Position numbers and translations under genes: made by a program. The notes under the pieces were generated by a model. That model was not told the DNA's origin. It did no database searches and saw nothing but the letters and a program-made list of their open reading frames with translations. DNA of 64,000 nucleotides from the IMG/VR virus record IMGVR_UViG_3300009826_000001, positions 1-64,000 of that record, one strand, 5' to 3'. This DNA is from a virus (lineage: Duplodnaviria > Heunggongvirae > Uroviricota > Caudoviricetes). Shown piece after piece: positions 1 through 64,000 of the stretch. The stretch's first letter is position 1, and each line of letters opens with the position of its first letter.

Positions 1-87
1 CCCACGGTGAGGAGCCGGTAACCAACGCGGTGATTGGCAGGGGCAAACTCCGCTGCTCGCGCGGGTTCAAGCTCTACCCTTAGAGCT

Positions 88-276
88 ATGCCGTGGCACA
101 TTGACAAGAAATCCGATCGCTGCCCCGCCAGTAAGCCGTTCGCGGTGATCGGGGGCCGCGACGACGACCACCTGGCCGGTTGTCATGCCACCTGGGACGA
201 GGCCGTGGACCAGCTGCGCGCGCTGTACGCCAACGACGCGAAGTCGATGTACACCACCCCACCCACCCTCGGATGA
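88..276 (+). CDS. hypothetical small protein (62 aa from ATG at 88)
   Basis: ORF in track (34..276); internal ATG at 88; ends TGA overlapping next ATG (ATGA). Confidence 0.3.
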   Translation: MPWHIDKKSDRCPASKPFAVIGGRDDDHLAGCHATWDEAVDQLRALYANDAKSMYTTPPTLG

Positions 277-362
277 CGGTAGGTCTTGTCCAGGCGGCCT
301 GCATCGTGCTGCTGGTCATCATCATCACGTTCGGGCTACTCGTCTGGATCACCCGGGAGTAG
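273..362 (+). CDS. small hydrophobic peptide (29 aa, one TM helix)
   Basis: ATG 273 overlaps upstream stop (ATGA); translation MTVGLVQAACIVLLVIIITFGLLVWITRE. Confidence 0.25.
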   Translation: MTVGLVQAACIVLLVIIITFGLLVWITRE

Positions 363-567
363 CTTTCGCCTGGGCGAGCTCCATGTCCTGCATGACGTAG
401 ACCATCGCCCGCAGGCCGTCCTCGGCGCGCATCAGCCGCAGTCCACAGCGAAACATGGCGTCCTTGTAGGTCTCGGAGTCGGGCGCGTTACGCGCGGCGT
501 CGAGGTGCTCGACGGCAGCCTTCACGTCGTCGACCAGATGCGTGTAGTCGGTGTTCTGGATCATTTC
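349..567 (-). CDS. hypothetical protein (72 aa)
   Basis: C-terminal part of ORF 349..735; start at MIQNTDYTHLV preceded by AGGCAGGAA RBS-like. Confidence 0.5.
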   Translation of the reverse strand, partial: EMIQNTDYTHLVDDVKAAVEHLDAARNAPDSETYKDAMFRCGLRLMRAEDGLRAMVYVMQDMELAQAKATPG

Positions 568-574
568 CTGCCTT

Positions 575-1117
575 TCACCACAGTTGGAACTCCTCATCAG
601 CGGCCACCGCCGCCGGTGTCGTGCGGGCGGCCGACCGGAACAGCGGGTGCTGCCCAGAGCGCAGGTCTTGGTACCAGAGCTGCTTACGTCCCGACAGGTG
701 TGAGAGCACCGTGCGCGCCGCTCGAGGCCCGTCATGATGCCATCCCACCGGGTGTGACAGCCGTTCGTATTGCCAGCCGGAAGCTTTCAGTGACACGCCG
801 GGCTCGTCGGCCAGGATGTAGGTCTGGATGCGCGCGAAACCGAGCGCTTTAGCCGCCCGCGCCGCAGCGCCGTAAAGAAACGAACAGGCGTTGCGACCGC
901 CATCAGTGCAGCAGCGGGTGACTTCCACCCAGTCGTCCTGGTGCTGACCGCCGACTGGGCGCCCGACGACGATCACGCCGACCAACCGATCGGGTGCCAG
1001 CACGCCCAGGCTGAAGCGGTGGCCCTGGATCGGCTTGTGGTGGCGGTGATGCGCGGTGACGAATGCATTGGCCTCCGCCAGCTCGACGTGCACAAGCTCA
1101 AGAGACACTGCTGCCAT
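575..1117 (-). CDS. hypothetical protein (180 aa)
   Basis: ORF track; protein-like composition (HHRHHKPIQGH... GVIVVGRPV...). Confidence 0.5.
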   Translation of the reverse strand: MAAVSLELVHVELAEANAFVTAHHRHHKPIQGHRFSLGVLAPDRLVGVIVVGRPVGGQHQDDWVEVTRCCTDGGRNACSFLYGAAARAAKALGFARIQTYILADEPGVSLKASGWQYERLSHPVGWHHDGPRAARTVLSHLSGRKQLWYQDLRSGQHPLFRSAARTTPAAVAADEEFQLW

Positions 1118-1997
1118 CTCCGTGGTACGGACAGTTGGGGTCCCGGCCGTCCTCGTGGCCGCAGCACAGCTCGTGGCCGTGCTCGGGGTGCTCGTCGCGG
1201 TGACAGGTACAACCGTCTATGTACTGCGCCATGTGCTCCTCGCCTTCTGGGACCGCGCGGATGGTCAGCTGCGCGGCGTCCTGGTTGAACGAATAGCGGG
1301 CCGGGTTGTGGTCGAGGACATCTTCGGTGTTGATACCGACACCGAAGATGCGGTCGGCGATGCGGTCATCGACGCAGACCCGGCACGGACAGGGAGCGAA
1401 GTGGTCGGCCAGCATCATCGGCCGGTCATCGTCGAAGATCGCCGTGACTGTCCCGTCGCGGTCGGCTGCAAACTGGATACCCTCCTCGTCGACGTAGCCC
1501 AAATCGACGAAGCCAGGAGGGATGACATCGGCCGGCCCAGGCGGCAGGATGACGGCGTGCTCGGGCGGCTCGATGAGACACGGCGCGGTCGCGCCCGGGT
1601 TCGGGCAGTCCCAGCCCAGCGTCGCGTTGAGGGTGCGCGCGCTTCCGTTCGTGTCGACATACCACAGCCGCACGCTGGCGACGAGCTCGTTGTAAGCCCC
1701 CACCAGCCCGTTGATCATGTCCGTGATGGTCTGCCCCGGGGGTGGCATCGGGCCGATGAAGGTCGAGCCGTGACAGATGACCTTGCTGTCGTCGTCCTCG
1801 TAGCGATACGTCTCGTCCAGGACGCCGCTACAGCGCATCTGGACCATCCGGGCGGTGACGGGAAGGCCGTGCCAATCGTCGTCGCAGTGCGGGCAGCGGT
1901 GATACCGGTTGACACGGTAGTCGTCCACCGGCCCGCGCTTGAGGCTCTCGTCCACAAGCTCGTCGATCGCGGCCACGATGTCGTGGTCGCCGCTCAT
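1098..1997 (-). CDS. Cys/His-rich hypothetical protein (about 299 aa)
   Basis: ORF 1098..2078, likely start MSGDHD at 1997; C-terminal CTCHRDEHPEHGHELCCGH metal-binding-like cluster. Confidence 0.5.
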   Translation of the reverse strand: MSGDHDIVAAIDELVDESLKRGPVDDYRVNRYHRCPHCDDDWHGLPVTARMVQMRCSGVLDETYRYEDDDSKVICHGSTFIGPMPPPGQTITDMINGLVGAYNELVASVRLWYVDTNGSARTLNATLGWDCPNPGATAPCLIEPPEHAVILPPGPADVIPPGFVDLGYVDEEGIQFAADRDGTVTAIFDDDRPMMLADHFAPCPCRVCVDDRIADRIFGVGINTEDVLDHNPARYSFNQDAAQLTIRAVPEGEEHMAQYIDGCTCHRDEHPEHGHELCCGHEDGRDPNCPYHGDGSSVS

Positions 1998-2173
1998 TGC
2001 GCCGCCCACTCCTGGGGGATCACTGTGCTGAACACGAACGCGGCGTGGTTGCCGGGATGGCCGGTGAACTTGGCGCACCGCGCCTGCGGATTATCAGGAT
2101 GGGCCTGCCGGCACATGACACGTTCCTTCCAGACGCCGGTGGCCGGCCGGGAAAAATCGACGTACTCAGGCAT
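1994..2173 (-). CDS. small Cys/His protein (59 aa, not in ORF track)
   Basis: ATG at rc(2171-2173) preceded by GGAGAA SD; stop TGA overlaps downstream ATG (ATGA); MPEYVDFSRPATGVWKERVMCRQAHPDNPQARCAKFTGHPGNH... Confidence 0.4.
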   Translation of the reverse strand: MPEYVDFSRPATGVWKERVMCRQAHPDNPQARCAKFTGHPGNHAAFVFSTVIPQEWAAQ

Positions 2174-2182
2174 CGAGTTCTC

Positions 2183-2797
2183 CTATCGGTAGTAACCGCT
2201 GACACCAGGGCGCCCGAACTCGGGCGTATGCGGCAGCCGGGACCGTTCGCACAGCCCGGGTGGCCAGTTGCGGTCCACCGGGCGGTGCAGCGGCACCAGG
2301 TCGGGGTTGCCCACGGCCATGATGCCGCCCTCGTGCAGCAGCATGTGGTGGACGTAGTCGGGCTCCCAGCCGTCATCGTGTTTGTTGGGCCCGGTGGTCT
2401 TGTCCAGGTAGGCCGTGGTGGAGCGGTGCGCGACGATCAGCGGGATGCCGCCACCGGAGAGCAGCATCCCCAGCCCGCGTGAGCACCGCTCCTCGTACTC
2501 GAGCGCCGTCTCCTCGTCGGGGTTGAACGCGCGCAGGTCGAACATCCCGGGATAGTGGTGGTTGCTGACCCCGAGCCGATCGGCCACGATGTCGCCGGTC
2601 TGGCTGGCCCGGCACAGGTCGCTGGAGATCACATAGTCCGGCTTGGGGTACTTGGCGCTGATCGCGTCGATGAGGAAATCAGCGCCGGCTTCCGCGGATT
2701 GCCGGCCGAGCTCGTTCAGGCCGATCTGGCGCCAGCCTTCGGGACTGGGGCTGGCTGACGTTTCGCCGTGTCGCATCAGGTAGCCGAGCAGCTTCAC
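2183..2797 (-). CDS. histidine phosphatase (phosphoglycerate-mutase superfamily, branch 1)
   Basis: RHGET catalytic motif, LNELGRQSA, CRASQTGDIVA and LIVAHRSTTAYL motifs typical of RHG histidine phosphatases. Confidence 0.7.
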   Translation of the reverse strand: MKLLGYLMRHGETSASPSPEGWRQIGLNELGRQSAEAGADFLIDAISAKYPKPDYVISSDLCRASQTGDIVADRLGVSNHHYPGMFDLRAFNPDEETALEYEERCSRGLGMLLSGGGIPLIVAHRSTTAYLDKTTGPNKHDDGWEPDYVHHMLLHEGGIMAVGNPDLVPLHRPVDRNWPPGLCERSRLPHTPEFGRPGVSGYYR

Positions 2798-2806
2798 GGC
2801 GACAGA

Positions 2807-3064
2807 TTAGCAATTACTGTCGCCATCACCCGGGAGCCGCGCCCGCGTGATGACGAATCCAGCTTCGTCGAGCAGCTTGAGGATCTCTACGGCCATCTGC
2901 CAGTATGTTTTGTCGCCATCAACCATGCAGGAGTAGCCCCCGTCATGGAACCAGCCCTCGATGGTCTCGGTCGCCTCATCTCGCAGCTCCGCTTCCGCTG
3001 CTACCTGGGCCAGCACTTCGTGTATGGGACGGCCAGGCATGGGAGTGAACTCCTCTGGGGTCAC
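2807..3064 (-). CDS. hypothetical protein (85 aa); C-terminal module paralogous to 3061..3447
   Basis: ORF track; shared WQMAVEILKLLDEAGFVI C-terminus and about 85% DNA identity over about 45 nt. Confidence 0.5.
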   Translation of the reverse strand: MTPEEFTPMPGRPIHEVLAQVAAEAELRDEATETIEGWFHDGGYSCMVDGDKTYWQMAVEILKLLDEAGFVITRARLPGDGDSNC

Positions 3065-3447
3065 TGGGGTGGTTGATTCTTGCGCACAATAACGAACCCG
3101 GCTTCGTCGAGCAGCTGGAGAATTTCTGCGGCCATCTGCCAGCGGCGATCGTCCTTATCGGGATGCAGAATCTCGTGAGCCTGGCGCACGGTCAGGCCCG
3201 ACTCCACCACAGCCGCTCCCCGTTCTGTGAGGGTCAGCGCGGGTGATGAACTGTCGCTGCTGCCGTCTTTGCCGGAATTGAGCCCGATGGCCATCTTGTT
3301 GATCACGCTGGTGTCGGCAACACGTTGCTCGACGCTGAGCCCGGGGGAGGGGCCAACGGTCCACACCCACATGCCGTAGGAGTGGTTGTTCATCGTGAAC
3401 CCGACCTCGCGGCCATCATCGGTGTGCAGCGTTCCGACGATCCTCAT
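3061..3447 (-). CDS. hypothetical protein (128 aa)
   Basis: ORF track; ATGA overlap with upstream gene. Confidence 0.55.
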   Translation of the reverse strand: MRIVGTLHTDDGREVGFTMNNHSYGMWVWTVGPSPGLSVEQRVADTSVINKMAIGLNSGKDGSSDSSSPALTLTERGAAVVESGLTVRQAHEILHPDKDDRRWQMAAEILQLLDEAGFVIVRKNQPPQ

Positions 3448-3623
3448 GAAGCACCGCCCGGTGTCACAGGGTTGACGTAAGCACTCCTAGCGACCTCGAT
3501 TGCCTGCCTTATCTCGTCACTGACGGCACAAAAGGCTTCTTCCGGTTCCTCCACAGGGCGTCGTATCGGTGCCATCCCGAAGATGTCGCCAATACCTGCA
3601 ACGAAGCTCTGCCAGGCCATCAT
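3444..3623 (-). CDS. small protein ending YVNPVTPGGAS (59 aa)
   Basis: start MMAWQ overlaps stop of upstream gene (ATGA). Confidence 0.45.
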   Translation of the reverse strand: MMAWQSFVAGIGDIFGMAPIRRPVEEPEEAFCAVSDEIRQAIEVARSAYVNPVTPGGAS

Positions 3624-3886
3624 GAAGCAGCGCCCGGCGTCACGGGGTTGACGTACATCTCGATGCCGGCCTTGTCGAACGTGAGCAGCATCCCCACCCA
3701 CATCCGGACGCACTGGCCCTCCGTGGCCTCGGGAAAGACTTCCTTCACCAGCGCACGGATACGTTTGTTGAACTCCTCGATCGCGGCCAGCTTACGTTCC
3801 CGCATCAGCCGCGCATCGTCGGCGCGCATCCCGATGAACGCCTCCGGGTCCACGATGCGAATCCCGTCGCGCTCGTTATCCGGCAT
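3620..3886 (-). CDS. small protein ending YVNPVTPGAAS (88 aa)
   Basis: ORF track; same 36-nt 3' terminal sequence as neighbour. Confidence 0.5.
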   Translation of the reverse strand: MPDNERDGIRIVDPEAFIGMRADDARLMRERKLAAIEEFNKRIRALVKEVFPEATEGQCVRMWVGMLLTFDKAGIEMYVNPVTPGAAS

Positions 3887-4058
3887 TCAGTGTCTCCTCG
3901 ATTTCTTCGATAGCCCGGTTGATCTCCCCGATCTCCCGCAGCCTCCTATCCAGGGCTTCCTTGAGGTGCTCCACTTCTTCCTCCCGCCATTTGAGGTCGG
4001 CCTTCAGGTTGTCCAGGTTGGCGCGGAGGTACTTCTTCGCCGTGTCGTTAACGGTCAT
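3876..4058 (-). CDS. small coiled-coil protein (60 aa)
   Basis: MTVNDTAKKYLRANLDNLKADLKWREEEVEHLKEALDRRLREIGEINRAIEEIEETLNAG; ATGA coupling. Confidence 0.45.
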   Translation of the reverse strand: MTVNDTAKKYLRANLDNLKADLKWREEEVEHLKEALDRRLREIGEINRAIEEIEETLNAG

Positions 4059-4312
4059 GACTCGGTAACGCCGAAGGATCGGGTCGGATACGGCGGGGGT
4101 GTCAGGTCGAGGTCGGCGACCTTTTGCCCGTCGACCTCGACGCGGACATAGCCAGCGTCGTGCGGGATGAACTGGGCGATCCTGTCGTCTCCGATAAAGA
4201 TCGCGACGTGCTCGCCGTTGATGATCGCGTCCCACATGCGGTCATTCTGTTTGGTCAGCAGTCTTTGCAGCGCGATGGTGCTCCACACGCTGCGGTCGAT
4301 GTCGTCGCTCAT
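4055..4312 (-). CDS. hypothetical protein (85 aa)
   Basis: start MSDDID; ATGA overlaps on both sides. Confidence 0.5.
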   Translation of the reverse strand: MSDDIDRSVWSTIALQRLLTKQNDRMWDAIINGEHVAIFIGDDRIAQFIPHDAGYVRVEVDGQKVADLDLTPPPYPTRSFGVTES

Positions 4313-5175
4313 GACTGCGGCATCGGGATGACGGGCAGGCCCGGTTGCGTGGAGTTGGGCCAGCACCCGATGGGGCTGCGGTCCTTGTGCGCGTCCAGGC
4401 ACTTGCTCACCAGCACGTTGGGGTCGTTGCTCACCGACTGGCGCAGCTTCTCGTTGGCCTTGGCATCGGCCTCGGCGGTCTTCTCGCGCTGCTCGGCCAC
4501 GCGGGTGTTGGCCTTCTCGATGTTCAGCGCGTTGATCCGGTCCTGAGTGTTGTTGTCGTAGGCCACCAGCGGCACGAACACTTTCTGAATCTCCACCCGG
4601 TCACCCACGGCGCGCTGCACGTCGGCCTGCACCCGCTCGGAGATCCCCACCAGCGGCGCGCCGTCGCTGGCGCCGGGAGCCAGCGGGTCGAACTTGGCGA
4701 ACTCGGTGTTGAGCGCCACGGCCAACTCCTTGTTGACCAGGTTGTCGCGGATGCCGTCGAAGTTGCGGTAGTCCAGGAACAGGCTCGGCGCGGCCTTGGG
4801 GTCCAGCCGCCACTGGATCGTCACGTTGGCCGTGGCCGTGGAGTTGTTGCCCAGGCGCACCACCATGCCGTGATCGGTGCCCTCGAACTTCTCGAGCTGC
4901 ACTGCGCCGTCCATGTTGGTGACGTTCTGCCACGGTGCGGTCCAGTGCAGGCCGTTGGACAGCTCCCCTTGTGGCCGGCCGAAGGTCGTGACGATGCCGA
5001 TGTCGCGGGTGGGCACGATGGTCGCAGTGGAGAACATCAGCAGTAGTCCCGCCAGGAGCGCGCAGCCGATGGCGGTGCCCCAGGCGGGCGCCCGCGCGCT
5101 GCGCACCGCGAGCCCGAAGATCACAGCGCCCAGCGCCACCAGAACCAACAGGCCGATCACAACGACGATGAACAA
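4309..5175 (-). CDS. SPFH/band-7 (stomatin/prohibitin/HflKC-like) membrane protein
   Basis: N-terminal TM helix, then VPTRDIGIVTTFGRP...LSNGLHWTAPWQNVTNMDGAVQ SPFH-like core and EKANTRVAEQREKTAEADAKANEKLRQ coiled coil. Confidence 0.65.
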   Translation of the reverse strand: MFIVVVIGLLVLVALGAVIFGLAVRSARAPAWGTAIGCALLAGLLLMFSTATIVPTRDIGIVTTFGRPQGELSNGLHWTAPWQNVTNMDGAVQLEKFEGTDHGMVVRLGNNSTATANVTIQWRLDPKAAPSLFLDYRNFDGIRDNLVNKELAVALNTEFAKFDPLAPGASDGAPLVGISERVQADVQRAVGDRVEIQKVFVPLVAYDNNTQDRINALNIEKANTRVAEQREKTAEADAKANEKLRQSVSNDPNVLVSKCLDAHKDRSPIGCWPNSTQPGLPVIPMPQS

Positions 5176-5189
5176 GGGGAGTCCTCTCT

Positions 5190-5414
5190 CTAGGTGGTGG
5201 TCACGCGGTACATCGACAGGAGAGCGTCGATACCTTCGGGCCCATCGGCCTCGAAGAATTGGGGGGCGGCATGGGCGTCCGGGCCGCGCACGACGAGCCA
5301 GTCCCAGCCCACCGCCTCGATCCGCACATAATCGTTGCCCAGCATGAACGCGCCGCCACAGTAGCCGTCGAGCAGTTCTCCGACCTGCGGCGGCTTGGGG
5401 AAGATGTCAGGCAC
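5190..5414 (-). CDS. hypothetical protein (74 aa, GTG start)
   Basis: ORF track. Confidence 0.45.
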   Translation of the reverse strand: MPDIFPKPPQVGELLDGYCGGAFMLGNDYVRIEAVGWDWLVVRGPDAHAAPQFFEADGPEGIDALLSMYRVTTT

Positions 5415-5607
5415 GGCGCTGCACCACCTTGGCCACCAGCTCCGGTGAGCAGCCGATCTGGCGCGCGAGGCTGACGTAGCTGCCGCAGCCCTCGGCGTAG
5501 GCGCGAGCGATCAACTCGTCACGCTGGCGGCGGCACTGGTCGCTCTGGCCCGAGAACTCCAGGATTCGTCTGTGAAGTTCCCGGGCCTGAGCGACCAACG
5601 CATCCAT
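5407..5607 (-). CDS. small HTH DNA-binding protein
   Basis: GSYVSLARQIGCSPELVAKVVQRR helix-turn-helix-like segment. Confidence 0.5.
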   Translation of the reverse strand: MDALVAQARELHRRILEFSGQSDQCRRQRDELIARAYAEGCGSYVSLARQIGCSPELVAKVVQRRA

Positions 5608-5865
5608 TCACCGCACCATCTTGTCGGTCGGGTAGACCGCACCGCAGACGAGGCAGGTCTTGCGGTTCTGGGAATCGCGCAGCCGCCGCGTCTTCTCCTC
5701 GTGCGCGTGATAACGCACAATGCCGCCGGTGATGATGACGGCCAGCAGGAGCACGGCACACAGCGCGAAGCCCCAGCCCACCACCCAGGAGGGAATGCCC
5801 GCGACCATCGGCACAGTCTCAGGACAGTCGGGCACATCCACGGTGATCTGCCGCAGCGGGATCAT
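5608..5865 (-). CDS. small membrane protein (85 aa)
   Basis: hydrophobic segment VVGWGFALCAVLLLAVIITGGIV. Confidence 0.45.
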   Translation of the reverse strand: MIPLRQITVDVPDCPETVPMVAGIPSWVVGWGFALCAVLLLAVIITGGIVRYHAHEEKTRRLRDSQNRKTCLVCGAVYPTDKMVR

Positions 5866-6059
5866 GGCCCCATCAGCTCGCTGATCGCTTGCTCGGTGGG
5901 GCTAATGGTCTGGCGCATCTGCTCGATGACCTGCGCACGCATGTCGATGGCCTGGACCAAGCGTCGTGCGGCGTCGATCACTGCGGCCGACGAAGCCGGT
6001 CGCGGCCAGTGAGCGTGCGCCTCCAGTGCTTCGCGCAGCTCGTCGAGCGGTGAGCCCAT
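5862..6059 (-). CDS. hypothetical protein (65 aa)
   Basis: start MGSPLDEL overlaps rsr stop (TGATG). Confidence 0.4.
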   Translation of the reverse strand: MGSPLDELREALEAHAHWPRPASSAAVIDAARRLVQAIDMRAQVIEQMRQTISPTEQAISELMGP

Positions 6060-7771
6060 CAGATGAGGCCGGCCGAGAACTGGCTGATCACCTGCGGAAC
6101 ATTGCTGTCGAACCCAGAGATGTCGATGCTGCCCGCATCCTTCGGGTCGGCGATCGACGTCCCGTTGGCGGTCATGGCCACCACGCCGTAGCGCGTGGGC
6201 CCGTAGCGGTCCCGGTAGGTCTTGAGCGCCTGGTGCGGGTGGATGCTGCCGTACCAGGTTTCCCCGTCCGTGAGCGTCCAGATGGCGTCGAAGTTCAGGT
6301 TCTCCTTCGCCGCCCACTGCATGGGCAACGAGCAGTCCGTCGCGCCGAAGCTCAGGCCGGCCATGTAGCGGCACACGTCGTCGAGGCGACGGCGCGGAGT
6401 GATGTCCAGCCGGGTGGCCGCCGAATTGCGACGCGTGTAGGCGCCGTAACCGCCGCGCTGACCGTCCGAGAACCCGATGATCTCAGCGTCCTTCTCGACG
6501 TTGAGCGTCACCAGCGCGAGCGCGGCCACTGCCTCGCGGCAGGAGATCGGCAGCCCCGACACCGCGCCCCCCATTGAACCCGACACATCGCAGGCCAAGA
6601 GCACCTTCTTGCCGCACGGCTCGACCGCTCCGTAGGCCGCGTAGAACGCGGCGTCCAGCGCGTCGGTCATCTTGGGCGTGGGCGTCCAGGTGGACTCCCC
6701 ACGCGCGGAGCGGCCACTGGCGTAGGTGCGCTGGGCCACCAGCACGTTGATCGGATGCACCCGGCCGCGCTTGAGCCGCTCGGCGTCCTGCAAGTCGCGG
6801 GCGATCACGTTGCCGTAAGCGGAGGTGGTCAGGCCCAGCCGGGTCAGGCGCGGGAGCTGGCGCATGAGCGCGGTGATCGGCATCCCGCCTTCGGCATCCA
6901 GCAGCGCCTCCCACACGCTCGGCTCAACCAGCGCGGCATCGGGCAGCATCTCCCAGGACAACGAGGGATTGTCAGTGATGATCCGAATCCACTGGCTTGC
7001 GCTGGTCGCGGCCTGCGCCTCGATGAACGCGTTGACCAACGCGGGAAGCGCGCGCGGGGTTGCACTCGCGGTGAGCGGAGAGCCCCACGCGTACCCGTTA
7101 CGGTGCCTGTCGGTGATGGCGTTGACGCGCTCGCTGTCGCGTCCGGCCATCGTGTCCACGATGTAGCTGTAGAGCGCATCGCGTGACGCGTCATTGGGGC
7201 ACGGGTGGCTCAGCGCGAGCAGGTCGGCGTGGCGCCAGCCCTCCCGCTGGCGGTACTTGAGCACCTGGTAGGCGAGCTTCTCGGCGTCCTTGGCGTTGTA
7301 CCAGTCAGCCACGGCGCGCTTAAGCGCGCGGCCCCAGCCGCGGAAGTTCTGCACATATCCGGCGAACAGGTACAGGTGACTGGCGGTGCGGCACACGGCG
7401 GGAAGCTTGGAGAGCGCGTAGGCGCGATCGTCTGCGCGCTGCGCCAACGACGCGGCGACAGCCAGCGCGAAGATCGCCGGGTTCTGCCGGGGTGCGCGGC
7501 CCTGTGTGGAGATTTCGGTGAGGGCATCGACGAGCAGGATCGGGCTGGTCTGCGCAAGCTCGACGACGACCTGGGCGTTCTCGCGGGTGAGCTCCGGCTC
7601 GCGCGTGTAGTACGTTCCGCCCTCGGTGCCCAGCGTCAGGAACCGGCGCAGCCGGGTGAACTGGTCGGTGCCGAACACGAAGCCGCCGGCGGCGTTTTTG
7701 ACGGTCGCATCGCCGGCGGGCTGGTTCTGCGGGGTGGCCCGCGTGGAGATCGCGGACAGGGCATCGGCCAT
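6059..7771 (-). CDS. rsr: Ro60 orthologue (TROVE domain + vWA/MIDAS domain), Rsr-like RNA-binding protein
   Basis: RLRRFLTLGTEGGTYY and RQNPAIFALAVA match the Ro60 TROVE signature; C-terminal vWA with LLACDVSGSM MIDAS (DxSxS). Confidence 0.9.
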   Translation of the reverse strand: MADALSAISTRATPQNQPAGDATVKNAAGGFVFGTDQFTRLRRFLTLGTEGGTYYTREPELTRENAQVVVELAQTSPILLVDALTEISTQGRAPRQNPAIFALAVAASLAQRADDRAYALSKLPAVCRTASHLYLFAGYVQNFRGWGRALKRAVADWYNAKDAEKLAYQVLKYRQREGWRHADLLALSHPCPNDASRDALYSYIVDTMAGRDSERVNAITDRHRNGYAWGSPLTASATPRALPALVNAFIEAQAATSASQWIRIITDNPSLSWEMLPDAALVEPSVWEALLDAEGGMPITALMRQLPRLTRLGLTTSAYGNVIARDLQDAERLKRGRVHPINVLVAQRTYASGRSARGESTWTPTPKMTDALDAAFYAAYGAVEPCGKKVLLACDVSGSMGGAVSGLPISCREAVAALALVTLNVEKDAEIIGFSDGQRGGYGAYTRRNSAATRLDITPRRRLDDVCRYMAGLSFGATDCSLPMQWAAKENLNFDAIWTLTDGETWYGSIHPHQALKTYRDRYGPTRYGVVAMTANGTSIADPKDAGSIDISGFDSNVPQVISQFSAGLI

Positions 7772-7791
7772 AGTGATTCCTCTCTGGTTGG

Positions 7792-7866
7792 GGCATGAAC
7801 GAAGTAGGTGTGACCGGATGATTTCTCATTGCAAGGGAGGTAACCGATCACAATCCGGCTCATGCC
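7792..7866 (-). ncRNA. structured RNA-like repeat unit 1 (75 nt; Y-RNA-like/tRNA-mimic candidate)
   Basis: 7-bp terminal stem GGCATGA/TCATGCC; conserved internal motif GAACGAAGTAGGTGTGACCGG; inner GCCGGA/TCCGGC stem; D-loop-like GATCGGTTA on minus strand; strand uncertain. Confidence 0.4.
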
Positions 7867-7876
7867 AGGGGTTGAG

Positions 7877-7948
7877 GGCGTGAACGAAGTAAATGCCGAC
7901 TGGGATTATCTTCCTGAAAGGTAACCAACCGGACTAGCGGCTCACGCC
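7877..7948 (-). ncRNA. structured RNA-like repeat unit 2 (72 nt)
   Basis: terminal stem GGCGTGA/TCACGCC; ACGAAGT motif; inner GCCG/CGGC stem; D-loop-like GGTTGGTTA. Confidence 0.4.
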
Positions 7949-7957
7949 AACATCTTG

Positions 7958-8082
7958 CGCCGCGAACGAAGTGGGTGTGACCGGCGTTTACCTGCTCTGC
8001 CAGTTGAGCTTCGAGACTGCCCCAGCAGTCCCGGTCGGATTCGAACCAACAACACTGATAACCGATTACGTCCGGCTCGCGA
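7958..8082 (-). ncRNA. structured RNA-like repeat unit 3 (125 nt) with tRNA T-arm mimic
   Basis: terminal stem GCCGCGA/TCGCGAC (1 mismatch); GAACGAAGTGGGTGTGACCGG motif; minus-strand GTTGGTTCGAATCCGAC T-arm-like element (8030-8050) and GACTGC-TGGG-GCAGTC hairpin. Confidence 0.45.
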
Positions 8083-8092
8083 CAACATCTGC

Positions 8093-8209
8093 GTGACGAA
8101 CGAAGTAGGGGCGATCCGCACTCGGTATTTCCCGACCCCGGGCCGGGCGTTCTTTCTTGAACTATCACCCTGCGGGCGAACAGGTAAGCGAATCATTTCG
8201 GCTCGTCAC
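8093..8209 (-). ncRNA. structured RNA-like repeat unit 4 (117 nt)
   Basis: terminal stem GTGACGA/TCGTCAC; GAACGAAGTAGGGG motif; no T-loop. Confidence 0.35.
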
Positions 8210-8219
8210 CGAAGTTGTG

Positions 8220-8384
8220 GGTGGGGAACGAAGGGGTTGGCAACCGGAGAGGGCTTACGCCCAGCGAGTTAGGCCACTACTCTACGGCCCGCTCACGCTT
8301 CTCAACGCTTCGCAGGCCGGCGGGATTCGAACCCGCGATCTCATCTTTGACAGAGATAACCAATTGCACGGTCGGCTCCCCACC
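8220..8384 (-). ncRNA. structured RNA-like repeat unit 5 (165 nt) with tRNA T-arm and D-loop mimics
   Basis: 8-bp terminal stem GGTGGGGA/TCCCCACC; minus-strand GCGGGTTCGAATCCCGC (perfect T-arm) and AATTGGTTA D-loop-like; no matching acceptor or anticodon arm. Confidence 0.45.
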
Positions 8385-8394
8385 ACAAGCTAGA

Positions 8395-8514
8395 GGACGC
8401 GAGCGAAGAAGGTGAAGACCGGGTTTCACGCCGGGGCGAAACCCGACGCGGCAGGGTTTGAACCTGCTATGCCAAGTTAACCGATCATCGAACGGCTCGC
8501 GTCCCTATTCAGCT
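8395..8514 (-). ncRNA. structured RNA-like repeat unit 6 (120 nt) with T-arm mimic
   Basis: 10-bp terminal stem GGACGCGAGC/GCTCGCGTCC; minus-strand GCAGGTTCAAACCCTGC T-arm-like and GATCGGTTA D-loop-like. Confidence 0.45.
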
Positions 8515-8630
8515 TTCAAGCAACAACTCAGGGTATGTACGGCGTACATGCTTGTCAAGGACATGTTTTCCCGGCGCGCCGCGAGTCATTACCCATTGCC
8601 GCCCGGATTCGGGCATACAGTGGCGATGTG

Positions 8631-8855
8631 ATGAGAATCCTCGTGGCGGCCCAGATCGGCGGTCGCAACGTGACCGAGACGGTGGAAGTGCCCAACGAGA
8701 CGCGCCAGGCGTTCCGCATGGCGATCGGTGACATCGCGTGCCGCCTGGAGCTGTCCACCTACGGCCCTCCCAGTCCCGTCGAGGAGATGACAATGGAGGA
8801 TCAGCCGGTGAACCTGGGCCAGTCTTTCGCGCGTGGGCCCAAGCCTAATGGCTAA
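8631..8855 (+). CDS. hypothetical protein (74 aa)
   Basis: in-frame ATG at 8631 within ORF 8535..8855; MRILVAAQIGGRNVTETVEV... Confidence 0.4.
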   Translation: MRILVAAQIGGRNVTETVEVPNETRQAFRMAIGDIACRLELSTYGPPSPVEEMTMEDQPVNLGQSFARGPKPNG

Positions 8856-9042
8856 CCGCGGCCTCAAGCGCGCCTACCCGATGGGGCCGCCGCAGCGCGA
8901 CGAGCTGATCATGCGGCTACGCCACCAGGGGTTCACCTACAAGGAGATCGCCGAGCGCGTCGACATGGACGAGTCTGGCGTGCGGCGCGCCGTCGAGCGA
9001 ATCCGCTCCGGCGGCTTCGGCACGGGCGTTATTCGCAGCTAG
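8848..9042 (+). CDS. sigma-70 region-4/LuxR-like HTH protein (64 aa)
   Basis: QRDELIMRLRHQGFTYKEIAERVDMDESGVRRAVERIR; ATG overlaps upstream stop (ATGGCTAA). Confidence 0.5.
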   Translation: MANRGLKRAYPMGPPQRDELIMRLRHQGFTYKEIAERVDMDESGVRRAVERIRSGGFGTGVIRS

Positions 9043-9196
9043 GATCATCCACACCGCGACTGCGGCCGTCAGTGCGAGTACGGCCCCGGCGAACTTCAGC
9101 CACCACTCCCGCCAGTAACGCTCCCGGTGAGTGGTCACGCCATGCGACGCGCACACCCACATGTACTGCGGGTGGTTCTTGCGCCAGCAGTTGCAC

Positions 9197-9463
9197 TTAC
9201 CCATTCGTACCAGGACTAACCCTGAGTCCACCCTCATAGTCCTGTCGGGCCAGATCGACCGAGGCGACAGCGGGTATCCCCGCGTAACGCTCAAGTTGAG
9301 CGGCCAGCCACCAGATCATGCCGTACAGCTCCTGGATGGCCTCATAGACATCGCCCGAACTGCAATCCAGCATGGACTGGAGTTGGTCGTTAGCCAGCAA
9401 CTTTCCCTGATCGTCTACGCAATGACCGTAGCTTCCAGCCACCGTGGTCCTTTCATCCATTGA
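9197..9463 (-). CDS. hypothetical protein (88 aa)
   Basis: start MDERTT within ORF 9197..9544. Confidence 0.4.
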   Translation of the reverse strand, partial: SMDERTTVAGSYGHCVDDQGKLLANDQLQSMLDCSSGDVYEAIQELYGMIWWLAAQLERYAGIPAVASVDLARQDYEGGLRVSPGTNG

Positions 9464-9764
9464 CTCCGTAGTTGCGGCCCTTCTGCCACTGCGCGGCGTG
9501 CAGGTTGCACACCGGCGTGCCACGACCCTCCGGCTGTGGCTCACCCTTGGAATTCACCCACTGCACGGCCTTGTTGGCACAGCCCAGGTAGTTCCACATC
9601 TCCTCGTAGATCGGGCTCGACCAATCCGCGGCGTCGTACTGCAGCTTGGTGCGCGCCCGGCAGCGCAGCGCGCTCACTGGAGCTGCTTCCGAAACGCGAT
9701 AGTCGGCTCGTCGCCGTAGCTGCACTCGGTGTTCGGGCACGACGGCGTGCTGGTGATGCTCCAT
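9453..9764 (-). CDS. hypothetical protein (start uncertain, possibly internal)
   Basis: ORF track; C-terminal WVNSKGEPQPEGRGTPVCNLHAAQWQK looks coding. Confidence 0.35.
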   Translation of the reverse strand: MEHHQHAVVPEHRVQLRRRADYRVSEAAPVSALRCRARTKLQYDAADWSSPIYEEMWNYLGCANKAVQWVNSKGEPQPEGRGTPVCNLHAAQWQKGRNYGVNG

Positions 9765-9931
9765 TCATGGCCGTTGCTGCAGGAGTAGCCGGTGGTGGCG
9801 CGGTTGGGGTCGTGGCTGTGGTAGTTGCCATCTTCGTCGTAGTACGGCCTCCAGCCCATCAACGTCTTGGTAGTTCCGTTGATGTAGACCTTGCTGGTGT
9901 CGCCACTGAGCTGGCATCCGGGGCATTTCAT
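9674..9931 (-). CDS. Cys-rich zinc-ribbon-like protein (85 aa)
   Basis: MKCPGCQ...CSNGHEW...CPNTEC. Confidence 0.5.
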   Translation of the reverse strand: MKCPGCQLSGDTSKVYINGTTKTLMGWRPYYDEDGNYHSHDPNRATTGYSCSNGHEWSITSTPSCPNTECSYGDEPTIAFRKQLQ

Positions 9932-10287
9932 CGGTCGCTCATGCTTCCGCGCTGCGGCATAATCTCTCGCGCACCGTCATAGGGCATGAACGCGTAGGTG
10001 GGCAGGTCATCGGGGTTGTTCATCACCGGGATGCCGTTCTCGTCCATGCCGTTGGGGATCTGCTGCAGCGCCCAGCCATACTGGAGCGCCCAGTTCACAA
10101 TCCGGTCCCATAATCCCTGGTGGGCGATCACGATCTGGCGCGCTTCGAACTTGGGCGGCTCAGCGGCTTCGGGCAGCTCCAGGTCCTCGTCGGCCGGAAA
10201 CCATTTGTGACAGGCCCCGCAGTACCGATTGATCTCGTCGTTGGGGTTGTGACTGGTCTTGTTGCAGTCGGGGCAGGTGAAGCTCAT
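9928..10287 (-). CDS. zinc-ribbon protein (119 aa)
   Basis: MSFTCPDCNKTSHNPNDEINRYCGACHKWF. Confidence 0.5.
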   Translation of the reverse strand: MSFTCPDCNKTSHNPNDEINRYCGACHKWFPADEDLELPEAAEPPKFEARQIVIAHQGLWDRIVNWALQYGWALQQIPNGMDENGIPVMNNPDDLPTYAFMPYDGAREIMPQRGSMSDR

Positions 10288-10532
10288 GAGTGCCTTTCCT
10301 TGACGTGTTGGGCGACCCACTCGGCCGCCTCCTTGACGGTGGTGAACCCGGCGTAGGACTCGCCGCAGTTCTCGCACACGACCAGCTTGTCGGTCGGGTG
10401 CGGCTCGGCGACGATCTCTACCCTTGGTGGATCTGCGGGTCGTTGCGCTGCTTCGCTCGCTGCCGATGGCTTCTTAGGCCGGCGGCCACGACCCCGAAAG
10501 CGGTTCGGGAGCCAGCCCCTCGGAGGGCTCAT
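10284..10532 (-). CDS. hypothetical protein with CxxC motif (82 aa)
   Basis: ORF track; KLVVCENCGESYAGF. Confidence 0.5.
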   Translation of the reverse strand: MSPPRGWLPNRFRGRGRRPKKPSAASEAAQRPADPPRVEIVAEPHPTDKLVVCENCGESYAGFTTVKEAAEWVAQHVKERHS

Positions 10533-10972
10533 GGCTCCTGTTCGCCCACAGTCAGGATCGCCGGGTTGACCACTCCGCCGCTCTCGTCGGCAACGACAGC
10601 CTTTTCCTCGCTCAGATACTGCCGGTTGTGCCAGCGCCGCAGTATTTCGCCGTACGCCCAGAACCGGGCGAGCGCCTCCACCGCACAGCCGTACATGAAC
10701 CCGGTGATGCCGATGTCAGCGTCGGCGTCCTGGCTGGCCTGCTCGGCGATCTCGAGGATGACCTTGGTGACGCCGTCGTGGTAGGCGGCGATCTCCTGCG
10801 AGGTCCACTGGTCGACCGGACCGCCGGGAATCAGTTCCCGGCGCCTGACCTCGGCCTCCATCAGCTCGGCCCACTTCTCGCCGTAGCGCACGACGGCCCT
10901 GCTGTAATCGTCGTCGTTGTTGACCGCGACGTAATCCTGATACTCAGCTTCCCTGCCGGCCACGATCTGCAT
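10529..10972 (-). CDS. hypothetical protein (147 aa)
   Basis: ORF track. Confidence 0.55.
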   Translation of the reverse strand: MQIVAGREAEYQDYVAVNNDDDYSRAVVRYGEKWAELMEAEVRRRELIPGGPVDQWTSQEIAAYHDGVTKVILEIAEQASQDADADIGITGFMYGCAVEALARFWAYGEILRRWHNRQYLSEEKAVVADESGGVVNPAILTVGEQEP

Positions 10973-10981
10973 ATCACTCCT

Positions 10982-11347
10982 TCACCATTGTTCTGACGGG
11001 TTCCCTATCTCGGCTGCCATGTCGTCGTCCTTGCGCGCCCGGCTCTCGTTGCAGTGCCGGTGCGCGGGCTGCCAGTTGGTCTCATCGAAGACCAGCTCGG
11101 GGGCCTGGCGCACCGGGATGATGTGATCCACGGTCGGGGCCCACGGGCTGCGGTAGTGCTGGCGGTAGTTGATCGGATTGCCGCACAGCGCGCACGGCTC
11201 ACCGGCGGCCTCGCAGCGGTACATGAACTGCTTGCGCAGCTGGCGGTAGGTGTTGTTGCGTCGCGGGTCGTCGCGGTCGCGGCCCTTGTGCGCCGGCCGC
11301 CACTCGCCTTCGGGGGTGTCGTCGAAGGGGTCGGCCTGCTCGGTCAC
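10982..11347 (-). CDS. HNH endonuclease
   Basis: CALCGNPINY...PTVDHIIPV...NWQPAHRHCNESR HNH motif; start uncertain (GTG near 11347; ORF open to 11533). Confidence 0.65.
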   Translation of the reverse strand: MTEQADPFDDTPEGEWRPAHKGRDRDDPRRNNTYRQLRKQFMYRCEAAGEPCALCGNPINYRQHYRSPWAPTVDHIIPVRQAPELVFDETNWQPAHRHCNESRARKDDDMAAEIGNPSEQW

Positions 11348-11625
11348 GGAGCGGGGGTGAAGTCGAAATACTTGCTGCGCTGCGTGGCGAAGTAGCCGCT
11401 GAGTTGGAGCACCGTTTTTTCGCAGCAGGGCGGGTGCGCTGTGGAGGTTCCGGCTACCGAGATGATGTGTGGACCGCCATCGGGCACCTGGTCGCCGAAT
11501 CGTGCGTTGCGCCACGCGATCTCCACCGCTCAAGGATAGTCACCGCCAGACCGCGAACAGCAGCAGCCACACCGCGATCGCCAATCCGACCAGCACGCCG
11601 ATGAGAACCATGTGCATGTCCATCA

Positions 11626-11772
11626 TGGCTCTTGGTTCATGTAGACGAACGCCAGCGCGCGCAGCGATAACGCGATGTCGATGAGTGCCAGTGCGATCGC
11701 CTGTTCGGCGAGCCCTTCGCGTGCCATCTCACGCATCTCGGGCAGCTCGCCGTCCTTGTCGAGAAAGTTGGT
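11626..11772 (-). CDS. small protein (about 50 aa, not in ORF track)
   Basis: MTNFLDKDGELPEMREMAREGLAEQAIALALIDIALSLRALAFVYMNQEP; followed by a 27-aa membrane peptide ORF (11542..11625). Confidence 0.3.
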
Positions 11773-12140
11773 CATATCGCGCCGGTCCTTCCCTGGACCT
11801 TCCAGATCACCTCGAAGCCCTCGAACTCGCGGGGCAGCGGGTCCATCGTCACCACGATGCAGCGACGCTGGTCGCCGTACTGGCCGGCCTGCACAGTGAA
11901 GGTCGGCCGATCGGCGATCAGCTGTGCGTAGAAGCGTTCGAGCACCTGGTTGGGTACCTGCGCCGGGGCGTAGGTACTCCTAGGTACTTGCACGACGACA
12001 GATGGGCAGTTGCATTGGCTGCCCTGGGTTGCCCGGTAGGGCTTGCGCAACCACTTGCGTATCCAGTTGCGCCAGTTGATCGGCTTGGCCGGGTGCTTCG
12101 GACACCACTTGGTGCCGACCCGCAGATAACCCTCGGTCAC
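11772..12140 (-). CDS. hypothetical protein (122 aa)
   Basis: ORF track. Confidence 0.5.
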   Translation of the reverse strand: MTEGYLRVGTKWCPKHPAKPINWRNWIRKWLRKPYRATQGSQCNCPSVVVQVPRSTYAPAQVPNQVLERFYAQLIADRPTFTVQAGQYGDQRRCIVVTMDPLPREFEGFEVIWKVQGRTGAI

Positions 12141-12390
12141 TGCTGCGCCATCTGTTGCACCATCCGCTTACCCTCCTCGGTCATGGTCCACATCAGCTGC
12201 TGAGCGTCGATCGACCAGCCCAGCTTCATGTAGCCCTTGAGCCAGTTATCTACCAGGCCAGCCAATATCACCAGCTCCGAGAATTCATTGACAGCCTTTT
12301 CAAGCTCGGCCTCGGACAAGCCGCCTTCGTTGCTCTCCGCAATCTCGACGAGGAAACGTTTCTTTTCGTTGTCAGATAGATACCCGCTCA
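12137..12390 (-). CDS. hypothetical protein (about 84 aa, GTG start)
   Basis: GTGA overlap with upstream stop; VSGYLSDNEKKRFLVEIAES... Confidence 0.45.
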
Positions 12391-12687
12391 CTGCGCGACC
12401 ATCAGCAGTGTGCGCTTGACCTCCTGGGCCTTGCTGAAGGCTTTCATGTAGCTCAGGCCGCTGTAGATGCTGGCGGTGATGCCCAGGATGGTGATCGTCA
12501 GGTCGTAGGTGTCCGCGTCGAAGGTGTCGGGCTCGATCGTGATGCGGGCATCGGCCAGCATCTCGGGGACCTCGATGCCCACGCGCTTGTAGAGCTTCCA
12601 CAGCGGTGCGGACTGGCCGGTGGTCAGGTGGTTCTCGCGGCCGGCAGGGAAGTCCCACTCCCAGTCGGGGTAGCGACGCATCGTCAT
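12388..12687 (-). CDS. hypothetical protein (about 99 aa)
   Basis: ATG (MTMRRY) preceded by GGAAGGA SD; upstream 28-aa TM peptide ORF 12690..12776 (MPPWWWIALTAFAVIVWTVLLIMGWKEK). Confidence 0.5.
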   Translation of the reverse strand: MTMRRYPDWEWDFPAGRENHLTTGQSAPLWKLYKRVGIEVPEMLADARITIEPDTFDADTYDLTITILGITASIYSGLSYMKAFSKAQEVKRTLLMVAQ

Positions 12688-12775
12688 GTCTATTTTTCCT
12701 TCCATCCCATGATCAACAGAACTGTCCAGACGATGACCGCGAACGCGGTCAACGCGATCCACCACCAAGGCGGCA

Positions 12776-13018
12776 TTATTTGAGCTGATCGAGCAGTGGC
12801 ACGCCGAAGTCGACGGCCTTGCAGCGCATGTGGTTGTCGGCGGCGTAACGCAGCGCGGTCAGCTCGTTGCCGAACAGCACGACCGTTCCCTCATGCTTGT
12901 TTTCCTCGTAGGCACACCAGACCACGCGGTGACGCCCGGAACCGGGCAGCTTCGGTGGCTTGGGTGGGTAATCGGTCTGAGCGGCATCGGACTTGTCCAC
13001 ACCCGGCATATTACGCAT
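12776..13018 (-). CDS. hypothetical protein (80 aa), last gene of minus-strand block
   Basis: ORF track. Confidence 0.5.
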   Translation of the reverse strand: MRNMPGVDKSDAAQTDYPPKPPKLPGSGRHRVVWCAYEENKHEGTVVLFGNELTALRYAADNHMRCKAVDFGVPLLDQLK

Positions 13019-13082
13019 GGATTAGTAATCAGACAACGGTGTGTCACCCGGCGTTAACCGGCTCCGACCGTATGATCGGCCC
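13019..13082. promoter_or_regulatory. divergent intergenic region (strand switch), probable promoters
   Basis: only non-coding gap between minus block and plus late operon; short inverted repeat GGTGTGTCACC. Confidence 0.3.
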
Positions 13083-13304
13083 ATGACGATCGGCATCGAC
13101 AAGCTGGACGACCTACAGGGGCTCATGCAGGGATTACTGGGCGTGGCGGCCGCGATTCGCGACAAGCTCACGGCTAAACCGCTGGAGGCCCAGAAGCTGC
13201 ACAGCATCGCGGTGACGCTGCGCAGCATCGACGATTCACTGTGCAGGATCGCCGAGTCGACGGCCATCATGTCGCGGCCCCCGAGCCCGCTCAACAACCG
13301 ATGA
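13083..13304 (+). CDS. hypothetical protein (73 aa)
   Basis: ATG 13083 within ORF 13041..13304. Confidence 0.45.
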   Translation: MTIGIDKLDDLQGLMQGLLGVAAAIRDKLTAKPLEAQKLHSIAVTLRSIDDSLCRIAESTAIMSRPPSPLNNR

Positions 13305-14038
13305 CCGCCGAGCAGCTCGACTTCATCGAGCGCCAGGCCAACGCCTGGCGTGAGATCCGTCAGTGGGCCAAGGATGCGGAGGACCACCCACTGATCCCGA
13401 CGCAGCCCGGCGGCAGCTGGGACGGCCCCGGCTCCACGCTGGACGGTGCGCAGGCGGTGGTGCTGTGGCTACCGAAGCTGATCACCAAGCTGGGCATCAA
13501 GACCATCCTCGACGCGCCGTGCGGAGACTGGACCTGGATGAAGCACGTCGATCTGTTCGGCGTGGACTACACCGGCTGGGACGTGGACGAGGTTCGCATC
13601 GAGAAGTGCGACAACACCGTCAACACGCCGCGCGGTAGCCGCGCCAGGACCACTGCCAAAAAGGTGCGGTTCGAGGAGGTGAACCTGCTCAAGGTCCGCG
13701 ACGTGCCCAAGGTCGACCTCATCATCTGCCGCGATTTTCTGAGCTGTCTGCTCGACGAGCACATCCAGCATGTGCTGACTCGGTTCAAGCTCTCGGGCAG
13801 CACCTGGCTGCTGATCACCACCTACCCCGGCGCCAGCAACGAATACACCTACGACCCGAGCCAGCAGACCTGGGACGGCTATCTCGAGCGGCCGGTCAAT
13901 CTCGAGGGACCGCCCTGGAACTTAGAGCCGGTCGCCCGGGTACCGGAAGTCTCGGGCCCCGGCGGAGTGCTCACGATGCCGCGCGATATGGCGCTGTTCC
14001 CGCTCAATCACGGTGCAGTGTGGACGGATGCTTCCTGA
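13301..14038 (+). CDS. class-I SAM-dependent methyltransferase-like protein (paralogue of 31046..31699)
   Basis: ILDAPCGDWTW (motif I-like), GWDVDE (post-I), DLIICRDFL (motif II-like); ATGA overlap with upstream gene. Confidence 0.55.
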   Translation: MTAEQLDFIERQANAWREIRQWAKDAEDHPLIPTQPGGSWDGPGSTLDGAQAVVLWLPKLITKLGIKTILDAPCGDWTWMKHVDLFGVDYTGWDVDEVRIEKCDNTVNTPRGSRARTTAKKVRFEEVNLLKVRDVPKVDLIICRDFLSCLLDEHIQHVLTRFKLSGSTWLLITTYPGASNEYTYDPSQQTWDGYLERPVNLEGPPWNLEPVARVPEVSGPGGVLTMPRDMALFPLNHGAVWTDAS

Positions 14039-14219
14039 CCAACTGAACAGGATGTTGCGGCTGGCCAATGGTGCGCTGCGCAAGATCGCCGAACGCGAGC
14101 GTATTCCCGAAGGAGCCGACGTTCACCACGACGAAGCCACCCGGCAATACTCCTGGTGGCTCGGCTACCGGCAGGCCGTCGAGGAAATGATCGAGCTGGC
14201 GCGCCAAAGCGGAAGTTAA
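14028..14219 (+). CDS. hypothetical protein (63 aa)
   Basis: ATG 14028 in ORF 14013..14219. Confidence 0.4.
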   Translation: MLPDQLNRMLRLANGALRKIAERERIPEGADVHHDEATRQYSWWLGYRQAVEEMIELARQSGS

Positions 14220-14296
14220 AGTTTTGGGCCCAAAACTTTATAGGTTGACCGCGATAGTAAAGGTTTCTTTATAGGCGCCCGAATCCGGGCGGCGCC
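14217..14296. promoter_or_regulatory. palindrome + AT-rich repeat + GC hairpin, probable terminator/promoter-operator
   Basis: perfect palindrome AGTTTTGGGCCCAAAACT; two CTTTATAGG direct repeats in the only AT-rich stretch nearby; CGCCCGAATCCGGGCG hairpin. Confidence 0.4.
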
Positions 14297-14338
14297 GTGG
14301 CGCTGCTGGATAGCAGCAGGCCGCTGGTTGATTATTGG

Positions 14339-14797
14339 ATGATGACGACGAGCAAAACCGACTGGGACGAGTGGAGCGACGAGTACGGCCAGTGCTACGT
14401 CAACCCGCCCTACCTGATCCGTCAGTACCGCAGTGCCAACGGCGAGACAGTGTGGCAGCTCACCGGCGCCGGCGAGCCGGTCGAGAGCGACGACCTGTCA
14501 TTTCTGCAGCGCGAGGCCGCCGAGCACCGGCGCTCGGCCAGCTCACTACCACTGACCCGGGAGCTGGGCGATCTGAGTGCGGGCGCTACTGGTGGCGGCA
14601 TCGTGCGCGAGGACCGGATGATCGACACCGCGCGATACAAGACCGAGCTCACCGAGCTGCGGCACTGCGCGCGAGCGCTGGCCAGGATGGTGAGCGGGGT
14701 CAACAACATCTACCGCGAGGCCGCGGTGGTCAATAGCCGGGACGTATTGGAGTCGGTACGCGCCGATGTCCAGTCGATATTGGACCGATTGCCCTGA
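14339..14797 (+). CDS. hypothetical protein
   Basis: ORF 14297..14797, ATG at 14339 (MMTTSKTDWDEW). Confidence 0.5.
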   Translation: MMTTSKTDWDEWSDEYGQCYVNPPYLIRQYRSANGETVWQLTGAGEPVESDDLSFLQREAAEHRRSASSLPLTRELGDLSAGATGGGIVREDRMIDTARYKTELTELRHCARALARMVSGVNNIYREAAVVNSRDVLESVRADVQSILDRLP

Positions 14798-14817
14798 GGA
14801 ACATCACACTAAGAAGC

Positions 14818-15078
14818 GTGGATAACGTGCGGATCATCCGTGCCAACGGCGAAGTCGAAGACCTGCCGGCGGGACTGCACACCGAGGAGCCCCGCTCACC
14901 GATGCGCCGGTTCATCCTGGAACTGCCCGAAGGCATCTTCGAGGGCATCGCTATGTCGGGCGGCTGGGTGGTGCTGCACCAGCTGTGCGACGCCATCTTT
15001 GTGATCTACCCCAGCGTCGGTGACCTGCTGGAGCGCAAGAACCTCAACGCCAACATCATCCGGTGGCTGGATGCCTAG
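14818..15078 (+). CDS. hypothetical protein (GTG start)
   Basis: ORF track. Confidence 0.45.
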   Translation: MDNVRIIRANGEVEDLPAGLHTEEPRSPMRRFILELPEGIFEGIAMSGGWVVLHQLCDAIFVIYPSVGDLLERKNLNANIIRWLDA

Positions 15079-15505
15079 TCTGACCAAGGTTGAGCGCGAG
15101 CGCCGGGATGCGTTGATCATCAACCTGTTCCTGTCCGGCCAGCGCGAGAGTGTGATCGCCCGCCGGGTCAACCTGTCGGCCAAGCGTGTCCACCAGATCG
15201 TCGATGAGCAGCTGGCCATCGCCAGCGAACGCTTCGGCCTGATCAGCCAGAAGGCCCTGGTCGTCAGCAATGAGCGCCTCGAGATGCTGCTTAAGGGCAT
15301 CTGGAACAAGGCGGTGTCCGGTGAGGACACCAAGGCCACCGAGGTTGCGCGCCGGCTTTTGGAGCAACAGGCCAAGCTCTACAACATCGCCGCCGACGTG
15401 CCCACCCGGTTCGCCCCGATGGGCGACAACGAGCTGACCGACGAAGTCGACGACCTGCGCAAGTACCGGGCACGCCATCACCCGCAGGAGGCATCCACGG
15501 CATGA
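15071..15505 (+). CDS. putative small terminase / HTH DNA-binding protein
   Basis: ATG overlaps upstream stop; [24 protein letters not shown]; lies upstream of large terminase. Confidence 0.45.
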
Positions 15506-15909
15506 CCAATATTGAGTGGCCGGCAGGATCGCTGAATGAACGCCGCGCCATCTTCGTCTATGAGGTCGCACGCCTGCAGGCCGCGGCGGTTGGCGCGCCT
15601 ATCGTCCCCGAGTCGTGGTCGCACCGTGACGAGGCGTTCCGGTCACAATTCCTCGGTGTCATCGAAATGATGGCCGGCGCGGACCGCAAAAGTGATCCCG
15701 AAGAACTGCACAACGACTGGTGGCGCAAGTACGAGGAGATGGGCTGGGTTTATGGCCCTGAGCGCGATCCGGTCAAAAAGACACATCCTGACATGGTGGA
15801 TTTCAAGCTGCTCGGCTGGCGTGAGCGTAACAAGGACGCTGTGTTCGTCGCGCTCTGCGAGCTAGCACGTCAATGGATCATTGACGACGATCCCGAGGAG
15901 GCGGCATGA
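15502..15909 (+). CDS. hypothetical protein (135 aa)
   Basis: ORF track. Confidence 0.5.
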
Positions 15910-16370
15910 CCGGAAAGCTCTCCGACGAGGACGGTTATGCGTCGGCACCCGGTGTCGAGGACATGGTCGCGGCGTGCGAGAAAAACACCGCGTGGCGCCG
16001 GGTGCTGGCCACCAGCGAGCGCACCCAGATCGTGCTCATGTCCATCCCGGTGAACACCGACATCGGCGCCGAGGTCCACAAGGTGGATCAGACCATCGTC
16101 TTCGTGGCCGGCGAGGGCTACGCCGACCTGGACGGCAGCAGAACAAAGATGGGCCCGGGCTGGATCGCGTTCGTGCCCAAGGGAACCCGGCACAACTTCA
16201 TCAACACCGGCATGGGGGACCTCAAGCTCTATACCGTCTACGCGCCGCCCAACCACAAGCCCGGCGACGTGGAGAAGACCAAGGCCGATGCCGCCAAGGT
16301 GCCCGACGTGCCACTGCACTCCGGGCGCACCTTCGCCTTACCGCGCCGCGATGCCTGGTATTACCAATGA
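15906..16370 (+). CDS. cupin-domain protein
   Basis: [20 protein letters not shown] matches cupin motif 2 G(x)5PxG(x)2H(x)3N; β-rich. Confidence 0.55.
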
Positions 16371-17995
16371 CAGCCGCCGTCGCCGAGGCGGTCCCTACGC
16401 TGGGATCGACGCTGCCGCGCATCTATACCCCTCCCCTGCCGGAGAACTGCGATCCGTATTACGAAGGGCCACAATGCCCTTGCGGCTGCGGGCTGAATGA
16501 CCAGACCAGCTGGGGCTACAGCGCGACCGACTTCCTGGAGAACCTGTGGCACTGGGAGCTGTTGCCCTGGCAGGTCTTTCTCAACTGGCACACCCTGGAG
16601 AAGCGTCCAAAGACCCACTCCGGCTTCCGATTTCCCACCACTTTGGTACTGGTTGCCCGCCAGCAGGGAAAGACCAAGTGGCTCAAGGGCATTGGCCTGT
16701 GGCGGCTGTTCATGGACGAGGGCGGTAAGTCCAGCGCGAGCTGCCCGGCCGCCAAGCTGGCGGTGATCGCGGCGCAGAACCTCGACTATGCCGAGACGAT
16801 GCTGGCCGACGTGGTGGGTGAGATCCGCAGCCACCGAGTCTTCTCCCGCGAGCTCGTCAACCACCGGGTGGTCAACGGCAAGCACCGCGCCATCCTGACC
16901 AATGACCGGCTGTGGCGCGCCGCCACCGCGAGCCGCCGTGGCGCCCGATCGCTGTCGGTGGACCTCGCCATGCTCGACGAGCTGCGCGAGCACACCACCC
17001 ATGACGCCTACAACGCGATCGCCCCGACCACCACGGTGCGGCCCTACTCCCAGGTGATCTGCACGTCCAACGCCGGCGACGTGCGCAGCGTGGTGCTCGA
17101 GGAACTGCGCGAGGTCGCCACCCGGCGCATCGTCAACAACGACACCGAGGGCGCTCAGGTGGGCCTGTGGGAGTGGAGCGTCCCGCTGGACGCCGACCCA
17201 CACGACCAGCAGTTCTGGCACCTCGCGCTGCCGTCGATGGGCCGGCTCAACGAGTTCACGATCGACACCGTGCGCGGCTACTACGAGGCCATGCAGTACA
17301 AGAACATGCCCGGGTTTCGCACGGAGTTCTTATGCCAGACGGTTGACGCGCTGGAACCCGGCATCATCCCGGCCGAGCAGTGGATGGACGGCAAGGACGC
17401 CGCCAGCCGGCGTGCCGAAGGGAGCCTTGTGTATGCCGCCCTCGACATCAGCTACGACCGCAGCTATTCCTACATCGCGGTCGCGGCCCGGCGTGAGGAC
17501 GGCAACATCCACATCGAGGTGATCCAGGCCGCCAATGGCACCGACTGGGTGATTCCGTGGCTGGTCGAGCGCAAAGACAAGTTCGTCGGGGTGGCCGTGC
17601 AGAAGACCGGCGCGCCGGCGTCGAGCCTGATCCCCGAGATGATCGAGGCCGGAATCAAAGTCGTGGAATGGGGGCCGGGCTCCGAGGTCACCGGGGGCTG
17701 CTCGCTGTTCTACGACCGCATCGTCCAGGGCCAGGTTTTCCATAGGCCCAGCCTGGTCCTGGACCGGGCAGCTGCCTCCACGATCAGCCGGCGCGTCGTT
17801 GACGCGTGGGTGTTCGATCGCCGCAACTCTCCGGTGGACGCCGCGCCGCTGGTGGCGTGCGCTGCTGCGGTGTGGCTCCTGGAGCAGATTCCCGAGCCCG
17901 AGCCGATGATCCATTCTTGGCCGAGCGAGGACGAGATCGCGGCGTGGGAGCGCGAGGCAGAAGAACAAGCAAAGGAGATGGGATATGACCGATGA
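16367..17995 (+). CDS. terminase large subunit
   Basis: ATGA overlap with cupin stop; Walker-A-like LVARQQGKTKW; size and position upstream of portal. Confidence 0.8.
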   Translation: MTAAVAEAVPTLGSTLPRIYTPPLPENCDPYYEGPQCPCGCGLNDQTSWGYSATDFLENLWHWELLPWQVFLNWHTLEKRPKTHSGFRFPTTLVLVARQQGKTKWLKGIGLWRLFMDEGGKSSASCPAAKLAVIAAQNLDYAETMLADVVGEIRSHRVFSRELVNHRVVNGKHRAILTNDRLWRAATASRRGARSLSVDLAMLDELREHTTHDAYNAIAPTTTVRPYSQVICTSNAGDVRSVVLEELREVATRRIVNNDTEGAQVGLWEWSVPLDADPHDQQFWHLALPSMGRLNEFTIDTVRGYYEAMQYKNMPGFRTEFLCQTVDALEPGIIPAEQWMDGKDAASRRAEGSLVYAALDISYDRSYSYIAVAARREDGNIHIEVIQAANGTDWVIPWLVERKDKFVGVAVQKTGAPASSLIPEMIEAGIKVVEWGPGSEVTGGCSLFYDRIVQGQVFHRPSLVLDRAAASTISRRVVDAWVFDRRNSPVDAAPLVACAAAVWLLEQIPEPEPMIHSWPSEDEIAAWEREAEEQAKEMGYDR

Positions 17996-18455
17996 CGTTC
18001 CAGTGGGCGCACGGCTGGGGTCCGAGCGGCTCTACGATGTGGACGCCGATGGCTGGCCGCGGCCATTCGAGTCGGCGCTGCGCTATGCAACGGCGGTGGC
18101 CGACACGTTGCCCGATGCCCCCGAGGAACCGCTGACCGAACCCGACGAGCCGCCGATTAGGCCCGAGGAGATCCCCGACTACATCCCCGACGCGCCGGAA
18201 CGGCACCCGCCGATCGGGCTTCGCAACCACAGGCCCGCTCGCAAGGCTGTCAAACCCAAGCGCCGCAAACGTGCCCGGAAACAGGCGAACTGGCGTGAAA
18301 TCCTGTCTACCCTCCTGGAGCTGTGCGGAATCGCCGCGCTGACGACTGGATCGTGGATGATCCGGGCGTGGCTCGGGGTATTGGTGCTGGGCACATGCCT
18401 AGTCTTAATGGGCATAGCTCTGTCTTTTGAGCCAGGGGGCCGAACTAGGGAGTGA
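17985..18455 (+). CDS. hypothetical protein with C-terminal TM segment
   Basis: ORF track; Pro/Glu-rich middle, hydrophobic C-terminus. Confidence 0.45.
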   Translation: MTDDVPVGARLGSERLYDVDADGWPRPFESALRYATAVADTLPDAPEEPLTEPDEPPIRPEEIPDYIPDAPERHPPIGLRNHRPARKAVKPKRRKRARKQANWREILSTLLELCGIAALTTGSWMIRAWLGVLVLGTCLVLMGIALSFEPGGRTRE

Positions 18456-19816
18456 GCGTTCTCGCCCGACTGATGCCGCGCGGCGGCGCGATGGAGCGCC
18501 GCACGCTGGAAAGCTCTGCGTTCGTCCCACCCCCTCAAGTCGGTGTGATCGACGATTACGTCGGCGTACACCGGGCGATGAGCTCAATGACGGTGATGGC
18601 CTGCGTGCGGCTGCTCTCCGATACCATCGCCAGCCTGCCGTGGAAGGCATACCGCAAGGGCAAGGACGGCATCCCCGTCGAGGTCGACCCGCAGCCGGCG
18701 ATCCTGCGCAGCCCGTTCCCCGGCTTCGACTTGTTTCAGTACAAGTGGATGATGGTGTCCTCGATGGCGTTGCGCGGCAACTTCTACGCCTACGTCACCA
18801 GCCGCGACGCCATGTTCCGGCCCACCGCGATCCTGCCTCTGCACCCCGACCTGATTTTTTTGGAGCGCCGACCCGACATCCTGATGTGGATGGACCCCAT
18901 CTACCGCATCATGGGCCAGCAGGTGCCCAGCCAGGACATGGTCCACATCCGGCGCTTCACGATGGCCGGCGAGCCGTGGGGCCTCTCCCCGGTCAAGCAG
19001 GCCGCGGCGGCGATCGGGATGAGCCTGGCCGCCGAGGAATACGGCTACCGCTATTTCCGCGAGTCGGCCAACCCTTCGGGCATGTTGATGACCGAGCAGA
19101 ACCTGTCCGACGACGTGGTCAAGCGCCAGCAACAGCAGTGGATCGCCAGCCACGGTGGCCGCCGGCTGCCGGCGGTGCTCACCGGCGGCTTCAGCTTCAA
19201 GACGCTCACGATTGCGCCCAACGAGGCGCAGTTCCTAGAAACCCGTCAGTTCCAGCGGTCTGAGATCGCCATGATGTACGGGATACCGCCGCACATGATC
19301 GGCGACACCGAACGGTCCACCAGCTGGGGCACCGGCATCGAGCAGCAGTCCATTGGCGCGGTCACATTCACCTTCCGGTCCTGGGCCGCGCCGATTGAAT
19401 CCGTGATGACCAACCTGCTGCCAACCGGCCAATATGTCCGGTTCGACTTCAACGAATTGACCCGAGGTGACATCAAAGCGCGCTACGACGCCTACGACCA
19501 GGCGATCCACTCCGGCTGGCTCAACGTCAACGAGGTTCGCCGCGACGAGCAACGGCCACCGATCGGACCTGATGGCGAAATCTACCTGCAGCCGGTCAAC
19601 TACGCGCCGCTGGGCTTCACCCCGGTGGCAGCACCACCCAAGGCGCCGCCGGCCGTGCCCCCGAACTACCCCGAAGCTCCCGGGGTGAAAGAGCCACCCG
19701 GAAAGGCTGGGCCGCCGCAGCCGGGGAAGCCAAACGGTAAAGGCACCCGAGATGACATCGGTGAGTATTTCGGGCGCCTATATCCGTGGCTTGACCCAGA
19801 GAATCAGCGAGGATAA
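18452..19816 (+). CDS. portal protein
   Basis: 454 aa, position between terminase and protease; HK97-like portal composition. Confidence 0.75.
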   Translation: MSVLARLMPRGGAMERRTLESSAFVPPPQVGVIDDYVGVHRAMSSMTVMACVRLLSDTIASLPWKAYRKGKDGIPVEVDPQPAILRSPFPGFDLFQYKWMMVSSMALRGNFYAYVTSRDAMFRPTAILPLHPDLIFLERRPDILMWMDPIYRIMGQQVPSQDMVHIRRFTMAGEPWGLSPVKQAAAAIGMSLAAEEYGYRYFRESANPSGMLMTEQNLSDDVVKRQQQQWIASHGGRRLPAVLTGGFSFKTLTIAPNEAQFLETRQFQRSEIAMMYGIPPHMIGDTERSTSWGTGIEQQSIGAVTFTFRSWAAPIESVMTNLLPTGQYVRFDFNELTRGDIKARYDAYDQAIHSGWLNVNEVRRDEQRPPIGPDGEIYLQPVNYAPLGFTPVAAPPKAPPAVPPNYPEAPGVKEPPGKAGPPQPGKPNGKGTRDDIGEYFGRLYPWLDPENQRG

Positions 19817-19820
19817 AGGG

Positions 19821-22001
19821 ATGGACCACAGTAATCGCGCCCGCCTGATCGACGTCCCGGAGCGCCGCACCCTCGCGATGCCACCGGAGTTGCGTAAAGA
19901 CCCGGGCACCGGGCAGCTGGTGATGAGCGGCTACGCCGCGACGTGGGACCCCTACGACTGCTACGGCGGACCCGACCACGGCGGGTGGGTGGAGAAGCTG
20001 GAACGGGCCGCGTTCGAGCGCACCCTTGACGAGAAGCCCGACATGATGCTGCTGGTCAACCACGAGGGACTGCCGCTGGCGCGCACCAAGAGCGGCACGC
20101 TGCAACTTGACACCGACCGGCGAGGTCTGACGATGCGCGCGATGCTCGATCCCGACGACCCCGACGTGCAGCGGCTGATCCCGAAGATGAAGCGCAAAGA
20201 CCTCAACGAGATGAGTTTTTCGTTCCGGGTCAAAGATCAGGCGTGGAACAGCGATTACAGCCACCGCACGATAACTGAACTATCACTTCAGAAAGGGGAC
20301 GTGTCGATTGTCAATTACGGCATGAACCCCAACACCCATGCGATCATGGGCGTGGAATCGCTGGCACGCGCGGACGGGAGCGCACTGATGGAGGTCCGGC
20401 GCCTGGACCGCACCGTGCTGGCCGGGGCGATGGCCAACCTGCGCCGCGCCTGGCGTGCCAACGAGGAACCCGAGCACTGCCCCGGTGGCGCGGATTGCAT
20501 GGGCGCGATGTGCCCCGACCACGGCGAGAAGGCCGGCAAGCGCCAGTCCACGCTGGTCAACTTCGATGGCGGTCACTTGCTGCACGGCGGGGAGTGCCTG
20601 ACGTGTGCGGGGGCCCGCGCCAAGACGCCGTCCCAGTACGGCAACGTCGACTACGCCGACCCCGGCTACCTGGACAGCTCGGGCAAGCAGGCCAAGGGCG
20701 GCAACGGCGTCAAGCGGTACCCGATAGATAAGACCCACGTCAAAGCGGCGTGGAGCTATATCAACATGCCCAAGAACCAGAAGGGCTACACGCCAAGCCA
20801 GCTGGCGTCGATCAAGAACAAGATCAAGGCTGCCATGAAGAAGTTCGGGCACGATACCGACGACAGCGACTCCAAGAGCCTGCAGACCGTGGTCGATATC
20901 GACCGGGTCGAGGGCGTGCGAACCGCAACCGGCGGCCTGGCGCTGGTGGCCGTGATGACCGATGGGTCGCGCACCCCGCTGCCGTCCTTGCAGGACACTT
21001 CCAGCCCGATTTCGGGCGTTCCCAGGATGCGCAAGACCGACAACTCGGTCACCGGGTCGGGCAAGGTCAGCGGAACGCGCGTGCCGGTCAAGGACGAGGG
21101 CGAGGACGACCCCGACGAGTTCGGCGAGCCGATCAAGGCCAGTATGCAGAACTGGAAGGACGACGAGGGCCCGAACGACCCGCACAACGAGCCCTACAAG
21201 GCACCGGGTCGCACCGGGCCGGGACAGGCCACCGACAATTCGGTGCTGGACGCCAAGCCCAAGACCAAGGACACCGACTTCTACGACATCTGGCCGGAGT
21301 ATTCGCCCAACGATCCGCACGACGACCCGTATGACGCGCCCAGCGACGAGGGTGACAAAGACCCCGACGAGCTGCACGGCGACCCGGCCCCCGAGCCGAG
21401 CCCCGCAGTCGGCACGGCGTTTCGGCAGGGCACCGGCCCGCGGCTGGGTGGTCACGACATTCCCACCACCGACCATCCGTACAGCGACGATATCGGCACC
21501 GAGCCCTCCGGTGATGCCTATGGCCCGCAGAAGGAGATGGACGACGAGGCCGTCGAGGACGAGCACCACGCCAAGACCACCAGCACCTCCAAGGAGTGGA
21601 TGGAGGGCAGCGCGGCCGAGGACCCGTGGGGCAAGCGCGAGCTGCCCGAGGACAATCCCGACTTCGACGACCCGGTGAAGATCCACGCCACTGCGCGCCG
21701 CGAAGGCAAGAAGCCGCCGACCGATCCCGATGACCCGGAGTACGAGAATGAGCGCCAAGACGGCGAGTCCGAGGCCGCCCCGGACTTCGGCGGCGGCGAG
21801 GATGGCGAGTCCGATTCCGACATGTCCGACGACATGGACGACGCCACGACAGGAGATGGCGGCGATGGCGGCGGCCTGGGCGAGATGTATTCCTACCAGC
21901 CCAGCGTGACCGAGCACCTGCAGCGACTACGACGCAATGCCGAGCTGCCCGACCTGCCGACGCTTGCTGAGGCGGCGGCGTACCTGCACCAGCTGGGCTA
22001 G
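19821..22001 (+). CDS. capsid maturation protease fused to long acidic scaffold-like C-terminal extension
   Basis: N-terminal about 200 aa HK97 prohead-protease-like; C-terminal about 480 aa D/E/P-rich; RBS AAAGGG before ATG 19821. Confidence 0.7.
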   Translation: MDHSNRARLIDVPERRTLAMPPELRKDPGTGQLVMSGYAATWDPYDCYGGPDHGGWVEKLERAAFERTLDEKPDMMLLVNHEGLPLARTKSGTLQLDTDRRGLTMRAMLDPDDPDVQRLIPKMKRKDLNEMSFSFRVKDQAWNSDYSHRTITELSLQKGDVSIVNYGMNPNTHAIMGVESLARADGSALMEVRRLDRTVLAGAMANLRRAWRANEEPEHCPGGADCMGAMCPDHGEKAGKRQSTLVNFDGGHLLHGGECLTCAGARAKTPSQYGNVDYADPGYLDSSGKQAKGGNGVKRYPIDKTHVKAAWSYINMPKNQKGYTPSQLASIKNKIKAAMKKFGHDTDDSDSKSLQTVVDIDRVEGVRTATGGLALVAVMTDGSRTPLPSLQDTSSPISGVPRMRKTDNSVTGSGKVSGTRVPVKDEGEDDPDEFGEPIKASMQNWKDDEGPNDPHNEPYKAPGRTGPGQATDNSVLDAKPKTKDTDFYDIWPEYSPNDPHDDPYDAPSDEGDKDPDELHGDPAPEPSPAVGTAFRQGTGPRLGGHDIPTTDHPYSDDIGTEPSGDAYGPQKEMDDEAVEDEHHAKTTSTSKEWMEGSAAEDPWGKRELPEDNPDFDDPVKIHATARREGKKPPTDPDDPEYENERQDGESEAAPDFGGGEDGESDSDMSDDMDDATTGDGGDGGGLGEMYSYQPSVTEHLQRLRRNAELPDLPTLAEAAAYLHQLG

Positions 22002-22003
22002 TT

Positions 22004-23356
22004 ATGATCGTCGGTGTCGGTACGGGCCGCTCAGGCACCTTGACGTTGGCACTATTGCTGGATGGTTGTCAGAACATCCGGTGCGTGCATGAGTCCGAGC
22101 CGCTGTTGCCGTGGGAGATCGACGGCCGCGCCTACAAGGACAAGCTCGCCGAGATCAAGGCCGAGCCGGGCCGCGCCGAGGTCGGCTTCTACTGGCTGAA
22201 CTACCTGCGGCCACTGCTCAAGGACGTTCCCGACGTGCGGATCGTGGCCACCCGGCGCGACCCGGTGAAGACCGCCGAGTCCTTCGCGGCCTACATGGGC
22301 CCCAAGCGCAACCACTGGCTGGATCACAAGGGTGTGGGCTGGGAGCTCGACCCGCTGTTCGACGACTGTTACCCCACCTACGAGATACGCGACCGCCACC
22401 AGGCGATCGTGCGCTACTGCACCGAGTACAACGCCGAGGTGGACCGGCTGCGGCGCAAGTACCCCTCCCAGGTGCTGGTGGTCAAGACCGAAGACCTGGG
22501 CACCATCGCCACCCAGCAGAAGATTTTCGAGCACTGCGGCATCCCCAAGTCCGATCGCTGCTATGTCGCCGGCATCCACCACAACAAGCGCAAGGAAACC
22601 CGCGACCAGCAAGACGAGCTGGACCTCACGGCGCTGTCGACCACCGGGGACTCTCAGCGCATCCCGCTCTACGTCGGCACCTACCGCAAGCGCAAGCACA
22701 TCGAGACCTGCCTGCGCAGCATCGACGCCAACGTCAAGGGCTACGACGAGATCATCTTCCTCGACGACTCCGGCGACCGGCTGCACACCAAGTGGCTCCT
22801 GCAGTACGGGCAGGTGGTGGCACTGCCCAAAGTCGGGCACAGCGTCGCGATGCGGGCACTGTGCGCGCACGCCAACGGGCGCCAGCTGGCCTGGATCGAG
22901 GAGGACTTCGAGATCACTGGCTCGATGGACCTCACTGAGATGAGCGAGCACCTCTACCACCGGCCCTACCTGGCGCAGATCGCGCTGCTGCGCCAGCCGT
23001 TGTGGGCCGACGAGAAGCGCCTCGGCGGCGTGCTGGAGGCGGTGGCCGCCAACGGCTGGGCGGTGCGCTATGTGCTGGGGCTGTGGGAATCGCGTGGGTG
23101 GTTCACCTGCAACCCCTCCCTGTGGCGCGGGCATGTCACCGAGCTGGGCTGGCCCAATCCCAAGCGGGTGGCCGGGCGCGACTACAGCAGCGAATGGATC
23201 AAGAGCAAAGAACTGCGCGAACTGTTCATGGGCGAGAAGCTGCCCTCGGACTGGATGGCGCCGATCAGCGAAAAGGAGCCGCGTGGCTACTCGTTCGGAT
23301 TCCTCGACGGCATCCGGTGTCACCACTGGGGACACCGGGAGGGCCACGGCTATTAA
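22004..23356 (+). CDS. sulfotransferase-like domain fused to GT2-like glycosyltransferase domain
   Basis: N-terminal IVGVGTGRSGTLTL (5'-PSB-like P-loop) and VATRRDPVKTAESFAAY (RDP 3'-PB-like) resemble carbohydrate sulfotransferases; C-terminal IPLYVGTYRKRKHIETCLRSI...EIIFLDDSGD GT-A/GT2-like. Confidence 0.55.
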   Translation: MIVGVGTGRSGTLTLALLLDGCQNIRCVHESEPLLPWEIDGRAYKDKLAEIKAEPGRAEVGFYWLNYLRPLLKDVPDVRIVATRRDPVKTAESFAAYMGPKRNHWLDHKGVGWELDPLFDDCYPTYEIRDRHQAIVRYCTEYNAEVDRLRRKYPSQVLVVKTEDLGTIATQQKIFEHCGIPKSDRCYVAGIHHNKRKETRDQQDELDLTALSTTGDSQRIPLYVGTYRKRKHIETCLRSIDANVKGYDEIIFLDDSGDRLHTKWLLQYGQVVALPKVGHSVAMRALCAHANGRQLAWIEEDFEITGSMDLTEMSEHLYHRPYLAQIALLRQPLWADEKRLGGVLEAVAANGWAVRYVLGLWESRGWFTCNPSLWRGHVTELGWPNPKRVAGRDYSSEWIKSKELRELFMGEKLPSDWMAPISEKEPRGYSFGFLDGIRCHHWGHREGHGY

Positions 23357-23512
23357 CCGGCGTCGGCTCAAGGACCGTCATCGCCAGCTTTGCGACGGGT
23401 CGATGGCGGTCCCCACGGAGTACGAGGACGACGAGTACGCGATCTGCCTGGCCTGCGGCCGGCGGCTGTGGGTCGGGCGCAACGGCAAGATTCCCAACCA
23501 TTGGCCGTCGAA

Positions 23513-24196
23513 GTGAAGCCCTCGGTGCAGGTGGTCATCCCTTGGCGGCCCAGTCCCGAGCGGATGGCCGCCTTCGAGCGGACCATGCAGTTCTGGAACT
23601 ACGTCGGCTGGCCGGTGGTGTTCGGCGACTCGCCGGCCGACAAGCCGTTCTCGCTGGCCCAGGCCCGTAACCGCGGGGTGGCCAAGACCTCGGCGCAGAT
23701 CGTGGTGGTGTCCGACGCCGACACCATCCCCACGCTGCAGAACGTGGTGCGCGCGGTCGATGATCCCGGTCCCGGTGTGACCTGGGTGTTTAGCCACTAC
23801 CGGCGTATCCACCAGGACTGGGTGGACAAGCCCGACCTGATGGGCGCCCCGCTGATCGAGAGCTGGGAGAACGGACTGGGCGGCTGCTATGTCTGCAAGC
23901 GGTCCACCTACTTCTACATCGGCGGCACCGATCCCCGGTTCATCGAGTGGGGCTTCGAGGACACCTCGATGTATGCGGTGGCCTCCACGCTGGCCCAGGC
24001 CCGCCGGATGCCGGGCGTGATCTTTAGCTTTGAGCACGACGGCGGTTGGACCAAGCGCGGCAACCAGGCCAACCGGCCGCTGTTCACGCCGTATTACAGC
24101 GCGCGGCGCAAGCCGTGGATGATGCGTGCGCTGCTGCGCCAGCGCGCACAGGCCGACCCCACCGACCCGGCCAACATCTACTGGGGACGCCGGTGA
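23513..24196 (+). CDS. GT-A glycosyltransferase (β4GalT/GT7-like)
   Basis: GTG start overlapping upstream stop (GTGA); VVVSDADTIP DxD region, EWGFEDTSMY resembles the WGxEDDD galactosyltransferase motif. Confidence 0.6.
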   Translation: MKPSVQVVIPWRPSPERMAAFERTMQFWNYVGWPVVFGDSPADKPFSLAQARNRGVAKTSAQIVVVSDADTIPTLQNVVRAVDDPGPGVTWVFSHYRRIHQDWVDKPDLMGAPLIESWENGLGGCYVCKRSTYFYIGGTDPRFIEWGFEDTSMYAVASTLAQARRMPGVIFSFEHDGGWTKRGNQANRPLFTPYYSARRKPWMMRALLRQRAQADPTDPANIYWGRR

Positions 24197-24363
24197 GCGA
24201 TGTCATTCCCAATGATGGCCGCTACATCGTTGTCCGCACCGGCCAGCCGGAGGTCTTACTGGTGGCCTGCGCGGAGTGCGGTGTGCTGCTGTGGGACATC
24301 GACGCGCACTACAAACACGCACATTTCGTTCCACCCCATCCACCGCGCGGCGTGTCGCACTAA
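24193..24363 (+). CDS. small protein (56 aa) with CxxC
   Basis: GTGA overlap; VSDVIPNDGRYIVVRTGQPEVLLVACAECGVLLWDIDAHYKHAHF. Confidence 0.4.
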   Translation: MSDVIPNDGRYIVVRTGQPEVLLVACAECGVLLWDIDAHYKHAHFVPPHPPRGVSH

Positions 24364-24466
24364 TCGCCGCGGGCGCCGTGGTAACACTGTTTCTCACGGA
24401 ATCGCGTAGATAAAGCCGGCACGGCTGAAGCCGCGACTCCCACCCTGGCACAGGGGCCCTGATTGA

Positions 24467-24492
24467 TCAGCGCCCTGTTCCGGGCGCTGAAT
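24467..24492 (+). terminator. stem-loop AGCGCCC-TGTTCC-GGGCGCT upstream of capsid gene
   Basis: perfect 7-bp inverted repeat, 6-nt loop, in 150-nt non-coding gap. Confidence 0.35.
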
Positions 24493-24511
24493 TCCGAGTT
24501 AAGGGAATGAA

Positions 24512-25999
24512 ATGCCCGAGTTGCTAGAGGAGCGAGATCCGCTCAATCCGGCCGGGGGCATGGAGGCGTACCTCAAACGTATGCTCCAGCGCCGGGCTCA
24601 ATTAGTCCGACAGCGCGAGGCGTTGCAGGAGAAGGCCGAGGCCGTCCTGCTCGAAGCGCGCAGTGCGGGCCGCGACCAGCTTGGTCCTGAGGAAGATTCC
24701 GAGCTGCGCAAGTACACCAAGCAGATGAAGGCCCTGGGCGCCGACATTGCCGGCCTCGACGAGCGTATCGAGGAAACCCGGCAAGAGGTCGAGCGCACCG
24801 GCTCCATCAGCAAGAACCTCGCCAAGATTCGGCAGGCCGAGACTGCGGTCACCCGGGTCCGTGAGATGGCGGTCTACCAGCAGGGTGACAAGCGCCGGTC
24901 CTATATGCAGGACTTGGTGAAGATGAGCCTCAACCTGGACGCCACCGGCGAGTGCCGGGAACGCCTGATGCGGCACGCACAGGACGTTGCCACCAGCGAT
25001 GACTACCGGGAGTTCCGCGACATCGACCGGGTTGACGGTACCGGCGGTTACGCCGTGCCGCCCGTCTGGCTGATGAATCAGTACATCGAGTTGGCACGTC
25101 CGGGCCGGGCGTTCGCCAACCTGGTGCAGCGCCAGCCACTACCCGGCGGTACGGACTCGATCAACATCCCCAAGCTGTTGACCGGGACCGCGGTCGGTAT
25201 GCAGACCGACAACCAGGACGTCACCGAGGTGGACCTGACGGACACCTTCGTGAACGCTCCGGTACGCACCATCGCCGGCCAGCAAGGGCTCGCCATCCAG
25301 TTGATCGACCAGTCGCCCATCGCGTTCGACGACGTGGTGTTCCGCGACCTGGTGGCCGCGCACGCCGCCGCTGTGGACCAACAGGTTCTACAGGGCGACG
25401 GCACAGGCGGGCTTGGCCCGGGCAACCAGGCCGGCGGCCAGGTGCTCGGCGTGGACTACACCCCGGGGATTCTCACAGTGGCAGCCGCCACGGTGGACAT
25501 CCAGGGCGTGTACTCCGCGATCGCCAACGCCATCCAGCAAGTGCACACCACGCGTTTCCTGCCGCCCGAGGTGATCGTCATGCACCCGCGGCGATGGGGC
25601 TGGTTCCTGAGCCTGCTGGACACCACGCAGCGCCCGCTGTTCCTGCCCAGCGCCAACAGCCCGATGAACATCGGCGGTCTGTTGACTGCGGTGGCAAGCC
25701 AGCAGGTGGTCGGCCAGATGCACGGCCTGCCGGTGGTCACCGACCCGAACATCTCCACTGGGACGCCGCCTACCGGCGCACCGTTGGGGACGCCGGGCGA
25801 TGGCGAGGACACCATCTACGTCGCACGCGTGAGCGACTTGGTTCTGTGGGAGGGTGGCATCCGCGCTCGCGTGCTGCCGGAAACCCGCGCACAGACCCTG
25901 ACAGTCCTCCTGCAAATCTATTCGTACATCGCGTTCAGCGCAGGGCGGTATCCACAGTCCGTCGCGGTCATAACAGGTTTGACCCCACCGACCTTCTGA
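24512..25999 (+). CDS. major capsid protein (HK97 fold) with N-terminal coiled-coil delta-like region
   Basis: AAGGGA RBS; 495 aa; position after protease/scaffold; followed by strong terminator. Confidence 0.8.
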   Translation: MPELLEERDPLNPAGGMEAYLKRMLQRRAQLVRQREALQEKAEAVLLEARSAGRDQLGPEEDSELRKYTKQMKALGADIAGLDERIEETRQEVERTGSISKNLAKIRQAETAVTRVREMAVYQQGDKRRSYMQDLVKMSLNLDATGECRERLMRHAQDVATSDDYREFRDIDRVDGTGGYAVPPVWLMNQYIELARPGRAFANLVQRQPLPGGTDSINIPKLLTGTAVGMQTDNQDVTEVDLTDTFVNAPVRTIAGQQGLAIQLIDQSPIAFDDVVFRDLVAAHAAAVDQQVLQGDGTGGLGPGNQAGGQVLGVDYTPGILTVAAATVDIQGVYSAIANAIQQVHTTRFLPPEVIVMHPRRWGWFLSLLDTTQRPLFLPSANSPMNIGGLLTAVASQQVVGQMHGLPVVTDPNISTGTPPTGAPLGTPGDGEDTIYVARVSDLVLWEGGIRARVLPETRAQTLTVLLQIYSYIAFSAGRYPQSVAVITGLTPPTF

Positions 26000-26006
26000 C
26001 CTGCGG
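25994..26006 (+). repeat. 13-bp direct repeat TTCTGACCTGCGG (left copy)
   Basis: identical copy at 26853..26865 flanking the EndoVII gene. Confidence 0.6.
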
Positions 26007-26033
26007 TTTTACAACTAAATAGCCTCAAACAGC

Positions 26034-26077
26034 AAACTCCCCGGTAGTCAATCAGACTCCGGGGAGTTTGCTTGTTA
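26034..26077 (+). terminator. rho-independent terminator after capsid gene
   Basis: CAAACTCCCCGG / CCGGGGAGTTTG 12-bp stem followed by CTTGTT. Confidence 0.6.
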
Positions 26078-26148
26078 GCAAACCTCCCAGCAAACCGATT
26101 GCGTTGTGGGACACAAAATTGTCGCAGCCCGCTGTTAAGTTGCGCGGC

Positions 26149-26841
26149 ATGGATGATTCCCTGTTCTCGTACAGCGACCTTGATCCAGACCAACGAATCC
26201 CAGTGTGGGGGCCAGAGGGTCTGTTGCCACTGGGATTAGATGATCCTGACGTCGCGGCCGAGGGCATCCACTTCTGTCATAAGTGCAACAGAGTGAAGTT
26301 GCACTCGGAGTTCTACATTCGGCCAGGAAGTGGCCGAGTTCAATTCCCCTGCTCGGACTGTATAAGGGAGTACCAGAAGCGATACGCCGGAAACGATGAG
26401 TTCAATGCTCACCGACGAAAGCAATATGCGAATGACCCCGAGAAGCAGGCGAAGAATCGCGAGCGCCACCAACGCCTAATGCTCGATCCCGCATACCGGG
26501 CAGCGCAAGTGGAGAGGGTCAAGAAATGGGTCGATTCCAATCCCCTTCGCCGCTGGGCGACTCAGCTCAGCAGGTACAGCATCACGCCTGATGATTACGA
26601 AAAAATCTTCGCGGCGCAGGGAAGCGTCTGTGCAGGATGCTTAGCTCCCCCGAACGGCAGGAAGCTGGCTGTGGATCATAACCACCGGTGCTGCGACGGC
26701 GACTTCTCATGCGGGGCGTGCATCCGCGGCCTGCTATGCGATACCTGCAATCGCCGGATCTTGGGTAATGCGGAGAAGAATCGCACCGTCGAAGAAGCAA
26801 CTGCGGTGCTGCGTAGGCTGGCTGACTATCTGGAGGCTTGA
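26149..26841 (+). CDS. Endonuclease VII-type HNH homing endonuclease
   Basis: CAGCLAPPNGRKLAVDHNHRCCDGDFSCGACIRGLLCDTCNRRILG canonical EndoVII/HNH motif; ATG 26149 in ORF 26068..26841. Confidence 0.8.
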   Translation: MDDSLFSYSDLDPDQRIPVWGPEGLLPLGLDDPDVAAEGIHFCHKCNRVKLHSEFYIRPGSGRVQFPCSDCIREYQKRYAGNDEFNAHRRKQYANDPEKQAKNRERHQRLMLDPAYRAAQVERVKKWVDSNPLRRWATQLSRYSITPDDYEKIFAAQGSVCAGCLAPPNGRKLAVDHNHRCCDGDFSCGACIRGLLCDTCNRRILGNAEKNRTVEEATAVLRRLADYLEA

Positions 26842-26852
26842 CGCCGCCTACG

Positions 26853-26865
26853 TTCTGACCTGCGG
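26853..26865 (+). repeat. 13-bp direct repeat TTCTGACCTGCGG (right copy)
   Basis: see 25994..26006. Confidence 0.6.
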
Positions 26866-26873
26866 AAACGCTG

Positions 26874-26911
26874 AAAACTGGCCGCCACGATCAAGTGGCG
26901 GCCAGTTTTTT
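26874..26911 (+). terminator. bidirectional rho-independent terminator
   Basis: AAAACTGGCCGCC-ACGATCAAGT-GGCGGCCAGTTTTTT. Confidence 0.65.
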
Positions 26912-26936
26912 GTGTGGCTACCGATACCCTTAACTC

Positions 26937-27323
26937 ATGGCCGCGCCCGTTCCCAACCGCTGGGCCAACGATCCCCACCCGCGCGGCGTCCCATTACTGC
27001 CAGCGCCCCCGCCAGTCTGGGACCCGTGTAGTCACGGTGGCGACCTGGCGGTACACGGCACCGGAGAGTGCGCTGACTCCGCCAACCCCGCCACCGCTGT
27101 CACGGCCGAGGTTCGCTGGATGGCCGATCCCGGCCTGGGCCCCGAACCGGCCCGTGCCGCGTCAGTGCTCTATATCGCCAGCCTGGCCGCGGCCGGCAGC
27201 GGGGCGACGTTCTTTGCCCGCGACGCGATGTTCGGCGACGTGGAGCCGGTACTGCAAACCGCGCCGACGCCCACGATGGGCAAGCTGCTGTTCTTCCCCA
27301 CGGATCACAAGCGCCTCGGCTGA
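26937..27323 (+). CDS. hypothetical head/connector-region protein (128 aa)
   Basis: ORF track; preferred over overlapping 475-aa Arg/Pro-rich ORF 26914..28341. Confidence 0.4.
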   Translation: MAAPVPNRWANDPHPRGVPLLPAPPPVWDPCSHGGDLAVHGTGECADSANPATAVTAEVRWMADPGLGPEPARAASVLYIASLAAAGSGATFFARDAMFGDVEPVLQTAPTPTMGKLLFFPTDHKRLG

Positions 27324-27347
27324 ACATCGACACGGACAGACCAGCCG

Positions 27348-27827
27348 GTGGCATTGCCTCCCACCGGCTGGTCCCGCGTTTACGCTTATGTCATGGCAGA
27401 GCTTTACGACATGGCCACCGAGGATGTCCGCGATCCCGATAGCGCCCGCGCCCAGGCGATCAAGACAGCGGTACGCAACTACAAAGCGGCCCACAAGAAG
27501 CCACCCGAGCACTTGCAGCGGCTGGCCGACGAGCTCAACGGCCGGCCCGAGAAGAAGCCTGAGCCGGAGCCCGAGCCCCTCCCGGAGCCAGAGCCCGAGT
27601 CCGAACCCAAGCCGCAAGATTTCAGCGTCAGTGTCGATGGCGTGGATCAAGGCCCTGGGCAGGTGGACACGCGCCCCGACGACAGTCATCCCGGTGAACA
27701 GATCACGCCCGAATCCGGGCACAGGCCCAGGTCCAAGCCCAAGCCCGACGAACCGATCTTCCATGAGTTGCCCGGCCCTCTCTCGTCCCGCCGACCCCGC
27801 CGTAAACCCAAGGAGGAAACCAAGTGA
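27348..27827 (+). CDS. hypothetical protein with PEPEPEP linker
   Basis: ORF track. Confidence 0.45.
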   Translation: MALPPTGWSRVYAYVMAELYDMATEDVRDPDSARAQAIKTAVRNYKAAHKKPPEHLQRLADELNGRPEKKPEPEPEPLPEPEPESEPKPQDFSVSVDGVDQGPGQVDTRPDDSHPGEQITPESGHRPRSKPKPDEPIFHELPGPLSSRRPRRKPKEETK

Positions 27828-28084
27828 CGACTGCCATCAGCACTCCCGAGGGGCCCGTCGACACCGTCAACTACAGCACCCCCGCTCCCGAGGACGGGAC
27901 GATCTACCAGCGCGACCCGGCCACCGGCGACGTCTACATCGTGGCCGTCTTCGACCGCAACCCCTACAGCACCGGCCGTGGCGAGGGCGGCTGGTGCAAC
28001 CAGACCATCCCGCCGCAGGTGCCACCGCGCACCCCGATTTCGGCGGGCTACACGATGGTCGACGGAAGCTGGACGAGTGGCTGA
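27824..28084 (+). CDS. hypothetical protein (86 aa)
   Basis: ORF track. Confidence 0.45.
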   Translation: MTTAISTPEGPVDTVNYSTPAPEDGTIYQRDPATGDVYIVAVFDRNPYSTGRGEGGWCNQTIPPQVPPRTPISAGYTMVDGSWTSG

Positions 28085-28751
28085 GGACGACGAGGAATGG
28101 ATCGCGGCCCGTAAGGAAGCGGCTCTGCGTGTCCACAAGGACCCGATCCTCGACCTCATCGACACGCGCGACCCGGACTGGAATCTCTACGTCCAGCGCG
28201 ACATCCACTACCTACTGCGCGCGGCCGGCAAGACGATCCGGCAATACTGCGGGTGGCACATCTACCCCAATATCACCGAAACGCTCTACGACCAGGAGCT
28301 GGGCTCGGGCGGTCGGATCATCCTGCCCACGCTGTTTTTGACCGACGTGCTGTCGGTGAAGCTGCGCTTCGGCTCACCCGACCGACTGTTCGAGCTGAGT
28401 CCTCACGAGTACAGCTGGTGGCAGAACGGCTACATCATGCCTAATCGCCAGCCCTGGTCCGGGCGCGACTGGACCGGCTACTACTACGAGCCCGGGCCCA
28501 CGTTCCTGCCGGTGACCCGGCCCGGCTTCGCCCACGTCACCATCTGTCACGGCTATGACCGGGTGCCTGACGACATCCGGCAGGTGACCTTCGAGCTGGC
28601 CCGCTGGACGCAGGAGATGCCTATCGGCGGCAACGTGAGGATGATCAGCTCGCCGGGCTTCCGGCTGGCGCTCAACCAGGGCATGGGGATGAACCTGAAC
28701 CCCGACCAGAAGCTACGCCTGGGCAACTACTGCATCGGGAACTTCAAGTGA
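28077..28751 (+). CDS. putative head-to-tail connector protein (224 aa)
   Basis: GTG 28077 overlapping upstream stop; position between capsid and tail genes. Confidence 0.45.
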   Translation: MAEDDEEWIAARKEAALRVHKDPILDLIDTRDPDWNLYVQRDIHYLLRAAGKTIRQYCGWHIYPNITETLYDQELGSGGRIILPTLFLTDVLSVKLRFGSPDRLFELSPHEYSWWQNGYIMPNRQPWSGRDWTGYYYEPGPTFLPVTRPGFAHVTICHGYDRVPDDIRQVTFELARWTQEMPIGGNVRMISSPGFRLALNQGMGMNLNPDQKLRLGNYCIGNFK

Positions 28752-29050
28752 GCCGCATGGACGTCTCCGGCTGGCACAGCAAGGTGATCCGCGAGATAGA
28801 GCGCCAGCACGCGGCACGCCAGCATCCTCCTCTGCACTCGGGTTGGCGGGTCGCGCGTCTTGAGGTCAATGCTGATGATTGGCAAGAGGTGGGAGCCGAG
28901 CTGAAACGCAGCGCCACCGGCGACCCGCTGTACCTGCCGCCTGATGCTGAGCTCAACGCGGCGGCGGAAGCCGGGGCGGTGGGAACGATGCACGGCATTC
29001 CCGTCTGGCTGTCGCCCACCCTCCCCCGTGGCCGGGTGGACGCTAGATGA
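28748..29050 (+). CDS. hypothetical protein (100 aa)
   Basis: ORF track. Confidence 0.45.
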   Translation: MSRMDVSGWHSKVIREIERQHAARQHPPLHSGWRVARLEVNADDWQEVGAELKRSATGDPLYLPPDAELNAAAEAGAVGTMHGIPVWLSPTLPRGRVDAR

Positions 29051-29146
29051 TTCCGACTCGGTGGGCTGCGCATACCGACCATAAGGCAGACGGCAAATGA
29101 TAGCTTCGGCTGATGTCGCTGAACCTTTAATTCTGGGAATAACGCA

Positions 29147-29290
29147 ATGACTCCGACCCTATTCGCACGCCTCGCGACCGCCATCCGGGCGATCCTGTTC
29201 AACATCACGCACCCGCACCGGATGCCTCAGTGCCGACACGGCTTTGCCCCTGACCAGGGGTTGGGCCTGTGGTGCCCGGCATGTCGATAA
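29147..29290 (+). CDS. small Cys-rich zinc-ribbon-like protein (47 aa, not in track)
   Basis: MTPTLFARLATAIRAILFNITHPHRMPQCRHGFAPDQGLGLWCPACR; stop overlaps next ATG. Confidence 0.3.
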   Translation: MTPTLFARLATAIRAILFNITHPHRMPQCRHGFAPDQGLGLWCPACR

Positions 29291-29688
29291 TCCCTAGCCC
29301 GTGGGCCATCGCCTACGCGCACCGGCACTTCACCGGCACCAAGGACTCGCACGGCAACAAGAAGCGCATCACCGACCCGCCCGAGATACGGATGGTGATG
29401 AGCATCGCCCAGCCGGGCCGCTTCGGCGCCAGCCGCGAGGTCATCTCCGCCGAGAACCTGCTGCGCGACGAGACCGCGCTGATGATGGCGGTCGCCGACC
29501 CGACGATCTACTACGTCGATGACTCCATCTGGATCTTCCCCGAGTTCGACAAGTACGGCTGCCTGATCCCGGGCTCAGGCATCGCCTACTGGATCATGGG
29601 CACACCCGCCGATGACCGCCAGGGGCCGTGGCCGGATCTACTGGCCATGTTCGGCGGCGTCGTTAGATGTAAACGAGTCAGCGGCTAA
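29281..29688 (+). CDS. hypothetical protein (135 aa)
   Basis: ATG 29281 in ORF 29269..29688. Confidence 0.5.
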   Translation: MSIIPSPWAIAYAHRHFTGTKDSHGNKKRITDPPEIRMVMSIAQPGRFGASREVISAENLLRDETALMMAVADPTIYYVDDSIWIFPEFDKYGCLIPGSGIAYWIMGTPADDRQGPWPDLLAMFGGVVRCKRVSG

Positions 29689-29694
29689 TTAGAC

Positions 29695-29895
29695 TTGCGG
29701 AGTATGATTCGCAACTCTCTGAAAGCGATCGCCGCCGGCATCGGCGCGATCCTGAGCGTAGCCGTCGCGCTGGACGGCATCGGTTTCATCCCCGCCTCGG
29801 CCAGGGCAGTCACCAGCATCGTCATCGCCGTACTCACGCCGGTCGCCACCTGGCTGGCGCCCTACACCGCGACCGCGACCGAGACCGTTGACTGA
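29695..29895 (+). CDS. small two-TM membrane protein (66 aa)
   Basis: AIAAGIGAILSVAVALDGIGFIP... and IVIAVLTPVATWLAPY hydrophobic helices. Confidence 0.45.
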   Translation: MRSMIRNSLKAIAAGIGAILSVAVALDGIGFIPASARAVTSIVIAVLTPVATWLAPYTATATETVD

Positions 29896-30469
29896 GTTTG
29901 CCGGCGAGCTCGGCGAAGGCGCCTTTGGAGCGGCCGAAGCCGCCGGCGGTGACGAAGCCGAGGCCGGCGCTGGGATCAGCCCGTGGCCAATGGACCTGGG
30001 CCACGGCAACTACATGGTGCTCGACCCGGCTGCAATCGAAGCGTTGTTCACCACCCCGCAAGCCAACGCGGCGGTACAGGCCCGCGCCCAGTCGGTGATC
30101 GACATCGCCAACGGTCTGGCCGTGCTACACGGCGTGGTCTATGAAGCCGTGGAGATCAACACCGGGCCGTGGGCGACGAACTTCTTTGGCGTTGAGACAA
30201 CCCGGCCGGTGATCGTGGTGCGGCCCAAGAACTTCTGGGCCTATCTTGAGGAACAACAGCACTCCACCCTGATGATCGCGGCTCACATGGCGGGCAACGA
30301 CCCGAAGGTCACCTACGAGAATCTGTCACAGGGCCTTCCGCTGGACGAGTCCTTCGGCGGATTCAACACGCCGCTGGGTGTGGTGATGGGCGAGATGGAG
30401 GCGTTCTCCGAGGAGCCGGGAACCGGCGACACCGCGGGCGGCGGATTTGAGGAGGGGGCCACGACATGA
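29888..30469 (+). CDS. hypothetical protein (start uncertain: TTG 29888 or ATG 29990)
   Basis: ORF track. Confidence 0.45.
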   Translation: MTEFAGELGEGAFGAAEAAGGDEAEAGAGISPWPMDLGHGNYMVLDPAAIEALFTTPQANAAVQARAQSVIDIANGLAVLHGVVYEAVEINTGPWATNFFGVETTRPVIVVRPKNFWAYLEEQQHSTLMIAAHMAGNDPKVTYENLSQGLPLDESFGGFNTPLGVVMGEMEAFSEEPGTGDTAGGGFEEGATT

Positions 30470-30978
30470 CGTCCTCCTACCCGATCACGGCGGCCATCCG
30501 GCCGTTTCCCACCATGCGGCCAATCCCGGTCGAGGACGTGGCGGTGGCCTACTTCACAGCGATGCTCGATCCGCTGGTGGTCTGCACCCGTAACCCCGAG
30601 TCGCTGCCAGGCGAAGACACGCCCGGGGAGTTCCTGAGAATTCAGGCCGGAGGTGGCCGCCAGCTGCCCAACTGGTACTGGTTCGACATGAGTGTGATCC
30701 TGCACAGCTATGCGCCCAACGACCTGGAGACTCACGCCGAGCGCAACCTCGGCGATGCCATAGCGTGGGGCGCCAACGCACAGGGCACGCTCGTCACCAT
30801 TCCTAACGGCGACCAATACTGGATCACCTACAGCTTCGCCTCGGGCACGCTCACTCGTCTGGGCGATCCGCTGGTGGACATGATCCGTTACCGCGGCATG
30901 GTGACCTGGCGCGTGCAGGGTCACCAGCTGGCGCCCAATCCGGTGGTTCCGTCACCGGATGGCCAGCCCGCGGTATGA
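30466..30978 (+). CDS. hypothetical protein (170 aa)
   Basis: ATGA overlap; followed by 25-aa TM peptide ORF 30975..31052 (MTIVIACVALGVFLALLLHFDRREW) coupled to next gene. Confidence 0.5.
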   Translation: MTSSYPITAAIRPFPTMRPIPVEDVAVAYFTAMLDPLVVCTRNPESLPGEDTPGEFLRIQAGGGRQLPNWYWFDMSVILHSYAPNDLETHAERNLGDAIAWGANAQGTLVTIPNGDQYWITYSFASGTLTRLGDPLVDMIRYRGMVTWRVQGHQLAPNPVVPSPDGQPAV

Positions 30979-31045
30979 CCATCGTGATCGCGTGCGTGGC
31001 ACTGGGGGTCTTCCTGGCGCTGCTACTGCACTTTGACCGTAGGGA

Positions 31046-31699
31046 ATGGTGATGGGCTTCATCGAGCAGCAGGCGAGCGCCTGGACGCAGATTGTGGACA
31101 TGATGATCGAGCAGCCCACCAATGTGCTCATCAACGGGTCGATGAACGGCCCCGCAGCCAACATGGCCGGGAGCGCCAACGTGCGTCACGAGCTGCCGTT
31201 TTTGCTGCGCGAGTACAAGATCACCTCGATGCTCGACGTGCCATGCGGGGACCTGTCCTGGATTCGGCACACCGACCTGCGCAGCCTCTATGTGTATATC
31301 GGCGTCGATGTCGACCGCCGGCTCATTGACGAGGCGCGCCGAGCGTGCCCAATGGGCGGGTTCATCTGCGCCAATATCCTCACCCGCGAGAAGCTGCCTG
31401 TGGTCGATCTGATCCTGTGCCGGGACTTCCTCATGTGCCTGCCTGACGAGCACCTGCAGTCGGTGATCGAGAAGTTCAAATGCTCGGCGGCAGCGTACCT
31501 GTTGGCGAGTAACTACCCGGGCTCGTCGAACACCTTCGACTACCATCCCGAGCAGTTCCCTATCCTCGGTTACCTGGAGAGGCCGTACGATCTCACTGCG
31601 CCACCGTTCAACCTGGAGCAGATCGACGGCATCATCGAGAACCAAGCATCGGCAGGATTGGTGAGCAAACCGCATGAGCTGGCACTATTCAAAATCTGA
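31046..31699 (+). CDS. class-I SAM-dependent methyltransferase-like protein (paralogue of 13301..14038)
   Basis: MLDVPCGDLSWI, GVDVD, DLILCRDFLMCLPDEHLQSV, YPGSSN...GYLERP shared with 13301..14038. Confidence 0.55.
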   Translation: MVMGFIEQQASAWTQIVDMMIEQPTNVLINGSMNGPAANMAGSANVRHELPFLLREYKITSMLDVPCGDLSWIRHTDLRSLYVYIGVDVDRRLIDEARRACPMGGFICANILTREKLPVVDLILCRDFLMCLPDEHLQSVIEKFKCSAAAYLLASNYPGSSNTFDYHPEQFPILGYLERPYDLTAPPFNLEQIDGIIENQASAGLVSKPHELALFKI

Positions 31700-31711
31700 T
31701 GCAGAAATCTG

Positions 31712-32188
31712 ATGCAGCCTGAGTGGGCTGCCCGATTCTGGGCGAGGGTCGACAAGAACGGGCCCATCTCAGAGCTAGGCACTCCCTGTTGGATCTGGAC
31801 AGGACCACAGGCCGGAAAGGGATACGGATATCCCTGCTTCAATGGCAAGCATGAGTACGCCCACCGGCTTGCCTGGGAACTGGCCTACGGCCCGATCGGC
31901 AATGGGCTCACTATCGACCATCGCTGTCACGTTCCGCTCTGTGTCAACGCCGAGCATCTACGCTGCGTGACGCAGAAGCAGAACATCGAAAACCAGCGAA
32001 ACGGGATAAGACAGAGTGCCAACGGAGTTCGTGGAGTCACCCGAGGGAGATGGGGCGTCGGCTTCACCGCCCAGCTCAAGCATGAGGGAAAGTGCATCTA
32101 CCTCGGTACATACGCCACGCTCGAGGAAGCCGAGCAGGCGGCGGTCAACGGCCGCGCAAGGCTATTCACCCATTCAGACGGACGTTAG
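31712..32188 (+). CDS. HNH endonuclease with C-terminal AP2 domain
   Basis: CWIWTG...GYGYP...AHRLAWELAYGPIGNGLTIDHRCHVPLCVNAEHL (HNH_3) and GVRGVTRGRWGVGFTAQLKHEGKCIYLGTYATLEEAEQA (AP2). Confidence 0.75.
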   Translation: MQPEWAARFWARVDKNGPISELGTPCWIWTGPQAGKGYGYPCFNGKHEYAHRLAWELAYGPIGNGLTIDHRCHVPLCVNAEHLRCVTQKQNIENQRNGIRQSANGVRGVTRGRWGVGFTAQLKHEGKCIYLGTYATLEEAEQAAVNGRARLFTHSDGR

Positions 32189-32288
32189 CTTGACAGGATC
32201 GCGGCCGGCTTTTAGCGTGAATCGCGTGTAGGTAACCAATTCCGCAGGACCAGTCCCGGGCAAGCTCTATATCGCTGTCCGGGCTGAT

Positions 32289-32591
32289 TTGTCTCCGGGG
32301 CTCGCGATGGCCCAAGCAGTCCACGCCGGTATCGACTTCAGCCTGAGATTCCCCGGGCTAGTTGAGGCATGGCATCGCGATTCCAACAATGTGGTGATCG
32401 TCGGCGCGCCCAACGAGGCGGGGCTGCTGATGCTCGACAGCCTCGCCTATTCGCTCGGCATGAAACACCAGCTCGTCACCGAGCCCGACATCGGCGACGC
32501 CGCCACCGCCATCGTCCTGGAGCCCGGCTCCCTGGCCAAGCGCATGTGCGCGGAGTTCCCGCTGGCGTTACGGGAGGACGCGGTGGCCTAA
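32289..32591 (+). CDS. hypothetical protein (100 aa)
   Basis: ORF track; followed by GGGCG-CTTG-CGCCC hairpin. Confidence 0.45.
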   Translation: MSPGLAMAQAVHAGIDFSLRFPGLVEAWHRDSNNVVIVGAPNEAGLLMLDSLAYSLGMKHQLVTEPDIGDAATAIVLEPGSLAKRMCAEFPLALREDAVA

Positions 32592-32688
32592 GACCCGGCG
32601 GCGGGGCGCTTGCGCCCGTAAGGAGGTTCGAAGCCTTCCGCCGCCACCAGCCGCGAGTCATGGCGACAGATGAGGCCCTAACCCTCTA

Positions 32689-33366
32689 TCAGCCCGGTCC
32701 GATCCCGGGGCGCGGCGCTTGACCGCCCGGTTTCGGGCGCCGGTGAAACCCCGAATGCTGTGCGTAGAGGTGCTCGGGATTCACGCAACCCTCATTGCGG
32801 CAGCTGCGCAGGATGACCGTGCGCGCCGGGATGGGCCCGTAGTGCAGCTCCCAGCAGTAGCGGTGCGCCAGCATGGTCTTGCCATTGACGCCGATGGTGG
32901 GCCGGCCGCGCCAGCCCCAGCAGTTGTTCTCCGGGCTCATCTGCACGCGGTCCCAGAACCGTTCCTCGGGCGTGCGCGTGATGAAGACCTCGCCGGGATC
33001 GCCGGTCTTGAGCCACGTCATGTAGTGGCTCACGCACCAGCCCCGGCAGTGCGCCGAGCGGGTGCAGCCGTCGACGATGCACTTGGCCCACTGGGGACGC
33101 TTGAGCTCGACATTGGCGAACTTCGCGCCGATCGAGCGCCAGTAGGACCGACGTGCCGCGGTGCTGCCGGCCTTCCAGACACGCAGGTCGGGCTCCATTG
33201 TGACCTCCACCAGCCCGCGGTCCGAGAGTGCCTTGACGGCCCGGTACGCCTGTGCGCGGGTGATGGCCAGCGCGGTGGCGATGCGACCGGTGGTCAGGTA
33301 TCGGCGGGTATCGCGCTCAAGAAGCGCCAGGATGCGGCGCTGCACGGACCCGATGGAGCGGCTCAC
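32689..33366 (-). CDS. HNH endonuclease with N-terminal HTH (opposite strand to late operon)
   Basis: CWGWRGRPTIGVNGKTMLAHRYCWELHYGPIPARTVILRSCRNEGCVNPEHL HNH_3 motif; N-terminal winged-helix-like; GTG start directly after T7 tract. Confidence 0.75.
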   Translation of the reverse strand: MSRSIGSVQRRILALLERDTRRYLTTGRIATALAITRAQAYRAVKALSDRGLVEVTMEPDLRVWKAGSTAARRSYWRSIGAKFANVELKRPQWAKCIVDGCTRSAHCRGWCVSHYMTWLKTGDPGEVFITRTPEERFWDRVQMSPENNCWGWRGRPTIGVNGKTMLAHRYCWELHYGPIPARTVILRSCRNEGCVNPEHLYAQHSGFHRRPKPGGQAPRPGIGPG

Positions 33367-33498
33367 AAAAAAACCGTATAGAAGTGCACGGCTTTATGGT
33401 ATTCGCCCGGTCGGTCACTGCGGTGTTTCGCCGCGACGGCGCCTTACATCGCTGTAATTCTGGGAGCCGGGCCACCCTCTATTCCAAGGAGTAGACGA

Positions 33499-34158
33499 AT
33501 GACCAGCCTGTATCCCGACGCGGGGACGCTACCGCCTACCGGACAGGGCATCGTCTCTGAAGCACAAGAGATCGTTGCCCCGTTTCCTAAGGTCACCGGC
33601 GGTGTGCTGTGGGCGCCCCTGGGCAGTCCCATTCCCACCGACTCGGTGACCCCGCTGTCTTCCGATTACGTGAGCCTGGGCCGCGTGTCCGACGTCGGTG
33701 TGATCCGAAACGAGGACCGTCCGTCCACCGACCAGCACGACTGGGGTGGCGACCTGATCGCGATCCTGCAGCAGTCCTACAGCATGACGATCAAGTTCTC
33801 CCTGTTGCAGCTGATGAACGCCGACGTGCAGGGTGCGGCGCACGGCCACAATAACGTCACTGTGACAAATGCGACCGCCACCAGCGGTACCCAGATCGCC
33901 GTGAAGTACAACAGCCAGCTGCTCGACTACGGCCAGTGGGTCATCGACGCGTACTTCATCAACATGACCATGCGGCTGTTCATCCCGTATGGGCGCCTGA
34001 CCGTCATCGGTCCGATGACCTGGGTGCACAAGGCGCTGGCGATGGCCGAGCTGACGCTGCGACCGTTCCCTGACCTCAACAACAACATGGCCTATGAGTA
34101 TTGGGATGACGGTGTGTTGGCCACTGCCGCAGCGGGTTCCGGTACGTCGGGCACCTAA
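33499..34158 (+). CDS. major tail subunit
   Basis: strong AAGGAG RBS; 219 aa; immediately upstream of G/G-T chaperone pair. Confidence 0.6.
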   Translation: MTSLYPDAGTLPPTGQGIVSEAQEIVAPFPKVTGGVLWAPLGSPIPTDSVTPLSSDYVSLGRVSDVGVIRNEDRPSTDQHDWGGDLIAILQQSYSMTIKFSLLQLMNADVQGAAHGHNNVTVTNATATSGTQIAVKYNSQLLDYGQWVIDAYFINMTMRLFIPYGRLTVIGPMTWVHKALAMAELTLRPFPDLNNNMAYEYWDDGVLATAAAGSGTSGT

Positions 34159-34170
34159 CAGGAGGTTGAT

Positions 34171-34671
34171 TTGACCGTCATGGCGGACCGTAAAGCAACA
34201 CGCAAGGCCACGCCGCCACGGAAAGCGGCCGCGCGCAAGGCTCCAGCTAAGCGCGCGGCCAAAGCCGTGCCCATCGAGATTCCCGATCTCAACGGCCAGC
34301 GCCCCCCGGAGCCCTTCCCGCCTACGCCCGAATCCGGGCAGGCCGCACCCAAGCCCGCAGTGCCCGACCATCCCTACGGAAACGTCCCGGTCTATATCTT
34401 CCATCCCAAGGTGGTGCGGCCCGGCGACAGTATGGACCCCATCGTCTTCCCGGCGATCACCACGATCAACGCCGACGTCGAGTTCTTCTGGGAGCTCGAC
34501 GAGATGGACCCGATGCACCAGGCGTTCCGCTACATGAAGAAGGCCAACGTGCCGCGCGAAGTCCAGCGCCGGGTGGTGCGACTGCCGGAAACCGAGGCCG
34601 CGCGGTTCCTCAACGGATGGTTCAAGGGTGTGCTGCTGCCGGAGGGAGTTGAACCGCCGGGGGAATCCTGA
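34171..34671 (+). CDS. tail assembly chaperone (G)
   Basis: 166 aa; position before overlapping -1 frame ORF and tape measure. Confidence 0.7.
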   Translation: MTVMADRKATRKATPPRKAAARKAPAKRAAKAVPIEIPDLNGQRPPEPFPPTPESGQAAPKPAVPDHPYGNVPVYIFHPKVVRPGDSMDPIVFPAITTINADVEFFWELDEMDPMHQAFRYMKKANVPREVQRRVVRLPETEAARFLNGWFKGVLLPEGVEPPGES

Positions 34672-35144
34672 TGGTCGGTGCGGTGATCACGCGGCACTGG
34701 CCGGCCTTGGTGCGCGATGTCCTCGCGCTGGGCTACCGGCCAACCGACCTGTTCACCAAGCTGAGCTTCTCCGAAGTCGCCTGCATCATCATCGCCTCAC
34801 CTCCCAACAGCGCGGTGCGCCATTCCGTCGACAAGGGCTGGAGCCGCGAGGCGCACCTGCTGGCGAACATGGCCGAAGGTGAGGCCGGCATCGCCAAGAT
34901 CAAGGAGCCCTATCAACGGCCCGGCGTGACCGAACGCCAGTCCGACGACCCCACCCAGAACCCGTTCTTCACCGCCGATGCGCTGACCTGGGAGGAATTC
35001 GACCGGCGTGAGAAAGAACGCTACGACCCCAACCGTAAGCACGTGAAACGACCCGGTAGCAGTCATTCCCGGGCGCTGCAGAGCTCGGGCCCCCGCCCGG
35101 TTCCTAAGGTCAACGAACTGAAGTTCGGCAGGAACCGTAAATGA
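34171..35144 (+). CDS. tail assembly chaperone G-T product via programmed -1 frameshift near 34653-34669
   Basis: -1 frame open from 34653 through 35144; G-run CCGGGGGAA in the 17-nt overlap window; T ORF ends 3 nt into the TMP start. Confidence 0.5.
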
Positions 35145-38100
35145 CGGCTTTCGGCACCAACCTGTGGGTCACCGTCCTGCCCGCCCTGCAAGGGTTGCAG
35201 GAGCGGTTCCGTGAGGCCGGCCGACTGGCCGGCGTGGCGATGGGCTACGCCGCCGGCGAGCACGTCAGCAACGCGCTCATCCAGCACGCCTCGCGCGCCG
35301 GCCAGTCGGCTGGCGCAGCAGCGGCCACCGAGTTCGGCCAGAGCTTCGGCCAGGGCGTCACTGGCGGTCAGGCCATCGGCCAGATCCAGTCCGTGCTCAC
35401 CGACTCGTTCAAGGGCTTCGGCGGAAAGCTCGCCGCCGACTTCGTGGCCGACTTCAACAACGCGCTGCAGGGCAAGGGCCTCAACTTCGGCGACCTGATG
35501 AGGCCGATGGACCAGCTCGAGAACGCGATGCTGGGCCCGATCCAGCGCGTGACCGAGCACATCCCATTGATCGGCACAGCGCTACGCGAGGTCAAGGCAG
35601 ACTTCGACACCTTCCAGGCCGCCGGTATCGGCTGGCTCTCGTCGCTGACCGACATCGCCAACCGCTACCAGGAGATCGCGCGCACGATCGCCGGCCAGAC
35701 GGTGAACACCAGTGCCATCGAGCAATACACCGGGCTTGTGCGCGACATCATGGCCTCGGGCGCACTGGTGCGTGTCGAGGATCTGGGCACCGCAATTGGC
35801 CGGCTAGGCAACAACATTCGCGATCTGGACCCTACCCAGCTCGGCGAGCTTGCCAAGAACTTCGCCCAGGTCGAGGAAGTTGTCGGCAACATCGACGCCG
35901 AGAAGTTCGCCGGCGTGCTCTCGGCGTGGCAGGTGCCTGCGACGCAGGCCAACGAAACGCTGACCATGTTGGGCAACGTCGCCCGAGATAGCGGCCAGAA
36001 GATCAACGCCACCATGTCCGAGATGATCTCGGCCGGCCCCGCGCTGCGTGCGATGGGCTACGACTTCATGCAGACGGCGATGCTGTTCTCCGAAGCTGCC
36101 AAGTACGGTGACACCGCCCAGCGCGCGGTCTATGCGTTCACCCACGCTTACAAGCAGTTCATCGACCTCAACGTCGATCCCAAGGCCGGCATGAAGCAGG
36201 TCCTGGAAAACATCAAGGCGATGACGGAGTCCCCGGACCCGCAACTGGAACGTGCGGGTGTGCAACTCGCCGAGCAGGTGTTCGGCCAGCGCGCCGCGGC
36301 CACCCTCGTCGACATGCTCAAGAAGGGCATCCTCGACGCCGCCGATGCGATGCACGTGCCTGAGGCATTCAAGAAGGAAATGGGCGAGACGGTCGAGCAG
36401 ACGGCCACGCTGGGGCAGGAATGGGAGCGCGTCGGAGCGCAGATTCAGGCCGCGCTGCAACCGGTTGGCACCGCACTGGCGGGCTCGCTGGCGCAATCCA
36501 CCCGCGGCATCTCGGAGTGGCTGGCCGAGAACCAGGCCAAGATCCTGGGCTGGGGCGAGCAGATCACCCAGGTGGTCCTGAGCGGCGTCCAGCACATGAT
36601 GAGCTTCTTCGGCGAGGCGCTGCAGGCCGGGGCGACGTTCGTCAACGCCTTCAAGGAGATGGTTTACGTCGGCTTCGAGGCCATCCTGCAGCCGCTGCAC
36701 GGCTTCACTGAGCTGCTGGCCAAGGCCCATGTGCCGCATTTCAAGGAGATGGCCGATGACCTCGGCCTGATCCAGCAGAAGATGAACCAGATCCACGACT
36801 TCGACGCGGGCCGGTTCACCTACAACCTGGGCACCGGACTCAAGGAGGGTGCCGACCAGGCTGAGAACATCCGGCAGTCACTGGTCAGCTCCACCGCGCT
36901 GGCCCAGCAGGTGCTCCAGCTGCACGCCGCGTTACGGATGAACATCGGCGGCCAGATGCAGGAGGGCATCGAGCAGATCCGTGACGCGGCCGGCCATCTG
37001 ATACCGCCCACCCCGGACAACCTTGAGCTGCAGCTCAAGGGCAGTGCCGCCCAGCACGAGGCGGCAGTCAAGGCTTTCGAGAACGTCGGCGCCGGCATCG
37101 AATTCGACAAGGACGGCGTGCTAGGCGGCAAGATCCGCAGGGTTTTCGCGCTCGCCGGACACAAGGGCCTCGACGAAGCCCTCAAGGTGTTCAGGGGCGA
37201 GGTCGTCAACATCCCGGTGCAGGCCGTCGACGGTTCGGGGAACGTGATCGACGCCGATCACCCGCTGGTTGGCGGGGATGCGCTGGGCGGCGGCGACATC
37301 GACGTCACTGCGGTGGGCGGGCTGGCGCCGGTCGGCGCGGTGGACGCCAGCGGGATTCCCCGCCCGAGCGGCAGTGCTTTCGGCGGACAGCCGTTGCCGG
37401 CCGGCCAAGCCCCCGCGACACCGCCGGCACCTGCCGCCGACTCAGGTGAGCAGGGCCGCGCCGGGACACCGCCACCGCCGATGCCACCGGCCTTCGGCGT
37501 GCCCAGCACCTCCGGGCTGGTGTGGGGGGATGCCGGGCCGGTCCAGACCGGCACACTAGTCAGCTGGCATCCTGATTACGCCGGCGCGGGTGCCGCCGCC
37601 GGCGGCTTCGGTGTCAGTGAACCGCAACGGGTCCAGCTCGTCTCGATGATCTCCCAGCTGCCGCAGGCCCCGGCGACCGGCGCCGCACCCGACCCGGGTG
37701 CCTACCGCAACTACCTCATCTCCCAGGCGCAGGCCGCCGGCCTGAGCCCGGTTGAAATCGGCATGACGCTGGCCGTCGCCCAGCATGAAACACAGTGGCA
37801 GGAACCGGGATTCATGGGTTTCGGCCCGGAGGCCACTCGGCGTGGATACAACTACGACGCCGATCCCAAGGGCGCGATCGACCAGTTCATCCGGCAGTAC
37901 ACCACCCGCCTGGGACAGGCCCCGGGACTCAACCGCAACGATCCCGCCGCGGTCGCCGATTACATCTGGCACACCGTTCACGGTGCCGCCGACCCTCACT
38001 ACGGTGCCTCGCTGATGTCGACCTACCAGGGCATTGGCCCGACTAGCGGGCCGCTCTCCCCGCAGGCGACCCAGGCGCTGGACCACGCCAGCGACACGGT

Positions 38101-41100
38101 CAAGGGACTGTCTGCGCAGATGCCAGTCGGGTTCGCCGACGCCCGCAGCCTGGCCGACCAGCTCCGGGGCGTCGGTTACCAATGGGGCGGTGCCGGGGAC
38201 AAAGTCAACCAGTTCATGTATGACTGCTCGGGCCTGATCAGCGAGATGTACAAGACGCTGACCGGCCTGCCGGCAGGCCCGGAGGTCAAGGGCGGCCCAC
38301 AGGGCGGCCGGTTCACCACCCAGACCCTGATGGACCCAAAGCAGCTCGCCGCGCTGGGATTCGTGCCGGGCTACGACCCCACCTCGATGTTCAACATCGG
38401 CTTCAACGCGGCACACGTGGCGGGTTCGCTGGGCACCGAGGCGCAGGGCCAGCTCAACATCGAGTCCAATGCCCCGCCCGGCTACGTCCAGGTGGGCGCG
38501 GGCACCAAGGGCGCGCACGACCCGCAGTTCACCCAGTTCGCACACCTGCCCGACTGGATGGTCCGTGGTGCCGGCACGCCGACCGGAACCCCGCAGACCA
38601 TCTGGGGCACCGGCGCCGCCGGCACCCAGACGATTCCGCTGGAAGCGTGGCGAGGCTGGATCGCCGGCGGCAAGCATTACCCGCTGGGAGTCTCTCAAGC
38701 GTCCCCGCAGTTGCAGTATCTGGCCCAGATCATCTCGATGATCCCGCAGTTCAGCGCGCTGCAGGCGACTGCGCAGGGCGGTGGGCTGGAATTTACCGGC
38801 GAGGATGCCCAGCTTCGGGCATTGCACGCCGAGCTTCAAAAATCCGGCATCCCGATGACCGAGGTCCCTGGGGCGCTGGATGTCACGGTGCCCCAAGAGC
38901 ACATGCAGCGGTTGATCTACGACACGATCTCCCACTTCACGCCAGTCGGTCAGGAGGTCAGCTTCGGCGGTCCCGGCGGCGTCAACATCGAGCCGGTGCC
39001 GGCGGGGACAGCCGGAGCGCCACACGCGCCGGCCCCGCCGCATGACATGTCACAGGGCGACTGGGCGGCCCTGGGTGCCGAAACCCTGTTGGGTGGGTTG
39101 GCGGCACGGTTCATCGCGTGGCCGATGATCCGGCGCATCTTCGGGATGGCGCGCGGTCTGCGGGCCGGCGCGCGAGGGGTAACGGGGGGTGCCGGATTCG
39201 GCGGTGCCGCACGCGGTGCTGGCGGCGGCTACGCTGCCGCGTACTGGGCGATCAAGGCCGCAGAAGCTGCGCGCCAAGCACCGCGGGGCGGCTCGGAAGC
39301 TTTGCGCGCGGCAGGACTGGACGTTGACCCGATCAGCCAGCGGCTCTGGGAAAGCGGCCCCACGTTTTTCGAGCGCATCAGTGGGCTGGACAGACTGCGC
39401 AGCATCGCGTCGATGCAGCAGTTCCTCAACCAAGCAGACATGCTCGGCGAGGCGGGTTACCCCGAGGGGCTGCTGCCCCCGGATCTGGGTGCTACAGGTA
39501 TTCCCAGTCCGGCGTTAGTGCGCCGGGCGCACCGGATCGCTGCGGGCGAGTCCGCGCTGCGGCCCGGTTTCGGCGCATTGGAACTGGGAGCCGGGCCGCT
39601 CGGTGAGAGCTTCCGTGATCCGGTCACCGGACAGTTCCTGCCGTCAGCGACCTGGGCTGCCGGTCCCGGCGGGGAGTCGCCCTACCCGTTCGACCTGATG
39701 AGCAGCATGAGCCGGTTCCAGCCCGGCCAGATCGCCACCTGGACAGGCATGGCCCGGCCCACCTTCCTCGATGATCTGGCCGCTGCTCAGCGGCAATTCC
39801 TCCGGTTGGCTCAGCTGCCGGCCGAATCCAACTGGCTCACTCAACTCAACCTCGCTCAGCAGCCTTTCGGCGCGCCGACCTACGACCGTTACCGCGGCCT
39901 GATGAGCACCCTGAGCCAGGCCGCGCCCGGCGACATCCTAGGAGCCGTCCCGGAAGCGCAGCGGATGGCGGCCGATGCTGTCGCATTGGCCCGCAACATT
40001 GGGCTCACCTTCGGTGGGGCGCCGCGTTCGGTATCGGCCCGCGCCCAGGAACTACGCAGCCTGTTCGCGCGAGGACCGGCGGCAACGCCGATCACCGGGG
40101 CGCTCGCCGACATCCCCGCCGACATCATGCAACGGCTCACCGGCGGGGTAGCAGGATTGCCGCTGCTCACCACGCCCGAAGCCCCAGCCGAAGCCTTGAT
40201 CCGCAACATCCAGGCGATGGCGGGACAGGTCGAGCTCCGTCAGACGATGAACTGGCTCGCCGCCGAGGCGCAGGCCCTTTCTGGTGCCGGGCGCCAGTAT
40301 GTGATGCCCGGTGTCGCGATGCCGCAGGGTCTTTTCTTCCAGCAGGCGCAGGCGGCAGAAGCCGCGATCCGGGCCAGGATGGCGGCCGGCGAGCTTGGCG
40401 CAGGTGTGGAGTGGGGCATCGAACGCGGGCCGCTACCCGAGGTTGATCCGCGCATCTACCCGTTGCCACCCGGCGAGATTTATCCCAGTCTCGGTGAGGG
40501 ATACGACCCCACGTCGATAGCGACGGGGCAGCAGATCTATGGCCGCCCACTTCCGGGTGGCGGCATGAGCCGGGACTACTGGATCGAAGGTAGCGGGAAC
40601 TCCTGGCGGCTACACGACCTGCGCACCGGCGGCGAACCGCTCCAGCTCGGACAATACCGGACCCGCAAAGCTGCGACGGAGGGCTTGCGTCAGCATCTGA
40701 CCCAAGTGCGTCGAGCGCAGCAAGAACAGGCGATCGCCCGGGCGAACGAGGTAGCCCGGCGCGCTAGGTCGCTAACGGGCATGGGACCGGCGCTGCGGGA
40801 ATCCACGGCCGAGGTCACCGCACGAATCTCAGAAGCAGTGGCCCAGGCGGGATTCGGCAATATCCCCGAGGCTGCAATGGCCCGGGTGTCGCGTTTTGTC
40901 CAGGACCCCGCCGAGGCGCAGCTGCTCGCCCAGATGCTCGGCATCGAGCCTGGGAAGGTTGAGCCCATCTTCGGTCCCGAGCCACCGCCGACGCCAGCGG
41001 GGATGGTGGCCGAGGCCCAGGCCGCGCTCGAGGCCGGCGAGGCGATCACCCCCAAGGCCGGTGAGGCGACTATCTCGAAGGCCGAAGCCGGCCAGACTTG

Positions 41101-44100
41101 GCGTCGGTACCGTCCCCGCACCGCCGCCGGCGAAGGCAACTTCATCATCTCGGGCAAGCGCGGCCGCTATACCGTCCGTGACCTCACCGAGCGCGGTGCC
41201 GAACGCCAGGTCGGCGGAGAGTACCGCACCGTCACCGAGGCTCGCCAGGAGCTCGAAGCCGAGGTGGAACGGATACACCAGGCTGCGCTCGAGGAACTGC
41301 GGGCCGGCCTGGACGCCACCCGCGCCGTGCAACGCAGCCGCGACATCGCCGACGTGATGGGGATGCTTGAGACGGGGCCGGCGTTTGACACCGGCGGCTT
41401 CGCCGACATATTGCGCGGCCTGCAGCTCCCGGCACCGCCTGCGCCCATTTCCATTCCGTACCCCCAGTTCCCGACGCCGGCAGCTCCCGTCTCCATTCCC
41501 TATCCCCAGTTCCCCGCGCCGCGACCGACTCCCCTGTTGATGCCGCGCGTGCGGCCTACGCCACCGCCGGTATCCAGCGAGACGCTCGCCGGGCGCCCAA
41601 TCCTGGAAGCAGTGGGCCGGATGCCGCGCGCTTGGCCGAGCGAACTACCCGCAGGACCGCCCAGCCCGGCAATCGTGGCGAGTTATCTGGACTCTTTCCA
41701 GAAGTATTGGAACGACCTGAGCCCTATAGAGAAGTACGCGGTCTCGCAGGCTCACGCAATGGGCACCCTTCCGATGGAGGACCTGCTCGCACATGCGGGG
41801 TTCGAGAGTGCCGGCGGCTGGGACCCGGGAATGCTCAGCGCGCTCGAATCCGCCATCGCTCCCACCCTTACCACTTCCGTGCAGGACGTGATCGGAGCCC
41901 CAGCTGCCGCGGCGGCGGGGGCTCCCGCGCCAGCTGCCGCGGCAGCGGCACCTGGAACTTACGCCATCGGTCCCGGTGCCCTCGCGCCCGAAGTCCTCGC
42001 CACACCGCCACGGCCACCGGCCCCACTGGCGCCCCCCGGGCTGCTCAGTCGTCTTCTGACCGAGCGCCCCTCTGTCTCGTGGTTGCCAGCGCCGGTCCAG
42101 CGGGCGCTCGGCCAGCTCAGCGACCTCTACTCCCGGCTTCCCGCGCCGGTACGCACGGGCCTGCGGTGGGGAGGACGCGCGCTGGAAGTCGGCCAGGTCG
42201 CCGGAGCGGGCGTCGAGGCCGCGCACGGTGTCGCCGAGCAGGACACGACGGCAGAGAAGGTTGGTGCGCTGGCCCTTACGGCGGGTGGAACGGCTTTACT
42301 GGCTGCGGCCGCGCCAGAACTCGGTACCTTCGCGGCGGTGCTGGGCGCCGCCGCCGGTGCGGCACAGTTGGACGAGCTCGTTCAGCGACACGCGCCCGGA
42401 CTGGTCGCAGCGACCCAGGACTGGACTCCCGGTGCGATCGCCGACCGTCTGGGAGCAGGAACGCGACGGATTTTCGCCGGCGCTCTGCCGAGATTCTTCG
42501 GACCACCACCCACCGCTCCACCGCCAACGCAGCCGGTTGCACCCACCGGCCCACCGGCCGGTGGGCCACCACCGCCACCGCCGGGGCTGCCCAGCGTCCT
42601 CGGAGCAGGAGGGGGTACGCCGCCAACGGTGCACGTCGTGCCACCCCCCGGCGAGGAACACCGCTGGCGCGGCATTTATCCGGCTATCTCAGGCATGCTT
42701 CCCGGCGGAGCGGACTGGGAAGCGCAATATGGCGGTAAGTCGGGAATCGAGCAGGCCCTCACCGCCGAGCTCGGCTCCGGTGGCATGACGCTAGCCAAGG
42801 ATATTGTCGGCGGGATCAATAAGCTCGGCCCCACGATCGCTGACCTGATTGGTGCGGCAGGCAAGGGCATCGTCGATCTTGCGAGGCCGCCGAGCGAGGC
42901 CGAGCGGCGGGAGTGGGGTCCGGGCTCGGAGTTCGGCGCCCTAGGCAAGGCTCGCGACGAAGCGCCCGTCGCTGACGCCGTCTCCGATGCGGTTGGAGAT
43001 GTCTCCGACGCGGGCGTGGACATTGTGCATAGTGTCGGCGATGCCTTTCATAGCTTTTGGTTCGGTTCTCCGCCCGCGAGGCCGACACCTAAGGCACCCC
43101 CGGTCACACCCCCGACAAAACCCAGCGACACAGGTGGCGACGAGGACTGGGACTCGGAGGACTTCACCGGACCCGAGGGCGTGATCCAGCCCGTCGAGGC
43201 AGCCCCGAAATGGACTGTTACAGAGGGAGTCCCCCAGCCGCTCGCCCCGAAGGATCAACCGGATCAACCGGGCGACACCGGCGGCGGAGGCGGCGGCGGT
43301 GGTGGCGGTGGCACCACCGATAGCGGCGACTTCGATGAGGACGACGACTTCACCGGCCCCGAGGGTGTCATCCAGCCGGCCGAGGCCCCTGCGCCACAGG
43401 CCCCGGCTCAGGGCGGTGGCGGTCCACCGCCGCCCGAGCAACAGGCCGGTGGTCCGCCCCCATTGGAACAGCCCGGTGGCGCCCCCGGGACCACTCCTGG
43501 ACAGCCCCCTCCCACAACCTTCACCACCACCCCCGGCGGCAGCGGCTACGGAACTCCCGTCTTCGTCACGAACTGGCCCGGTGTGGGCGCCGGTACTGGC
43601 GCGGCGGGAGCTCCCCCACCGGCAGCCCCCGCGCCTGCTCCCGCGCCTGCTCCCGCGCCTGCGCCCGCACCCGGCGCCGAGGCGCCGCCAGTAGCCGCCG
43701 CAGCACCGGCCGCAGCACCGCCTACTGGCGCACCACCGGAGGGTGGTCCGGCGGCGCTGGCACCGTCACCGGGAGCTACGGCCGCGACGGGACCCATCCC
43801 GGCCGGAGCCAGCCCTGACCAGATGGCTTACGGAGGGCAGCCGTATGGCCCGCAGGGTCCGATCGACCTCAACTACTTCGACCCCTATTCCCGGTATCCC
43901 GCGATGCACCAGCGGGCCTACCGGACGTGGCTGCATGAGTACGAGCGGTGGCAGATCGAAGTCAGCACCCGGTCCCCGCAGATCGAGCTGCTGAATTCAG
44001 AGCTCGCCAGCGCGAAGTCGGCTTATGACATCGAGCAGCAGAAGTGGGGTGCCATCGTCGCCCGGGGCGAGGCCGAGCAGCGCCTAGGGCATGGGATAGA

Positions 44101-45325
44101 TGCGCCCACGCAAGCGGCACTGAACACGGGCAGCCACGCGATCAACTCCGCTGCAAGCAAACTCAACTCGGCCAGCACCAAGCTGTTCGAGGCCACGGCC
44201 GACATCCCGCCGCCGCCCAAGCCTCCTGGCGCCGACGAGCGCGCCGACAAGGACGCGATCAGCCTGGGTCACGGCCTCATCCAGGGCATCTTCGAGGAAC
44301 TGGGCTTCGGCAAAGGGGCCTCGGCGGTGTTCGGCGAGGCGATCACCAGCTGGGGCATCACCAAGATGCTGGGTGCGGGGCTGGACTGGTTCATCGGCGG
44401 TCCCGGCGCGGGCATGTTCGGTGAGCAGGGCGGCCTGGTCCCAGGCAAGGGCAAGCTGTTCGGGTTTGGGGGCGCACGCGGACCGACCGGCCAGAACCTA
44501 GGCGCTGGCTTGGCGCTTGGTTTCGGTGTCCCCAAACCGTTGGTCGAAGCAGGGATGGAGCCCGGCGAAGGCGGTATGCACCCCGGGGAAAACCTGCGGG
44601 GACCAGGACAAGTGGGCAGGCCCGGTTTACCGCAAGTTCTTGGTCCGCTGACCGCGCCTGGTGCCGCGGCTCCCGTTATCGGTCCCAACGGCGGCCCACT
44701 GCCGGTCACGCTGCAACCAGGCCACCAAATTGCGGGGTCACCCGGCGCGCCTGGCAGTACGCCCCAGAACCCGTTGCATGCCGCACTCACGCCGGGACCT
44801 GGCGGCGTGCCGCCTGGTGGCCCTCCTGTCCAGCCTGGTCAAACGCGGGGCTGGTGGCAGCCGTTGCCGGGTGGCGCTGGGCATTATGTGACAGCTGGCT
44901 GGTCGGGTGGCGCTACTGGCGCCGCACCCGACTGGCTCGACCTAGCCGAGGGCGCCGGCGGTGGTGGCCCGGTAACCAGCGTGGGCAGTGCTCTGTTGCG
45001 CACGTTTGCGCCGATGATGCAGCGCCGCCAGCCCTACGATTACGAGGCGCTGCCATATTCACCCGGCAAGATCGCCACAGCCGCCTATACCGCTCCCTCG
45101 TCGCAGTCGCCGACCGTTCCCGGCGGTGGACTGGCCGGTGTGGCAGGTAATTACGGCGGTGTCTCGATCCACAACTACAACCCGACGATGATCGGGCCGC
45201 CCCATTACCAGGTGCCCGGGCAGCTCGGTGACCAGCTGAACAGCGTGCTGACCTCGATAGGCACCCAGCACACTCCGCAACTCGGCGGCGCCGCCGCCGC
45301 TGCCTCATCGTTGCCGGCGGGATAA
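35141..45325 (+). CDS. tape measure protein, 3394 aa, with embedded transglycosylase-like and NlpC/P60 peptidase motifs
   Basis: single uninterrupted ORF directly after G/G-T; YQWGG...DCSGL NlpC/P60 motif near 38175-38240; AVAQHETQWQEPGFMGFGPEATRRGYNYD motif near 37770-37900; C-terminal third Pro/Gly/Ala-rich. Confidence 0.85.
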   Translation: MTAFGTNLWVTVLPALQGLQERFREAGRLAGVAMGYAAGEHVSNALIQHASRAGQSAGAAAATEFGQSFGQGVTGGQAIGQIQSVLTDSFKGFGGKLAADFVADFNNALQGKGLNFGDLMRPMDQLENAMLGPIQRVTEHIPLIGTALREVKADFDTFQAAGIGWLSSLTDIANRYQEIARTIAGQTVNTSAIEQYTGLVRDIMASGALVRVEDLGTAIGRLGNNIRDLDPTQLGELAKNFAQVEEVVGNIDAEKFAGVLSAWQVPATQANETLTMLGNVARDSGQKINATMSEMISAGPALRAMGYDFMQTAMLFSEAAKYGDTAQRAVYAFTHAYKQFIDLNVDPKAGMKQVLENIKAMTESPDPQLERAGVQLAEQVFGQRAAATLVDMLKKGILDAADAMHVPEAFKKEMGETVEQTATLGQEWERVGAQIQAALQPVGTALAGSLAQSTRGISEWLAENQAKILGWGEQITQVVLSGVQHMMSFFGEALQAGATFVNAFKEMVYVGFEAILQPLHGFTELLAKAHVPHFKEMADDLGLIQQKMNQIHDFDAGRFTYNLGTGLKEGADQAENIRQSLVSSTALAQQVLQLHAALRMNIGGQMQEGIEQIRDAAGHLIPPTPDNLELQLKGSAAQHEAAVKAFENVGAGIEFDKDGVLGGKIRRVFALAGHKGLDEALKVFRGEVVNIPVQAVDGSGNVIDADHPLVGGDALGGGDIDVTAVGGLAPVGAVDASGIPRPSGSAFGGQPLPAGQAPATPPAPAADSGEQGRAGTPPPPMPPAFGVPSTSGLVWGDAGPVQTGTLVSWHPDYAGAGAAAGGFGVSEPQRVQLVSMISQLPQAPATGAAPDPGAYRNYLISQAQAAGLSPVEIGMTLAVAQHETQWQEPGFMGFGPEATRRGYNYDADPKGAIDQFIRQYTTRLGQAPGLNRNDPAAVADYIWHTVHGAADPHYGASLMSTYQGIGPTSGPLSPQATQALDHASDTVKGLSAQMPVGFADARSLADQLRGVGYQWGGAGDKVNQFMYDCSGLISEMYKTLTGLPAGPEVKGGPQGGRFTTQTLMDPKQLAALGFVPGYDPTSMFNIGFNAAHVAGSLGTEAQGQLNIESNAPPGYVQVGAGTKGAHDPQFTQFAHLPDWMVRGAGTPTGTPQTIWGTGAAGTQTIPLEAWRGWIAGGKHYPLGVSQASPQLQYLAQIISMIPQFSALQATAQGGGLEFTGEDAQLRALHAELQKSGIPMTEVPGALDVTVPQEHMQRLIYDTISHFTPVGQEVSFGGPGGVNIEPVPAGTAGAPHAPAPPHDMSQGDWAALGAETLLGGLAARFIAWPMIRRIFGMARGLRAGARGVTGGAGFGGAARGAGGGYAAAYWAIKAAEAARQAPRGGSEALRAAGLDVDPISQRLWESGPTFFERISGLDRLRSIASMQQFLNQADMLGEAGYPEGLLPPDLGATGIPSPALVRRAHRIAAGESALRPGFGALELGAGPLGESFRDPVTGQFLPSATWAAGPGGESPYPFDLMSSMSRFQPGQIATWTGMARPTFLDDLAAAQRQFLRLAQLPAESNWLTQLNLAQQPFGAPTYDRYRGLMSTLSQAAPGDILGAVPEAQRMAADAVALARNIGLTFGGAPRSVSARAQELRSLFARGPAATPITGALADIPADIMQRLTGGVAGLPLLTTPEAPAEALIRNIQAMAGQVELRQTMNWLAAEAQALSGAGRQYVMPGVAMPQGLFFQQAQAAEAAIRARMAAGELGAGVEWGIERGPLPEVDPRIYPLPPGEIYPSLGEGYDPTSIATGQQIYGRPLPGGGMSRDYWIEGSGNSWRLHDLRTGGEPLQLGQYRTRKAATEGLRQHLTQVRRAQQEQAIARANEVARRARSLTGMGPALRESTAEVTARISEAVAQAGFGNIPEAAMARVSRFVQDPAEAQLLAQMLGIEPGKVEPIFGPEPPPTPAGMVAEAQAALEAGEAITPKAGEATISKAEAGQTWRRYRPRTAAGEGNFIISGKRGRYTVRDLTERGAERQVGGEYRTVTEARQELEAEVERIHQAALEELRAGLDATRAVQRSRDIADVMGMLETGPAFDTGGFADILRGLQLPAPPAPISIPYPQFPTPAAPVSIPYPQFPAPRPTPLLMPRVRPTPPPVSSETLAGRPILEAVGRMPRAWPSELPAGPPSPAIVASYLDSFQKYWNDLSPIEKYAVSQAHAMGTLPMEDLLAHAGFESAGGWDPGMLSALESAIAPTLTTSVQDVIGAPAAAAAGAPAPAAAAAAPGTYAIGPGALAPEVLATPPRPPAPLAPPGLLSRLLTERPSVSWLPAPVQRALGQLSDLYSRLPAPVRTGLRWGGRALEVGQVAGAGVEAAHGVAEQDTTAEKVGALALTAGGTALLAAAAPELGTFAAVLGAAAGAAQLDELVQRHAPGLVAATQDWTPGAIADRLGAGTRRIFAGALPRFFGPPPTAPPPTQPVAPTGPPAGGPPPPPPGLPSVLGAGGGTPPTVHVVPPPGEEHRWRGIYPAISGMLPGGADWEAQYGGKSGIEQALTAELGSGGMTLAKDIVGGINKLGPTIADLIGAAGKGIVDLARPPSEAERREWGPGSEFGALGKARDEAPVADAVSDAVGDVSDAGVDIVHSVGDAFHSFWFGSPPARPTPKAPPVTPPTKPSDTGGDEDWDSEDFTGPEGVIQPVEAAPKWTVTEGVPQPLAPKDQPDQPGDTGGGGGGGGGGGTTDSGDFDEDDDFTGPEGVIQPAEAPAPQAPAQGGGGPPPPEQQAGGPPPLEQPGGAPGTTPGQPPPTTFTTTPGGSGYGTPVFVTNWPGVGAGTGAAGAPPPAAPAPAPAPAPAPAPAPGAEAPPVAAAAPAAAPPTGAPPEGGPAALAPSPGATAATGPIPAGASPDQMAYGGQPYGPQGPIDLNYFDPYSRYPAMHQRAYRTWLHEYERWQIEVSTRSPQIELLNSELASAKSAYDIEQQKWGAIVARGEAEQRLGHGIDAPTQAALNTGSHAINSAASKLNSASTKLFEATADIPPPPKPPGADERADKDAISLGHGLIQGIFEELGFGKGASAVFGEAITSWGITKMLGAGLDWFIGGPGAGMFGEQGGLVPGKGKLFGFGGARGPTGQNLGAGLALGFGVPKPLVEAGMEPGEGGMHPGENLRGPGQVGRPGLPQVLGPLTAPGAAAPVIGPNGGPLPVTLQPGHQIAGSPGAPGSTPQNPLHAALTPGPGGVPPGGPPVQPGQTRGWWQPLPGGAGHYVTAGWSGGATGAAPDWLDLAEGAGGGGPVTSVGSALLRTFAPMMQRRQPYDYEALPYSPGKIATAAYTAPSSQSPTVPGGGLAGVAGNYGGVSIHNYNPTMIGPPHYQVPGQLGDQLNSVLTSIGTQHTPQLGGAAAAASSLPAG

Positions 45326-45328
45326 GCC

Positions 45329-46432
45329 ATGACCGCCGCCTCGCCCGCCCTGCTCCCCTCCCCGCTGTTCCCGGGGAGCACGACCGCCGCCTACGTGCTG
45401 CCCGAGCTCGACGTGGGCAGCGATTTCGGGGCCCTGCCGCTCACGCTGCGCGGCATGGAGACGCGGTGCGTCTACATCTCCCCGGCTGGCGATCTGTTCA
45501 ACCTGACGGGCCCGATGGCCGGTCTGGAGGGCGTGCGGATCATCACCCAGCTCACCGGCGACCAGTCCTGGCCGATCGAGCAGGTGCTCACCCGCTCGCC
45601 CTACATCATGGGAGCGCGGATCAACCGCACCAACGTGGGCGAACGGCACTTCCAGGCCGGGATCATGATCGGCAGCCACTCCCCGCCGCTGACCGAGTAC
45701 CAGTACCGGATGGCCAACAACCACTGGTGGGCCAGCCAGGACGAGAACAACGACGGCTGGTTCGGCATGTATACCCGGTTCTCGGGATGGCGCTGGATTC
45801 CGCTGCGCATCTTCCAGACAATCAAGACCCCGCAGCGCATCGACCCGACTGCCTTCGGCAACAACGCCGCGGCCTGGGACATCAGCTGGATCGCCCAGCG
45901 GCCGTGGTTCACCAAGGTCGCGCTCTACGACAGCTTCCAGGCCAGCATGGTCACCACCCCCACACTGGCCCCAGCCGGTTCCATCTCGGGCACGCCCGAG
46001 GAAGCCGAGTATTACTGGGGCACCGTGGTGCTGGCCAACCGCGGCGATCTGCCCAGTTGCGCGCAGTTCTTCATCACCAGCCCCGGCCAGGCCATCGTGC
46101 AGGACAACGACTCGCAGCGGCTGGTGGTGCTGCCGCTGACCACGACCAACGTCGGCACTTACATGTGCGACACGGCTCCCGGCGTGCGGACGCTGACCGC
46201 GGCCAATGACCCGTCCGACAACCTGCTGTTCGACTTCATCCGGCAGTCCACCATCCTGGACTTCTTCCTGGGCGGTATCGCCAATGAGGGACTGCCGCTG
46301 GCGATGCAGTTCCAGAACCGCTTCATCTACCAGGTGCCACCGCAGACGGTGTGTTCGTTCACCGTGGGCCACTCCAATCCCGGCGGCGTCATCACGGTGC
46401 TGATGCCCCAGATGTATAAGCGCGGCACATGA
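45329..46432 (+). CDS. minor tail protein (367 aa)
   Basis: position after TMP. Confidence 0.6.
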   Translation: MTAASPALLPSPLFPGSTTAAYVLPELDVGSDFGALPLTLRGMETRCVYISPAGDLFNLTGPMAGLEGVRIITQLTGDQSWPIEQVLTRSPYIMGARINRTNVGERHFQAGIMIGSHSPPLTEYQYRMANNHWWASQDENNDGWFGMYTRFSGWRWIPLRIFQTIKTPQRIDPTAFGNNAAAWDISWIAQRPWFTKVALYDSFQASMVTTPTLAPAGSISGTPEEAEYYWGTVVLANRGDLPSCAQFFITSPGQAIVQDNDSQRLVVLPLTTTNVGTYMCDTAPGVRTLTAANDPSDNLLFDFIRQSTILDFFLGGIANEGLPLAMQFQNRFIYQVPPQTVCSFTVGHSNPGGVITVLMPQMYKRGT

Positions 46433-48420
46433 CCACCGGCACCGGCGTCACCAGCACGGGTCTGGCCGGCCCGCTCATCGGCAGCCTGCAGCAGCTGGTG
46501 GGCAACTTGCGCATCCCGGCGATCCAGTTCAACACCTGGGTCGACTCCCTGCTCAACCTGCCGGAACCGGGCGTGCCCGACCCGCTGACTTCACCGGCCA
46601 GCTGTGCCACCTACCTGTCGGCGCTGCGCCAGGTCACCGTCGAGTCGGGCTATCAGCGTCCGCTGATCCGCATCACTGACGGCAACCTCGAGGTGATGAC
46701 CGAGCTGGAAGGCGAGATCAGCTGCTCGATGCAGGACTTGAGCGCCGACACCGGGATGGTCAACCTCAAGATCAACTTCGACAACTGGCTGGTCGACTGG
46801 ATGACCAACCAGACCATGCCGGTCGAGGATCTCAACCTGCTGATCGACCCGATCGCGAGTAACCCAGACTGGAGAACCCGCTGGGGCGGCAAGATCACCA
46901 TGCTCGACGTCAAGCAGGACGACAAGGGCGTGCACAGCATCGAGATCAAGGCGATGCACTTCCGCGAGCACGCGAAACATCTCCTGGTCGCCGCCAACCC
47001 GATCTTCCCGCCGGAGATCCAGCTTCCCCGGATGTGGGTGCTGCCCGGCCCGATGCGGACCATCGGCTTCATCACTGCGTTCGTCAACCTGGCGCGGCTG
47101 TTCATGCCGGGGTGGTCGACGATCACCAACATCGCCAACCCGGCCGGCTGGATCAACCCAGTCAGCCCTGATGCGGCCCTGAACGTGCTACCGACCTACT
47201 GGCCGATCCAGCCCGCGTTCGTGGATGTGGTGACCGATCAGTCCCGGTGGACCTCGATGGGCGCCAACTGGCAGAACTGGCACGAGGCGTTCAAGGGGAT
47301 GCTCACCGACGCGGGCTGCCAGATGCGCTTCTACACCTACCTGACCACCGACAAGGACAGCCCGAACGTGGAGCTGGCCTCGATCCTGGACCTGGCACCC
47401 GACCTGCTCTCGCTGATGGGCATCGACACCGGCAACCTCGCTGTCGACCTCACCGAGATCGCCGCCCCACAGCGCAACGCGATCTGTGTGGCCTTCGAGA
47501 ACATCTCTGGTGTCACCGGCCCGACCGGCACCGCGGTGGACGGCCTGATCAACACCGTGGCCGTCACACTGGACGACCTGATCACGCCGTTCGCGATCGA
47601 CCCCACCACCGGCAACGTGTTCGACCCGGCGCAGATCCTCAACGGCGAGCCGGTGGAATCGGCGACCGGGCTGGGCCAGACCTACCTGTTCGAGCAGCTG
47701 CTCGGGGTGGCGCCGGCGCCGCCCCAGGTGATCTGGTGGGACGGCTACTGGAACGGTCTGATGGAGACCGAGCTCATCTGGAACAAGGGTGGCGTCAAGA
47801 CCATCATGACTGGGGGCAAATCGCCCACGCTGGTCAACTCCGCCATCGACTTCTCGATAAAGTACGCGCTCGCCCAACTATCGGCCGTATTGGACGAATG
47901 GCTGGGCGTCGCGGATTTCTCCGGCGTCATTCAAACACCGGGCACTCCGGGTTTGGACAATCTCTACAATGGACAGCTCGACAACACAATTTTAGCCTGG
48001 GAACGCTATACCGATCCTTTGCGCGCTTTATACAGCGGGGACATGGCGTGGCAGGAGCACTTCGAAAAGGGCTCCGGTACGGCCTACGTGCTGGCCAGCA
48101 TCCTCACGCTGCGACTGGGCGACTGGAATACCAACCCCTATGCGGCGTTCAAGGCCAAGACGATCGACGGCTATCCCTGGATCGCCAACGTCGATTATCA
48201 CGTCGGTGATCGTGTCGGTTTTGAGCGCAACGGAATTATCTGGGTCGATAATGTCATGGGAATTACCCGGGAATGGGACTGGGAAAAGCCGCTCACCACC
48301 ACGGTGAAGATCGGCGACGACAAGCGCAAGGGCGACCCGATCGCGGCCGCGTTTCACACGATGGAGAACCTCTACACATTCGTGGGAACCCTGGCCGGAC
48401 AGGGGACACTGTTCCAGTGA
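46429..48420 (+). CDS. minor tail protein (663 aa)
   Basis: ATGA overlap; position. Confidence 0.6.
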   Translation: MTTGTGVTSTGLAGPLIGSLQQLVGNLRIPAIQFNTWVDSLLNLPEPGVPDPLTSPASCATYLSALRQVTVESGYQRPLIRITDGNLEVMTELEGEISCSMQDLSADTGMVNLKINFDNWLVDWMTNQTMPVEDLNLLIDPIASNPDWRTRWGGKITMLDVKQDDKGVHSIEIKAMHFREHAKHLLVAANPIFPPEIQLPRMWVLPGPMRTIGFITAFVNLARLFMPGWSTITNIANPAGWINPVSPDAALNVLPTYWPIQPAFVDVVTDQSRWTSMGANWQNWHEAFKGMLTDAGCQMRFYTYLTTDKDSPNVELASILDLAPDLLSLMGIDTGNLAVDLTEIAAPQRNAICVAFENISGVTGPTGTAVDGLINTVAVTLDDLITPFAIDPTTGNVFDPAQILNGEPVESATGLGQTYLFEQLLGVAPAPPQVIWWDGYWNGLMETELIWNKGGVKTIMTGGKSPTLVNSAIDFSIKYALAQLSAVLDEWLGVADFSGVIQTPGTPGLDNLYNGQLDNTILAWERYTDPLRALYSGDMAWQEHFEKGSGTAYVLASILTLRLGDWNTNPYAAFKAKTIDGYPWIANVDYHVGDRVGFERNGIIWVDNVMGITREWDWEKPLTTTVKIGDDKRKGDPIAAAFHTMENLYTFVGTLAGQGTLFQ

Positions 48421-49094
48421 CGACCTACAAAGAGCGCAATCCCCGGCGCCGCGGCAGCCAGCCCAACCGGGATTCCAAGTACGCCTTCCCCGGCTCGAAC
48501 CCCTACGCCCGGTCCAGCCACGCGCCGTTGCTGGAGTTCGGCGAGTGGGGCGAGCTGACGCCCAAGACGATCCAGCAGGCCGGCCTGACCGGCGAAGCCC
48601 GCAAGCGCGCCCAGGAGCTGCTCAAGGTGCAGGCCGCCTACCTGGAGATTTACCAGGCGCTGGACTTCCCCAACGATCCCGAGGGCAACGTATGCGATCT
48701 GTCTGGCGCGCACATGACCCAGCCCAAGATCGCGATCGCCTGGACGCTGGCCCTGCTGGGCTTTCGGCGCACTGGGCGCGGCTACATCAAGAAACGCCAC
48801 TACGACGTGCCCGGCGTCTACGACAACGCCTACTACTACGTCGACTCGCGCGCACCCGACGAGGCGTTCGAGGAACTGCGTCCCGAACACCGTTCTGGCG
48901 ACTACAAGCTGCCACCGGACACCCGCCGGCTGGCCGCGATGCGCGACGGCGAGGAGCCCATGCAGTTCCCGCCGGGCTGGGCGGTCAAGCCCGAGGTCAA
49001 CATCGAGTACATCGACCGCGACGAGTACCGCAAACGTTGCGCGACCGAGAACGCGGAGCGCCCGGAATCGGGCAGTGAGGATGAGCAGTCATGA
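48417..49094 (+). CDS. hypothetical tail-region protein (GTG start, about 225 aa)
   Basis: GTGA overlap with upstream stop; in-frame continuation of ORF 48273..49094. Confidence 0.5.
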   Translation: MTTYKERNPRRRGSQPNRDSKYAFPGSNPYARSSHAPLLEFGEWGELTPKTIQQAGLTGEARKRAQELLKVQAAYLEIYQALDFPNDPEGNVCDLSGAHMTQPKIAIAWTLALLGFRRTGRGYIKKRHYDVPGVYDNAYYYVDSRAPDEAFEELRPEHRSGDYKLPPDTRRLAAMRDGEEPMQFPPGWAVKPEVNIEYIDRDEYRKRCATENAERPESGSEDEQS

Positions 49095-50326
49095 CCAGCA
49101 CCCTGATCAACATCCCCGCCGCCACCACCTACGCGCCGGCCAGCAACCAGACCTCGACGGTCCCGCAGATCGGCTCGATCCTCTACATGGCCAGCTACCT
49201 GTTCCAGCTGGCGCTCTCGAGCGAGATCACCCCGCCCGACACGCCGAACATGTACTCGGGGCGCCTGGAGATCATGGGCGATCCCGGCGCGATCGACCTG
49301 TCGCCGCTGATGGGCCCGCAAGGATTTCCCGGCGATGCTTCATTCGCGCTCAGGCGCCAGGACACCCCGGTGGTCAACAGCATCGACGAGCTGCCGACCA
49401 ACCTCACCGACACCACTACCGACATCGGCAAGTATTGGCAGATCGCCACCATCACGGGCGGCGTGATCACCGCCGTGTGGTCCTACGTCTGGTACGGCGA
49501 CTCCTGGCGGGTGCTGCAGATCGGCACCTTCGGCCCTCCCGGTCCCACCCCGGAGATTTCGGTGGCGTGTGAGGCCATCCCGCCACAGAAGCTGCCGACT
49601 TACCCCGACACCACCAGCATCGTGCAGACCAGCGGGGATGCCCTGGACCCGTCGTGGATCTTCCAGCTGGCGGTCCCGGCCGGCCCACCCGGTCCGGTCG
49701 CCGCGGTGGCGACGTTCCCCGACGTGGACGAGACCAACATCGCCGTGATGGACGTGCTGGCGTTCTCCGGGCATTACACCGACCAGGCCAAGCCGATCTT
49801 CAAGCCGTTCTCACTGACCGGCTACGCCTGCCAGTTCTACAGCGTGCCGCAGTCGATCTTCCAGTCCTACTCCGGGTTTGCCCAGCAGGCGTTCATCGGC
49901 AGCTACGCGCTGCCGCCGCAGAACTTCGAGTGGACGCCGATCGTGTGGGGCCACATCGGGGAGGGCGGCGCGATGCTGTCCACCAGCCCGTTCACCGTGG
50001 GCTGCCAGGTGCTGCTGGGCTCTGACACGATGAACACCGGCTCGAACCCCAACGCTGGCCAGCTCATCGCCCGCGGCATCGGCAACACGCTGGGCGAGGT
50101 CAACATCGTCCCGCACTACAGCTACTCCCCCTACACCGGCACCACGCTGACGCCCGAGAACGGCGTGGCGGTCGTTCCCGCTCAACACACCGGGGACGAG
50201 GGCACGATTTTTCTCAACCTTTGGAACGATGGTTTATATGGCGCCTACAACTTCCAGCCGACCAACGCGCAGCTATTTGTGCTGGTGGTGCCCGTCGATC
50301 TGGCTGCCAGCATCCAGCCGTGGTGA
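49091..50326 (+). CDS. minor tail protein with collagen-like GPxG motifs (paralogue of 52031..53833)
   Basis: MGPQGFPGD, GPPGPTP; conserved C-terminal region shared with 52031..53833. Confidence 0.6.
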   Translation: MTSTLINIPAATTYAPASNQTSTVPQIGSILYMASYLFQLALSSEITPPDTPNMYSGRLEIMGDPGAIDLSPLMGPQGFPGDASFALRRQDTPVVNSIDELPTNLTDTTTDIGKYWQIATITGGVITAVWSYVWYGDSWRVLQIGTFGPPGPTPEISVACEAIPPQKLPTYPDTTSIVQTSGDALDPSWIFQLAVPAGPPGPVAAVATFPDVDETNIAVMDVLAFSGHYTDQAKPIFKPFSLTGYACQFYSVPQSIFQSYSGFAQQAFIGSYALPPQNFEWTPIVWGHIGEGGAMLSTSPFTVGCQVLLGSDTMNTGSNPNAGQLIARGIGNTLGEVNIVPHYSYSPYTGTTLTPENGVAVVPAQHTGDEGTIFLNLWNDGLYGAYNFQPTNAQLFVLVVPVDLAASIQPW

Positions 50327-50332
50327 GCACTG

Positions 50333-50746
50333 ATGGCTAACGAACCGACGATCACCCAGCATGGCGACTGGCATTTGGTGCGGCTGGGCAACTGGGAGGT
50401 CAGCATCGCCCCGGACGGCCTGCTGATGCTGCCCCGGCACCTGCACCCGCGCGAGGTCCCCGAGTTCTGTGCGGCGATCACCGCTGCTGCCGAGAAAGCG
50501 ACGGAAGTCGTCTCCGGCAATGAGGAAGCCGCTGCCGCAGCTGTGCCGGCCAAGCCCACCCCGCGCGGGCGACGCCAGGCGATGGTTGCCAGTGGTGACC
50601 TGCCACCGGGTGCTCAGCGCCGAAACATTGTGGCACGCACGGAAACCGGCCGCGGGGCCATCGGGCGCAACCGGCCACGCGATCTGCGCGAGCGCCGGGT
50701 CCCGCAGCCACCGGGACCGCCGGGGGTCACCAATGGCGGCAGATAA
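50333..50746 (+). CDS. hypothetical protein (137 aa)
   Basis: ORF track. Confidence 0.45.
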   Translation: MANEPTITQHGDWHLVRLGNWEVSIAPDGLLMLPRHLHPREVPEFCAAITAAAEKATEVVSGNEEAAAAAVPAKPTPRGRRQAMVASGDLPPGAQRRNIVARTETGRGAIGRNRPRDLRERRVPQPPGPPGVTNGGR

Positions 50747-51107
50747 GCCGATGCGGCCCAAGAGCCCGCCGGTCCGGGTGGAAGTCCGTATCGGCGGCAA
50801 ACTGCGGTTCGCCAACGACGTCTACGAACCGAGCCTTGTCAACGATGAGTTGACGGTCCTGCTCACCGCAGCCCTCAAGCCCACGATGGTGCCCGTGCAG
50901 GAGGCACCGGCGGGTAGCCAGCGTGATGAGTTCGCCGCCGACCCGCGCAACGGCACGCAGATTCTCATGCAGATCCACAACGGCGTGCGGGAGGCCCCTG
51001 CGCCACCGCCTACGCCGACACCTGTCCCGCCCGAATCCGGGCAGACCGCCGCACCCTTGCCGGGACGGCGACCGAGCACGGCCAAGCGCACCAGGAGGAA
51101 ACGATGA
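50733..51107 (+). CDS. hypothetical protein (about 124 aa)
   Basis: ATG 50733 (MAADKPM) in frame of ORF 50469..51107. Confidence 0.4.
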   Translation: MAADKPMRPKSPPVRVEVRIGGKLRFANDVYEPSLVNDELTVLLTAALKPTMVPVQEAPAGSQRDEFAADPRNGTQILMQIHNGVREAPAPPPTPTPVPPESGQTAAPLPGRRPSTAKRTRRKR

Positions 51108-52030
51108 CCACCCCGGTCGGGCAGTCCCTGACCTACTTCCCGGTCACCGGCGACTACCAGAGTGTCAACGCCCCACTGCCCCAGTCCACCACCAGTGCGC
51201 CGATCATGGGCCCGATCCAGGGACTGGTCACCTTCACCCCCCGCGTGCCGGCCGGGTGGGTCGCCTACGTCGCCGACTACCAGATCAGCCAGGACTCCAA
51301 CAACACCCAGACGGTCCAGATCATCGGCGCGATCACCGGCGGTGCCTGGACGCTGGGTTTTCAGGGCGTGTGGACCGCGCCCATCGCCGCGGGTGCCACC
51401 GCCGCCGAGGTGCAGGCCGCCCTGGGCGCGCTGGAAACGGTCGGCACGCCGAACGTGACGGTCACGGGCAATGACGGCGGTCCCTACACGGTGGAGTTCG
51501 TCGGCACGCTGGCCAACCAGCCGTTGCCGCAGTTACTGTCCAGCGTGGGCACCCCGGCCACCGGTGGGCTGACCGTGTCGTCGGGGTCGCCCTACATCAC
51601 CGTGGTGATGCTGCAACCCGGCTCGGTGAGCCGGGTGGCGCCATGCGCTATCGCGATCCCGCCGCTGGTGGCGCGCATCTGGACCACCGGAGAGCTCAGC
51701 GCGATCAACGTGGCCGACTCCGCGGGCGTCGAGCTGGTCGCCAACACCGAAGTGCTCGACCTGACCTACGACCTGATCTATGACGTCACGTTCAACAGCA
51801 TCACCTACGCGGGCCAGCCGCAGTCGCTGGCGCCGTTCGCGTTCATCGCGCCCACTGACGGGACGCCGGTCTGCCTGACCGACCCCAACCTGGCGCGGAT
51901 CGGCTTCGTCGGCCCGCTGGCCACCACCTGGTTCCCCGGTTGGACTCCGAGCCCGACCATCACCGGCGCGACTATCACGCCGCTGACCGTGGTGTCGGTC
52001 GGCGCCGGAGTGTCCTCTGTGGTGGCCTAA
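51104..52030 (+). CDS. minor tail protein (308 aa)
   Basis: ORF track. Confidence 0.5.
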   Translation: MTTPVGQSLTYFPVTGDYQSVNAPLPQSTTSAPIMGPIQGLVTFTPRVPAGWVAYVADYQISQDSNNTQTVQIIGAITGGAWTLGFQGVWTAPIAAGATAAEVQAALGALETVGTPNVTVTGNDGGPYTVEFVGTLANQPLPQLLSSVGTPATGGLTVSSGSPYITVVMLQPGSVSRVAPCAIAIPPLVARIWTTGELSAINVADSAGVELVANTEVLDLTYDLIYDVTFNSITYAGQPQSLAPFAFIAPTDGTPVCLTDPNLARIGFVGPLATTWFPGWTPSPTITGATITPLTVVSVGAGVSSVVA

Positions 52031-53833
52031 ATGACCAGTGCCACCACCACCACAACGACGTCGGCGATCGCCGCGGTCGGCGATACCAGTTTCCTGGCGA
52101 ACTACCTGATCAACGCGCGGCTGTACGCGGTGGTGGTGCCACCGGGAGCCGAGCAGGAGTTCGTGGCGACCTTCGAGGTCAACGGCAGCCAGGGCACGCT
52201 GACGATGGCGGCGATGATCGGCCCGCAGGGTCCCAAGGGCATCGACATGTTCGCCCTCTACCTGCAGACCGACGACATCGAGACACCGGCCGACCTGCCG
52301 ACCACCCTGCAGGACACGGTGGCTGACCAGGGCAAGTTCTGGGTCTTCGACGACGTGGACAACCTGGGCAACATCATCGGCTCCTCGGGTTACATCTGGT
52401 TCGGTACGGGCTGGCGCCGGATCATGATGGGCACCCCCGGTCCTCCCGGGGTTGTGCCGGTGATCACCCCCAGTGTGGCGCTCGTGCCACCCACCGAGGA
52501 CTCCGAGGTCATCCCCGGCGGCACGGCGGCGTTCCCCACGATGGAATTCGACCTGGCCGCACCGGCGGGCCCACAGGGACCGGGCGCCGCGCTCGCGGTG
52601 GCACCCGACGTGGACCTGACCACTAACCCGCCAGTCGTGGGTGACGTGCTGGGCTGGACCGGCGCGTACACCACCGACACCGCACTGATGAGTCCCACCA
52701 GCCTGACCGCGGTGCTCACCAGCGCCGGCTCGCTGGTGGCCGGCAGCTACAGCTATGTGGTCACCGCCGTCAACAGCTCGGGAGAGTCCACCCCGTCCAA
52801 TGAGGTGAGCGTCACCCCGGCCTCGACCGGCGCGGTGGGACTGGCCTGGTCGACCGTGGTCGGCGCGACCAGCTACAACGTCTATCGCGGGAACACCGCC
52901 GGCGGCGAGAACCTCAACCTGGCCAGCGTCACCACCCCGGCCTACACCGACGACGGCACGGCCACCGGCACGGCGGCCACGCCGCCCACGGTGAACAGCG
53001 CGACCACCCAGTACCCGATCTGGGTTCCGGTCAACGTCAGTGAGCTGATCCCCGCTCCCTTCTCCATGCCGGAGAACGCCTTCTCCAGCTACACCGGGCT
53101 TTCCCAGCGCGCACCGATCGGCTCGTTCGCGCTGCCCGCGCAGCCCTATGCCTGGACCCCGATCGTGTGGGGCCACATCGGCGCGTTCGGCATCGAGCTC
53201 TCGGCCAACCCGCTGATGATCGGCTGCGAGGTGCTGCTCGGCGACACCACCACGGGCCAGCTGGTGGGCCGTGGCTTCGGCAACACGCTCGGTGAAGTCA
53301 ACGTGATGCCGCACTACTCCACGCCGTCCATCCCGGCGCAGGCGATCAGCCCGACCAACGACCTGGCCGTGGTCCCGGCCAACCACACCAACCCGGCCCA
53401 AGGGACGGTCTACGTCAACCTCTACAACGACGGCGACATCGGGATCTATATGTTTTCCCCCACCGACGCCCAGCTGTTCGTCATGGTCATCCCCGTCGAC
53501 CCGGCACCGACCACCGGCTCGGGCGGCTCGGGAACCACCGGCGCGCCGACAGCCACCCCCAGCCTGCTGACCTCCATCGAAACCCTGCTCAGTGGCCTGC
53601 TGACGCTGGACCCGACCACCATCTCGGCCGACCTTTCCACCGTGATCTCCACCCTGCAGGGCTTCCTGGGCGGCGCGGTCGCCAACATCACCACGATCCC
53701 GACCACCATCGTGACCTCGATCCAGTCGGCATTGAGCGGCGTGACGAGCCTGTTCGACCCGACCACCATCACCACCGACCTTGCGGGCGCGGTGACTACG
53801 GTGCAGAACTTCCTCACCAGCATCGGCTTATAG
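52031..53833 (+). CDS. minor tail protein with collagen-like motifs and FN3-like insert
   Basis: IGPQGPKGID, GTPGPPGVVP; SYSYVVTAVNSSGESTPSNEVSVTPA...SYNVYRG FN3-like; C-terminal homology to 49091..50326. Confidence 0.6.
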   Translation: MTSATTTTTTSAIAAVGDTSFLANYLINARLYAVVVPPGAEQEFVATFEVNGSQGTLTMAAMIGPQGPKGIDMFALYLQTDDIETPADLPTTLQDTVADQGKFWVFDDVDNLGNIIGSSGYIWFGTGWRRIMMGTPGPPGVVPVITPSVALVPPTEDSEVIPGGTAAFPTMEFDLAAPAGPQGPGAALAVAPDVDLTTNPPVVGDVLGWTGAYTTDTALMSPTSLTAVLTSAGSLVAGSYSYVVTAVNSSGESTPSNEVSVTPASTGAVGLAWSTVVGATSYNVYRGNTAGGENLNLASVTTPAYTDDGTATGTAATPPTVNSATTQYPIWVPVNVSELIPAPFSMPENAFSSYTGLSQRAPIGSFALPAQPYAWTPIVWGHIGAFGIELSANPLMIGCEVLLGDTTTGQLVGRGFGNTLGEVNVMPHYSTPSIPAQAISPTNDLAVVPANHTNPAQGTVYVNLYNDGDIGIYMFSPTDAQLFVMVIPVDPAPTTGSGGSGTTGAPTATPSLLTSIETLLSGLLTLDPTTISADLSTVISTLQGFLGGAVANITTIPTTIVTSIQSALSGVTSLFDPTTITTDLAGAVTTVQNFLTSIGL

Positions 53834-53843
53834 GCAGCTGGTC

Positions 53844-56800
53844 TTGGCTGGGGCGATCGACCTCTACGCCGGCAGTCCCTCGATTGCCGGCTCCAACCTG
53901 TTCCAGATCGACCACAACCCGCTGGATCAGCTCGACCAGGGCATCCAGGACGTCATCGGGCAGGGCTCCTCGGGGCTGGGCGCCAACATCCTGACGGCGA
54001 TCGAAACCGTGGCCCAGGCGATCATCGACACCATCCTGGGCCTGCCGATCGACACGCCACTGAACTTCTCCACCGACGTCAACGCCGCGCTGGGGATGCT
54101 GGGCAGCTTCATCGACAACCTGCTCACCTTCCTGGGCGATCTCAACCCGCTGGACCCGAACTTCCTGTCCAACATGGAGCAGTACGCTGCGCAGTTCATC
54201 GAGTCCATCCTGGCGCCCACCGGCATCTTCGATCTGGCCCAGCAGATCATCGACGCGCTGACCGGCGAGAGCAACTCCTCGATCTCTGGCCTGCTCACCT
54301 GGCTCGACGGCTTCTACAACGCGCTGACCGGCGGCGCGTCCTCGACGCTGGCCGGCGTGGAGAGCTTCTTTACCAACCTGCTCTCACTGTTCGGGCTGTC
54401 CGGCTCGGCGCTGACCGCCTCGGGCTTTGATCCGTTGACGGCGATCGAAACCTTCATCACCGACATCCTGGCGCCCAACGGACTAACCACCCTGATCACG
54501 AACCTGATCGGCAGCATCAGCACCGACCTGGGTGCGGTATGGGCGGCGATCACCGGGATCGCCGGGGCGACGGTCACCGACGTTCAGACCCTGTTCTCCA
54601 ACCTGGCGTCGCTGTTCGGCATCGACCTGTCCAGCCTGAGCAGCGGCACCTTCGATCCGCTCACGGCGATCGAGAACTTCATCACCAACATCCTGCAACC
54701 GAACGGCCTGACCGACTGGATCACCAACCTGCTCTCGGGGCTCGGGATCAGCGCCAGTGGTATCAGCGCGACCGTGCTGACGGACTTAGAAAGCATCATC
54801 GGTGACATCGGCTCGCTTTTGACCGGCGCGAACGTACCGGCGCTGCAGACCGTGATCGACGACTTGCAGTCCGTGATCGACGCGCTCACCGGCGGGACCG
54901 GTGTGATCGCCGACATCACGACCACGATCACGGATGCGATCAGCAGCGCGGCGTCCCTGGCCCAGGGCATCATCGACACGCTGACCGGCAGTGCAGCAGG
55001 CACCGGCACACTCGGTGATCTGGTCACGTCGGTGCAGAGCATGGTCAGCAATGCCGTCAGCAGCGCCGTGAGCACCCTGACATCGCTGGTCCAGGGCGTC
55101 ATCGACACGCTGACCGGAGCTGCCTCGGGCACCGGGACACTGGCCGACCTACAAACCTGGCTGGCCAACCTGCTCTCGATGTTCGGGGTCAACCTGACCG
55201 ACCTGACCAGCGGCACGTTCGACCCGCTGACCACGATCGAGAACTTCATCACGAACATCCTGGCGCCCAACGGGCTCTCGACCATGCTCGACAACCTGCT
55301 GTCCTCGCTGGGCATCTCGAGTAGCGGCATCAGCGCCACCGTGCTCACCGACCTGTCGTCCATCGCCAACGAGATCGGGTCGCTGCTAGGGATCTCCAAC
55401 ATCCCCGATCTGCAAACGCTGGTAGACACCCTGACCGGCGGCTCGGGATCGGCGATCAGTGCCGTCGCCAGCATCCCGGCCGCGATCGGCGGGGTGATCG
55501 ACACTCTGATGCAGGGCTGGGGCGCCACCGGCTCGGGCTACACGCTGGCCGACCTGCTCAACGCGGCGATGAGCATCCCGTCGCAGGCCGTGGCCGGCGT
55601 GCTGGGCGGCACCAACATCGGCACCGCGATCGAGGGTGTCATCGACTCGGCCGTGCAGGCGCTGTCCAACGACGCCACGTCGGCCGGCAACGGCCTGTCG
55701 GTGTTCACCAACCTGCTCAACGACCTGTCCAACATGCTCGGGTTCAACTCGACCGGCGCGGCACCGGCGGGCTCGCTGACCGCGATCGCGCAGACCAACT
55801 CCGAGTTCATCAACCAGCAGTCGGTGACTCAGCCGCTGTCGGCCAACGTGGACCCGACCACCGACGCGGTGTTCCCGCTGTCCAACCTCGCCAGCCTGGG
55901 AACTCCGGCCTCACTGCCGCTGGTCGCACTCACCGCCGCCAACAGCGTCGTCGGGTTCATCTCCACGGTGTACGGCGGCGTCAAGGAATCCATCGACTGG
56001 ATCGGCTACCCGCAAGGCGGCAGCATCGCCGGGATGACCGGGCTCTACCTCAACATCTGGTCGATCAACACCACCACCGGCGTTCCCACGCTGGTGTGGC
56101 AGACGCCCGCCAGCATCCTCAACCAAGTCTCCATCGACACCAAGCCGGACTGGAACGCGCTGAACCTGCCGACCGCCAACTTCATCAGCTCGGTGCAGGG
56201 CGCGATCTACGCCGTCGAGATGGTGCTGACCGGATCAGGGCAGTACAACGTGGTCGGGATGGCCAACGCGATCCCGGCCAAGACCGGCGTCATCCCGGCG
56301 ATGATCGGTGCGCAGCGTGGTGGCGCGACGGCCACCGCGCCTAACAGTCTGCCGGTCATCGGCACCGCGCCCAGCTTTGTCTACGACGCCTCGACCCCGT
56401 GGTTCGGGATGAGCGGCACGGCAGGCCAGACCCAGTACGTGCCCAACCTGGTGCAGCTGTCCACACCGGCCGGGCCCACCTCGATGGTCAACCCCGCGGT
56501 GAGCAACGGATGGGCGAACTACTTCGACATCGTGGTCTGCGGTGCCGGTGGCGGCGGGTCCTCCGGCGGCCTGGTTACCGGAGGCGACGGCGGCTCGGCG
56601 GGCCTGTGGGCGGCGGCGACGTTCACCAGGGCCCAGATGGGCACGGCCAACATCACCGTGCAGGTGGGCGCCGGCGGTGCGGGTGGTCAGGGGCCCGGTC
56701 AGAACGGGGGCAGTGCGGGCACAGCGAGCTACGTCAGCGTGCCAGGACAGGCCACCATCACCGGCGCGGGCGGCGCGGGCTGTGACAACGAGAGCGGAGG

Positions 56801-57020
56801 GCTCACGGCCGGCGCCGGTGTGGAGGCCGGCAACTACCCGCACAACACCGCACACGGCGCGACGAACACCTACTACGGCGGCCTGGGCGGCGCGACCGGG
56901 CAGACCTACGGGGCGCAACCCGGCGGTGGCGGCGCAGGGGGAAACGCCGACATCTACGGCTCATATATCTCCGGTGGCAACGGCGGCCCCGGTGTGGTCT
57001 TTATCCTGGCATATCAATAG
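53844..57020 (+). CDS. large tail fibre-like protein with about 75-aa internal tandem repeats and Gly-rich C-terminus
   Basis: repeats LxxLFGxxLxxLxSGTFDPLTAIExFITNILxPNGL at about 54361, 54587 and 55150; C-terminal GGGGSSGG...GAGGAGGQGPGQNGG. Confidence 0.6.
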   Translation: MAGAIDLYAGSPSIAGSNLFQIDHNPLDQLDQGIQDVIGQGSSGLGANILTAIETVAQAIIDTILGLPIDTPLNFSTDVNAALGMLGSFIDNLLTFLGDLNPLDPNFLSNMEQYAAQFIESILAPTGIFDLAQQIIDALTGESNSSISGLLTWLDGFYNALTGGASSTLAGVESFFTNLLSLFGLSGSALTASGFDPLTAIETFITDILAPNGLTTLITNLIGSISTDLGAVWAAITGIAGATVTDVQTLFSNLASLFGIDLSSLSSGTFDPLTAIENFITNILQPNGLTDWITNLLSGLGISASGISATVLTDLESIIGDIGSLLTGANVPALQTVIDDLQSVIDALTGGTGVIADITTTITDAISSAASLAQGIIDTLTGSAAGTGTLGDLVTSVQSMVSNAVSSAVSTLTSLVQGVIDTLTGAASGTGTLADLQTWLANLLSMFGVNLTDLTSGTFDPLTTIENFITNILAPNGLSTMLDNLLSSLGISSSGISATVLTDLSSIANEIGSLLGISNIPDLQTLVDTLTGGSGSAISAVASIPAAIGGVIDTLMQGWGATGSGYTLADLLNAAMSIPSQAVAGVLGGTNIGTAIEGVIDSAVQALSNDATSAGNGLSVFTNLLNDLSNMLGFNSTGAAPAGSLTAIAQTNSEFINQQSVTQPLSANVDPTTDAVFPLSNLASLGTPASLPLVALTAANSVVGFISTVYGGVKESIDWIGYPQGGSIAGMTGLYLNIWSINTTTGVPTLVWQTPASILNQVSIDTKPDWNALNLPTANFISSVQGAIYAVEMVLTGSGQYNVVGMANAIPAKTGVIPAMIGAQRGGATATAPNSLPVIGTAPSFVYDASTPWFGMSGTAGQTQYVPNLVQLSTPAGPTSMVNPAVSNGWANYFDIVVCGAGGGGSSGGLVTGGDGGSAGLWAAATFTRAQMGTANITVQVGAGGAGGQGPGQNGGSAGTASYVSVPGQATITGAGGAGCDNESGGLTAGAGVEAGNYPHNTAHGATNTYYGGLGGATGQTYGAQPGGGGAGGNADIYGSYISGGNGGPGVVFILAYQ

Positions 57021-57028
57021 GAGGCGTC

Positions 57029-60000
57029 GTGCCGGGCCAGATCACCTTTGAGGTCATCGCCGTCCAGTCCGTCACGGCACCCTTCGACGGCATCGGCGGC
57101 TTGTCGAGCTTCTTCACCCAGGGTGCCGCCGCACCGTTTAGCGCCGAGGGCTCCCTGGACGCGTTGCAGACGGCGATCACCGTGTTCTCCGGCGAGGGCA
57201 GCCTGACGATGGCGCTGCCGACACCGGCGCAGTTCGAGGGCGTAGGAGAGCTGTCCGGCGCGATCGCGGTGCCACTGGATGCCCAATTCGGCACCGAAGG
57301 GCTGCTCAACGACGTACCCTCCGTGGGGGTCAATCCGGTGTTCGGCGCCGAAGGTGTACTCGACGCCGAGATGATCGCCGCGCTGGACGCCCCGTTCAAC
57401 TCCGAGGGCGATTTCGGCGCGATCATCCCCGTGTTCGGTGACGCCGATTTCAGCACCACCGGCACGCTCGGTGTCACGGTCACGACGCTGGCTCCGGGTC
57501 AGGCGCTGTTCGCCGCAGTCGGTCAGCTGGGCGCCGACGTCGAGATGATCGAGTTCCTCGACGGACAGTTCTCCAGCGAAGGCTCGCTATCCGCCGAGGC
57601 GGCCGAGGGCCTTCCGGCCGAGTTCGACAGCACCGGGACGCTGGACGCCGATGTGCTGGCGATCGACGTGGTGAGCGCGCAATTCAGTGCGGAGGGCGTT
57701 TTCACCCCGGCTCCCAGCGCGGGGATGGATGCACAACTGCCCAGTTCCGGGCAGTTGTCGGTCAGCATCCTGGCCGTCGCCATCGTCGCAGCGCAGTTCA
57801 ACGGCGAGGGGCAACTCGACTCGGCCCTCGTCGAGGTGATCGCCGCCGAGTTCACCGCTTCTGCTTCGCTGGCTGCCGCGGTGGTTGAGCGCGCCGAGAG
57901 CGACGGCATCTTCAGCGGTGAGGCCGCGCTGGACGGGATCTCGGGTGCGGCCCTGGACGGCGAGCTCGACGGCGCCGGCCAGCTCAGCCTCGTGGTCGTC
58001 GCCGGCATGGGAACCGCAGCGCCGTGGAGCGGCGAGGGGTCGCTCGCGGCGGTGGTGGTACCGGCGGCTGCTGGCGCGTTCGCTGGGACCGGCTCGCTGG
58101 ATGCGGCCGTGGTCGGAGTCGGCCAGGCCGAGGCGCTGTTCTGCACCGTCGGTGAGCTGGGGTGCATCGTCACGCCTCGCATCGCACTGACGGCGCAGTT
58201 CACCGGAGGGGGCCAGCTGGGCGCGGCGGCGTGGGCGGGTATCGACGCCAACTTCTCCAGTGAGGGCACGCTGATCCCGCCGCGCAACCCGTACACGATT
58301 TACATCGCCGACCAGGGGTATTACACGCTAAACAGCTGGGACGGCTTTGTTTACACGACGCTGGCCGGTCCTGCCGGCGCTGGAGGCTACTACCTCGGAC
58401 CCGCTTATATGGGCTCCGACCTTAGCACCGGCATGGTCTATATGGCCGACTATTTCTACCCGTATCAGATCATCACCTGGGACGGGGCAACAGTTGGAGC
58501 GATATTGGGCGGCCTGGACACCCCTGGGGACCTGAACTACCCCAACGGTGTCGCTGCGGCCAACGGTCTGGTGTACGTCGCTGACACGCAGAACTACCGG
58601 ATCGTGACCTGGGACGGCGCCACCGAGGGGGTACTGCCGCTCACGTTGGCCGGTCCCACCGACGTGGCCGTTGACAGCAAGGGCGTTCTCTATATCGCCG
58701 ATAGCTACGGCCACGCCGCGTACTCCTGGGACGGCACCACACAGCAGCCCCTGCCGCTTCCGGACGGGTTTAGTCCTATGACGCTGGCTACAGACCCGCA
58801 GGATAACGTCTACTTCCTTGCCACTTGGCCCTTAGGTGTGCAGAAGTGGGACGGATCGACCATGCAGGATGTCGAGATCCCCGGCATAACCGCCAACTCC
58901 GGAGGTGGTGGCATCGGAGTTGACCCCGGTGGCCTCCTCTACATAGCCGACAGCAGCAACAACCGCATCGTGACCTGGGACGGCACGACGCTGACCCAGC
59001 TCCCAATCCCCTCGACTTCTTGGCCCGTTGGCCTGGCGTTCCTGCCGACAGTTCCTGCGGTAGTGGGCATCATGGCGCCACGTGAGGCCGCTGCCGAGCT
59101 CTCCGGCGTGGGCACTCTCTCAGCATCCACGGTCCCGTCCACGAGTCGCTCGGGCGCGCTGAGCGCCACCGGCACGCTGGCCGTCACCGTGGTGGCCAGG
59201 CAATTCGCCGCGCCCGCGTTCTCGGGCGGTGCGTCGCTGCAAGCCACCGCGTCCCCCAAGAGGGCCACCAATGCGGGACTGAGTGCCAGCGGGACTCTGT
59301 CGAGCACGGCCTCGGGCACGGTGACCTTCCAGCCCTTCACCGTGGAAAACACCAACCTCTACGGCCAGCCCGTTCCGGCCGGCGCAGTCGGCTGCTACGT
59401 CACCCTGATCGGCGGGGGTGGTGCCGGAGCGACTAACAGTGGCACCACAGCCGGCGGCGGTGGTGGTGGCGGTGGGATGATCACCCGCACCTGGATTCCG
59501 GTGGCCTCACTGGGATCGACGTACTCGGTGGAACGGGGAGGTCCCTCTGTCTCGCCCGGGACCGGGGGAGGGCCATCCTGGTTCACCTCGGGCTCGGTCA
59601 GTCTCTATGGCAACGGCGGTAGCGGAGGCGGCGATCCGACGGCTGGTGCTGGAGGCACCACCAGCGTCGCGGGAATTACCGCGACGGCATTGACGGGCGG
59701 CGCTGGAGGAACCGGAGCCGGTAGCGGCAACGCAGCCCCTGCTGTGTCAACGGGCGCGCCTGGCGGTGGCGGTGGCGGCGGTCAGTCCAGCGTCGGGGGC
59801 GCCGGCGGCAGTAGCGCAACGGTAGCTGGCGGAGCAGCAGGAGCCGCGTCAGCCGGTGCCGGTGGCAGCCCCGCCGCCTCCGCGGCCGGTAACGGGGGAG
59901 CCGGCGGCGGAGGCGGCGGCTCGTCTCTGTCGACCGGAGCCGGTGTCGGTGGCGCGGGGGGCGCCTACGGCGGAGGAGGCGGCGGAGGCGGCGCAGCTCT

Positions 60001-60622
60001 GTCGGGAAACGCCGGGGTCGGCGGCCTTGGCGGCACCGGCTACACGCGCGTGGAGTGGGTGGATGAGACGGGTGCTCCCCCGTCCTACGCTGACACGTTT
60101 GCTCGCGCCAATGCCACCACCCTGGGCAGCGACTGGATAAATATCAGCGGAACCATGATCATCGACACCAACCGGGCCATCGGCGGGACCACGTCAACCA
60201 CCTGGAACCTTGCCCGTTACTACGCGCCCGCGCCATCCGACGACATGTTTGCCGAGGCCGACTGGGGTTCTACCGACATCGCCAACAACTCGGCTTACAT
60301 CATGATCGGGGCGAACAGCACAGATACCGACTGCGCGATGCTTTATAACTGGAACAACCAGTATTTGTTCCTGAACACGTTCATCAACAACACGCAGACC
60401 CAACGCGCCTCGTGGGCAGGCGATCCCTCCGGTCATGTCCGGATTCAGCGCGTCGGCAACGTCTACACCGCCTTGGTTAATGGCACCGCGCGCGTCACCT
60501 GGACCGACAGCAGTAACGTGCTAACCCGAGACGTCAACCACCGCAACTTCGTCATCGGGTCCGACCGCAAGTCATCGACGGGCTACGGGTACCTGCAGAA
60601 CTGGACGGCGGGAACGCCATAA
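57029..60622 (+). CDS. giant tail fibre-like protein: FxxEGxL repeat array, NHL β-propeller, Gly-rich module, C-terminal lectin-like domain
   Basis: about 18-20-aa periodic repeats (AxFxxEGxL) from about 57100 to 58300; NHL-like blades (LVYVADTQNYRIVTWDG etc.) from 58380 to 59000; CYVTLIGGGGAG...GGGGGGGMITRTWIPVASLGSTYS. Confidence 0.65.
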   Translation: MPGQITFEVIAVQSVTAPFDGIGGLSSFFTQGAAAPFSAEGSLDALQTAITVFSGEGSLTMALPTPAQFEGVGELSGAIAVPLDAQFGTEGLLNDVPSVGVNPVFGAEGVLDAEMIAALDAPFNSEGDFGAIIPVFGDADFSTTGTLGVTVTTLAPGQALFAAVGQLGADVEMIEFLDGQFSSEGSLSAEAAEGLPAEFDSTGTLDADVLAIDVVSAQFSAEGVFTPAPSAGMDAQLPSSGQLSVSILAVAIVAAQFNGEGQLDSALVEVIAAEFTASASLAAAVVERAESDGIFSGEAALDGISGAALDGELDGAGQLSLVVVAGMGTAAPWSGEGSLAAVVVPAAAGAFAGTGSLDAAVVGVGQAEALFCTVGELGCIVTPRIALTAQFTGGGQLGAAAWAGIDANFSSEGTLIPPRNPYTIYIADQGYYTLNSWDGFVYTTLAGPAGAGGYYLGPAYMGSDLSTGMVYMADYFYPYQIITWDGATVGAILGGLDTPGDLNYPNGVAAANGLVYVADTQNYRIVTWDGATEGVLPLTLAGPTDVAVDSKGVLYIADSYGHAAYSWDGTTQQPLPLPDGFSPMTLATDPQDNVYFLATWPLGVQKWDGSTMQDVEIPGITANSGGGGIGVDPGGLLYIADSSNNRIVTWDGTTLTQLPIPSTSWPVGLAFLPTVPAVVGIMAPREAAAELSGVGTLSASTVPSTSRSGALSATGTLAVTVVARQFAAPAFSGGASLQATASPKRATNAGLSASGTLSSTASGTVTFQPFTVENTNLYGQPVPAGAVGCYVTLIGGGGAGATNSGTTAGGGGGGGGMITRTWIPVASLGSTYSVERGGPSVSPGTGGGPSWFTSGSVSLYGNGGSGGGDPTAGAGGTTSVAGITATALTGGAGGTGAGSGNAAPAVSTGAPGGGGGGGQSSVGGAGGSSATVAGGAAGAASAGAGGSPAASAAGNGGAGGGGGGSSLSTGAGVGGAGGAYGGGGGGGGAALSGNAGVGGLGGTGYTRVEWVDETGAPPSYADTFARANATTLGSDWINISGTMIIDTNRAIGGTTSTTWNLARYYAPAPSDDMFAEADWGSTDIANNSAYIMIGANSTDTDCAMLYNWNNQYLFLNTFINNTQTQRASWAGDPSGHVRIQRVGNVYTALVNGTARVTWTDSSNVLTRDVNHRNFVIGSDRKSSTGYGYLQNWTAGTP

Positions 60623-63600
60623 TGCCGGGCACACTGGGTTTCCAAGTCGCGATGCTCGTCAACGCCGCGAGCGAGTTCTCCGGCGAGGGCGAACTCGTCG
60701 TGGCCGGCGGCCCCGCGATCGACGCCGCGTTCAACAGCGAAGGACAGCTGAGCACCCGGGTCGAGGCCACGGCCCAATTCAATGGCGAAGGCCAGCTCGA
60801 CGCCGAGACCGAGCAGATCGCCCAGCTTGATGCGCCGTTCAACTCCGCCGGTTACCTCTCGGTCGTGGAGCTGGAGCTGCTCGACGCGCCGTTCAACGGC
60901 GAGGGCACGCTGACGGCGCAGCTCGCTGCGGCACTCAAGGCGCCGTTCTCATCGGACGGCACGCTGAGTGCGATGGTCATGGGCAGTGCGGACTTCAACG
61001 GCGAAGGCCAGCTCGACGCGGCGCTGCAGGCCACCGTCGATGCGGAGTTCAACACGGAGGGCCAACTGGCCCCGTCCGCGCTGAAGATGCTTTACCCGCA
61101 GTTCAACGGCGAGGGCACGCTGGATGCCCGTGTCGAGGAGGGTGTGGCCGCGCGGTTCGGCGCGCAGGGCTCGCTGTCGGTCGTTGTCGAGACGCTGGCG
61201 CAGTTCAGCGGCGAGGGTCAGCTCGACACTGAAGTCCAGGCCGCGTTGGGTGCCGGATTGGGCGCCGAGGGTCAGCTCAACATCGGGCTGATCCAGGGCG
61301 CGGTGATCGAGTTCGATGCCGAGGGCACGCTATCCGCGCAGGCACTGGAGGGTGCTCCGGCGGGGTTCTCGTCGGAGGGCTCACTGGATGCGCTGGTCGG
61401 CCAGCTCGCCTACCCCGAGTTCGAGGGCGAAGGATGGCTGAGCGCCGATGCCACCCAGATACGCCCCGGCGAGGCTTTGTTCTCCGGTGAGGGATCGCTA
61501 CAAGTCGGTGTTGCCGCGCCGCTCGGAGCGGACTTCGGCGCCGATGCCACGTTAGGTGCATCGGCGCTCGCCGGTGCTGCCGGGCCGTTCAACGGCGAGG
61601 GCACGATGAGCACCGCCATCGCGGTGCCACTGGACGCGGAGTTTTACGCCGACGCCACTCTGGTATCTGACACCGTGCCGGTACAGCCCGGCGAGGCGCT
61701 TTTCCCGGCCGAAGGATCGCTACAGGTCACGGCGGCCGCGCAACTCGACGCGCCCTACTGCGCGACCGGGACACTGGCGACGCAGATCAGCGCCATCGTC
61801 GACATCGAGGTCGTCTGGTTCGATGCCGGTGGCACTTTGAGCGCGGCGGTGGCCGAAGAATTCGACGTGCTGTTCGAAGGCGCGGGCGTCCTTGTGTTCG
61901 ACGCGGTGGAGGCGTTCCCGCGCAGTGCCGTCTTCTCATCGGCCGGCACGCTTGCGGCCGATGCCGTCGAGGCGTTCCCGCGCGACGCGGAGTTCTCGGC
62001 AATCGGCACGCCAGGCGCCGGCGCCGACGCTGGGCTGGATGCCCAGTTCCGGGCGGTCGGGGCATTGGATGCGGTGGTCGTTGCGGGGATCGCGGCGATC
62101 TTCGACGCAGAGGGCTCGTACCTGCCGCATGAGGCCGAGGTCATGCACCCCGAGTTCGGCGCCACCGGCACGCTGGACGCGCTGGCCGAACAAACTATCG
62201 ACGCGCAGTTCACCGGGACGGGGTCGGCGAATGCGAGCGCCCAGGTTGGTGTGAATGCCGCGTTCAGTGCGCAGGCAACTCTTGTCATCACCAATCTCGA
62301 ATCCGAGGTCATCACCCCCGATGGAACGACGAAGACCATCGTGCTGGAGAACGTGAACGACCTGGAGGACTTCGTTCCCGATGGACTTCAGTCCTGCTAC
62401 GTCACCCTCATCGGCGGCGGTGGCAGTGGTGGTAACGGCAACAACGCCGCTGTCGCCGGTGGTGCTTCGGGTGGTGGCGGCGGTGGCCGCATCGACCGGG
62501 TGTCTATTGATCCGAGCCTGCTGGGCACCACGTTCAGCGTCGTTACGGGCGTGGGGGGCAACTCGCCCAGCGGCGCTCAGGCCCACGGGATCGCGGGCAG
62601 CGCCTCCACCTTCACTTCTGGCAGCGTCGCCCTGTCAGCGGGCGGTGGTCAGGGTGGCACTGGCGGGAGCATGGCCGACCCTATTCCTGGTGGCGCGGGT
62701 GGCACCTGTTCGGCCACGGGTGTTTCGGTTACGAGCTACACGGGAGGCGCGGGGGCGGCGTCGGATACCACTACACCGGCCGGGTCGTCGGCTCCCAGCA
62801 CCTCGAATAACCAGGGCTCCGGCGGTGGCAACGGCAACTGCACCTCTGGCGCTCCACCCACCAAGGGTGGCTCGTCGCTCTATGTCGCCGGGGGCGCGCT
62901 GGGGCAGATGCCGCCCAGTGCGGGTCTAGGCAACGGCGGCGCCGGCGGCGGCGGTCAGGGCGATAGCAACAGCGCGGGTGCCCAAGGTGGCCTCTACGGC
63001 GGCGGTGGTGGTGGCGGTGGCAGCACCATCTTGCTGGGCACGCCCGGTACGGGTGGGCCCGGCGCGCAGGGGTACGCGAAGGTGGAGATGGAAGTCTTCA
63101 TCCCGGCCGATGCGACACAGCTGGACCCTGTCTCGCTCGAAAACACCAATGTCGTCAACGCGCCGGTGCCAAACTGCTCGGGCATGTACGTCACCCTGAT
63201 CGGCGCGGGGGGCGCCGGTACGGTGGGTCCCGGCTCCGGTGGCGGCGGCGGTGGCCGCATCGCGCGAGTGTGGATACCGATAGCGAGCCTGGGGTCTACT
63301 TACTCGATCACCAGGGGCCTTGGGGTCGCTGGGGCAAACGGCGGGGCCTCCACCTTCACCTCTGGCGCCGTCACGTTGTCGGCCGGTGGCGGCGTGTGGG
63401 GTGGGAGCACCCACGCTGGGGGAACCTGCGTGGTCAGCGGCGTTGCGGCCAGCAGCTATCCCGGCGCTGCAGGGAGCACTGCTGCGGGTACAGCATCTGC
63501 GGCTGCCGGAGCCGGAGGCGGCGGTGGTGCCGGGTACACCGATGGCGGATCGGGCATCCTCTACGACAACGGGGGGAACGCCGGGGGAAACTCCACCGCA

Positions 63601-64000
63601 TCAACTCCCGTAGTTACGGGTGGAGCAGCGGGTCAGCCCGGCAAGGCCCAGGACCCGCAGCTTGGTGGCGGCTCAGGCGGCGGCGGTGCAGGGTCGAACG
63701 CGTATGGGGCCGCCGGGTCCGGTGGACTTGGTGGTAACTACGGCGGTGGTTCGGGTGGTTCTGGGAACAGCCAGTATGGGAACGGAGCGTCCACGCCCGG
63801 TGGCGGCGGCTACACGCTGCTGGAATACACACCCATCGCGCCGATCAACCGCAACGTGAGGTTCACCGGCGGTGGCCAGCTCGGCTTCAGCAAGTTCGTC
63901 GCCAGCACCTACATCGCCCGGCCGCAGTTCAACACGGCGGGTCAGCTGGGCGCAGCCGTTCTCAAGGGCGCACGCCCCTCGTTCAACGCTCAGGGCAGCC
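60623..64000 (+). CDS. giant tail fibre-like protein (3' partial; runs off window)
   Basis: ATG 60623 overlaps upstream TAA; no stop in frame to window end; same FNGEGQL repeat array and two CYVTLIGGGG...RI.R.WIP.ASLGSTYS Gly-rich modules. Confidence 0.6.

Follow-up and report, generated by a model that had tools for sequence, protein, structure and literature searches.

The protein encoded at 53844..57020 of the window, by which we mean the whole 64,000-nucleotide stretch of phage DNA analysed here, carries long internal repeats, and this raises the question of which known tail proteins it belongs with and what a repeated region of such length might do for the virion. Tail spikes and fibres determine the hosts of mycobacteriophage-type phages and are targets of re-engineering for therapy. 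Their long helical extensions are poorly understood because cryo-EM resolves only the first 60-100 residues in most central fibres. The phage is an uncultured siphovirus of ~127 kb, related to mycobacteriophages, and its host is probably a mycolic-acid actinobacterium in soil.

Gene and neighbourhood

The gene lies on the + strand and runs from a TTG start to a TAG stop, encoding a 1058-aa minor tail protein of the gp29 type of tail spike or fibre; both the coordinates and the length given in an earlier, sequence-only reading of this DNA were reproduced exactly. Homologues back the TTG start, since their N-termini all begin M-A-G-A-I-D-L, and the GC3 of the open reading frame is 0.90. That reading had also called the product a tail protein, a designation borne out by its place in a minor-tail block downstream of genes for the tape measure protein (TMP), the distal tail protein (Dit) and the hub of tail-associated lysin type (Tal), by matches to minor-tail PHROGs (among them PHROG 346 at E 1e-52) and by the resemblance of its C-terminal half to Bxb1 gp29.

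The tape measure of the window is encoded at 35141-45325 and is followed by a Dit-like gene (45329-46432, + strand) and by Tal (46429-48420, + strand; Pfam Sipho_Gp37, 137.7 bits), the products of which are the presumed hub for spike attachment. Several minor tail genes come next and then the 1058-aa gene, six or seven genes past Tal. The same order is found around the homologues P0002, P0003 and P0004, and homologues lie three to six genes downstream of Tal, directly ahead of the lysis genes. Other candidate fibres are encoded in the window at 49091, 52031 and 57029, the latter with a Gly-rich stretch of its own, and the gene next to the one under study encodes a large multi-domain Gly-rich protein (Gly-rich/NHL).

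Head and proposed anchor in comparison with known tail fibres

The C-terminal half of the protein is already known from gp29, the tail spike of mycobacteriophage Bxb1, which contains polyglycine (PPII) bundles (PMC13243192) and has a solved structure, PDB 9d93, attributed to Freeman et al. 2025 in PMC13243192 and PMC13252515. By BLASTP, aa 546-939 align with gp29 119-477 at 25% identity (E 1e-8), and phmmer against the PDB recovers 9d93_Pa, 'Tail spike, gp29', in three chains (E 1.1e-4). Foldseek extends the match to 9d93_Pa over 648 columns (E 3.2e-24), with a poor global rmsd of 32 Å that is expected of a flexible multi-domain model. The homologous regions comprise a helical neck (55479..55823, + strand, aa 546-660), where the sequence homology starts (gp29 aa 119 onward), a β-sandwich and a polyglycine-rich C-terminal region.

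AlphaFold2 (AF2) confidently models aa 690-1058 as these last two domains. The β-sandwich (55911..56507, + strand, aa ~690-888), with strands at pLDDT mostly 82-94, is 25-29% identical to mycobacteriophage minor tail proteins in tblastn, and Foldseek pairs it with both gp29 and Douge gp20. The polyglycine-rich domain (56508..57011, + strand, aa 889-1056) confirms the Gly-rich C-terminus noticed earlier: glycine makes up 31% of aa 890-1058, and PF21722 (Gly_rich_2) matches aa 889-1056 over profile positions 12-225/226 at 56.9 bits, against a gathering cut-off of 24.3. Its model has pLDDT mostly 83-97, with short strands and coil only by DSSP, and is matched in Foldseek by Bxb1 gp33 (9d93_Qa/Qb, E 3e-8 and 2e-7) and the Pam3 fibre (7ypx_A, E 2.6e-6), and in BFVD by Gly-rich domain proteins with TM up to 0.72. 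The C-terminal 168 aa thus resemble polyglycine domains whose structures are solved, in gp33 of Bxb1 and in cyanophage Pam3. In S16, such a domain is located on a separate adhesin at the tip of a β-structured long tail fibre, whereas here it is fused to the β-sandwich and a helical stalk.

Ahead of the homologous part, the comparison with gp29 breaks down. Bxb1 gp29 has 617 aa, with ~118 aa preceding that part, while the protein described here has 545 aa there, making its stalk ~430 aa longer. These 545 aa hold a different N-terminal module and a repeated helical unit to which gp29 has no match, and K+R amounts to 5.8% (normal) in gp29 but 0.5% in our protein. Alignment of aa 1-545 with gp29 gave nothing significant, so the anchor shows no homology to that of gp29, and similarity of this N-terminal portion to Barnyard gp36 or to PDB chains was likewise undetectable. 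It begins with a conserved module of ~45 aa (53844..53978, + strand; MAGAIDL[FY][AS]GS..G.NLF.[IV][DN][KH].PL..L..G[IV].DV[IV]G), with 12 invariant columns in an alignment of 19 relatives, which we infer to be a baseplate anchor by analogy with the central fibres of Claus, Corndog, Jabs and Douge.

Central fibres of mycobacteriophages start with a helical anchor at the N-terminus, from which a long helical extension continues (PMC13252515). In Douge gp20, Claus gp20, Corndog gp61 and Jabs ORF65, the short N-terminal anchor sits beneath the hub and gives way to a long, poorly resolved extension, helical or coiled, and carbohydrate-binding and/or polyglycine-rich domains are distal; for Jabs, the extension is described as measuring ~250 Å and ending in a polyglycine-rich domain (preprint 10.64898/2026.07.24.740622). 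Their anchors and stalks have no sequence similarity to ours, their distal domains differ in order and number, and the available text of these fibre papers does not mention a ~100-aa internal repeat. Foldseek matches the Douge central fibre gp20 (PDB 8zdp, E 1.5e-10), and BFVD returns many minor tail proteins of Mycobacterium and Gordonia phages (E down to 6e-30). Two long Gly-rich minor tail proteins from cultured mycobacteriophages, Barnyard gp36 (1028 aa) and one of Hawkeye (968 aa), are similar in length and predicted architecture, with full-length Foldseek E values of 5e-29 and 9e-27. However, neither has a BLASTP match at E ≤1, internal repeats by the same dotplot criterion or a match to the unit HMM, and Barnyard gp36 carries a CBM-like insertion that is absent here.

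Taken with the gene order, these comparisons make it likely that the product belongs to the virion's tail tip and is of the Bxb1-gp29 'tail spike / central fibre' type, its helical stalk being expanded. A lateral fibre, attached to Dit or another baseplate protein, with at least six copies and their helical-repeat arms surrounding the tip, is possible but rather unlikely. It would suit an N-terminal module whose sequence bears no relation to that of the gp29 N-terminus, the several other fibre-like proteins encoded in the window and a position six or seven genes past Tal, given that the analogous Barnyard gp36 directly follows Tal. Against it stand the homology of the C-terminal 510 aa to the Bxb1 tail spike, the gene order of Bxb1, in which gp29 comes four genes downstream of gp25 (Tal) and thus a few genes past Dit/Tal as in our phage, and the similar position of the homologues between Tal and the lysis genes. 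The other candidate fibres in the window make 'central' as opposed to 'lateral' less certain, and the attachment site and oligomeric state are set by analogy only, because the N-terminal 545 aa lack similarity to gp29 or PDB entries.

The repeated helical unit

The self-dotplot of the protein shows strong diagonals at offsets of 75, 189 and 264 aa, and also at 43 aa. Four unit copies and two half-copies can be delimited, all on the + strand. R0, a degenerate first copy (54087..54323, aa 82-160; FLGDLNPLDPNF...FIESILAPTG...IIDALTG), matches the family HMM over aa 82-130 (40 bits) and is the counterpart of the first unit copy in all relatives, although an HMM built from the target only detects it weakly (iE 6e-4) and its alignments with R1-R3 have z of 3.4-6.6. 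R1 is a short copy of 75 aa (54324..54548, aa 161-235), R2 a full-length copy of 117 aa with five predicted helices (54549..54899, aa 236-352) and R3 a full-length copy of 110 aa (55116..55445, aa 425-534); each is supported by dotplot, shuffle statistics and unit HMMs. The gap between R2 and R3 is filled by the 43-aa half-copies S1 (54912..55040, aa 357-399; ...LAQGIIDTLTGSAAGTGTLGDL...) and S2 (55041..55169, aa 400-442), which produce the offset-43 diagonal. The end of S2 overlaps the start of R3, and a weak unit-HMM match crosses the S1/S2 junction (aa 387-424).

Local alignments scored 186 for R1/R2 (z 20.7), 175 for R1/R3 (z 19.6), 332 for R2/R3 (z 37.2) and 121 for S1/S2 (z 15.1) against 500 composition-preserving shuffles, none of which (0/500) reached the observed scores. 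The copies are also recognisable in the DNA, at 71-79% identity over 85-241 nt (E 6e-30). Tandem Repeats Finder reported trivial arrays of 9-15 nt only in the DNA, because the copies are too diverged for it. In a collinear alignment spanning 75-117 aa, 25 units from many proteins have F, P, G and D conserved at certain positions, and the unit of our protein matches the 98-aa unit of relatives from end to end.

These results sustain the proposal of at least three long repeats near 54361, 54587 and 55150, with those starts falling 8-12 codons inside the units as defined here, and the repeats pass both the dotplot and the alignment statistics suggested as checks (z 20-37 for R1-R3). The further description as tandem repeats of ~75 aa needs revision. 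R1 and R2 are indeed adjacent at an offset of 75 aa, but R3 begins 189 aa after R2, and a size of 75 aa applies to R1 and not to R2 or R3; the unit length is ~100-117 aa. Nor are the IDTLTG/IDALTG sequences spacers: the motif [ILV]D[AT][LI][TML][GQ] has 7 occurrences where shuffled sequences would yield 0.02, and in the alignment of units it is the final helix of each unit and so part of it.

AF2 predicts aa 1-660 as all α-helical with low confidence (helices throughout aa 17-658, stalk pLDDT 40-76), which limits trust to the secondary structure, a level at which an extended rod and helices that fold back into compact bundles would fit equally. A single-unit AF2 model made from the alignment of units has five helices (pLDDT 68, pTM 0.36), and Foldseek found no match for it in the PDB. 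The helices are amphipathic, the conserved unit positions are mostly hydrophobic and heptad-like, and Fourier analysis of hydrophobicity peaks at 3.25-3.75 residues, which fits helices, whether in a coiled coil or in a bundle. The 'modular fibre shaft' proposed earlier is therefore apt as to modularity, in view of the varying unit copies and downstream modules of relatives, but not in the sense of a classical β-structured shaft. Repeats of the classical β/collagen fibre-shaft type were rejected, as the region is predicted all-helical and matches no repeat family of Pfam or NCBIfam. Searches of the stalk against Pfam (E up to 10) and NCBIfam (E up to 0.1), and of the unit and N-terminal profiles against PDB sequences, returned noise only. 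Neither the N-terminal anchor nor the helical repeat has a counterpart in Pfam, NCBIfam or the PDB.

Proposed stalk function, relatives and copy number

We propose the following arrangement. The N-terminal module would dock the protein, probably as a trimer, onto the Dit-Tal hub. From there a stalk of ~600 aa, predicted to be all α-helical, leads to the β-sandwich and then the terminal polyglycine-rich domain. The stalk comprises four copies of a ~100-aa unit with some five amphipathic helices, produced by old duplications, together with two half-copies and the neck. These two C-terminal domains are the likely binders of the host envelope, and the stalk would serve as a spacer or arm that keeps them off the baseplate.

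The helical units could instead be docking platforms for accessory tail proteins such as the Gly-rich/NHL neighbour, one each, and not mainly set length. The large multi-domain Gly-rich protein encoded next door would be a candidate partner, and the polyglycine-rich domains of Bxb1 are 'associated with the CFP' (PMC13252515) and its tail tip has separate gp33 'wing brush' domains (PMC13243192). The units are moreover under purifying selection (dN/dS of R2 versus R3 0.28), more than a simple spacer would seem to need. Helix packing alone can explain the mostly hydrophobic, heptad-like conserved positions, however, and we think the docking role quite improbable.

Composition bears on two further readings. 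Neither K nor R occurs in aa 1-713, the net charge is -64 and the GRAVY of aa 1-660 is +0.57, and weak matches to the tape-measure PHROGs 58 and 305 (E 7e-5 and 1e-3) were recorded; in Douge, tomography is reported to show the central fibre penetrating the outer membrane (PMC13033339). The stalk might on these grounds be envelope-active, its hydrophobic acidic helices inserting into or crossing the mycolic-acid outer membrane like a tape-measure or penetration device, but we regard this as very improbable: there is no convincing transmembrane segment, the only 4 hydrophobicity windows >1.6 being marginal and none in the repeats; K/R depletion is common to all distal tail genes here and not peculiar to the repeats; and the PHROG matches may reflect composition, BLASTP against the window's own TMP and neighbouring tail genes having given nothing significant. 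Identity as a tape measure protein was rejected on the weakness of those matches and the presence of the actual TMP. That the repeats are mere low-complexity likeness of no common origin, as the bias of the region (L, S, G, T, A and I = 69%) and the failure of a 52-aa unit profile, too short for a database of that size, to find anything significant among 5.8 billion proteins might suggest, is refuted almost beyond doubt by the DNA similarity, the shuffle z-scores and the 25-unit alignment.

A spacer on a gp29-type tail-tip protein also agrees with the range of copy numbers in the family. With an E threshold of 1e-3, the family counts 54 representatives, nearly all of which share the N-terminal module; our protein carries both defining elements, the 'AGAIDLF' N-terminal module and at least one copy of the ~98-aa FDP..ENFIT helical unit. 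Comparison among relatives, suggested with the original observation, shows that copy number does vary: the unit HMM finds 4 copies in our protein and 1-12 in relatives (mode 2), followed by differing downstream modules. By sample names the relatives apparently come from soil, some with genomes of ~127 kb and very long tape measures. On sequence evidence, the N-terminal anchor and helical repeat constitute a small, metagenome-only family. Among 50,697 phage genomes, megablast of the gene gave no match, and tblastn of aa 1-560 or of the N-terminal 336 aa of the relative P0005 gave none at E up to 0.01. An IMG/VR scan with aa 1-560 found no relative, nor did two single-motif scans of limited sensitivity for N-terminal patterns in 185,579 species genomes, the first pattern beginning with Met so that GTG or TTG starts would escape it.

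The copies are old and diverged, with dS of 0.7-1.2 between them and exact words in common of ≤19 nt. Together with a gene that is base-identical in three other assemblies, this gives no sign of ongoing copy-number change for the ~100-aa unit and rules out recent or recombination-prone repeats. One near-identical pair of relatives differs by a clean, repeat-bounded indel of 153 aa, located in another stalk repeat.

It is plausible, as first suggested, that repeat number sets fibre length. As to a link between unit number and TMP length, four loci with 2, 2, 3 and 4 units have TMPs of 702, 1459, 2415 and 3394 aa, at most a hint of correlation. A bolder proposal, which we hold to be improbable, is that the 45-aa module and ~100-aa five-helix unit make up an undescribed stalk module whose Lys/Arg-free acidic hydrophobic helices would be no passive spacer but adapted to engage or traverse the mycolic-acid outer membrane, the number of units being matched to how thick the envelope or capsule is.

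The protein otherwise fits the known modular evolution of fibres and is a genuine, if rather ordinary, example of it. Its stalk module is a marker for an uncultured phage lineage, apparently a soil one, that is absent from current phage collections, and countable units of ~100 residues in 1-12 copies offer a handle on how stalk length relates to adsorption to thick waxy envelopes.

Architecture and age of the repeats

The open reading frame at 53844-57020 (+) is present exactly as described in the sequence-only reading, encoding 1058 aa from a TTG start codon that is backed by its relatives, all of which begin MAGAIDL, and with a third-position GC of 0.90. Inside its repeat region lies a 314-aa antisense ORF (54584-55528, -), also with a third-position GC of 0.90 and sharing its third codon positions with the tail gene; it is a shadow ORF of the kind that high-GC DNA typically produces, and not a gene.

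The BLOSUM62 self-dotplot of the protein, a check suggested at the outset, has long diagonals offset by 75, 189 and 264 aa, together with a shorter diagonal offset by 43 aa. These correspond to copies of a helical unit of about 100 aa (R1 to R3) and to two half-copies (S1 and S2). Local alignment of the copies was compared with 500 composition-preserving shuffles, none of which reached the observed score: R2/R3 scored 332 (z 37.2), R1/R2 186 (z 20.7), R1/R3 175 (z 19.6) and S1/S2 121 (z 15.1). Copies are 71-79% identical at the DNA level over 85-241 nt, with a blastn E of 6e-30 for R2/R3, and the repeats, whose alignment statistics had been singled out as the point to check, are therefore real. 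They do not form a plain tandem array of 75-aa units as first proposed. The layout runs instead from R0, a degenerate copy (aa 82-130 within aa 82-160) recognised by a family-level HMM, through R1 (aa 161-235), which is a short 75-aa form, and R2 (aa 236-352, 117 aa), followed by the 43-aa half-copies S1 (aa 357-399) and S2 (aa 400-442), to R3 (aa 425-534, 110 aa). The ‘IDxLTG’ motif, which had been taken for a spacer, occurs seven times against 0.02 expected, and when 25 units drawn from many proteins are aligned it forms the last helix of each unit.

The copies are old duplications that selection has maintained. They diverge by 0.7-1.2 at synonymous sites, with a dN/dS of 0.28 between R2 and R3 and of 0.56-0.66 in the remaining comparisons. 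The longest exact stretch of DNA that two copies have in common is 19 nt, and the gene is invariant across assemblies; the array is not hypervariable. In those relatives for which more than one near-identical version was recovered, unit number is likewise constant among the versions. Two relatives, L011 and L014 (metagenome contigs Ga0306920_100049833 and Ga0306923_10051939), are 97-99.5% identical and yet differ by a clean in-frame indel of 153 aa (L011 aa 236-388), which lies just downstream of the helical units and is bounded by ‘IPALPAGWGKTIDG’ repeats. Repeat-mediated length change therefore does occur in the stalks of this family, in another repeat type.

The N-terminal and C-terminal halves

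AF2 predicts helices throughout aa 17-658 at a pLDDT of only 40-76, and a model of the single unit, built from the alignment of 25 units, has five helices (aa 244-257, 272-284, 289-299, 309-326 and 332-349 in full-protein numbering) at a pLDDT of 68 and a pTM of 0.36, so that in both models secondary structure alone is trustworthy. The fibre shaft of the sequence-only reading thus survives as a modular stalk but not as a β shaft, the stalk being predicted as helical. Its helices are amphipathic and its GRAVY is +0.57. No Pfam or NCBIfam model matched the N-terminal half at permissive thresholds, no PDB chain matched the unit or N-terminal profiles, the unit model gave no Foldseek match, and tblastn with aa 1-560 and with the N terminus of a relative found no match in 50,697 phage genomes.

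The C-terminal half can be placed far more readily. Residues 523-1058 match PHROG 346 (minor tail protein) at an E of 1e-52, and tblastn with the protein retrieved 467 mycobacteriophage records; the matches in the 40 listed all fall within aa 560-938, at 25-29% identity. For aa 690-1058 the AF2 pLDDT is mostly 82-97, and the fold is a β-sandwich followed by a Gly-rich domain; the Gly-rich C terminus noted earlier is borne out by a glycine content of 31% over aa 890-1058 and a PF21722 score of 56.9 bits against a cut-off of 24.3. The first Foldseek match in the PDB is the Bxb1 tail-tip chain 9d93_Pa (E 3.2e-24), followed in order by the Douge central fibre gp20 (E 1.5e-10), Bxb1 chains Qa/Qb and the fibre of cyanophage Pam3. 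Chain Pa is labelled ‘Tail spike, gp29’ in the PDB sequence file, with three chains, and matches the protein by phmmer at an E of 1.1e-4; with BLASTP, aa 119-477 of gp29 align to aa 546-939 at 25% identity (E 1e-8). The gp29 gene of Bxb1 is found four genes downstream of that for the tail hub protein Tal (gp25), and in three other phage contigs homologues of the present protein take a similar place, 3-6 genes after Tal. Taken together, the matches in sequence, structure and gene position identify the C-terminal 510 aa as a spike head of the known gp29 type. Polyproline-II/polyglycine bundles are among the features described for Bxb1 gp29 (tail spike) and gp33 (wing brush) in PMC13243192, and both PMC13252515 and the Jabs preprint (10.64898/2026.07.24.740622) raise the possibility that domains of this kind bind lipids or the host.

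The protein is extremely depleted in basic residues: there are only five (K714, K767, K813, R825 and R929), the first 713 residues have none, and the net charge is -64. Lysine and arginine make up 1-2% of residues in all distal tail genes (49091, 51104, 52031, 53844 and 57029, within 49091-60622) and 10-14% in the terminase, portal and capsid proteins of the window. The share is about 2% in relatives and 5.8% in Bxb1 gp29.

Genomic setting

G+C is 62-71% across the window in 2-kb windows, and a siphovirus structural operon occupies the + strand, with terminase at 15881, portal at 18452, a prohead protease (Peptidase_S78) at 19752-22001, the major capsid protein at 24512, the major tail protein at 33499, the tape measure protein (TMP, 3394 aa) at 35141-45325, a Dit-like distal tail protein at 45329 and Tal at 46429 (Pfam Sipho_Gp37, 137.7 bits). 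Several minor tail genes separate Tal from the gene at 53844-57020. Assignment as a tail protein is upheld by this position after TMP, Dit and Tal, together with PHROG 346 and the homology to gp29. The capsid protein shares 43-52% identity with its counterparts in M. abscessus prophages and in other M. smegmatis phages such as Bipper, Typha and Omega. Seven contigs from JGI, ENA and Logan assemblies encode an identical tail protein; the longest contigs measure 127,488 and 127,506 bp, and at three of these loci 8.6-9.2 kb match the window without a single base difference. The source is an uncultured phage that recurs and whose genome is about 127 kb.

Several other ORFs of the window deserve mention in their own right. 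The prohead protease carries a fused extension of about 550 residues, DUF6582 among them, and the protein is highly acidic (D 11.5%, net charge -50). Between it and the major capsid gene is encoded a 450-aa protein (22004-23356) whose domains, of the sulfotransferase and family-2 glycosyltransferase types, suggest that the virion is glycosylated and possibly sulfated. The paralogous minor tail proteins at 49091-50326 and 52031-53833, the latter about 200 residues longer, both match PHROG 1565 and have a short collagen-like GPQG motif near the N terminus. Directly after the tail gene at 53844-57020, a 1197-aa protein (57029-60622, +) combines NHL repeats (Pfam, 61.6 bits), about 450 aa of degenerate repeats of about 20 aa (F.[GS]EG.L.A...), its own poly-Gly stretch at about aa 800-1010 (PHROG 754, minor tail) and a C-terminal domain (PHROG 2804), and is probably a second host-binding protein. 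Upstream of the operon, on the opposite strand, a 570-aa ORF (6059-7771, -) matches PHROG 850 ‘RNA-binding protein’ (E 1e-91). The 475-aa ORF at 26914-28341, with 16% Arg, almost no acidic residues and no PHROG match, probably reflects an out-of-frame reading of high-GC sequence and is no gene.

Proposed organisation and the metagenomic family

We propose that the protein is a gp29-type tail spike with a stalk made longer by about 430 aa through unit duplication, its order being N-terminal anchor, helical stalk, β-sandwich and polyglycine domain. This plan agrees with that of mycobacteriophage central fibres, for which PMC13252515 and the Jabs preprint (10.64898/2026.07.24.740622) describe a short helical anchor beneath the hub, a long flexible helical extension and binding domains at the end. 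Bxb1 gp29 itself has no match to the unit HMM; nor does Barnyard gp36, although its structural alignment spans the full length of the protein. Alternatively, the whole could be a lateral fibre, the helical stalk could act as a docking platform for accessory proteins, or it could represent an envelope-active helical region. For the gp29-type spike, we infer a trimer, its site of attachment, a stalk that is extended as opposed to folded back, and a stalk length that matters; as the sequence-only reading suggested, repeat number may set fibre length. In related contigs, TMPs of 702, 1459 and 2415 aa stand beside spike homologues with 2, 2 and 3 helical units, which is only a hint that TMP length and unit number co-vary (n=4); the TMP of the window would predict a tail of about 0.5 micrometre at 1.5 Å per residue.

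When 1.84 billion representatives were scanned exhaustively by HMMER with aa 1-560, only 54 proteins emerged, and all family members looked up are metagenomic. They have in common a 45-aa N-terminal module with 12 invariant columns, followed by 1-12 unit copies (mode 2) with a usual period of 98 aa, so that the present protein, with four copies and two half-copies, is at the high end of the family. Downstream modules differ among relatives, one type consisting of ‘IPGLDASKI’ repeats and another segment being, from its sequence, a putative CBM-like β domain, and the C-terminal heads vary between a Gly-rich head and DUF7257; the description as modular is supported. The head is familiar, and the anchor with its helical-unit stalk is an uncatalogued module, so far confined to metagenomic contigs.

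What the first reader, a model, noticed from the sequence alone, without database searches (positions are those of the whole stretch)
57029..64000. Two consecutive giant fibre-like genes built from F-x-x-E-G-x-L repeat arrays, an NHL β-propeller and PE_PGRS-like Gly-rich cassettes
57029..60622 and the unterminated ORF from 60623 both begin with long arrays of an about 18-20-aa repeat, roughly xAxFNGEGQLDAxxxxxx (dozens of copies in 57100-58300 and 60650-62300). The first then has five or six NHL-type blades (YIADxxNxRIVTWDG, 58380-59000). Both carry one or more cassettes CYVTLIGGGGxG...GGGGGGG(R/M)IxRxWIPxASLGSTYSxxRG (59390-59540, 62395-62540, 63180-63310) followed by long GGxGGxGG tracts reminiscent of mycobacterial PE_PGRS repeats. 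The first ends in a lectin/LamG-like β-rich domain (YADTFARANATTLGSDWINISG...). This is a highly repetitive, recombinogenic receptor-binding apparatus. The Gly-rich cassette recurs three times and may be a mobile module.
Basis: partly seen in the sequence, partly recalled or inferred. Interest (0 to 1): 0.65.

Follow-up and report, generated by a model that had tools for sequence, protein, structure and literature searches.

The report
Modular tail adhesins of uncultured mycobacteriophage
Two adjacent giant genes of an uncultured mycobacteriophage-like virus encode tail proteins that combine a long beta-helix stalk of 18-residue repeats, a six-bladed NHL propeller, glycine-rich "brush" domains and a lectin-like tip; this is an unusual combination of mostly known host-binding parts, not a new kind of system.

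Summary
ORF1 (57029-60622, 1197 aa) and ORF2 (starts 60622, not 60623; 1504 aa in the parent contig) are the last two tail genes before the lysis cassette of an uncultured siphovirus. Its capsid is about 50% identical to those of cluster Y mycobacteriophages and M. abscessus prophages. ORF1 opens with 22 and ORF2 with 30 diverged 18-aa units (consensus AGLDAPFSGEGTLDAAVA). AlphaFold2 (pLDDT 87) folds them as a single-chain beta-solenoid. That model matches MpAFP RIV, CsgA and DUF2807 proteins, and the repeat profile hits DUF2807 structures by sequence. ORF1 continues with a six-bladed NHL propeller, a polyglycine-rich "brush" domain homologous to Bxb1 gp33, and a concanavalin-like C-terminal domain nearest to the TM4 gp23 receptor-binding domain (low-confidence model). 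ORF2 carries three brush domains and the upstream gene carries one, five in all. At the DNA level the repeats are too diverged to recombine readily. Contigs from three sequencing samples are 100% identical, so this is not an assembly artefact. "PE_PGRS-like" holds only as a structural analogy. The repeat array and the NHL propeller have almost no counterpart in known phages. Verdict: a new variant of a known kind, phage host-adhesion proteins, of moderate interest.

The parts
53844..57020 (+). Upstream minor tail protein (1058 aa). It ends in a B-type polyglycine-rich domain (aa 870-1058, nt 56451-57017) and belongs to the same adhesion apparatus.
   Evidence: Pfam Gly_rich_2 E=3.9e-15, 56.9 bits against a cut-off of 24.3; phrog_346 minor tail E=1e-52. 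35% identical to the third Gly domain of ORF2.
57029..60622 (+). ORF1, a 1197-aa modular tail adhesin.
   Evidence: GTG start with AGGAGG upstream. The identical gene is called on 7 metagenome contigs. phrog_754 minor tail E=1e-34.
57065..58288 (+). ORF1 repeat array: 22 units of about 18 aa (aa 13-420). Predicted beta-solenoid stalk of about 10 nm. Very acidic (49 D+E, 3 K+R).
   Evidence: Repeat HMM and unit table; shuffle test. Fold inferred from the AF2 model of the ORF2 array, to which it is 31-33% identical.
58289..59083 (+). Six-bladed NHL beta-propeller (aa 421-685).
   Evidence: Pfam NHL E=9e-19 on the segment. PDB sequence matches: Pizza designs E down to 8e-26, PknD sensor 1rwi E=3e-14. 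Six WDG-terminated blades are visible in the sequence.
59084..59323 (+). Short basic linker with about 4 degenerate repeat units (aa 686-765).
   Evidence: Weak repeat-HMM hits at aa 689-741 and motif hits at aa 711 and 751. pI 10.7.
59324..60076 (+). A-type polyglycine-rich 'brush' domain (aa 766-1016).
   Evidence: PDB 9d93_Qa, Bxb1 gp33 tail wing brush, E=1.4e-13 over gp33 residues 36-260 of 267. phrog_754 E=1e-34. 47% identical to Che8 gp25 over 278 aa. On its own it scores below the Pfam cut-off (11.6 bits).
60077..60619 (+). C-terminal concanavalin-like (lectin-type) beta-sandwich; putative glycan-binding tip (aa 1017-1197).
60622..64000 (+). ORF2, a modular tail adhesin. It runs off the window; the full length is 1504 aa in the parent contig (L001:13594-18108).
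   Evidence: TAATG overlap with ORF1. Full gene in L001, which is 100% identical to the window.
60658..62289 (+). ORF2 repeat array: 30 units (aa 13-556). Predicted beta-solenoid stalk of about 14 nm. Very acidic (77 D+E, 9 K+R).
62323..63099 (+). ORF2 brush domain 1 (A-type, aa 568-826).
   Evidence: Pfam Gly_rich_2 E=3e-11, 44.2 bits against a cut-off of 24.3. 9d93 gp33 E=3e-13.
63127..63849 (+). ORF2 brush domain 2 (A-type, aa 836-1076).
   Evidence: 48% identical to the ORF1 domain and 40% to ORF2 domain 1. phrog_754 matches ORF2 in two stretches.
63850..64000 (+). Start of a second, basic run of about 5 repeat units (aa 1077-1160). It is followed beyond the window by a B-type brush domain (aa 1158-1350) and an orphan domain of about 155 aa.

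Best explanation
ORF1 and ORF2 are distal host-adhesion proteins (minor tail, side-fibre or 'wing' type) of an uncultured siphovirus. Its host is inferred, not shown, to be a Mycobacterium or a related actinobacterium.

Each protein starts with a shared 12-residue N-terminus (MPGxxxFxV), which I infer to be the docking peptide. An acidic array of 18-residue units follows. It folds as a single-chain parallel beta-solenoid with one unit per rung: F, L, A and V point inward and the conserved Gly sits in a turn. At the standard 4.8 A rise per rung this gives rigid stalks of about 10 nm (22 rungs) and 14 nm (30 rungs).

The stalks hold out several binding modules. ORF1 carries a six-bladed NHL propeller, a polyglycine-rich brush domain and a concanavalin-like C-terminal domain. 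ORF2 carries three brush domains and an orphan C-terminal domain. By analogy with solved mycobacteriophage tail tips, the brush domains would contact lipid-rich outer envelope components and the lectin-like tip would bind cell-wall glycans, giving multivalent, probably reversible adsorption.

Shown here: gene structure, repeat arrays, domain identities, phage tail context and rarity. Inferred: oligomeric state, point of attachment to the virion, ligands and host.
For: Context. The + strand carries an ordered structural module: capsid, major tail, a 3394-aa tape measure, Sipho_Gp37-type and other minor tail proteins, then these genes, then a LysA-like and a holin-like gene. There is a good RBS before ORF1, and ORF1 and ORF2 overlap as TAATG.

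Lineage. The capsid is 49-52% identical to Mycobacterium phages Bipper and Typha and to M. abscessus prophages. It is 58-73% identical to prophages in Mycobacterium, Mycolicibacterium and uncultured Actinomycetota genomes, with 49-54% matches in Streptomyces as well.

Brush domain. It matches the virion protein Bxb1 gp33 and Pfam PF21722. The literature describes polyglycine-rich brush domains on mycobacteriophage tail tips as presumed lipid binders (PMC13243795, PMC13252515, PMC13243192).

Against: - No virion or adsorption data exist; the phage is known only from metagenome contigs.
- The solenoid model is a monomer prediction from an 18-row alignment built from repeat proteins. Phage fibres are usually trimers, and AF2 monomer runs cannot see an intertwined fold.
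- The arrays themselves fall below Pfam's DUF2807 cut-off (7.3 and 10.7 bits against 24.2).
- The C-terminal model has low confidence (pLDDT 55).
- The ligands of polyglycine-rich domains are presumed in the literature, not demonstrated.
- One array homologue (P0009) lies after the lysis genes next to an integrase cassette, not within a tail module.
Confidence: 0.72

Rival explanations
1. The repeat arrays form a classical trimeric intertwined fibre shaft (a triple beta-helix or triple beta-spiral, as in adenovirus or reovirus fibres), not a single-chain solenoid.
For: Phage fibres and spikes are typically trimers (general knowledge). From memory, the motif (hydrophobic-x-F-x-x-x-G-x-L) resembles adenovirus shaft repeats such as GLSFDSTGAITV. 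AF2 was run on a monomer only.
Against: The monomer model is confident (pLDDT 87, pTM 0.77) and superposes on monomeric solenoids at 2.2-3 A over almost its whole length. The sequence profile independently hits monomeric DUF2807 structures. The 16-21-aa spacing fits one rung per unit.
Confidence: 0.15
2. The beta-solenoid regions are catalytic depolymerases of the tailspike or pectate-lyase type that degrade an envelope polysaccharide.
Confidence: 0.05
3. The genes are not virion components. They would be phage-encoded surface or secreted proteins made in the infected or lysogenic cell, for example for superinfection exclusion or host adhesion.
For: The homologue P0009 lies after the lysis genes next to an integrase region. 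DUF2807 and NHL domains are common in bacterial envelope proteins.
Against: No signal peptide is evident at either N-terminus. The genes are co-oriented and translationally coupled within the tail module, directly after another brush-domain minor tail protein. The brush domain's solved homologue is a virion part.
Confidence: 0.05
4. The repeat architecture is an assembly artefact (collapse or expansion of repeats).
For: The source is short-read metagenome assembly. Two Logan contigs break inside a Gly-rich tract of ORF2.
Against: Contigs from three sequencing samples (one ENA assembly, two Logan runs) are 100% identical over 13-17.5 kb, covering both arrays. The arrays have no DNA-level tandem repeats and their units are diverged, so there is nothing for an assembler to collapse.
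Confidence: 0.02

Closest known systems
Mycobacteriophage Bxb1 gp33 'tail wing brush' (PDB 9D93); Pfam PF21722 Gly_rich_2; polyglycine-rich domain as in Salmonella phage S16 gp38
   Same: The Gly-rich cassettes are homologous to almost the whole of gp33 (E about 1e-13). They lie in minor tail genes of an actinobacteriophage. The stand-alone homologue Che8 gp25 is 47% identical to the ORF1 domain.
   Different: Here the domain is fused into proteins of 1058-1504 aa, occurs five times in three consecutive genes (three times in ORF2) and falls into two subtypes (A about 250 aa, B about 190 aa). gp33 and Che8 gp25 are small proteins that consist of little more than this one domain.
DUF2807 (PF10988) beta-helix proteins (3jx8, 3lyc, 3ljy, 3pet, 7muc) and other narrow solenoids (MpAFP RIV 3p4g, curli CsgA, TibA and Ag43 passengers)
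   Different: The window arrays score below the Pfam cut-off. They are much longer (22 and 30 rungs) and strongly acidic, with a conserved Phe and Glu. They sit at the N-terminus of phage tail proteins. No Ca-binding motif like that of MpAFP is evident, and no autotransporter or T4SS context.
Extracellular NHL sensor domain of M. tuberculosis PknD (1rwi) and the 'Pizza' designs derived from it
   Same: A six-bladed NHL propeller with blades of about 42 residues. PknD is the best natural match in the PDB (E=3e-14).
   Different: It is embedded in a phage tail protein between a solenoid and a brush domain, with no kinase and no transmembrane segment. tblastn finds no credible NHL counterpart in 50,697 phage genomes, and no PHROG family matches it.
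C-terminal receptor-binding domain of TM4 gp23 (9n6a) and the Douge gp23 BppU carbohydrate-binding module (8zdo)
   Different: Sequence identity is only 7-14%. The model is of low confidence. No Pfam LamG or CBM family is hit. The only sequence relatives found are P0009-type proteins, which are weakly DUF7257-like.
Mycobacterial PE_PGRS proteins
   Same: Gly-rich GGx tracts. The literature models both as polyproline-II helix bundles (PMC13243192).
   Different: There is no PE domain, and no Pfam PE or PGRS hit turned up in the scans. The domain has its own family (PF21722) and starts with a beta-strand segment (CYVTLIGGGG...). The resemblance is an analogy, not membership.

Membership tests
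Pfam PF21722 Gly_rich_2 / polyglycine-rich 'brush' domain | Profile HMM score above Pfam's gathering cut-off (24.3 bits) | tested here: met
   ORF2 domain 1 scores 44.2 bits, the upstream gene 56.9 and ORF2 domain 3 42.8. The ORF1 domain and ORF2 domain 2 score only 11.6 and 9.5 bits alone, but they are 47%/48% and 40% identical to ORF2 domain 1 or to each other and match phrog_754.
Pfam PF21722 Gly_rich_2 / polyglycine-rich 'brush' domain | Homology to an experimentally solved brush domain (Bxb1 gp33, 9D93) | tested here: met
   E=1.4e-13 (ORF1 aa 767-964 against gp33 36-260) and E=3.1e-13 (ORF2 aa 549-796).
Pfam PF21722 Gly_rich_2 / polyglycine-rich 'brush' domain | Polyglycine-II / PPII helix-bundle fold | not tested
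The fold is inferred from homology to gp33 and from PMC13243192.
NHL repeat beta-propeller (PF01436) | NHL HMM above the gathering cut-off (20 bits), in several repeats | tested here: met
   61.6 bits on the whole protein and 66.9 bits on the segment, three stretches.
NHL repeat beta-propeller (PF01436) | Six blades closing a propeller | tested here: inconclusive
   Six [YF]-x-[AL]-[DT]...W-D-G units are visible at aa 425-680, and alignments to six-bladed Pizza6 and PknD span four blades. No 3D model was made.
DUF2807 (PF10988) beta-helix | HMM above the gathering cut-off (24.2 bits) | tested here: not met
   The window arrays score 7.3 and 10.7 bits. Array homologues P0003 (55.0), P0014 (47.9), P0002 (27.6) and P0001 (25.8) do pass.
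DUF2807 (PF10988) beta-helix | Profile-level sequence similarity to solved DUF2807 proteins | tested here: met
   Profile A2 against PDB sequences: 3jx8 E=1.3e-4, 4opw 7e-4, 3lyc 3e-3, 3ljy 0.014. The GSG turn aligns to GeG. The profile includes homologues that are themselves DUF2807-positive, so the evidence is indirect for the window sequence.
DUF2807 (PF10988) beta-helix | Single-chain parallel beta-solenoid with about 18-20 residues per rung | tested here: met
Concanavalin A-like lectin/glucanase (LamG-type) domain | Sequence-family hit (Laminin_G or a CBM family) | tested here: not met
   No Pfam hit for ORF1 aa 1015-1197 at E<=10 apart from noise. Two other rows of alignment A3, which includes the P0009 C-terminus, reach DUF7257 at a best E of 9.3e-5; full-length P0009 scores 20.7 bits, below the 27-bit cut-off.
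Concanavalin A-like lectin/glucanase (LamG-type) domain | Jelly-roll beta-sandwich fold | tested here: inconclusive
PE_PGRS | N-terminal PE domain followed by PGRS repeats | tested here: not met
   The Pfam scans of ORF1 and ORF2 gave no PE-family hit. The N-termini are repeat arrays.
Phage minor tail / receptor-binding protein (functional class) | Encoded in the tail module between the tape measure and the lysis genes, with homology to virion tail components | tested here: met
Phage minor tail / receptor-binding protein (functional class) | Presence in the virion and a role in adsorption | not testable with these tools
   The phage is uncultured and known only from metagenome contigs.

The most novel reading that the evidence does not exclude
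The NHL propeller would be a host-derived, PknD-type extracellular sensor domain that the phage has co-opted as a receptor-binding module, displayed on a previously unrecognised class of single-chain acidic beta-solenoid fibre shaft. If so, the phage domain would bind the same, still unknown envelope ligand that PknD-type sensors detect. That would offer a way to find the ligand.
Probability: 0.12. Interest if true: 0.65.

Novelty: new variant of a known kind. Interest (0 to 1): 0.42.

Why it matters
Host recognition by mycobacteriophages is poorly understood and limits phage therapy for mycobacterial disease. Only a few tail tips have been solved.

This locus shows that the known brush and lectin-type modules can be combined with two modules almost unseen in sequenced phages:
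- A very long DUF2807-like beta-solenoid stalk. Only 33 related cluster representatives exist among 1.84 billion, there is no PHROG family, and no confident viral structure match was found.
- A PknD-type NHL propeller.

The result gives an annotation for a small, so far unnamed family of phage tail proteins with F-x-G-x-G-x-L arrays. It also provides candidate parts for engineering the reach and valency of receptor-binding proteins. It does not reveal a new kind of system.

Tried and rejected
Searches that gave nothing useful:
- Word-indexed homologue searches with full ORF1, the ORF2 array and the ORF1 C-terminal domain returned no hits. For the first two the 8000-candidate list was saturated by low-complexity words.
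- megablast of the region against phages: no match.
- ORF1 against viral contigs and genome contigs: none.
- ORF1 against metagenome contigs: only unrelated bacterial NHL surface proteins at 32% identity.
- Alignment A2 was too variable for the search for related loci.
- Exact cluster look-ups of ORF1 and ORF2 failed, and the variant P0035 is not on record. Copy-number variation between strains could therefore not be examined.
- NCBIfam gave nothing.
- The ORF2 C-terminal domain has no Pfam, PHROG, PDB or tblastn hit.
- BFVD has no match to the solenoid model at E<=0.001.

A method that failed: the first pseudo-alignment of register-shifted array segments (A1) was aligned by MAFFT in staggered true register and was discarded.

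Ideas rejected:
- A triple beta-spiral, suggested by a remembered resemblance to adenovirus shaft repeats. It is kept only as a rival explanation.
- PE_PGRS membership.
- A recent mobile cassette.
- Assembly collapse.


Full report
**Gene structure and context**

The window (62-71% G+C) carries a co-oriented phage structural module on the + strand:
- major capsid protein, 24512-25999
- major tail protein, 33499-34158
- a 3394-aa tape measure protein, 35141-45325
- a series of minor tail proteins, including a Sipho_Gp37-type protein at 46429-48420
- a 1058-aa minor tail protein, 53844-57020
- the two genes of the finding

ORF1 is 57029-60622. It has a GTG start preceded by AGGAGG. ORF2 starts at ATG 60622, overlapping the ORF1 stop as TAATG.

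An exact look-up of ORF1 found it on seven metagenome contigs from three samples. The longest is a 127.5-kb ENA contig, L001. L001 is identical to the window over the 16,972 shared bases. Contigs from two other sequencing runs are 100% identical to it over 17.5 and 13.2 kb.

In L001, ORF2 is 1504 aa. Small ORFs follow it, then a LysA-like protein (C39-like peptidase plus GH19) and a holin-like protein. ORF1 and ORF2 are therefore the last tail genes before the lysis cassette.

The capsid protein is 49-52% identical to those of Mycobacterium phages Bipper and Typha and of M. abscessus prophages. It is 58-73% identical to prophage copies in Mycobacterium, Mycolicibacterium and uncultured Actinomycetota genomes, with weaker matches (49-54%) in Streptomyces genomes. 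The most likely source is an uncultured phage of a Mycobacterium or a related actinobacterium. The host is inferred, not shown.

**The repeat arrays**

A profile built from the obvious units finds 22 units in ORF1 (aa 13-420) and 30 in ORF2 (aa 13-556).
- The consensus is AGLDAPFSGEGTLDAAVA.
- Spacing is 16-21 residues, mostly 18.
- Phe is kept in 47 of 52 units, Gly in 47 and Leu in 46.
- The strict motif F...G.L occurs 15 and 21 times, against 0.3-0.4 expected and at most 3 in 2000 shuffles.

Four degenerate units separate the NHL and Gly-rich domains of ORF1. About five more follow the second Gly-rich domain of ORF2. These short runs are basic, whereas the long arrays are very acidic (49 D+E against 3 K+R, and 77 against 9).

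At the DNA level the units are old and diverged. Tandem Repeats Finder sees nothing in the arrays. Self-BLAST finds only patches of about 72% identity, and near-exact stretches are at most 24-37 nt. The locus is therefore neither an assembly artefact nor a strong substrate for homologous recombination.

**What the arrays are**

No Pfam, PHROG or NCBIfam family matches them at any useful threshold.

An exhaustive phmmer search of ORF2 aa 1-560 against 1.84 billion cluster representatives found only 33 proteins at E<=1e-3. The best had E=1.3e-20 and 35% identity. All 18 retrieved hits carry arrays of F-x-G-x-G-x-L-S-A units. Their partner domains include GH5/GH39-like and apiosidase-like hydrolases, a subtilase, a LamG domain, or a C-terminal domain like that of ORF1. 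Four of them pass Pfam's cut-off for DUF2807. All four whose contigs I read lie in phage structural regions.

- TibA and Ag43 passengers
- at lower identity, tailspikes and lyases

Independently, the sequence profile of the alignment hits DUF2807 crystal structures: 3jx8 E=1.3e-4, 4opw 7e-4, 3lyc 3e-3.

I conclude that each unit is one rung of a narrow single-chain parallel beta-helix distantly related to DUF2807. At the standard 4.8 A rise per rung the stalks would be about 10 and 14 nm long.

The fold is a prediction. The oligomeric state is unknown, and an intertwined trimer is kept as a rival. Among viral proteins the fold is rare. BFVD has no match at E<=0.001, and tblastn against 50,697 phage genomes gives one marginal hit, Microbacterium phage Magritte gp27 at E=7e-3.

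**NHL propeller**

ORF1 aa 421-685 contains six blades, each ending in W-D-G. Pfam NHL scores 61.6-66.9 bits against a cut-off of 20. The best natural PDB match is the extracellular sensor domain of M. tuberculosis PknD (E=3e-14). The PknD-derived Pizza designs score higher because they are idealised repeats.

There is no PHROG family for this segment and only one marginal tblastn hit among deposited phage genomes. A metagenome scan returned only unrelated bacterial NHL surface proteins.

**Gly-rich cassettes**

This is Pfam Gly_rich_2 (PF21722), matching phrog_754 and related minor-tail families.

The domain is homologous to almost the whole of Bxb1 gp33, the 'tail wing brush' in the solved tail structure 9D93 (E about 1e-13). 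The literature calls these polyglycine-rich or brush domains. It describes them as glycine-rich PPII-helix bundles like phage S16 gp38, with hydrophobic patches presumed to contact lipid-rich envelope layers, and it notes the structural parallel with PE_PGRS models (PMC13243192, PMC13243795, PMC13252515).

There are five copies of two subtypes:
- A-type, about 250 aa: one in ORF1 and the first two in ORF2, 40-48% identical to each other
- B-type, about 190 aa: the upstream gene and the third copy in ORF2, 35% identical

The ORF1 copy is as similar to the stand-alone Che8 gp25 (47% over 278 aa) as it is to its own paralogues. The module has therefore been shuffled and duplicated over evolutionary time. 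It is not recently mobile.

**C-terminal domains**

ORF1 aa 1017-1197 matches phrog_2804 (E=2e-14) and the C-terminus of the array protein P0009 (E=2.6e-15 in a local search). Within alignment A3, which includes that C-terminus, two rows other than ORF1 weakly match DUF7257.

The last ~155 residues of ORF2, beyond the window, have no detectable relatives.

**Mechanism**

The most economical reading is a multivalent adsorption apparatus. Three consecutive tail proteins display five brush domains, one NHL propeller, one lectin-like tip and one orphan tip. Two of these proteins hold their modules away from the tail on rigid acidic solenoid stalks.

ORF1 and ORF2 share their first 12 residues (MPGxxxFxV). 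This peptide may be the point of attachment to the baseplate; that is inference only.

Gene structure, domain identities and context are shown here. Attachment, stoichiometry, ligands and host are inferred.

**Verdict**

Each binding module except the NHL propeller has a precedent in mycobacteriophage tail tips. The long DUF2807-like arrays and the NHL propeller are new in this setting. I rate it a new variant of a known kind, of moderate interest.

Noticed in passing
window 35141-45325: The tape measure gene encodes 3394 aa (phrog_991, E=1e-6). By the usual rule of about 1.5 A per residue this implies a tail of roughly 0.5 micrometre, exceptionally long for a siphovirus.
   Followed up: no
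window 49091-64000: The distal tail proteins are extremely poor in Lys+Arg (0.5-2.2%; the 1058-aa protein at 53844-57020 has only 5). The capsid, tape measure and non-structural ORFs have 6-14%. All the distal proteins are strongly acidic.
   Followed up: partly
window 54343-55352: The upstream minor tail gene contains its own diverged internal DNA repeats (71-74% identity over 136-209 nt), which indicates a further repeated domain in its N-terminal half.
   Followed up: no
window 49091-50326 and 52031-53833: Two paralogous minor tail proteins both match phrog_1565 (E=2e-83 and 6e-91). The second also has a segment with weak hits to esterase/lipase and Ig-like decoration families.
   Followed up: no
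window 31046-31699: A methyltransferase gene (phrog_3382, E=1.5e-35) sits between the head and tail genes.
   Followed up: no
L001:17644-18105 (ORF2 C-terminus, beyond the window): An orphan C-terminal domain of about 155 aa ends in ...LCLTEFEVWRS. It has no Pfam, PHROG, PDB-sequence or phage tblastn match.
   Followed up: partly
L001 about 17573 (ORF2 third Gly-rich domain): Both Logan contigs (two different sequencing runs) end at the same position inside a poly-Gly tract, probably a k-mer assembly break. The ENA contig reads through.
   Followed up: partly
L004, L028, L029, L030 (contigs of array homologues): In all four homologue contigs examined, a small gene with Pfam Gp80 (PF23140) lies next to or near the array protein, and in two there is also an LtfC (PF23926) gene. 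The two small ORFs after ORF2 in L001 (18185-18535, 18594-18947) gave no Pfam hit.
   Followed up: partly
source contigs: The parent ENA contig is 127,506 bp. A JGI/IMG contig of 127,488 bp carries a variant (within 90% identity) of the 1058-aa upstream protein. This suggests a near-complete genome of about 127.5 kb, large for this lineage.
   Followed up: no
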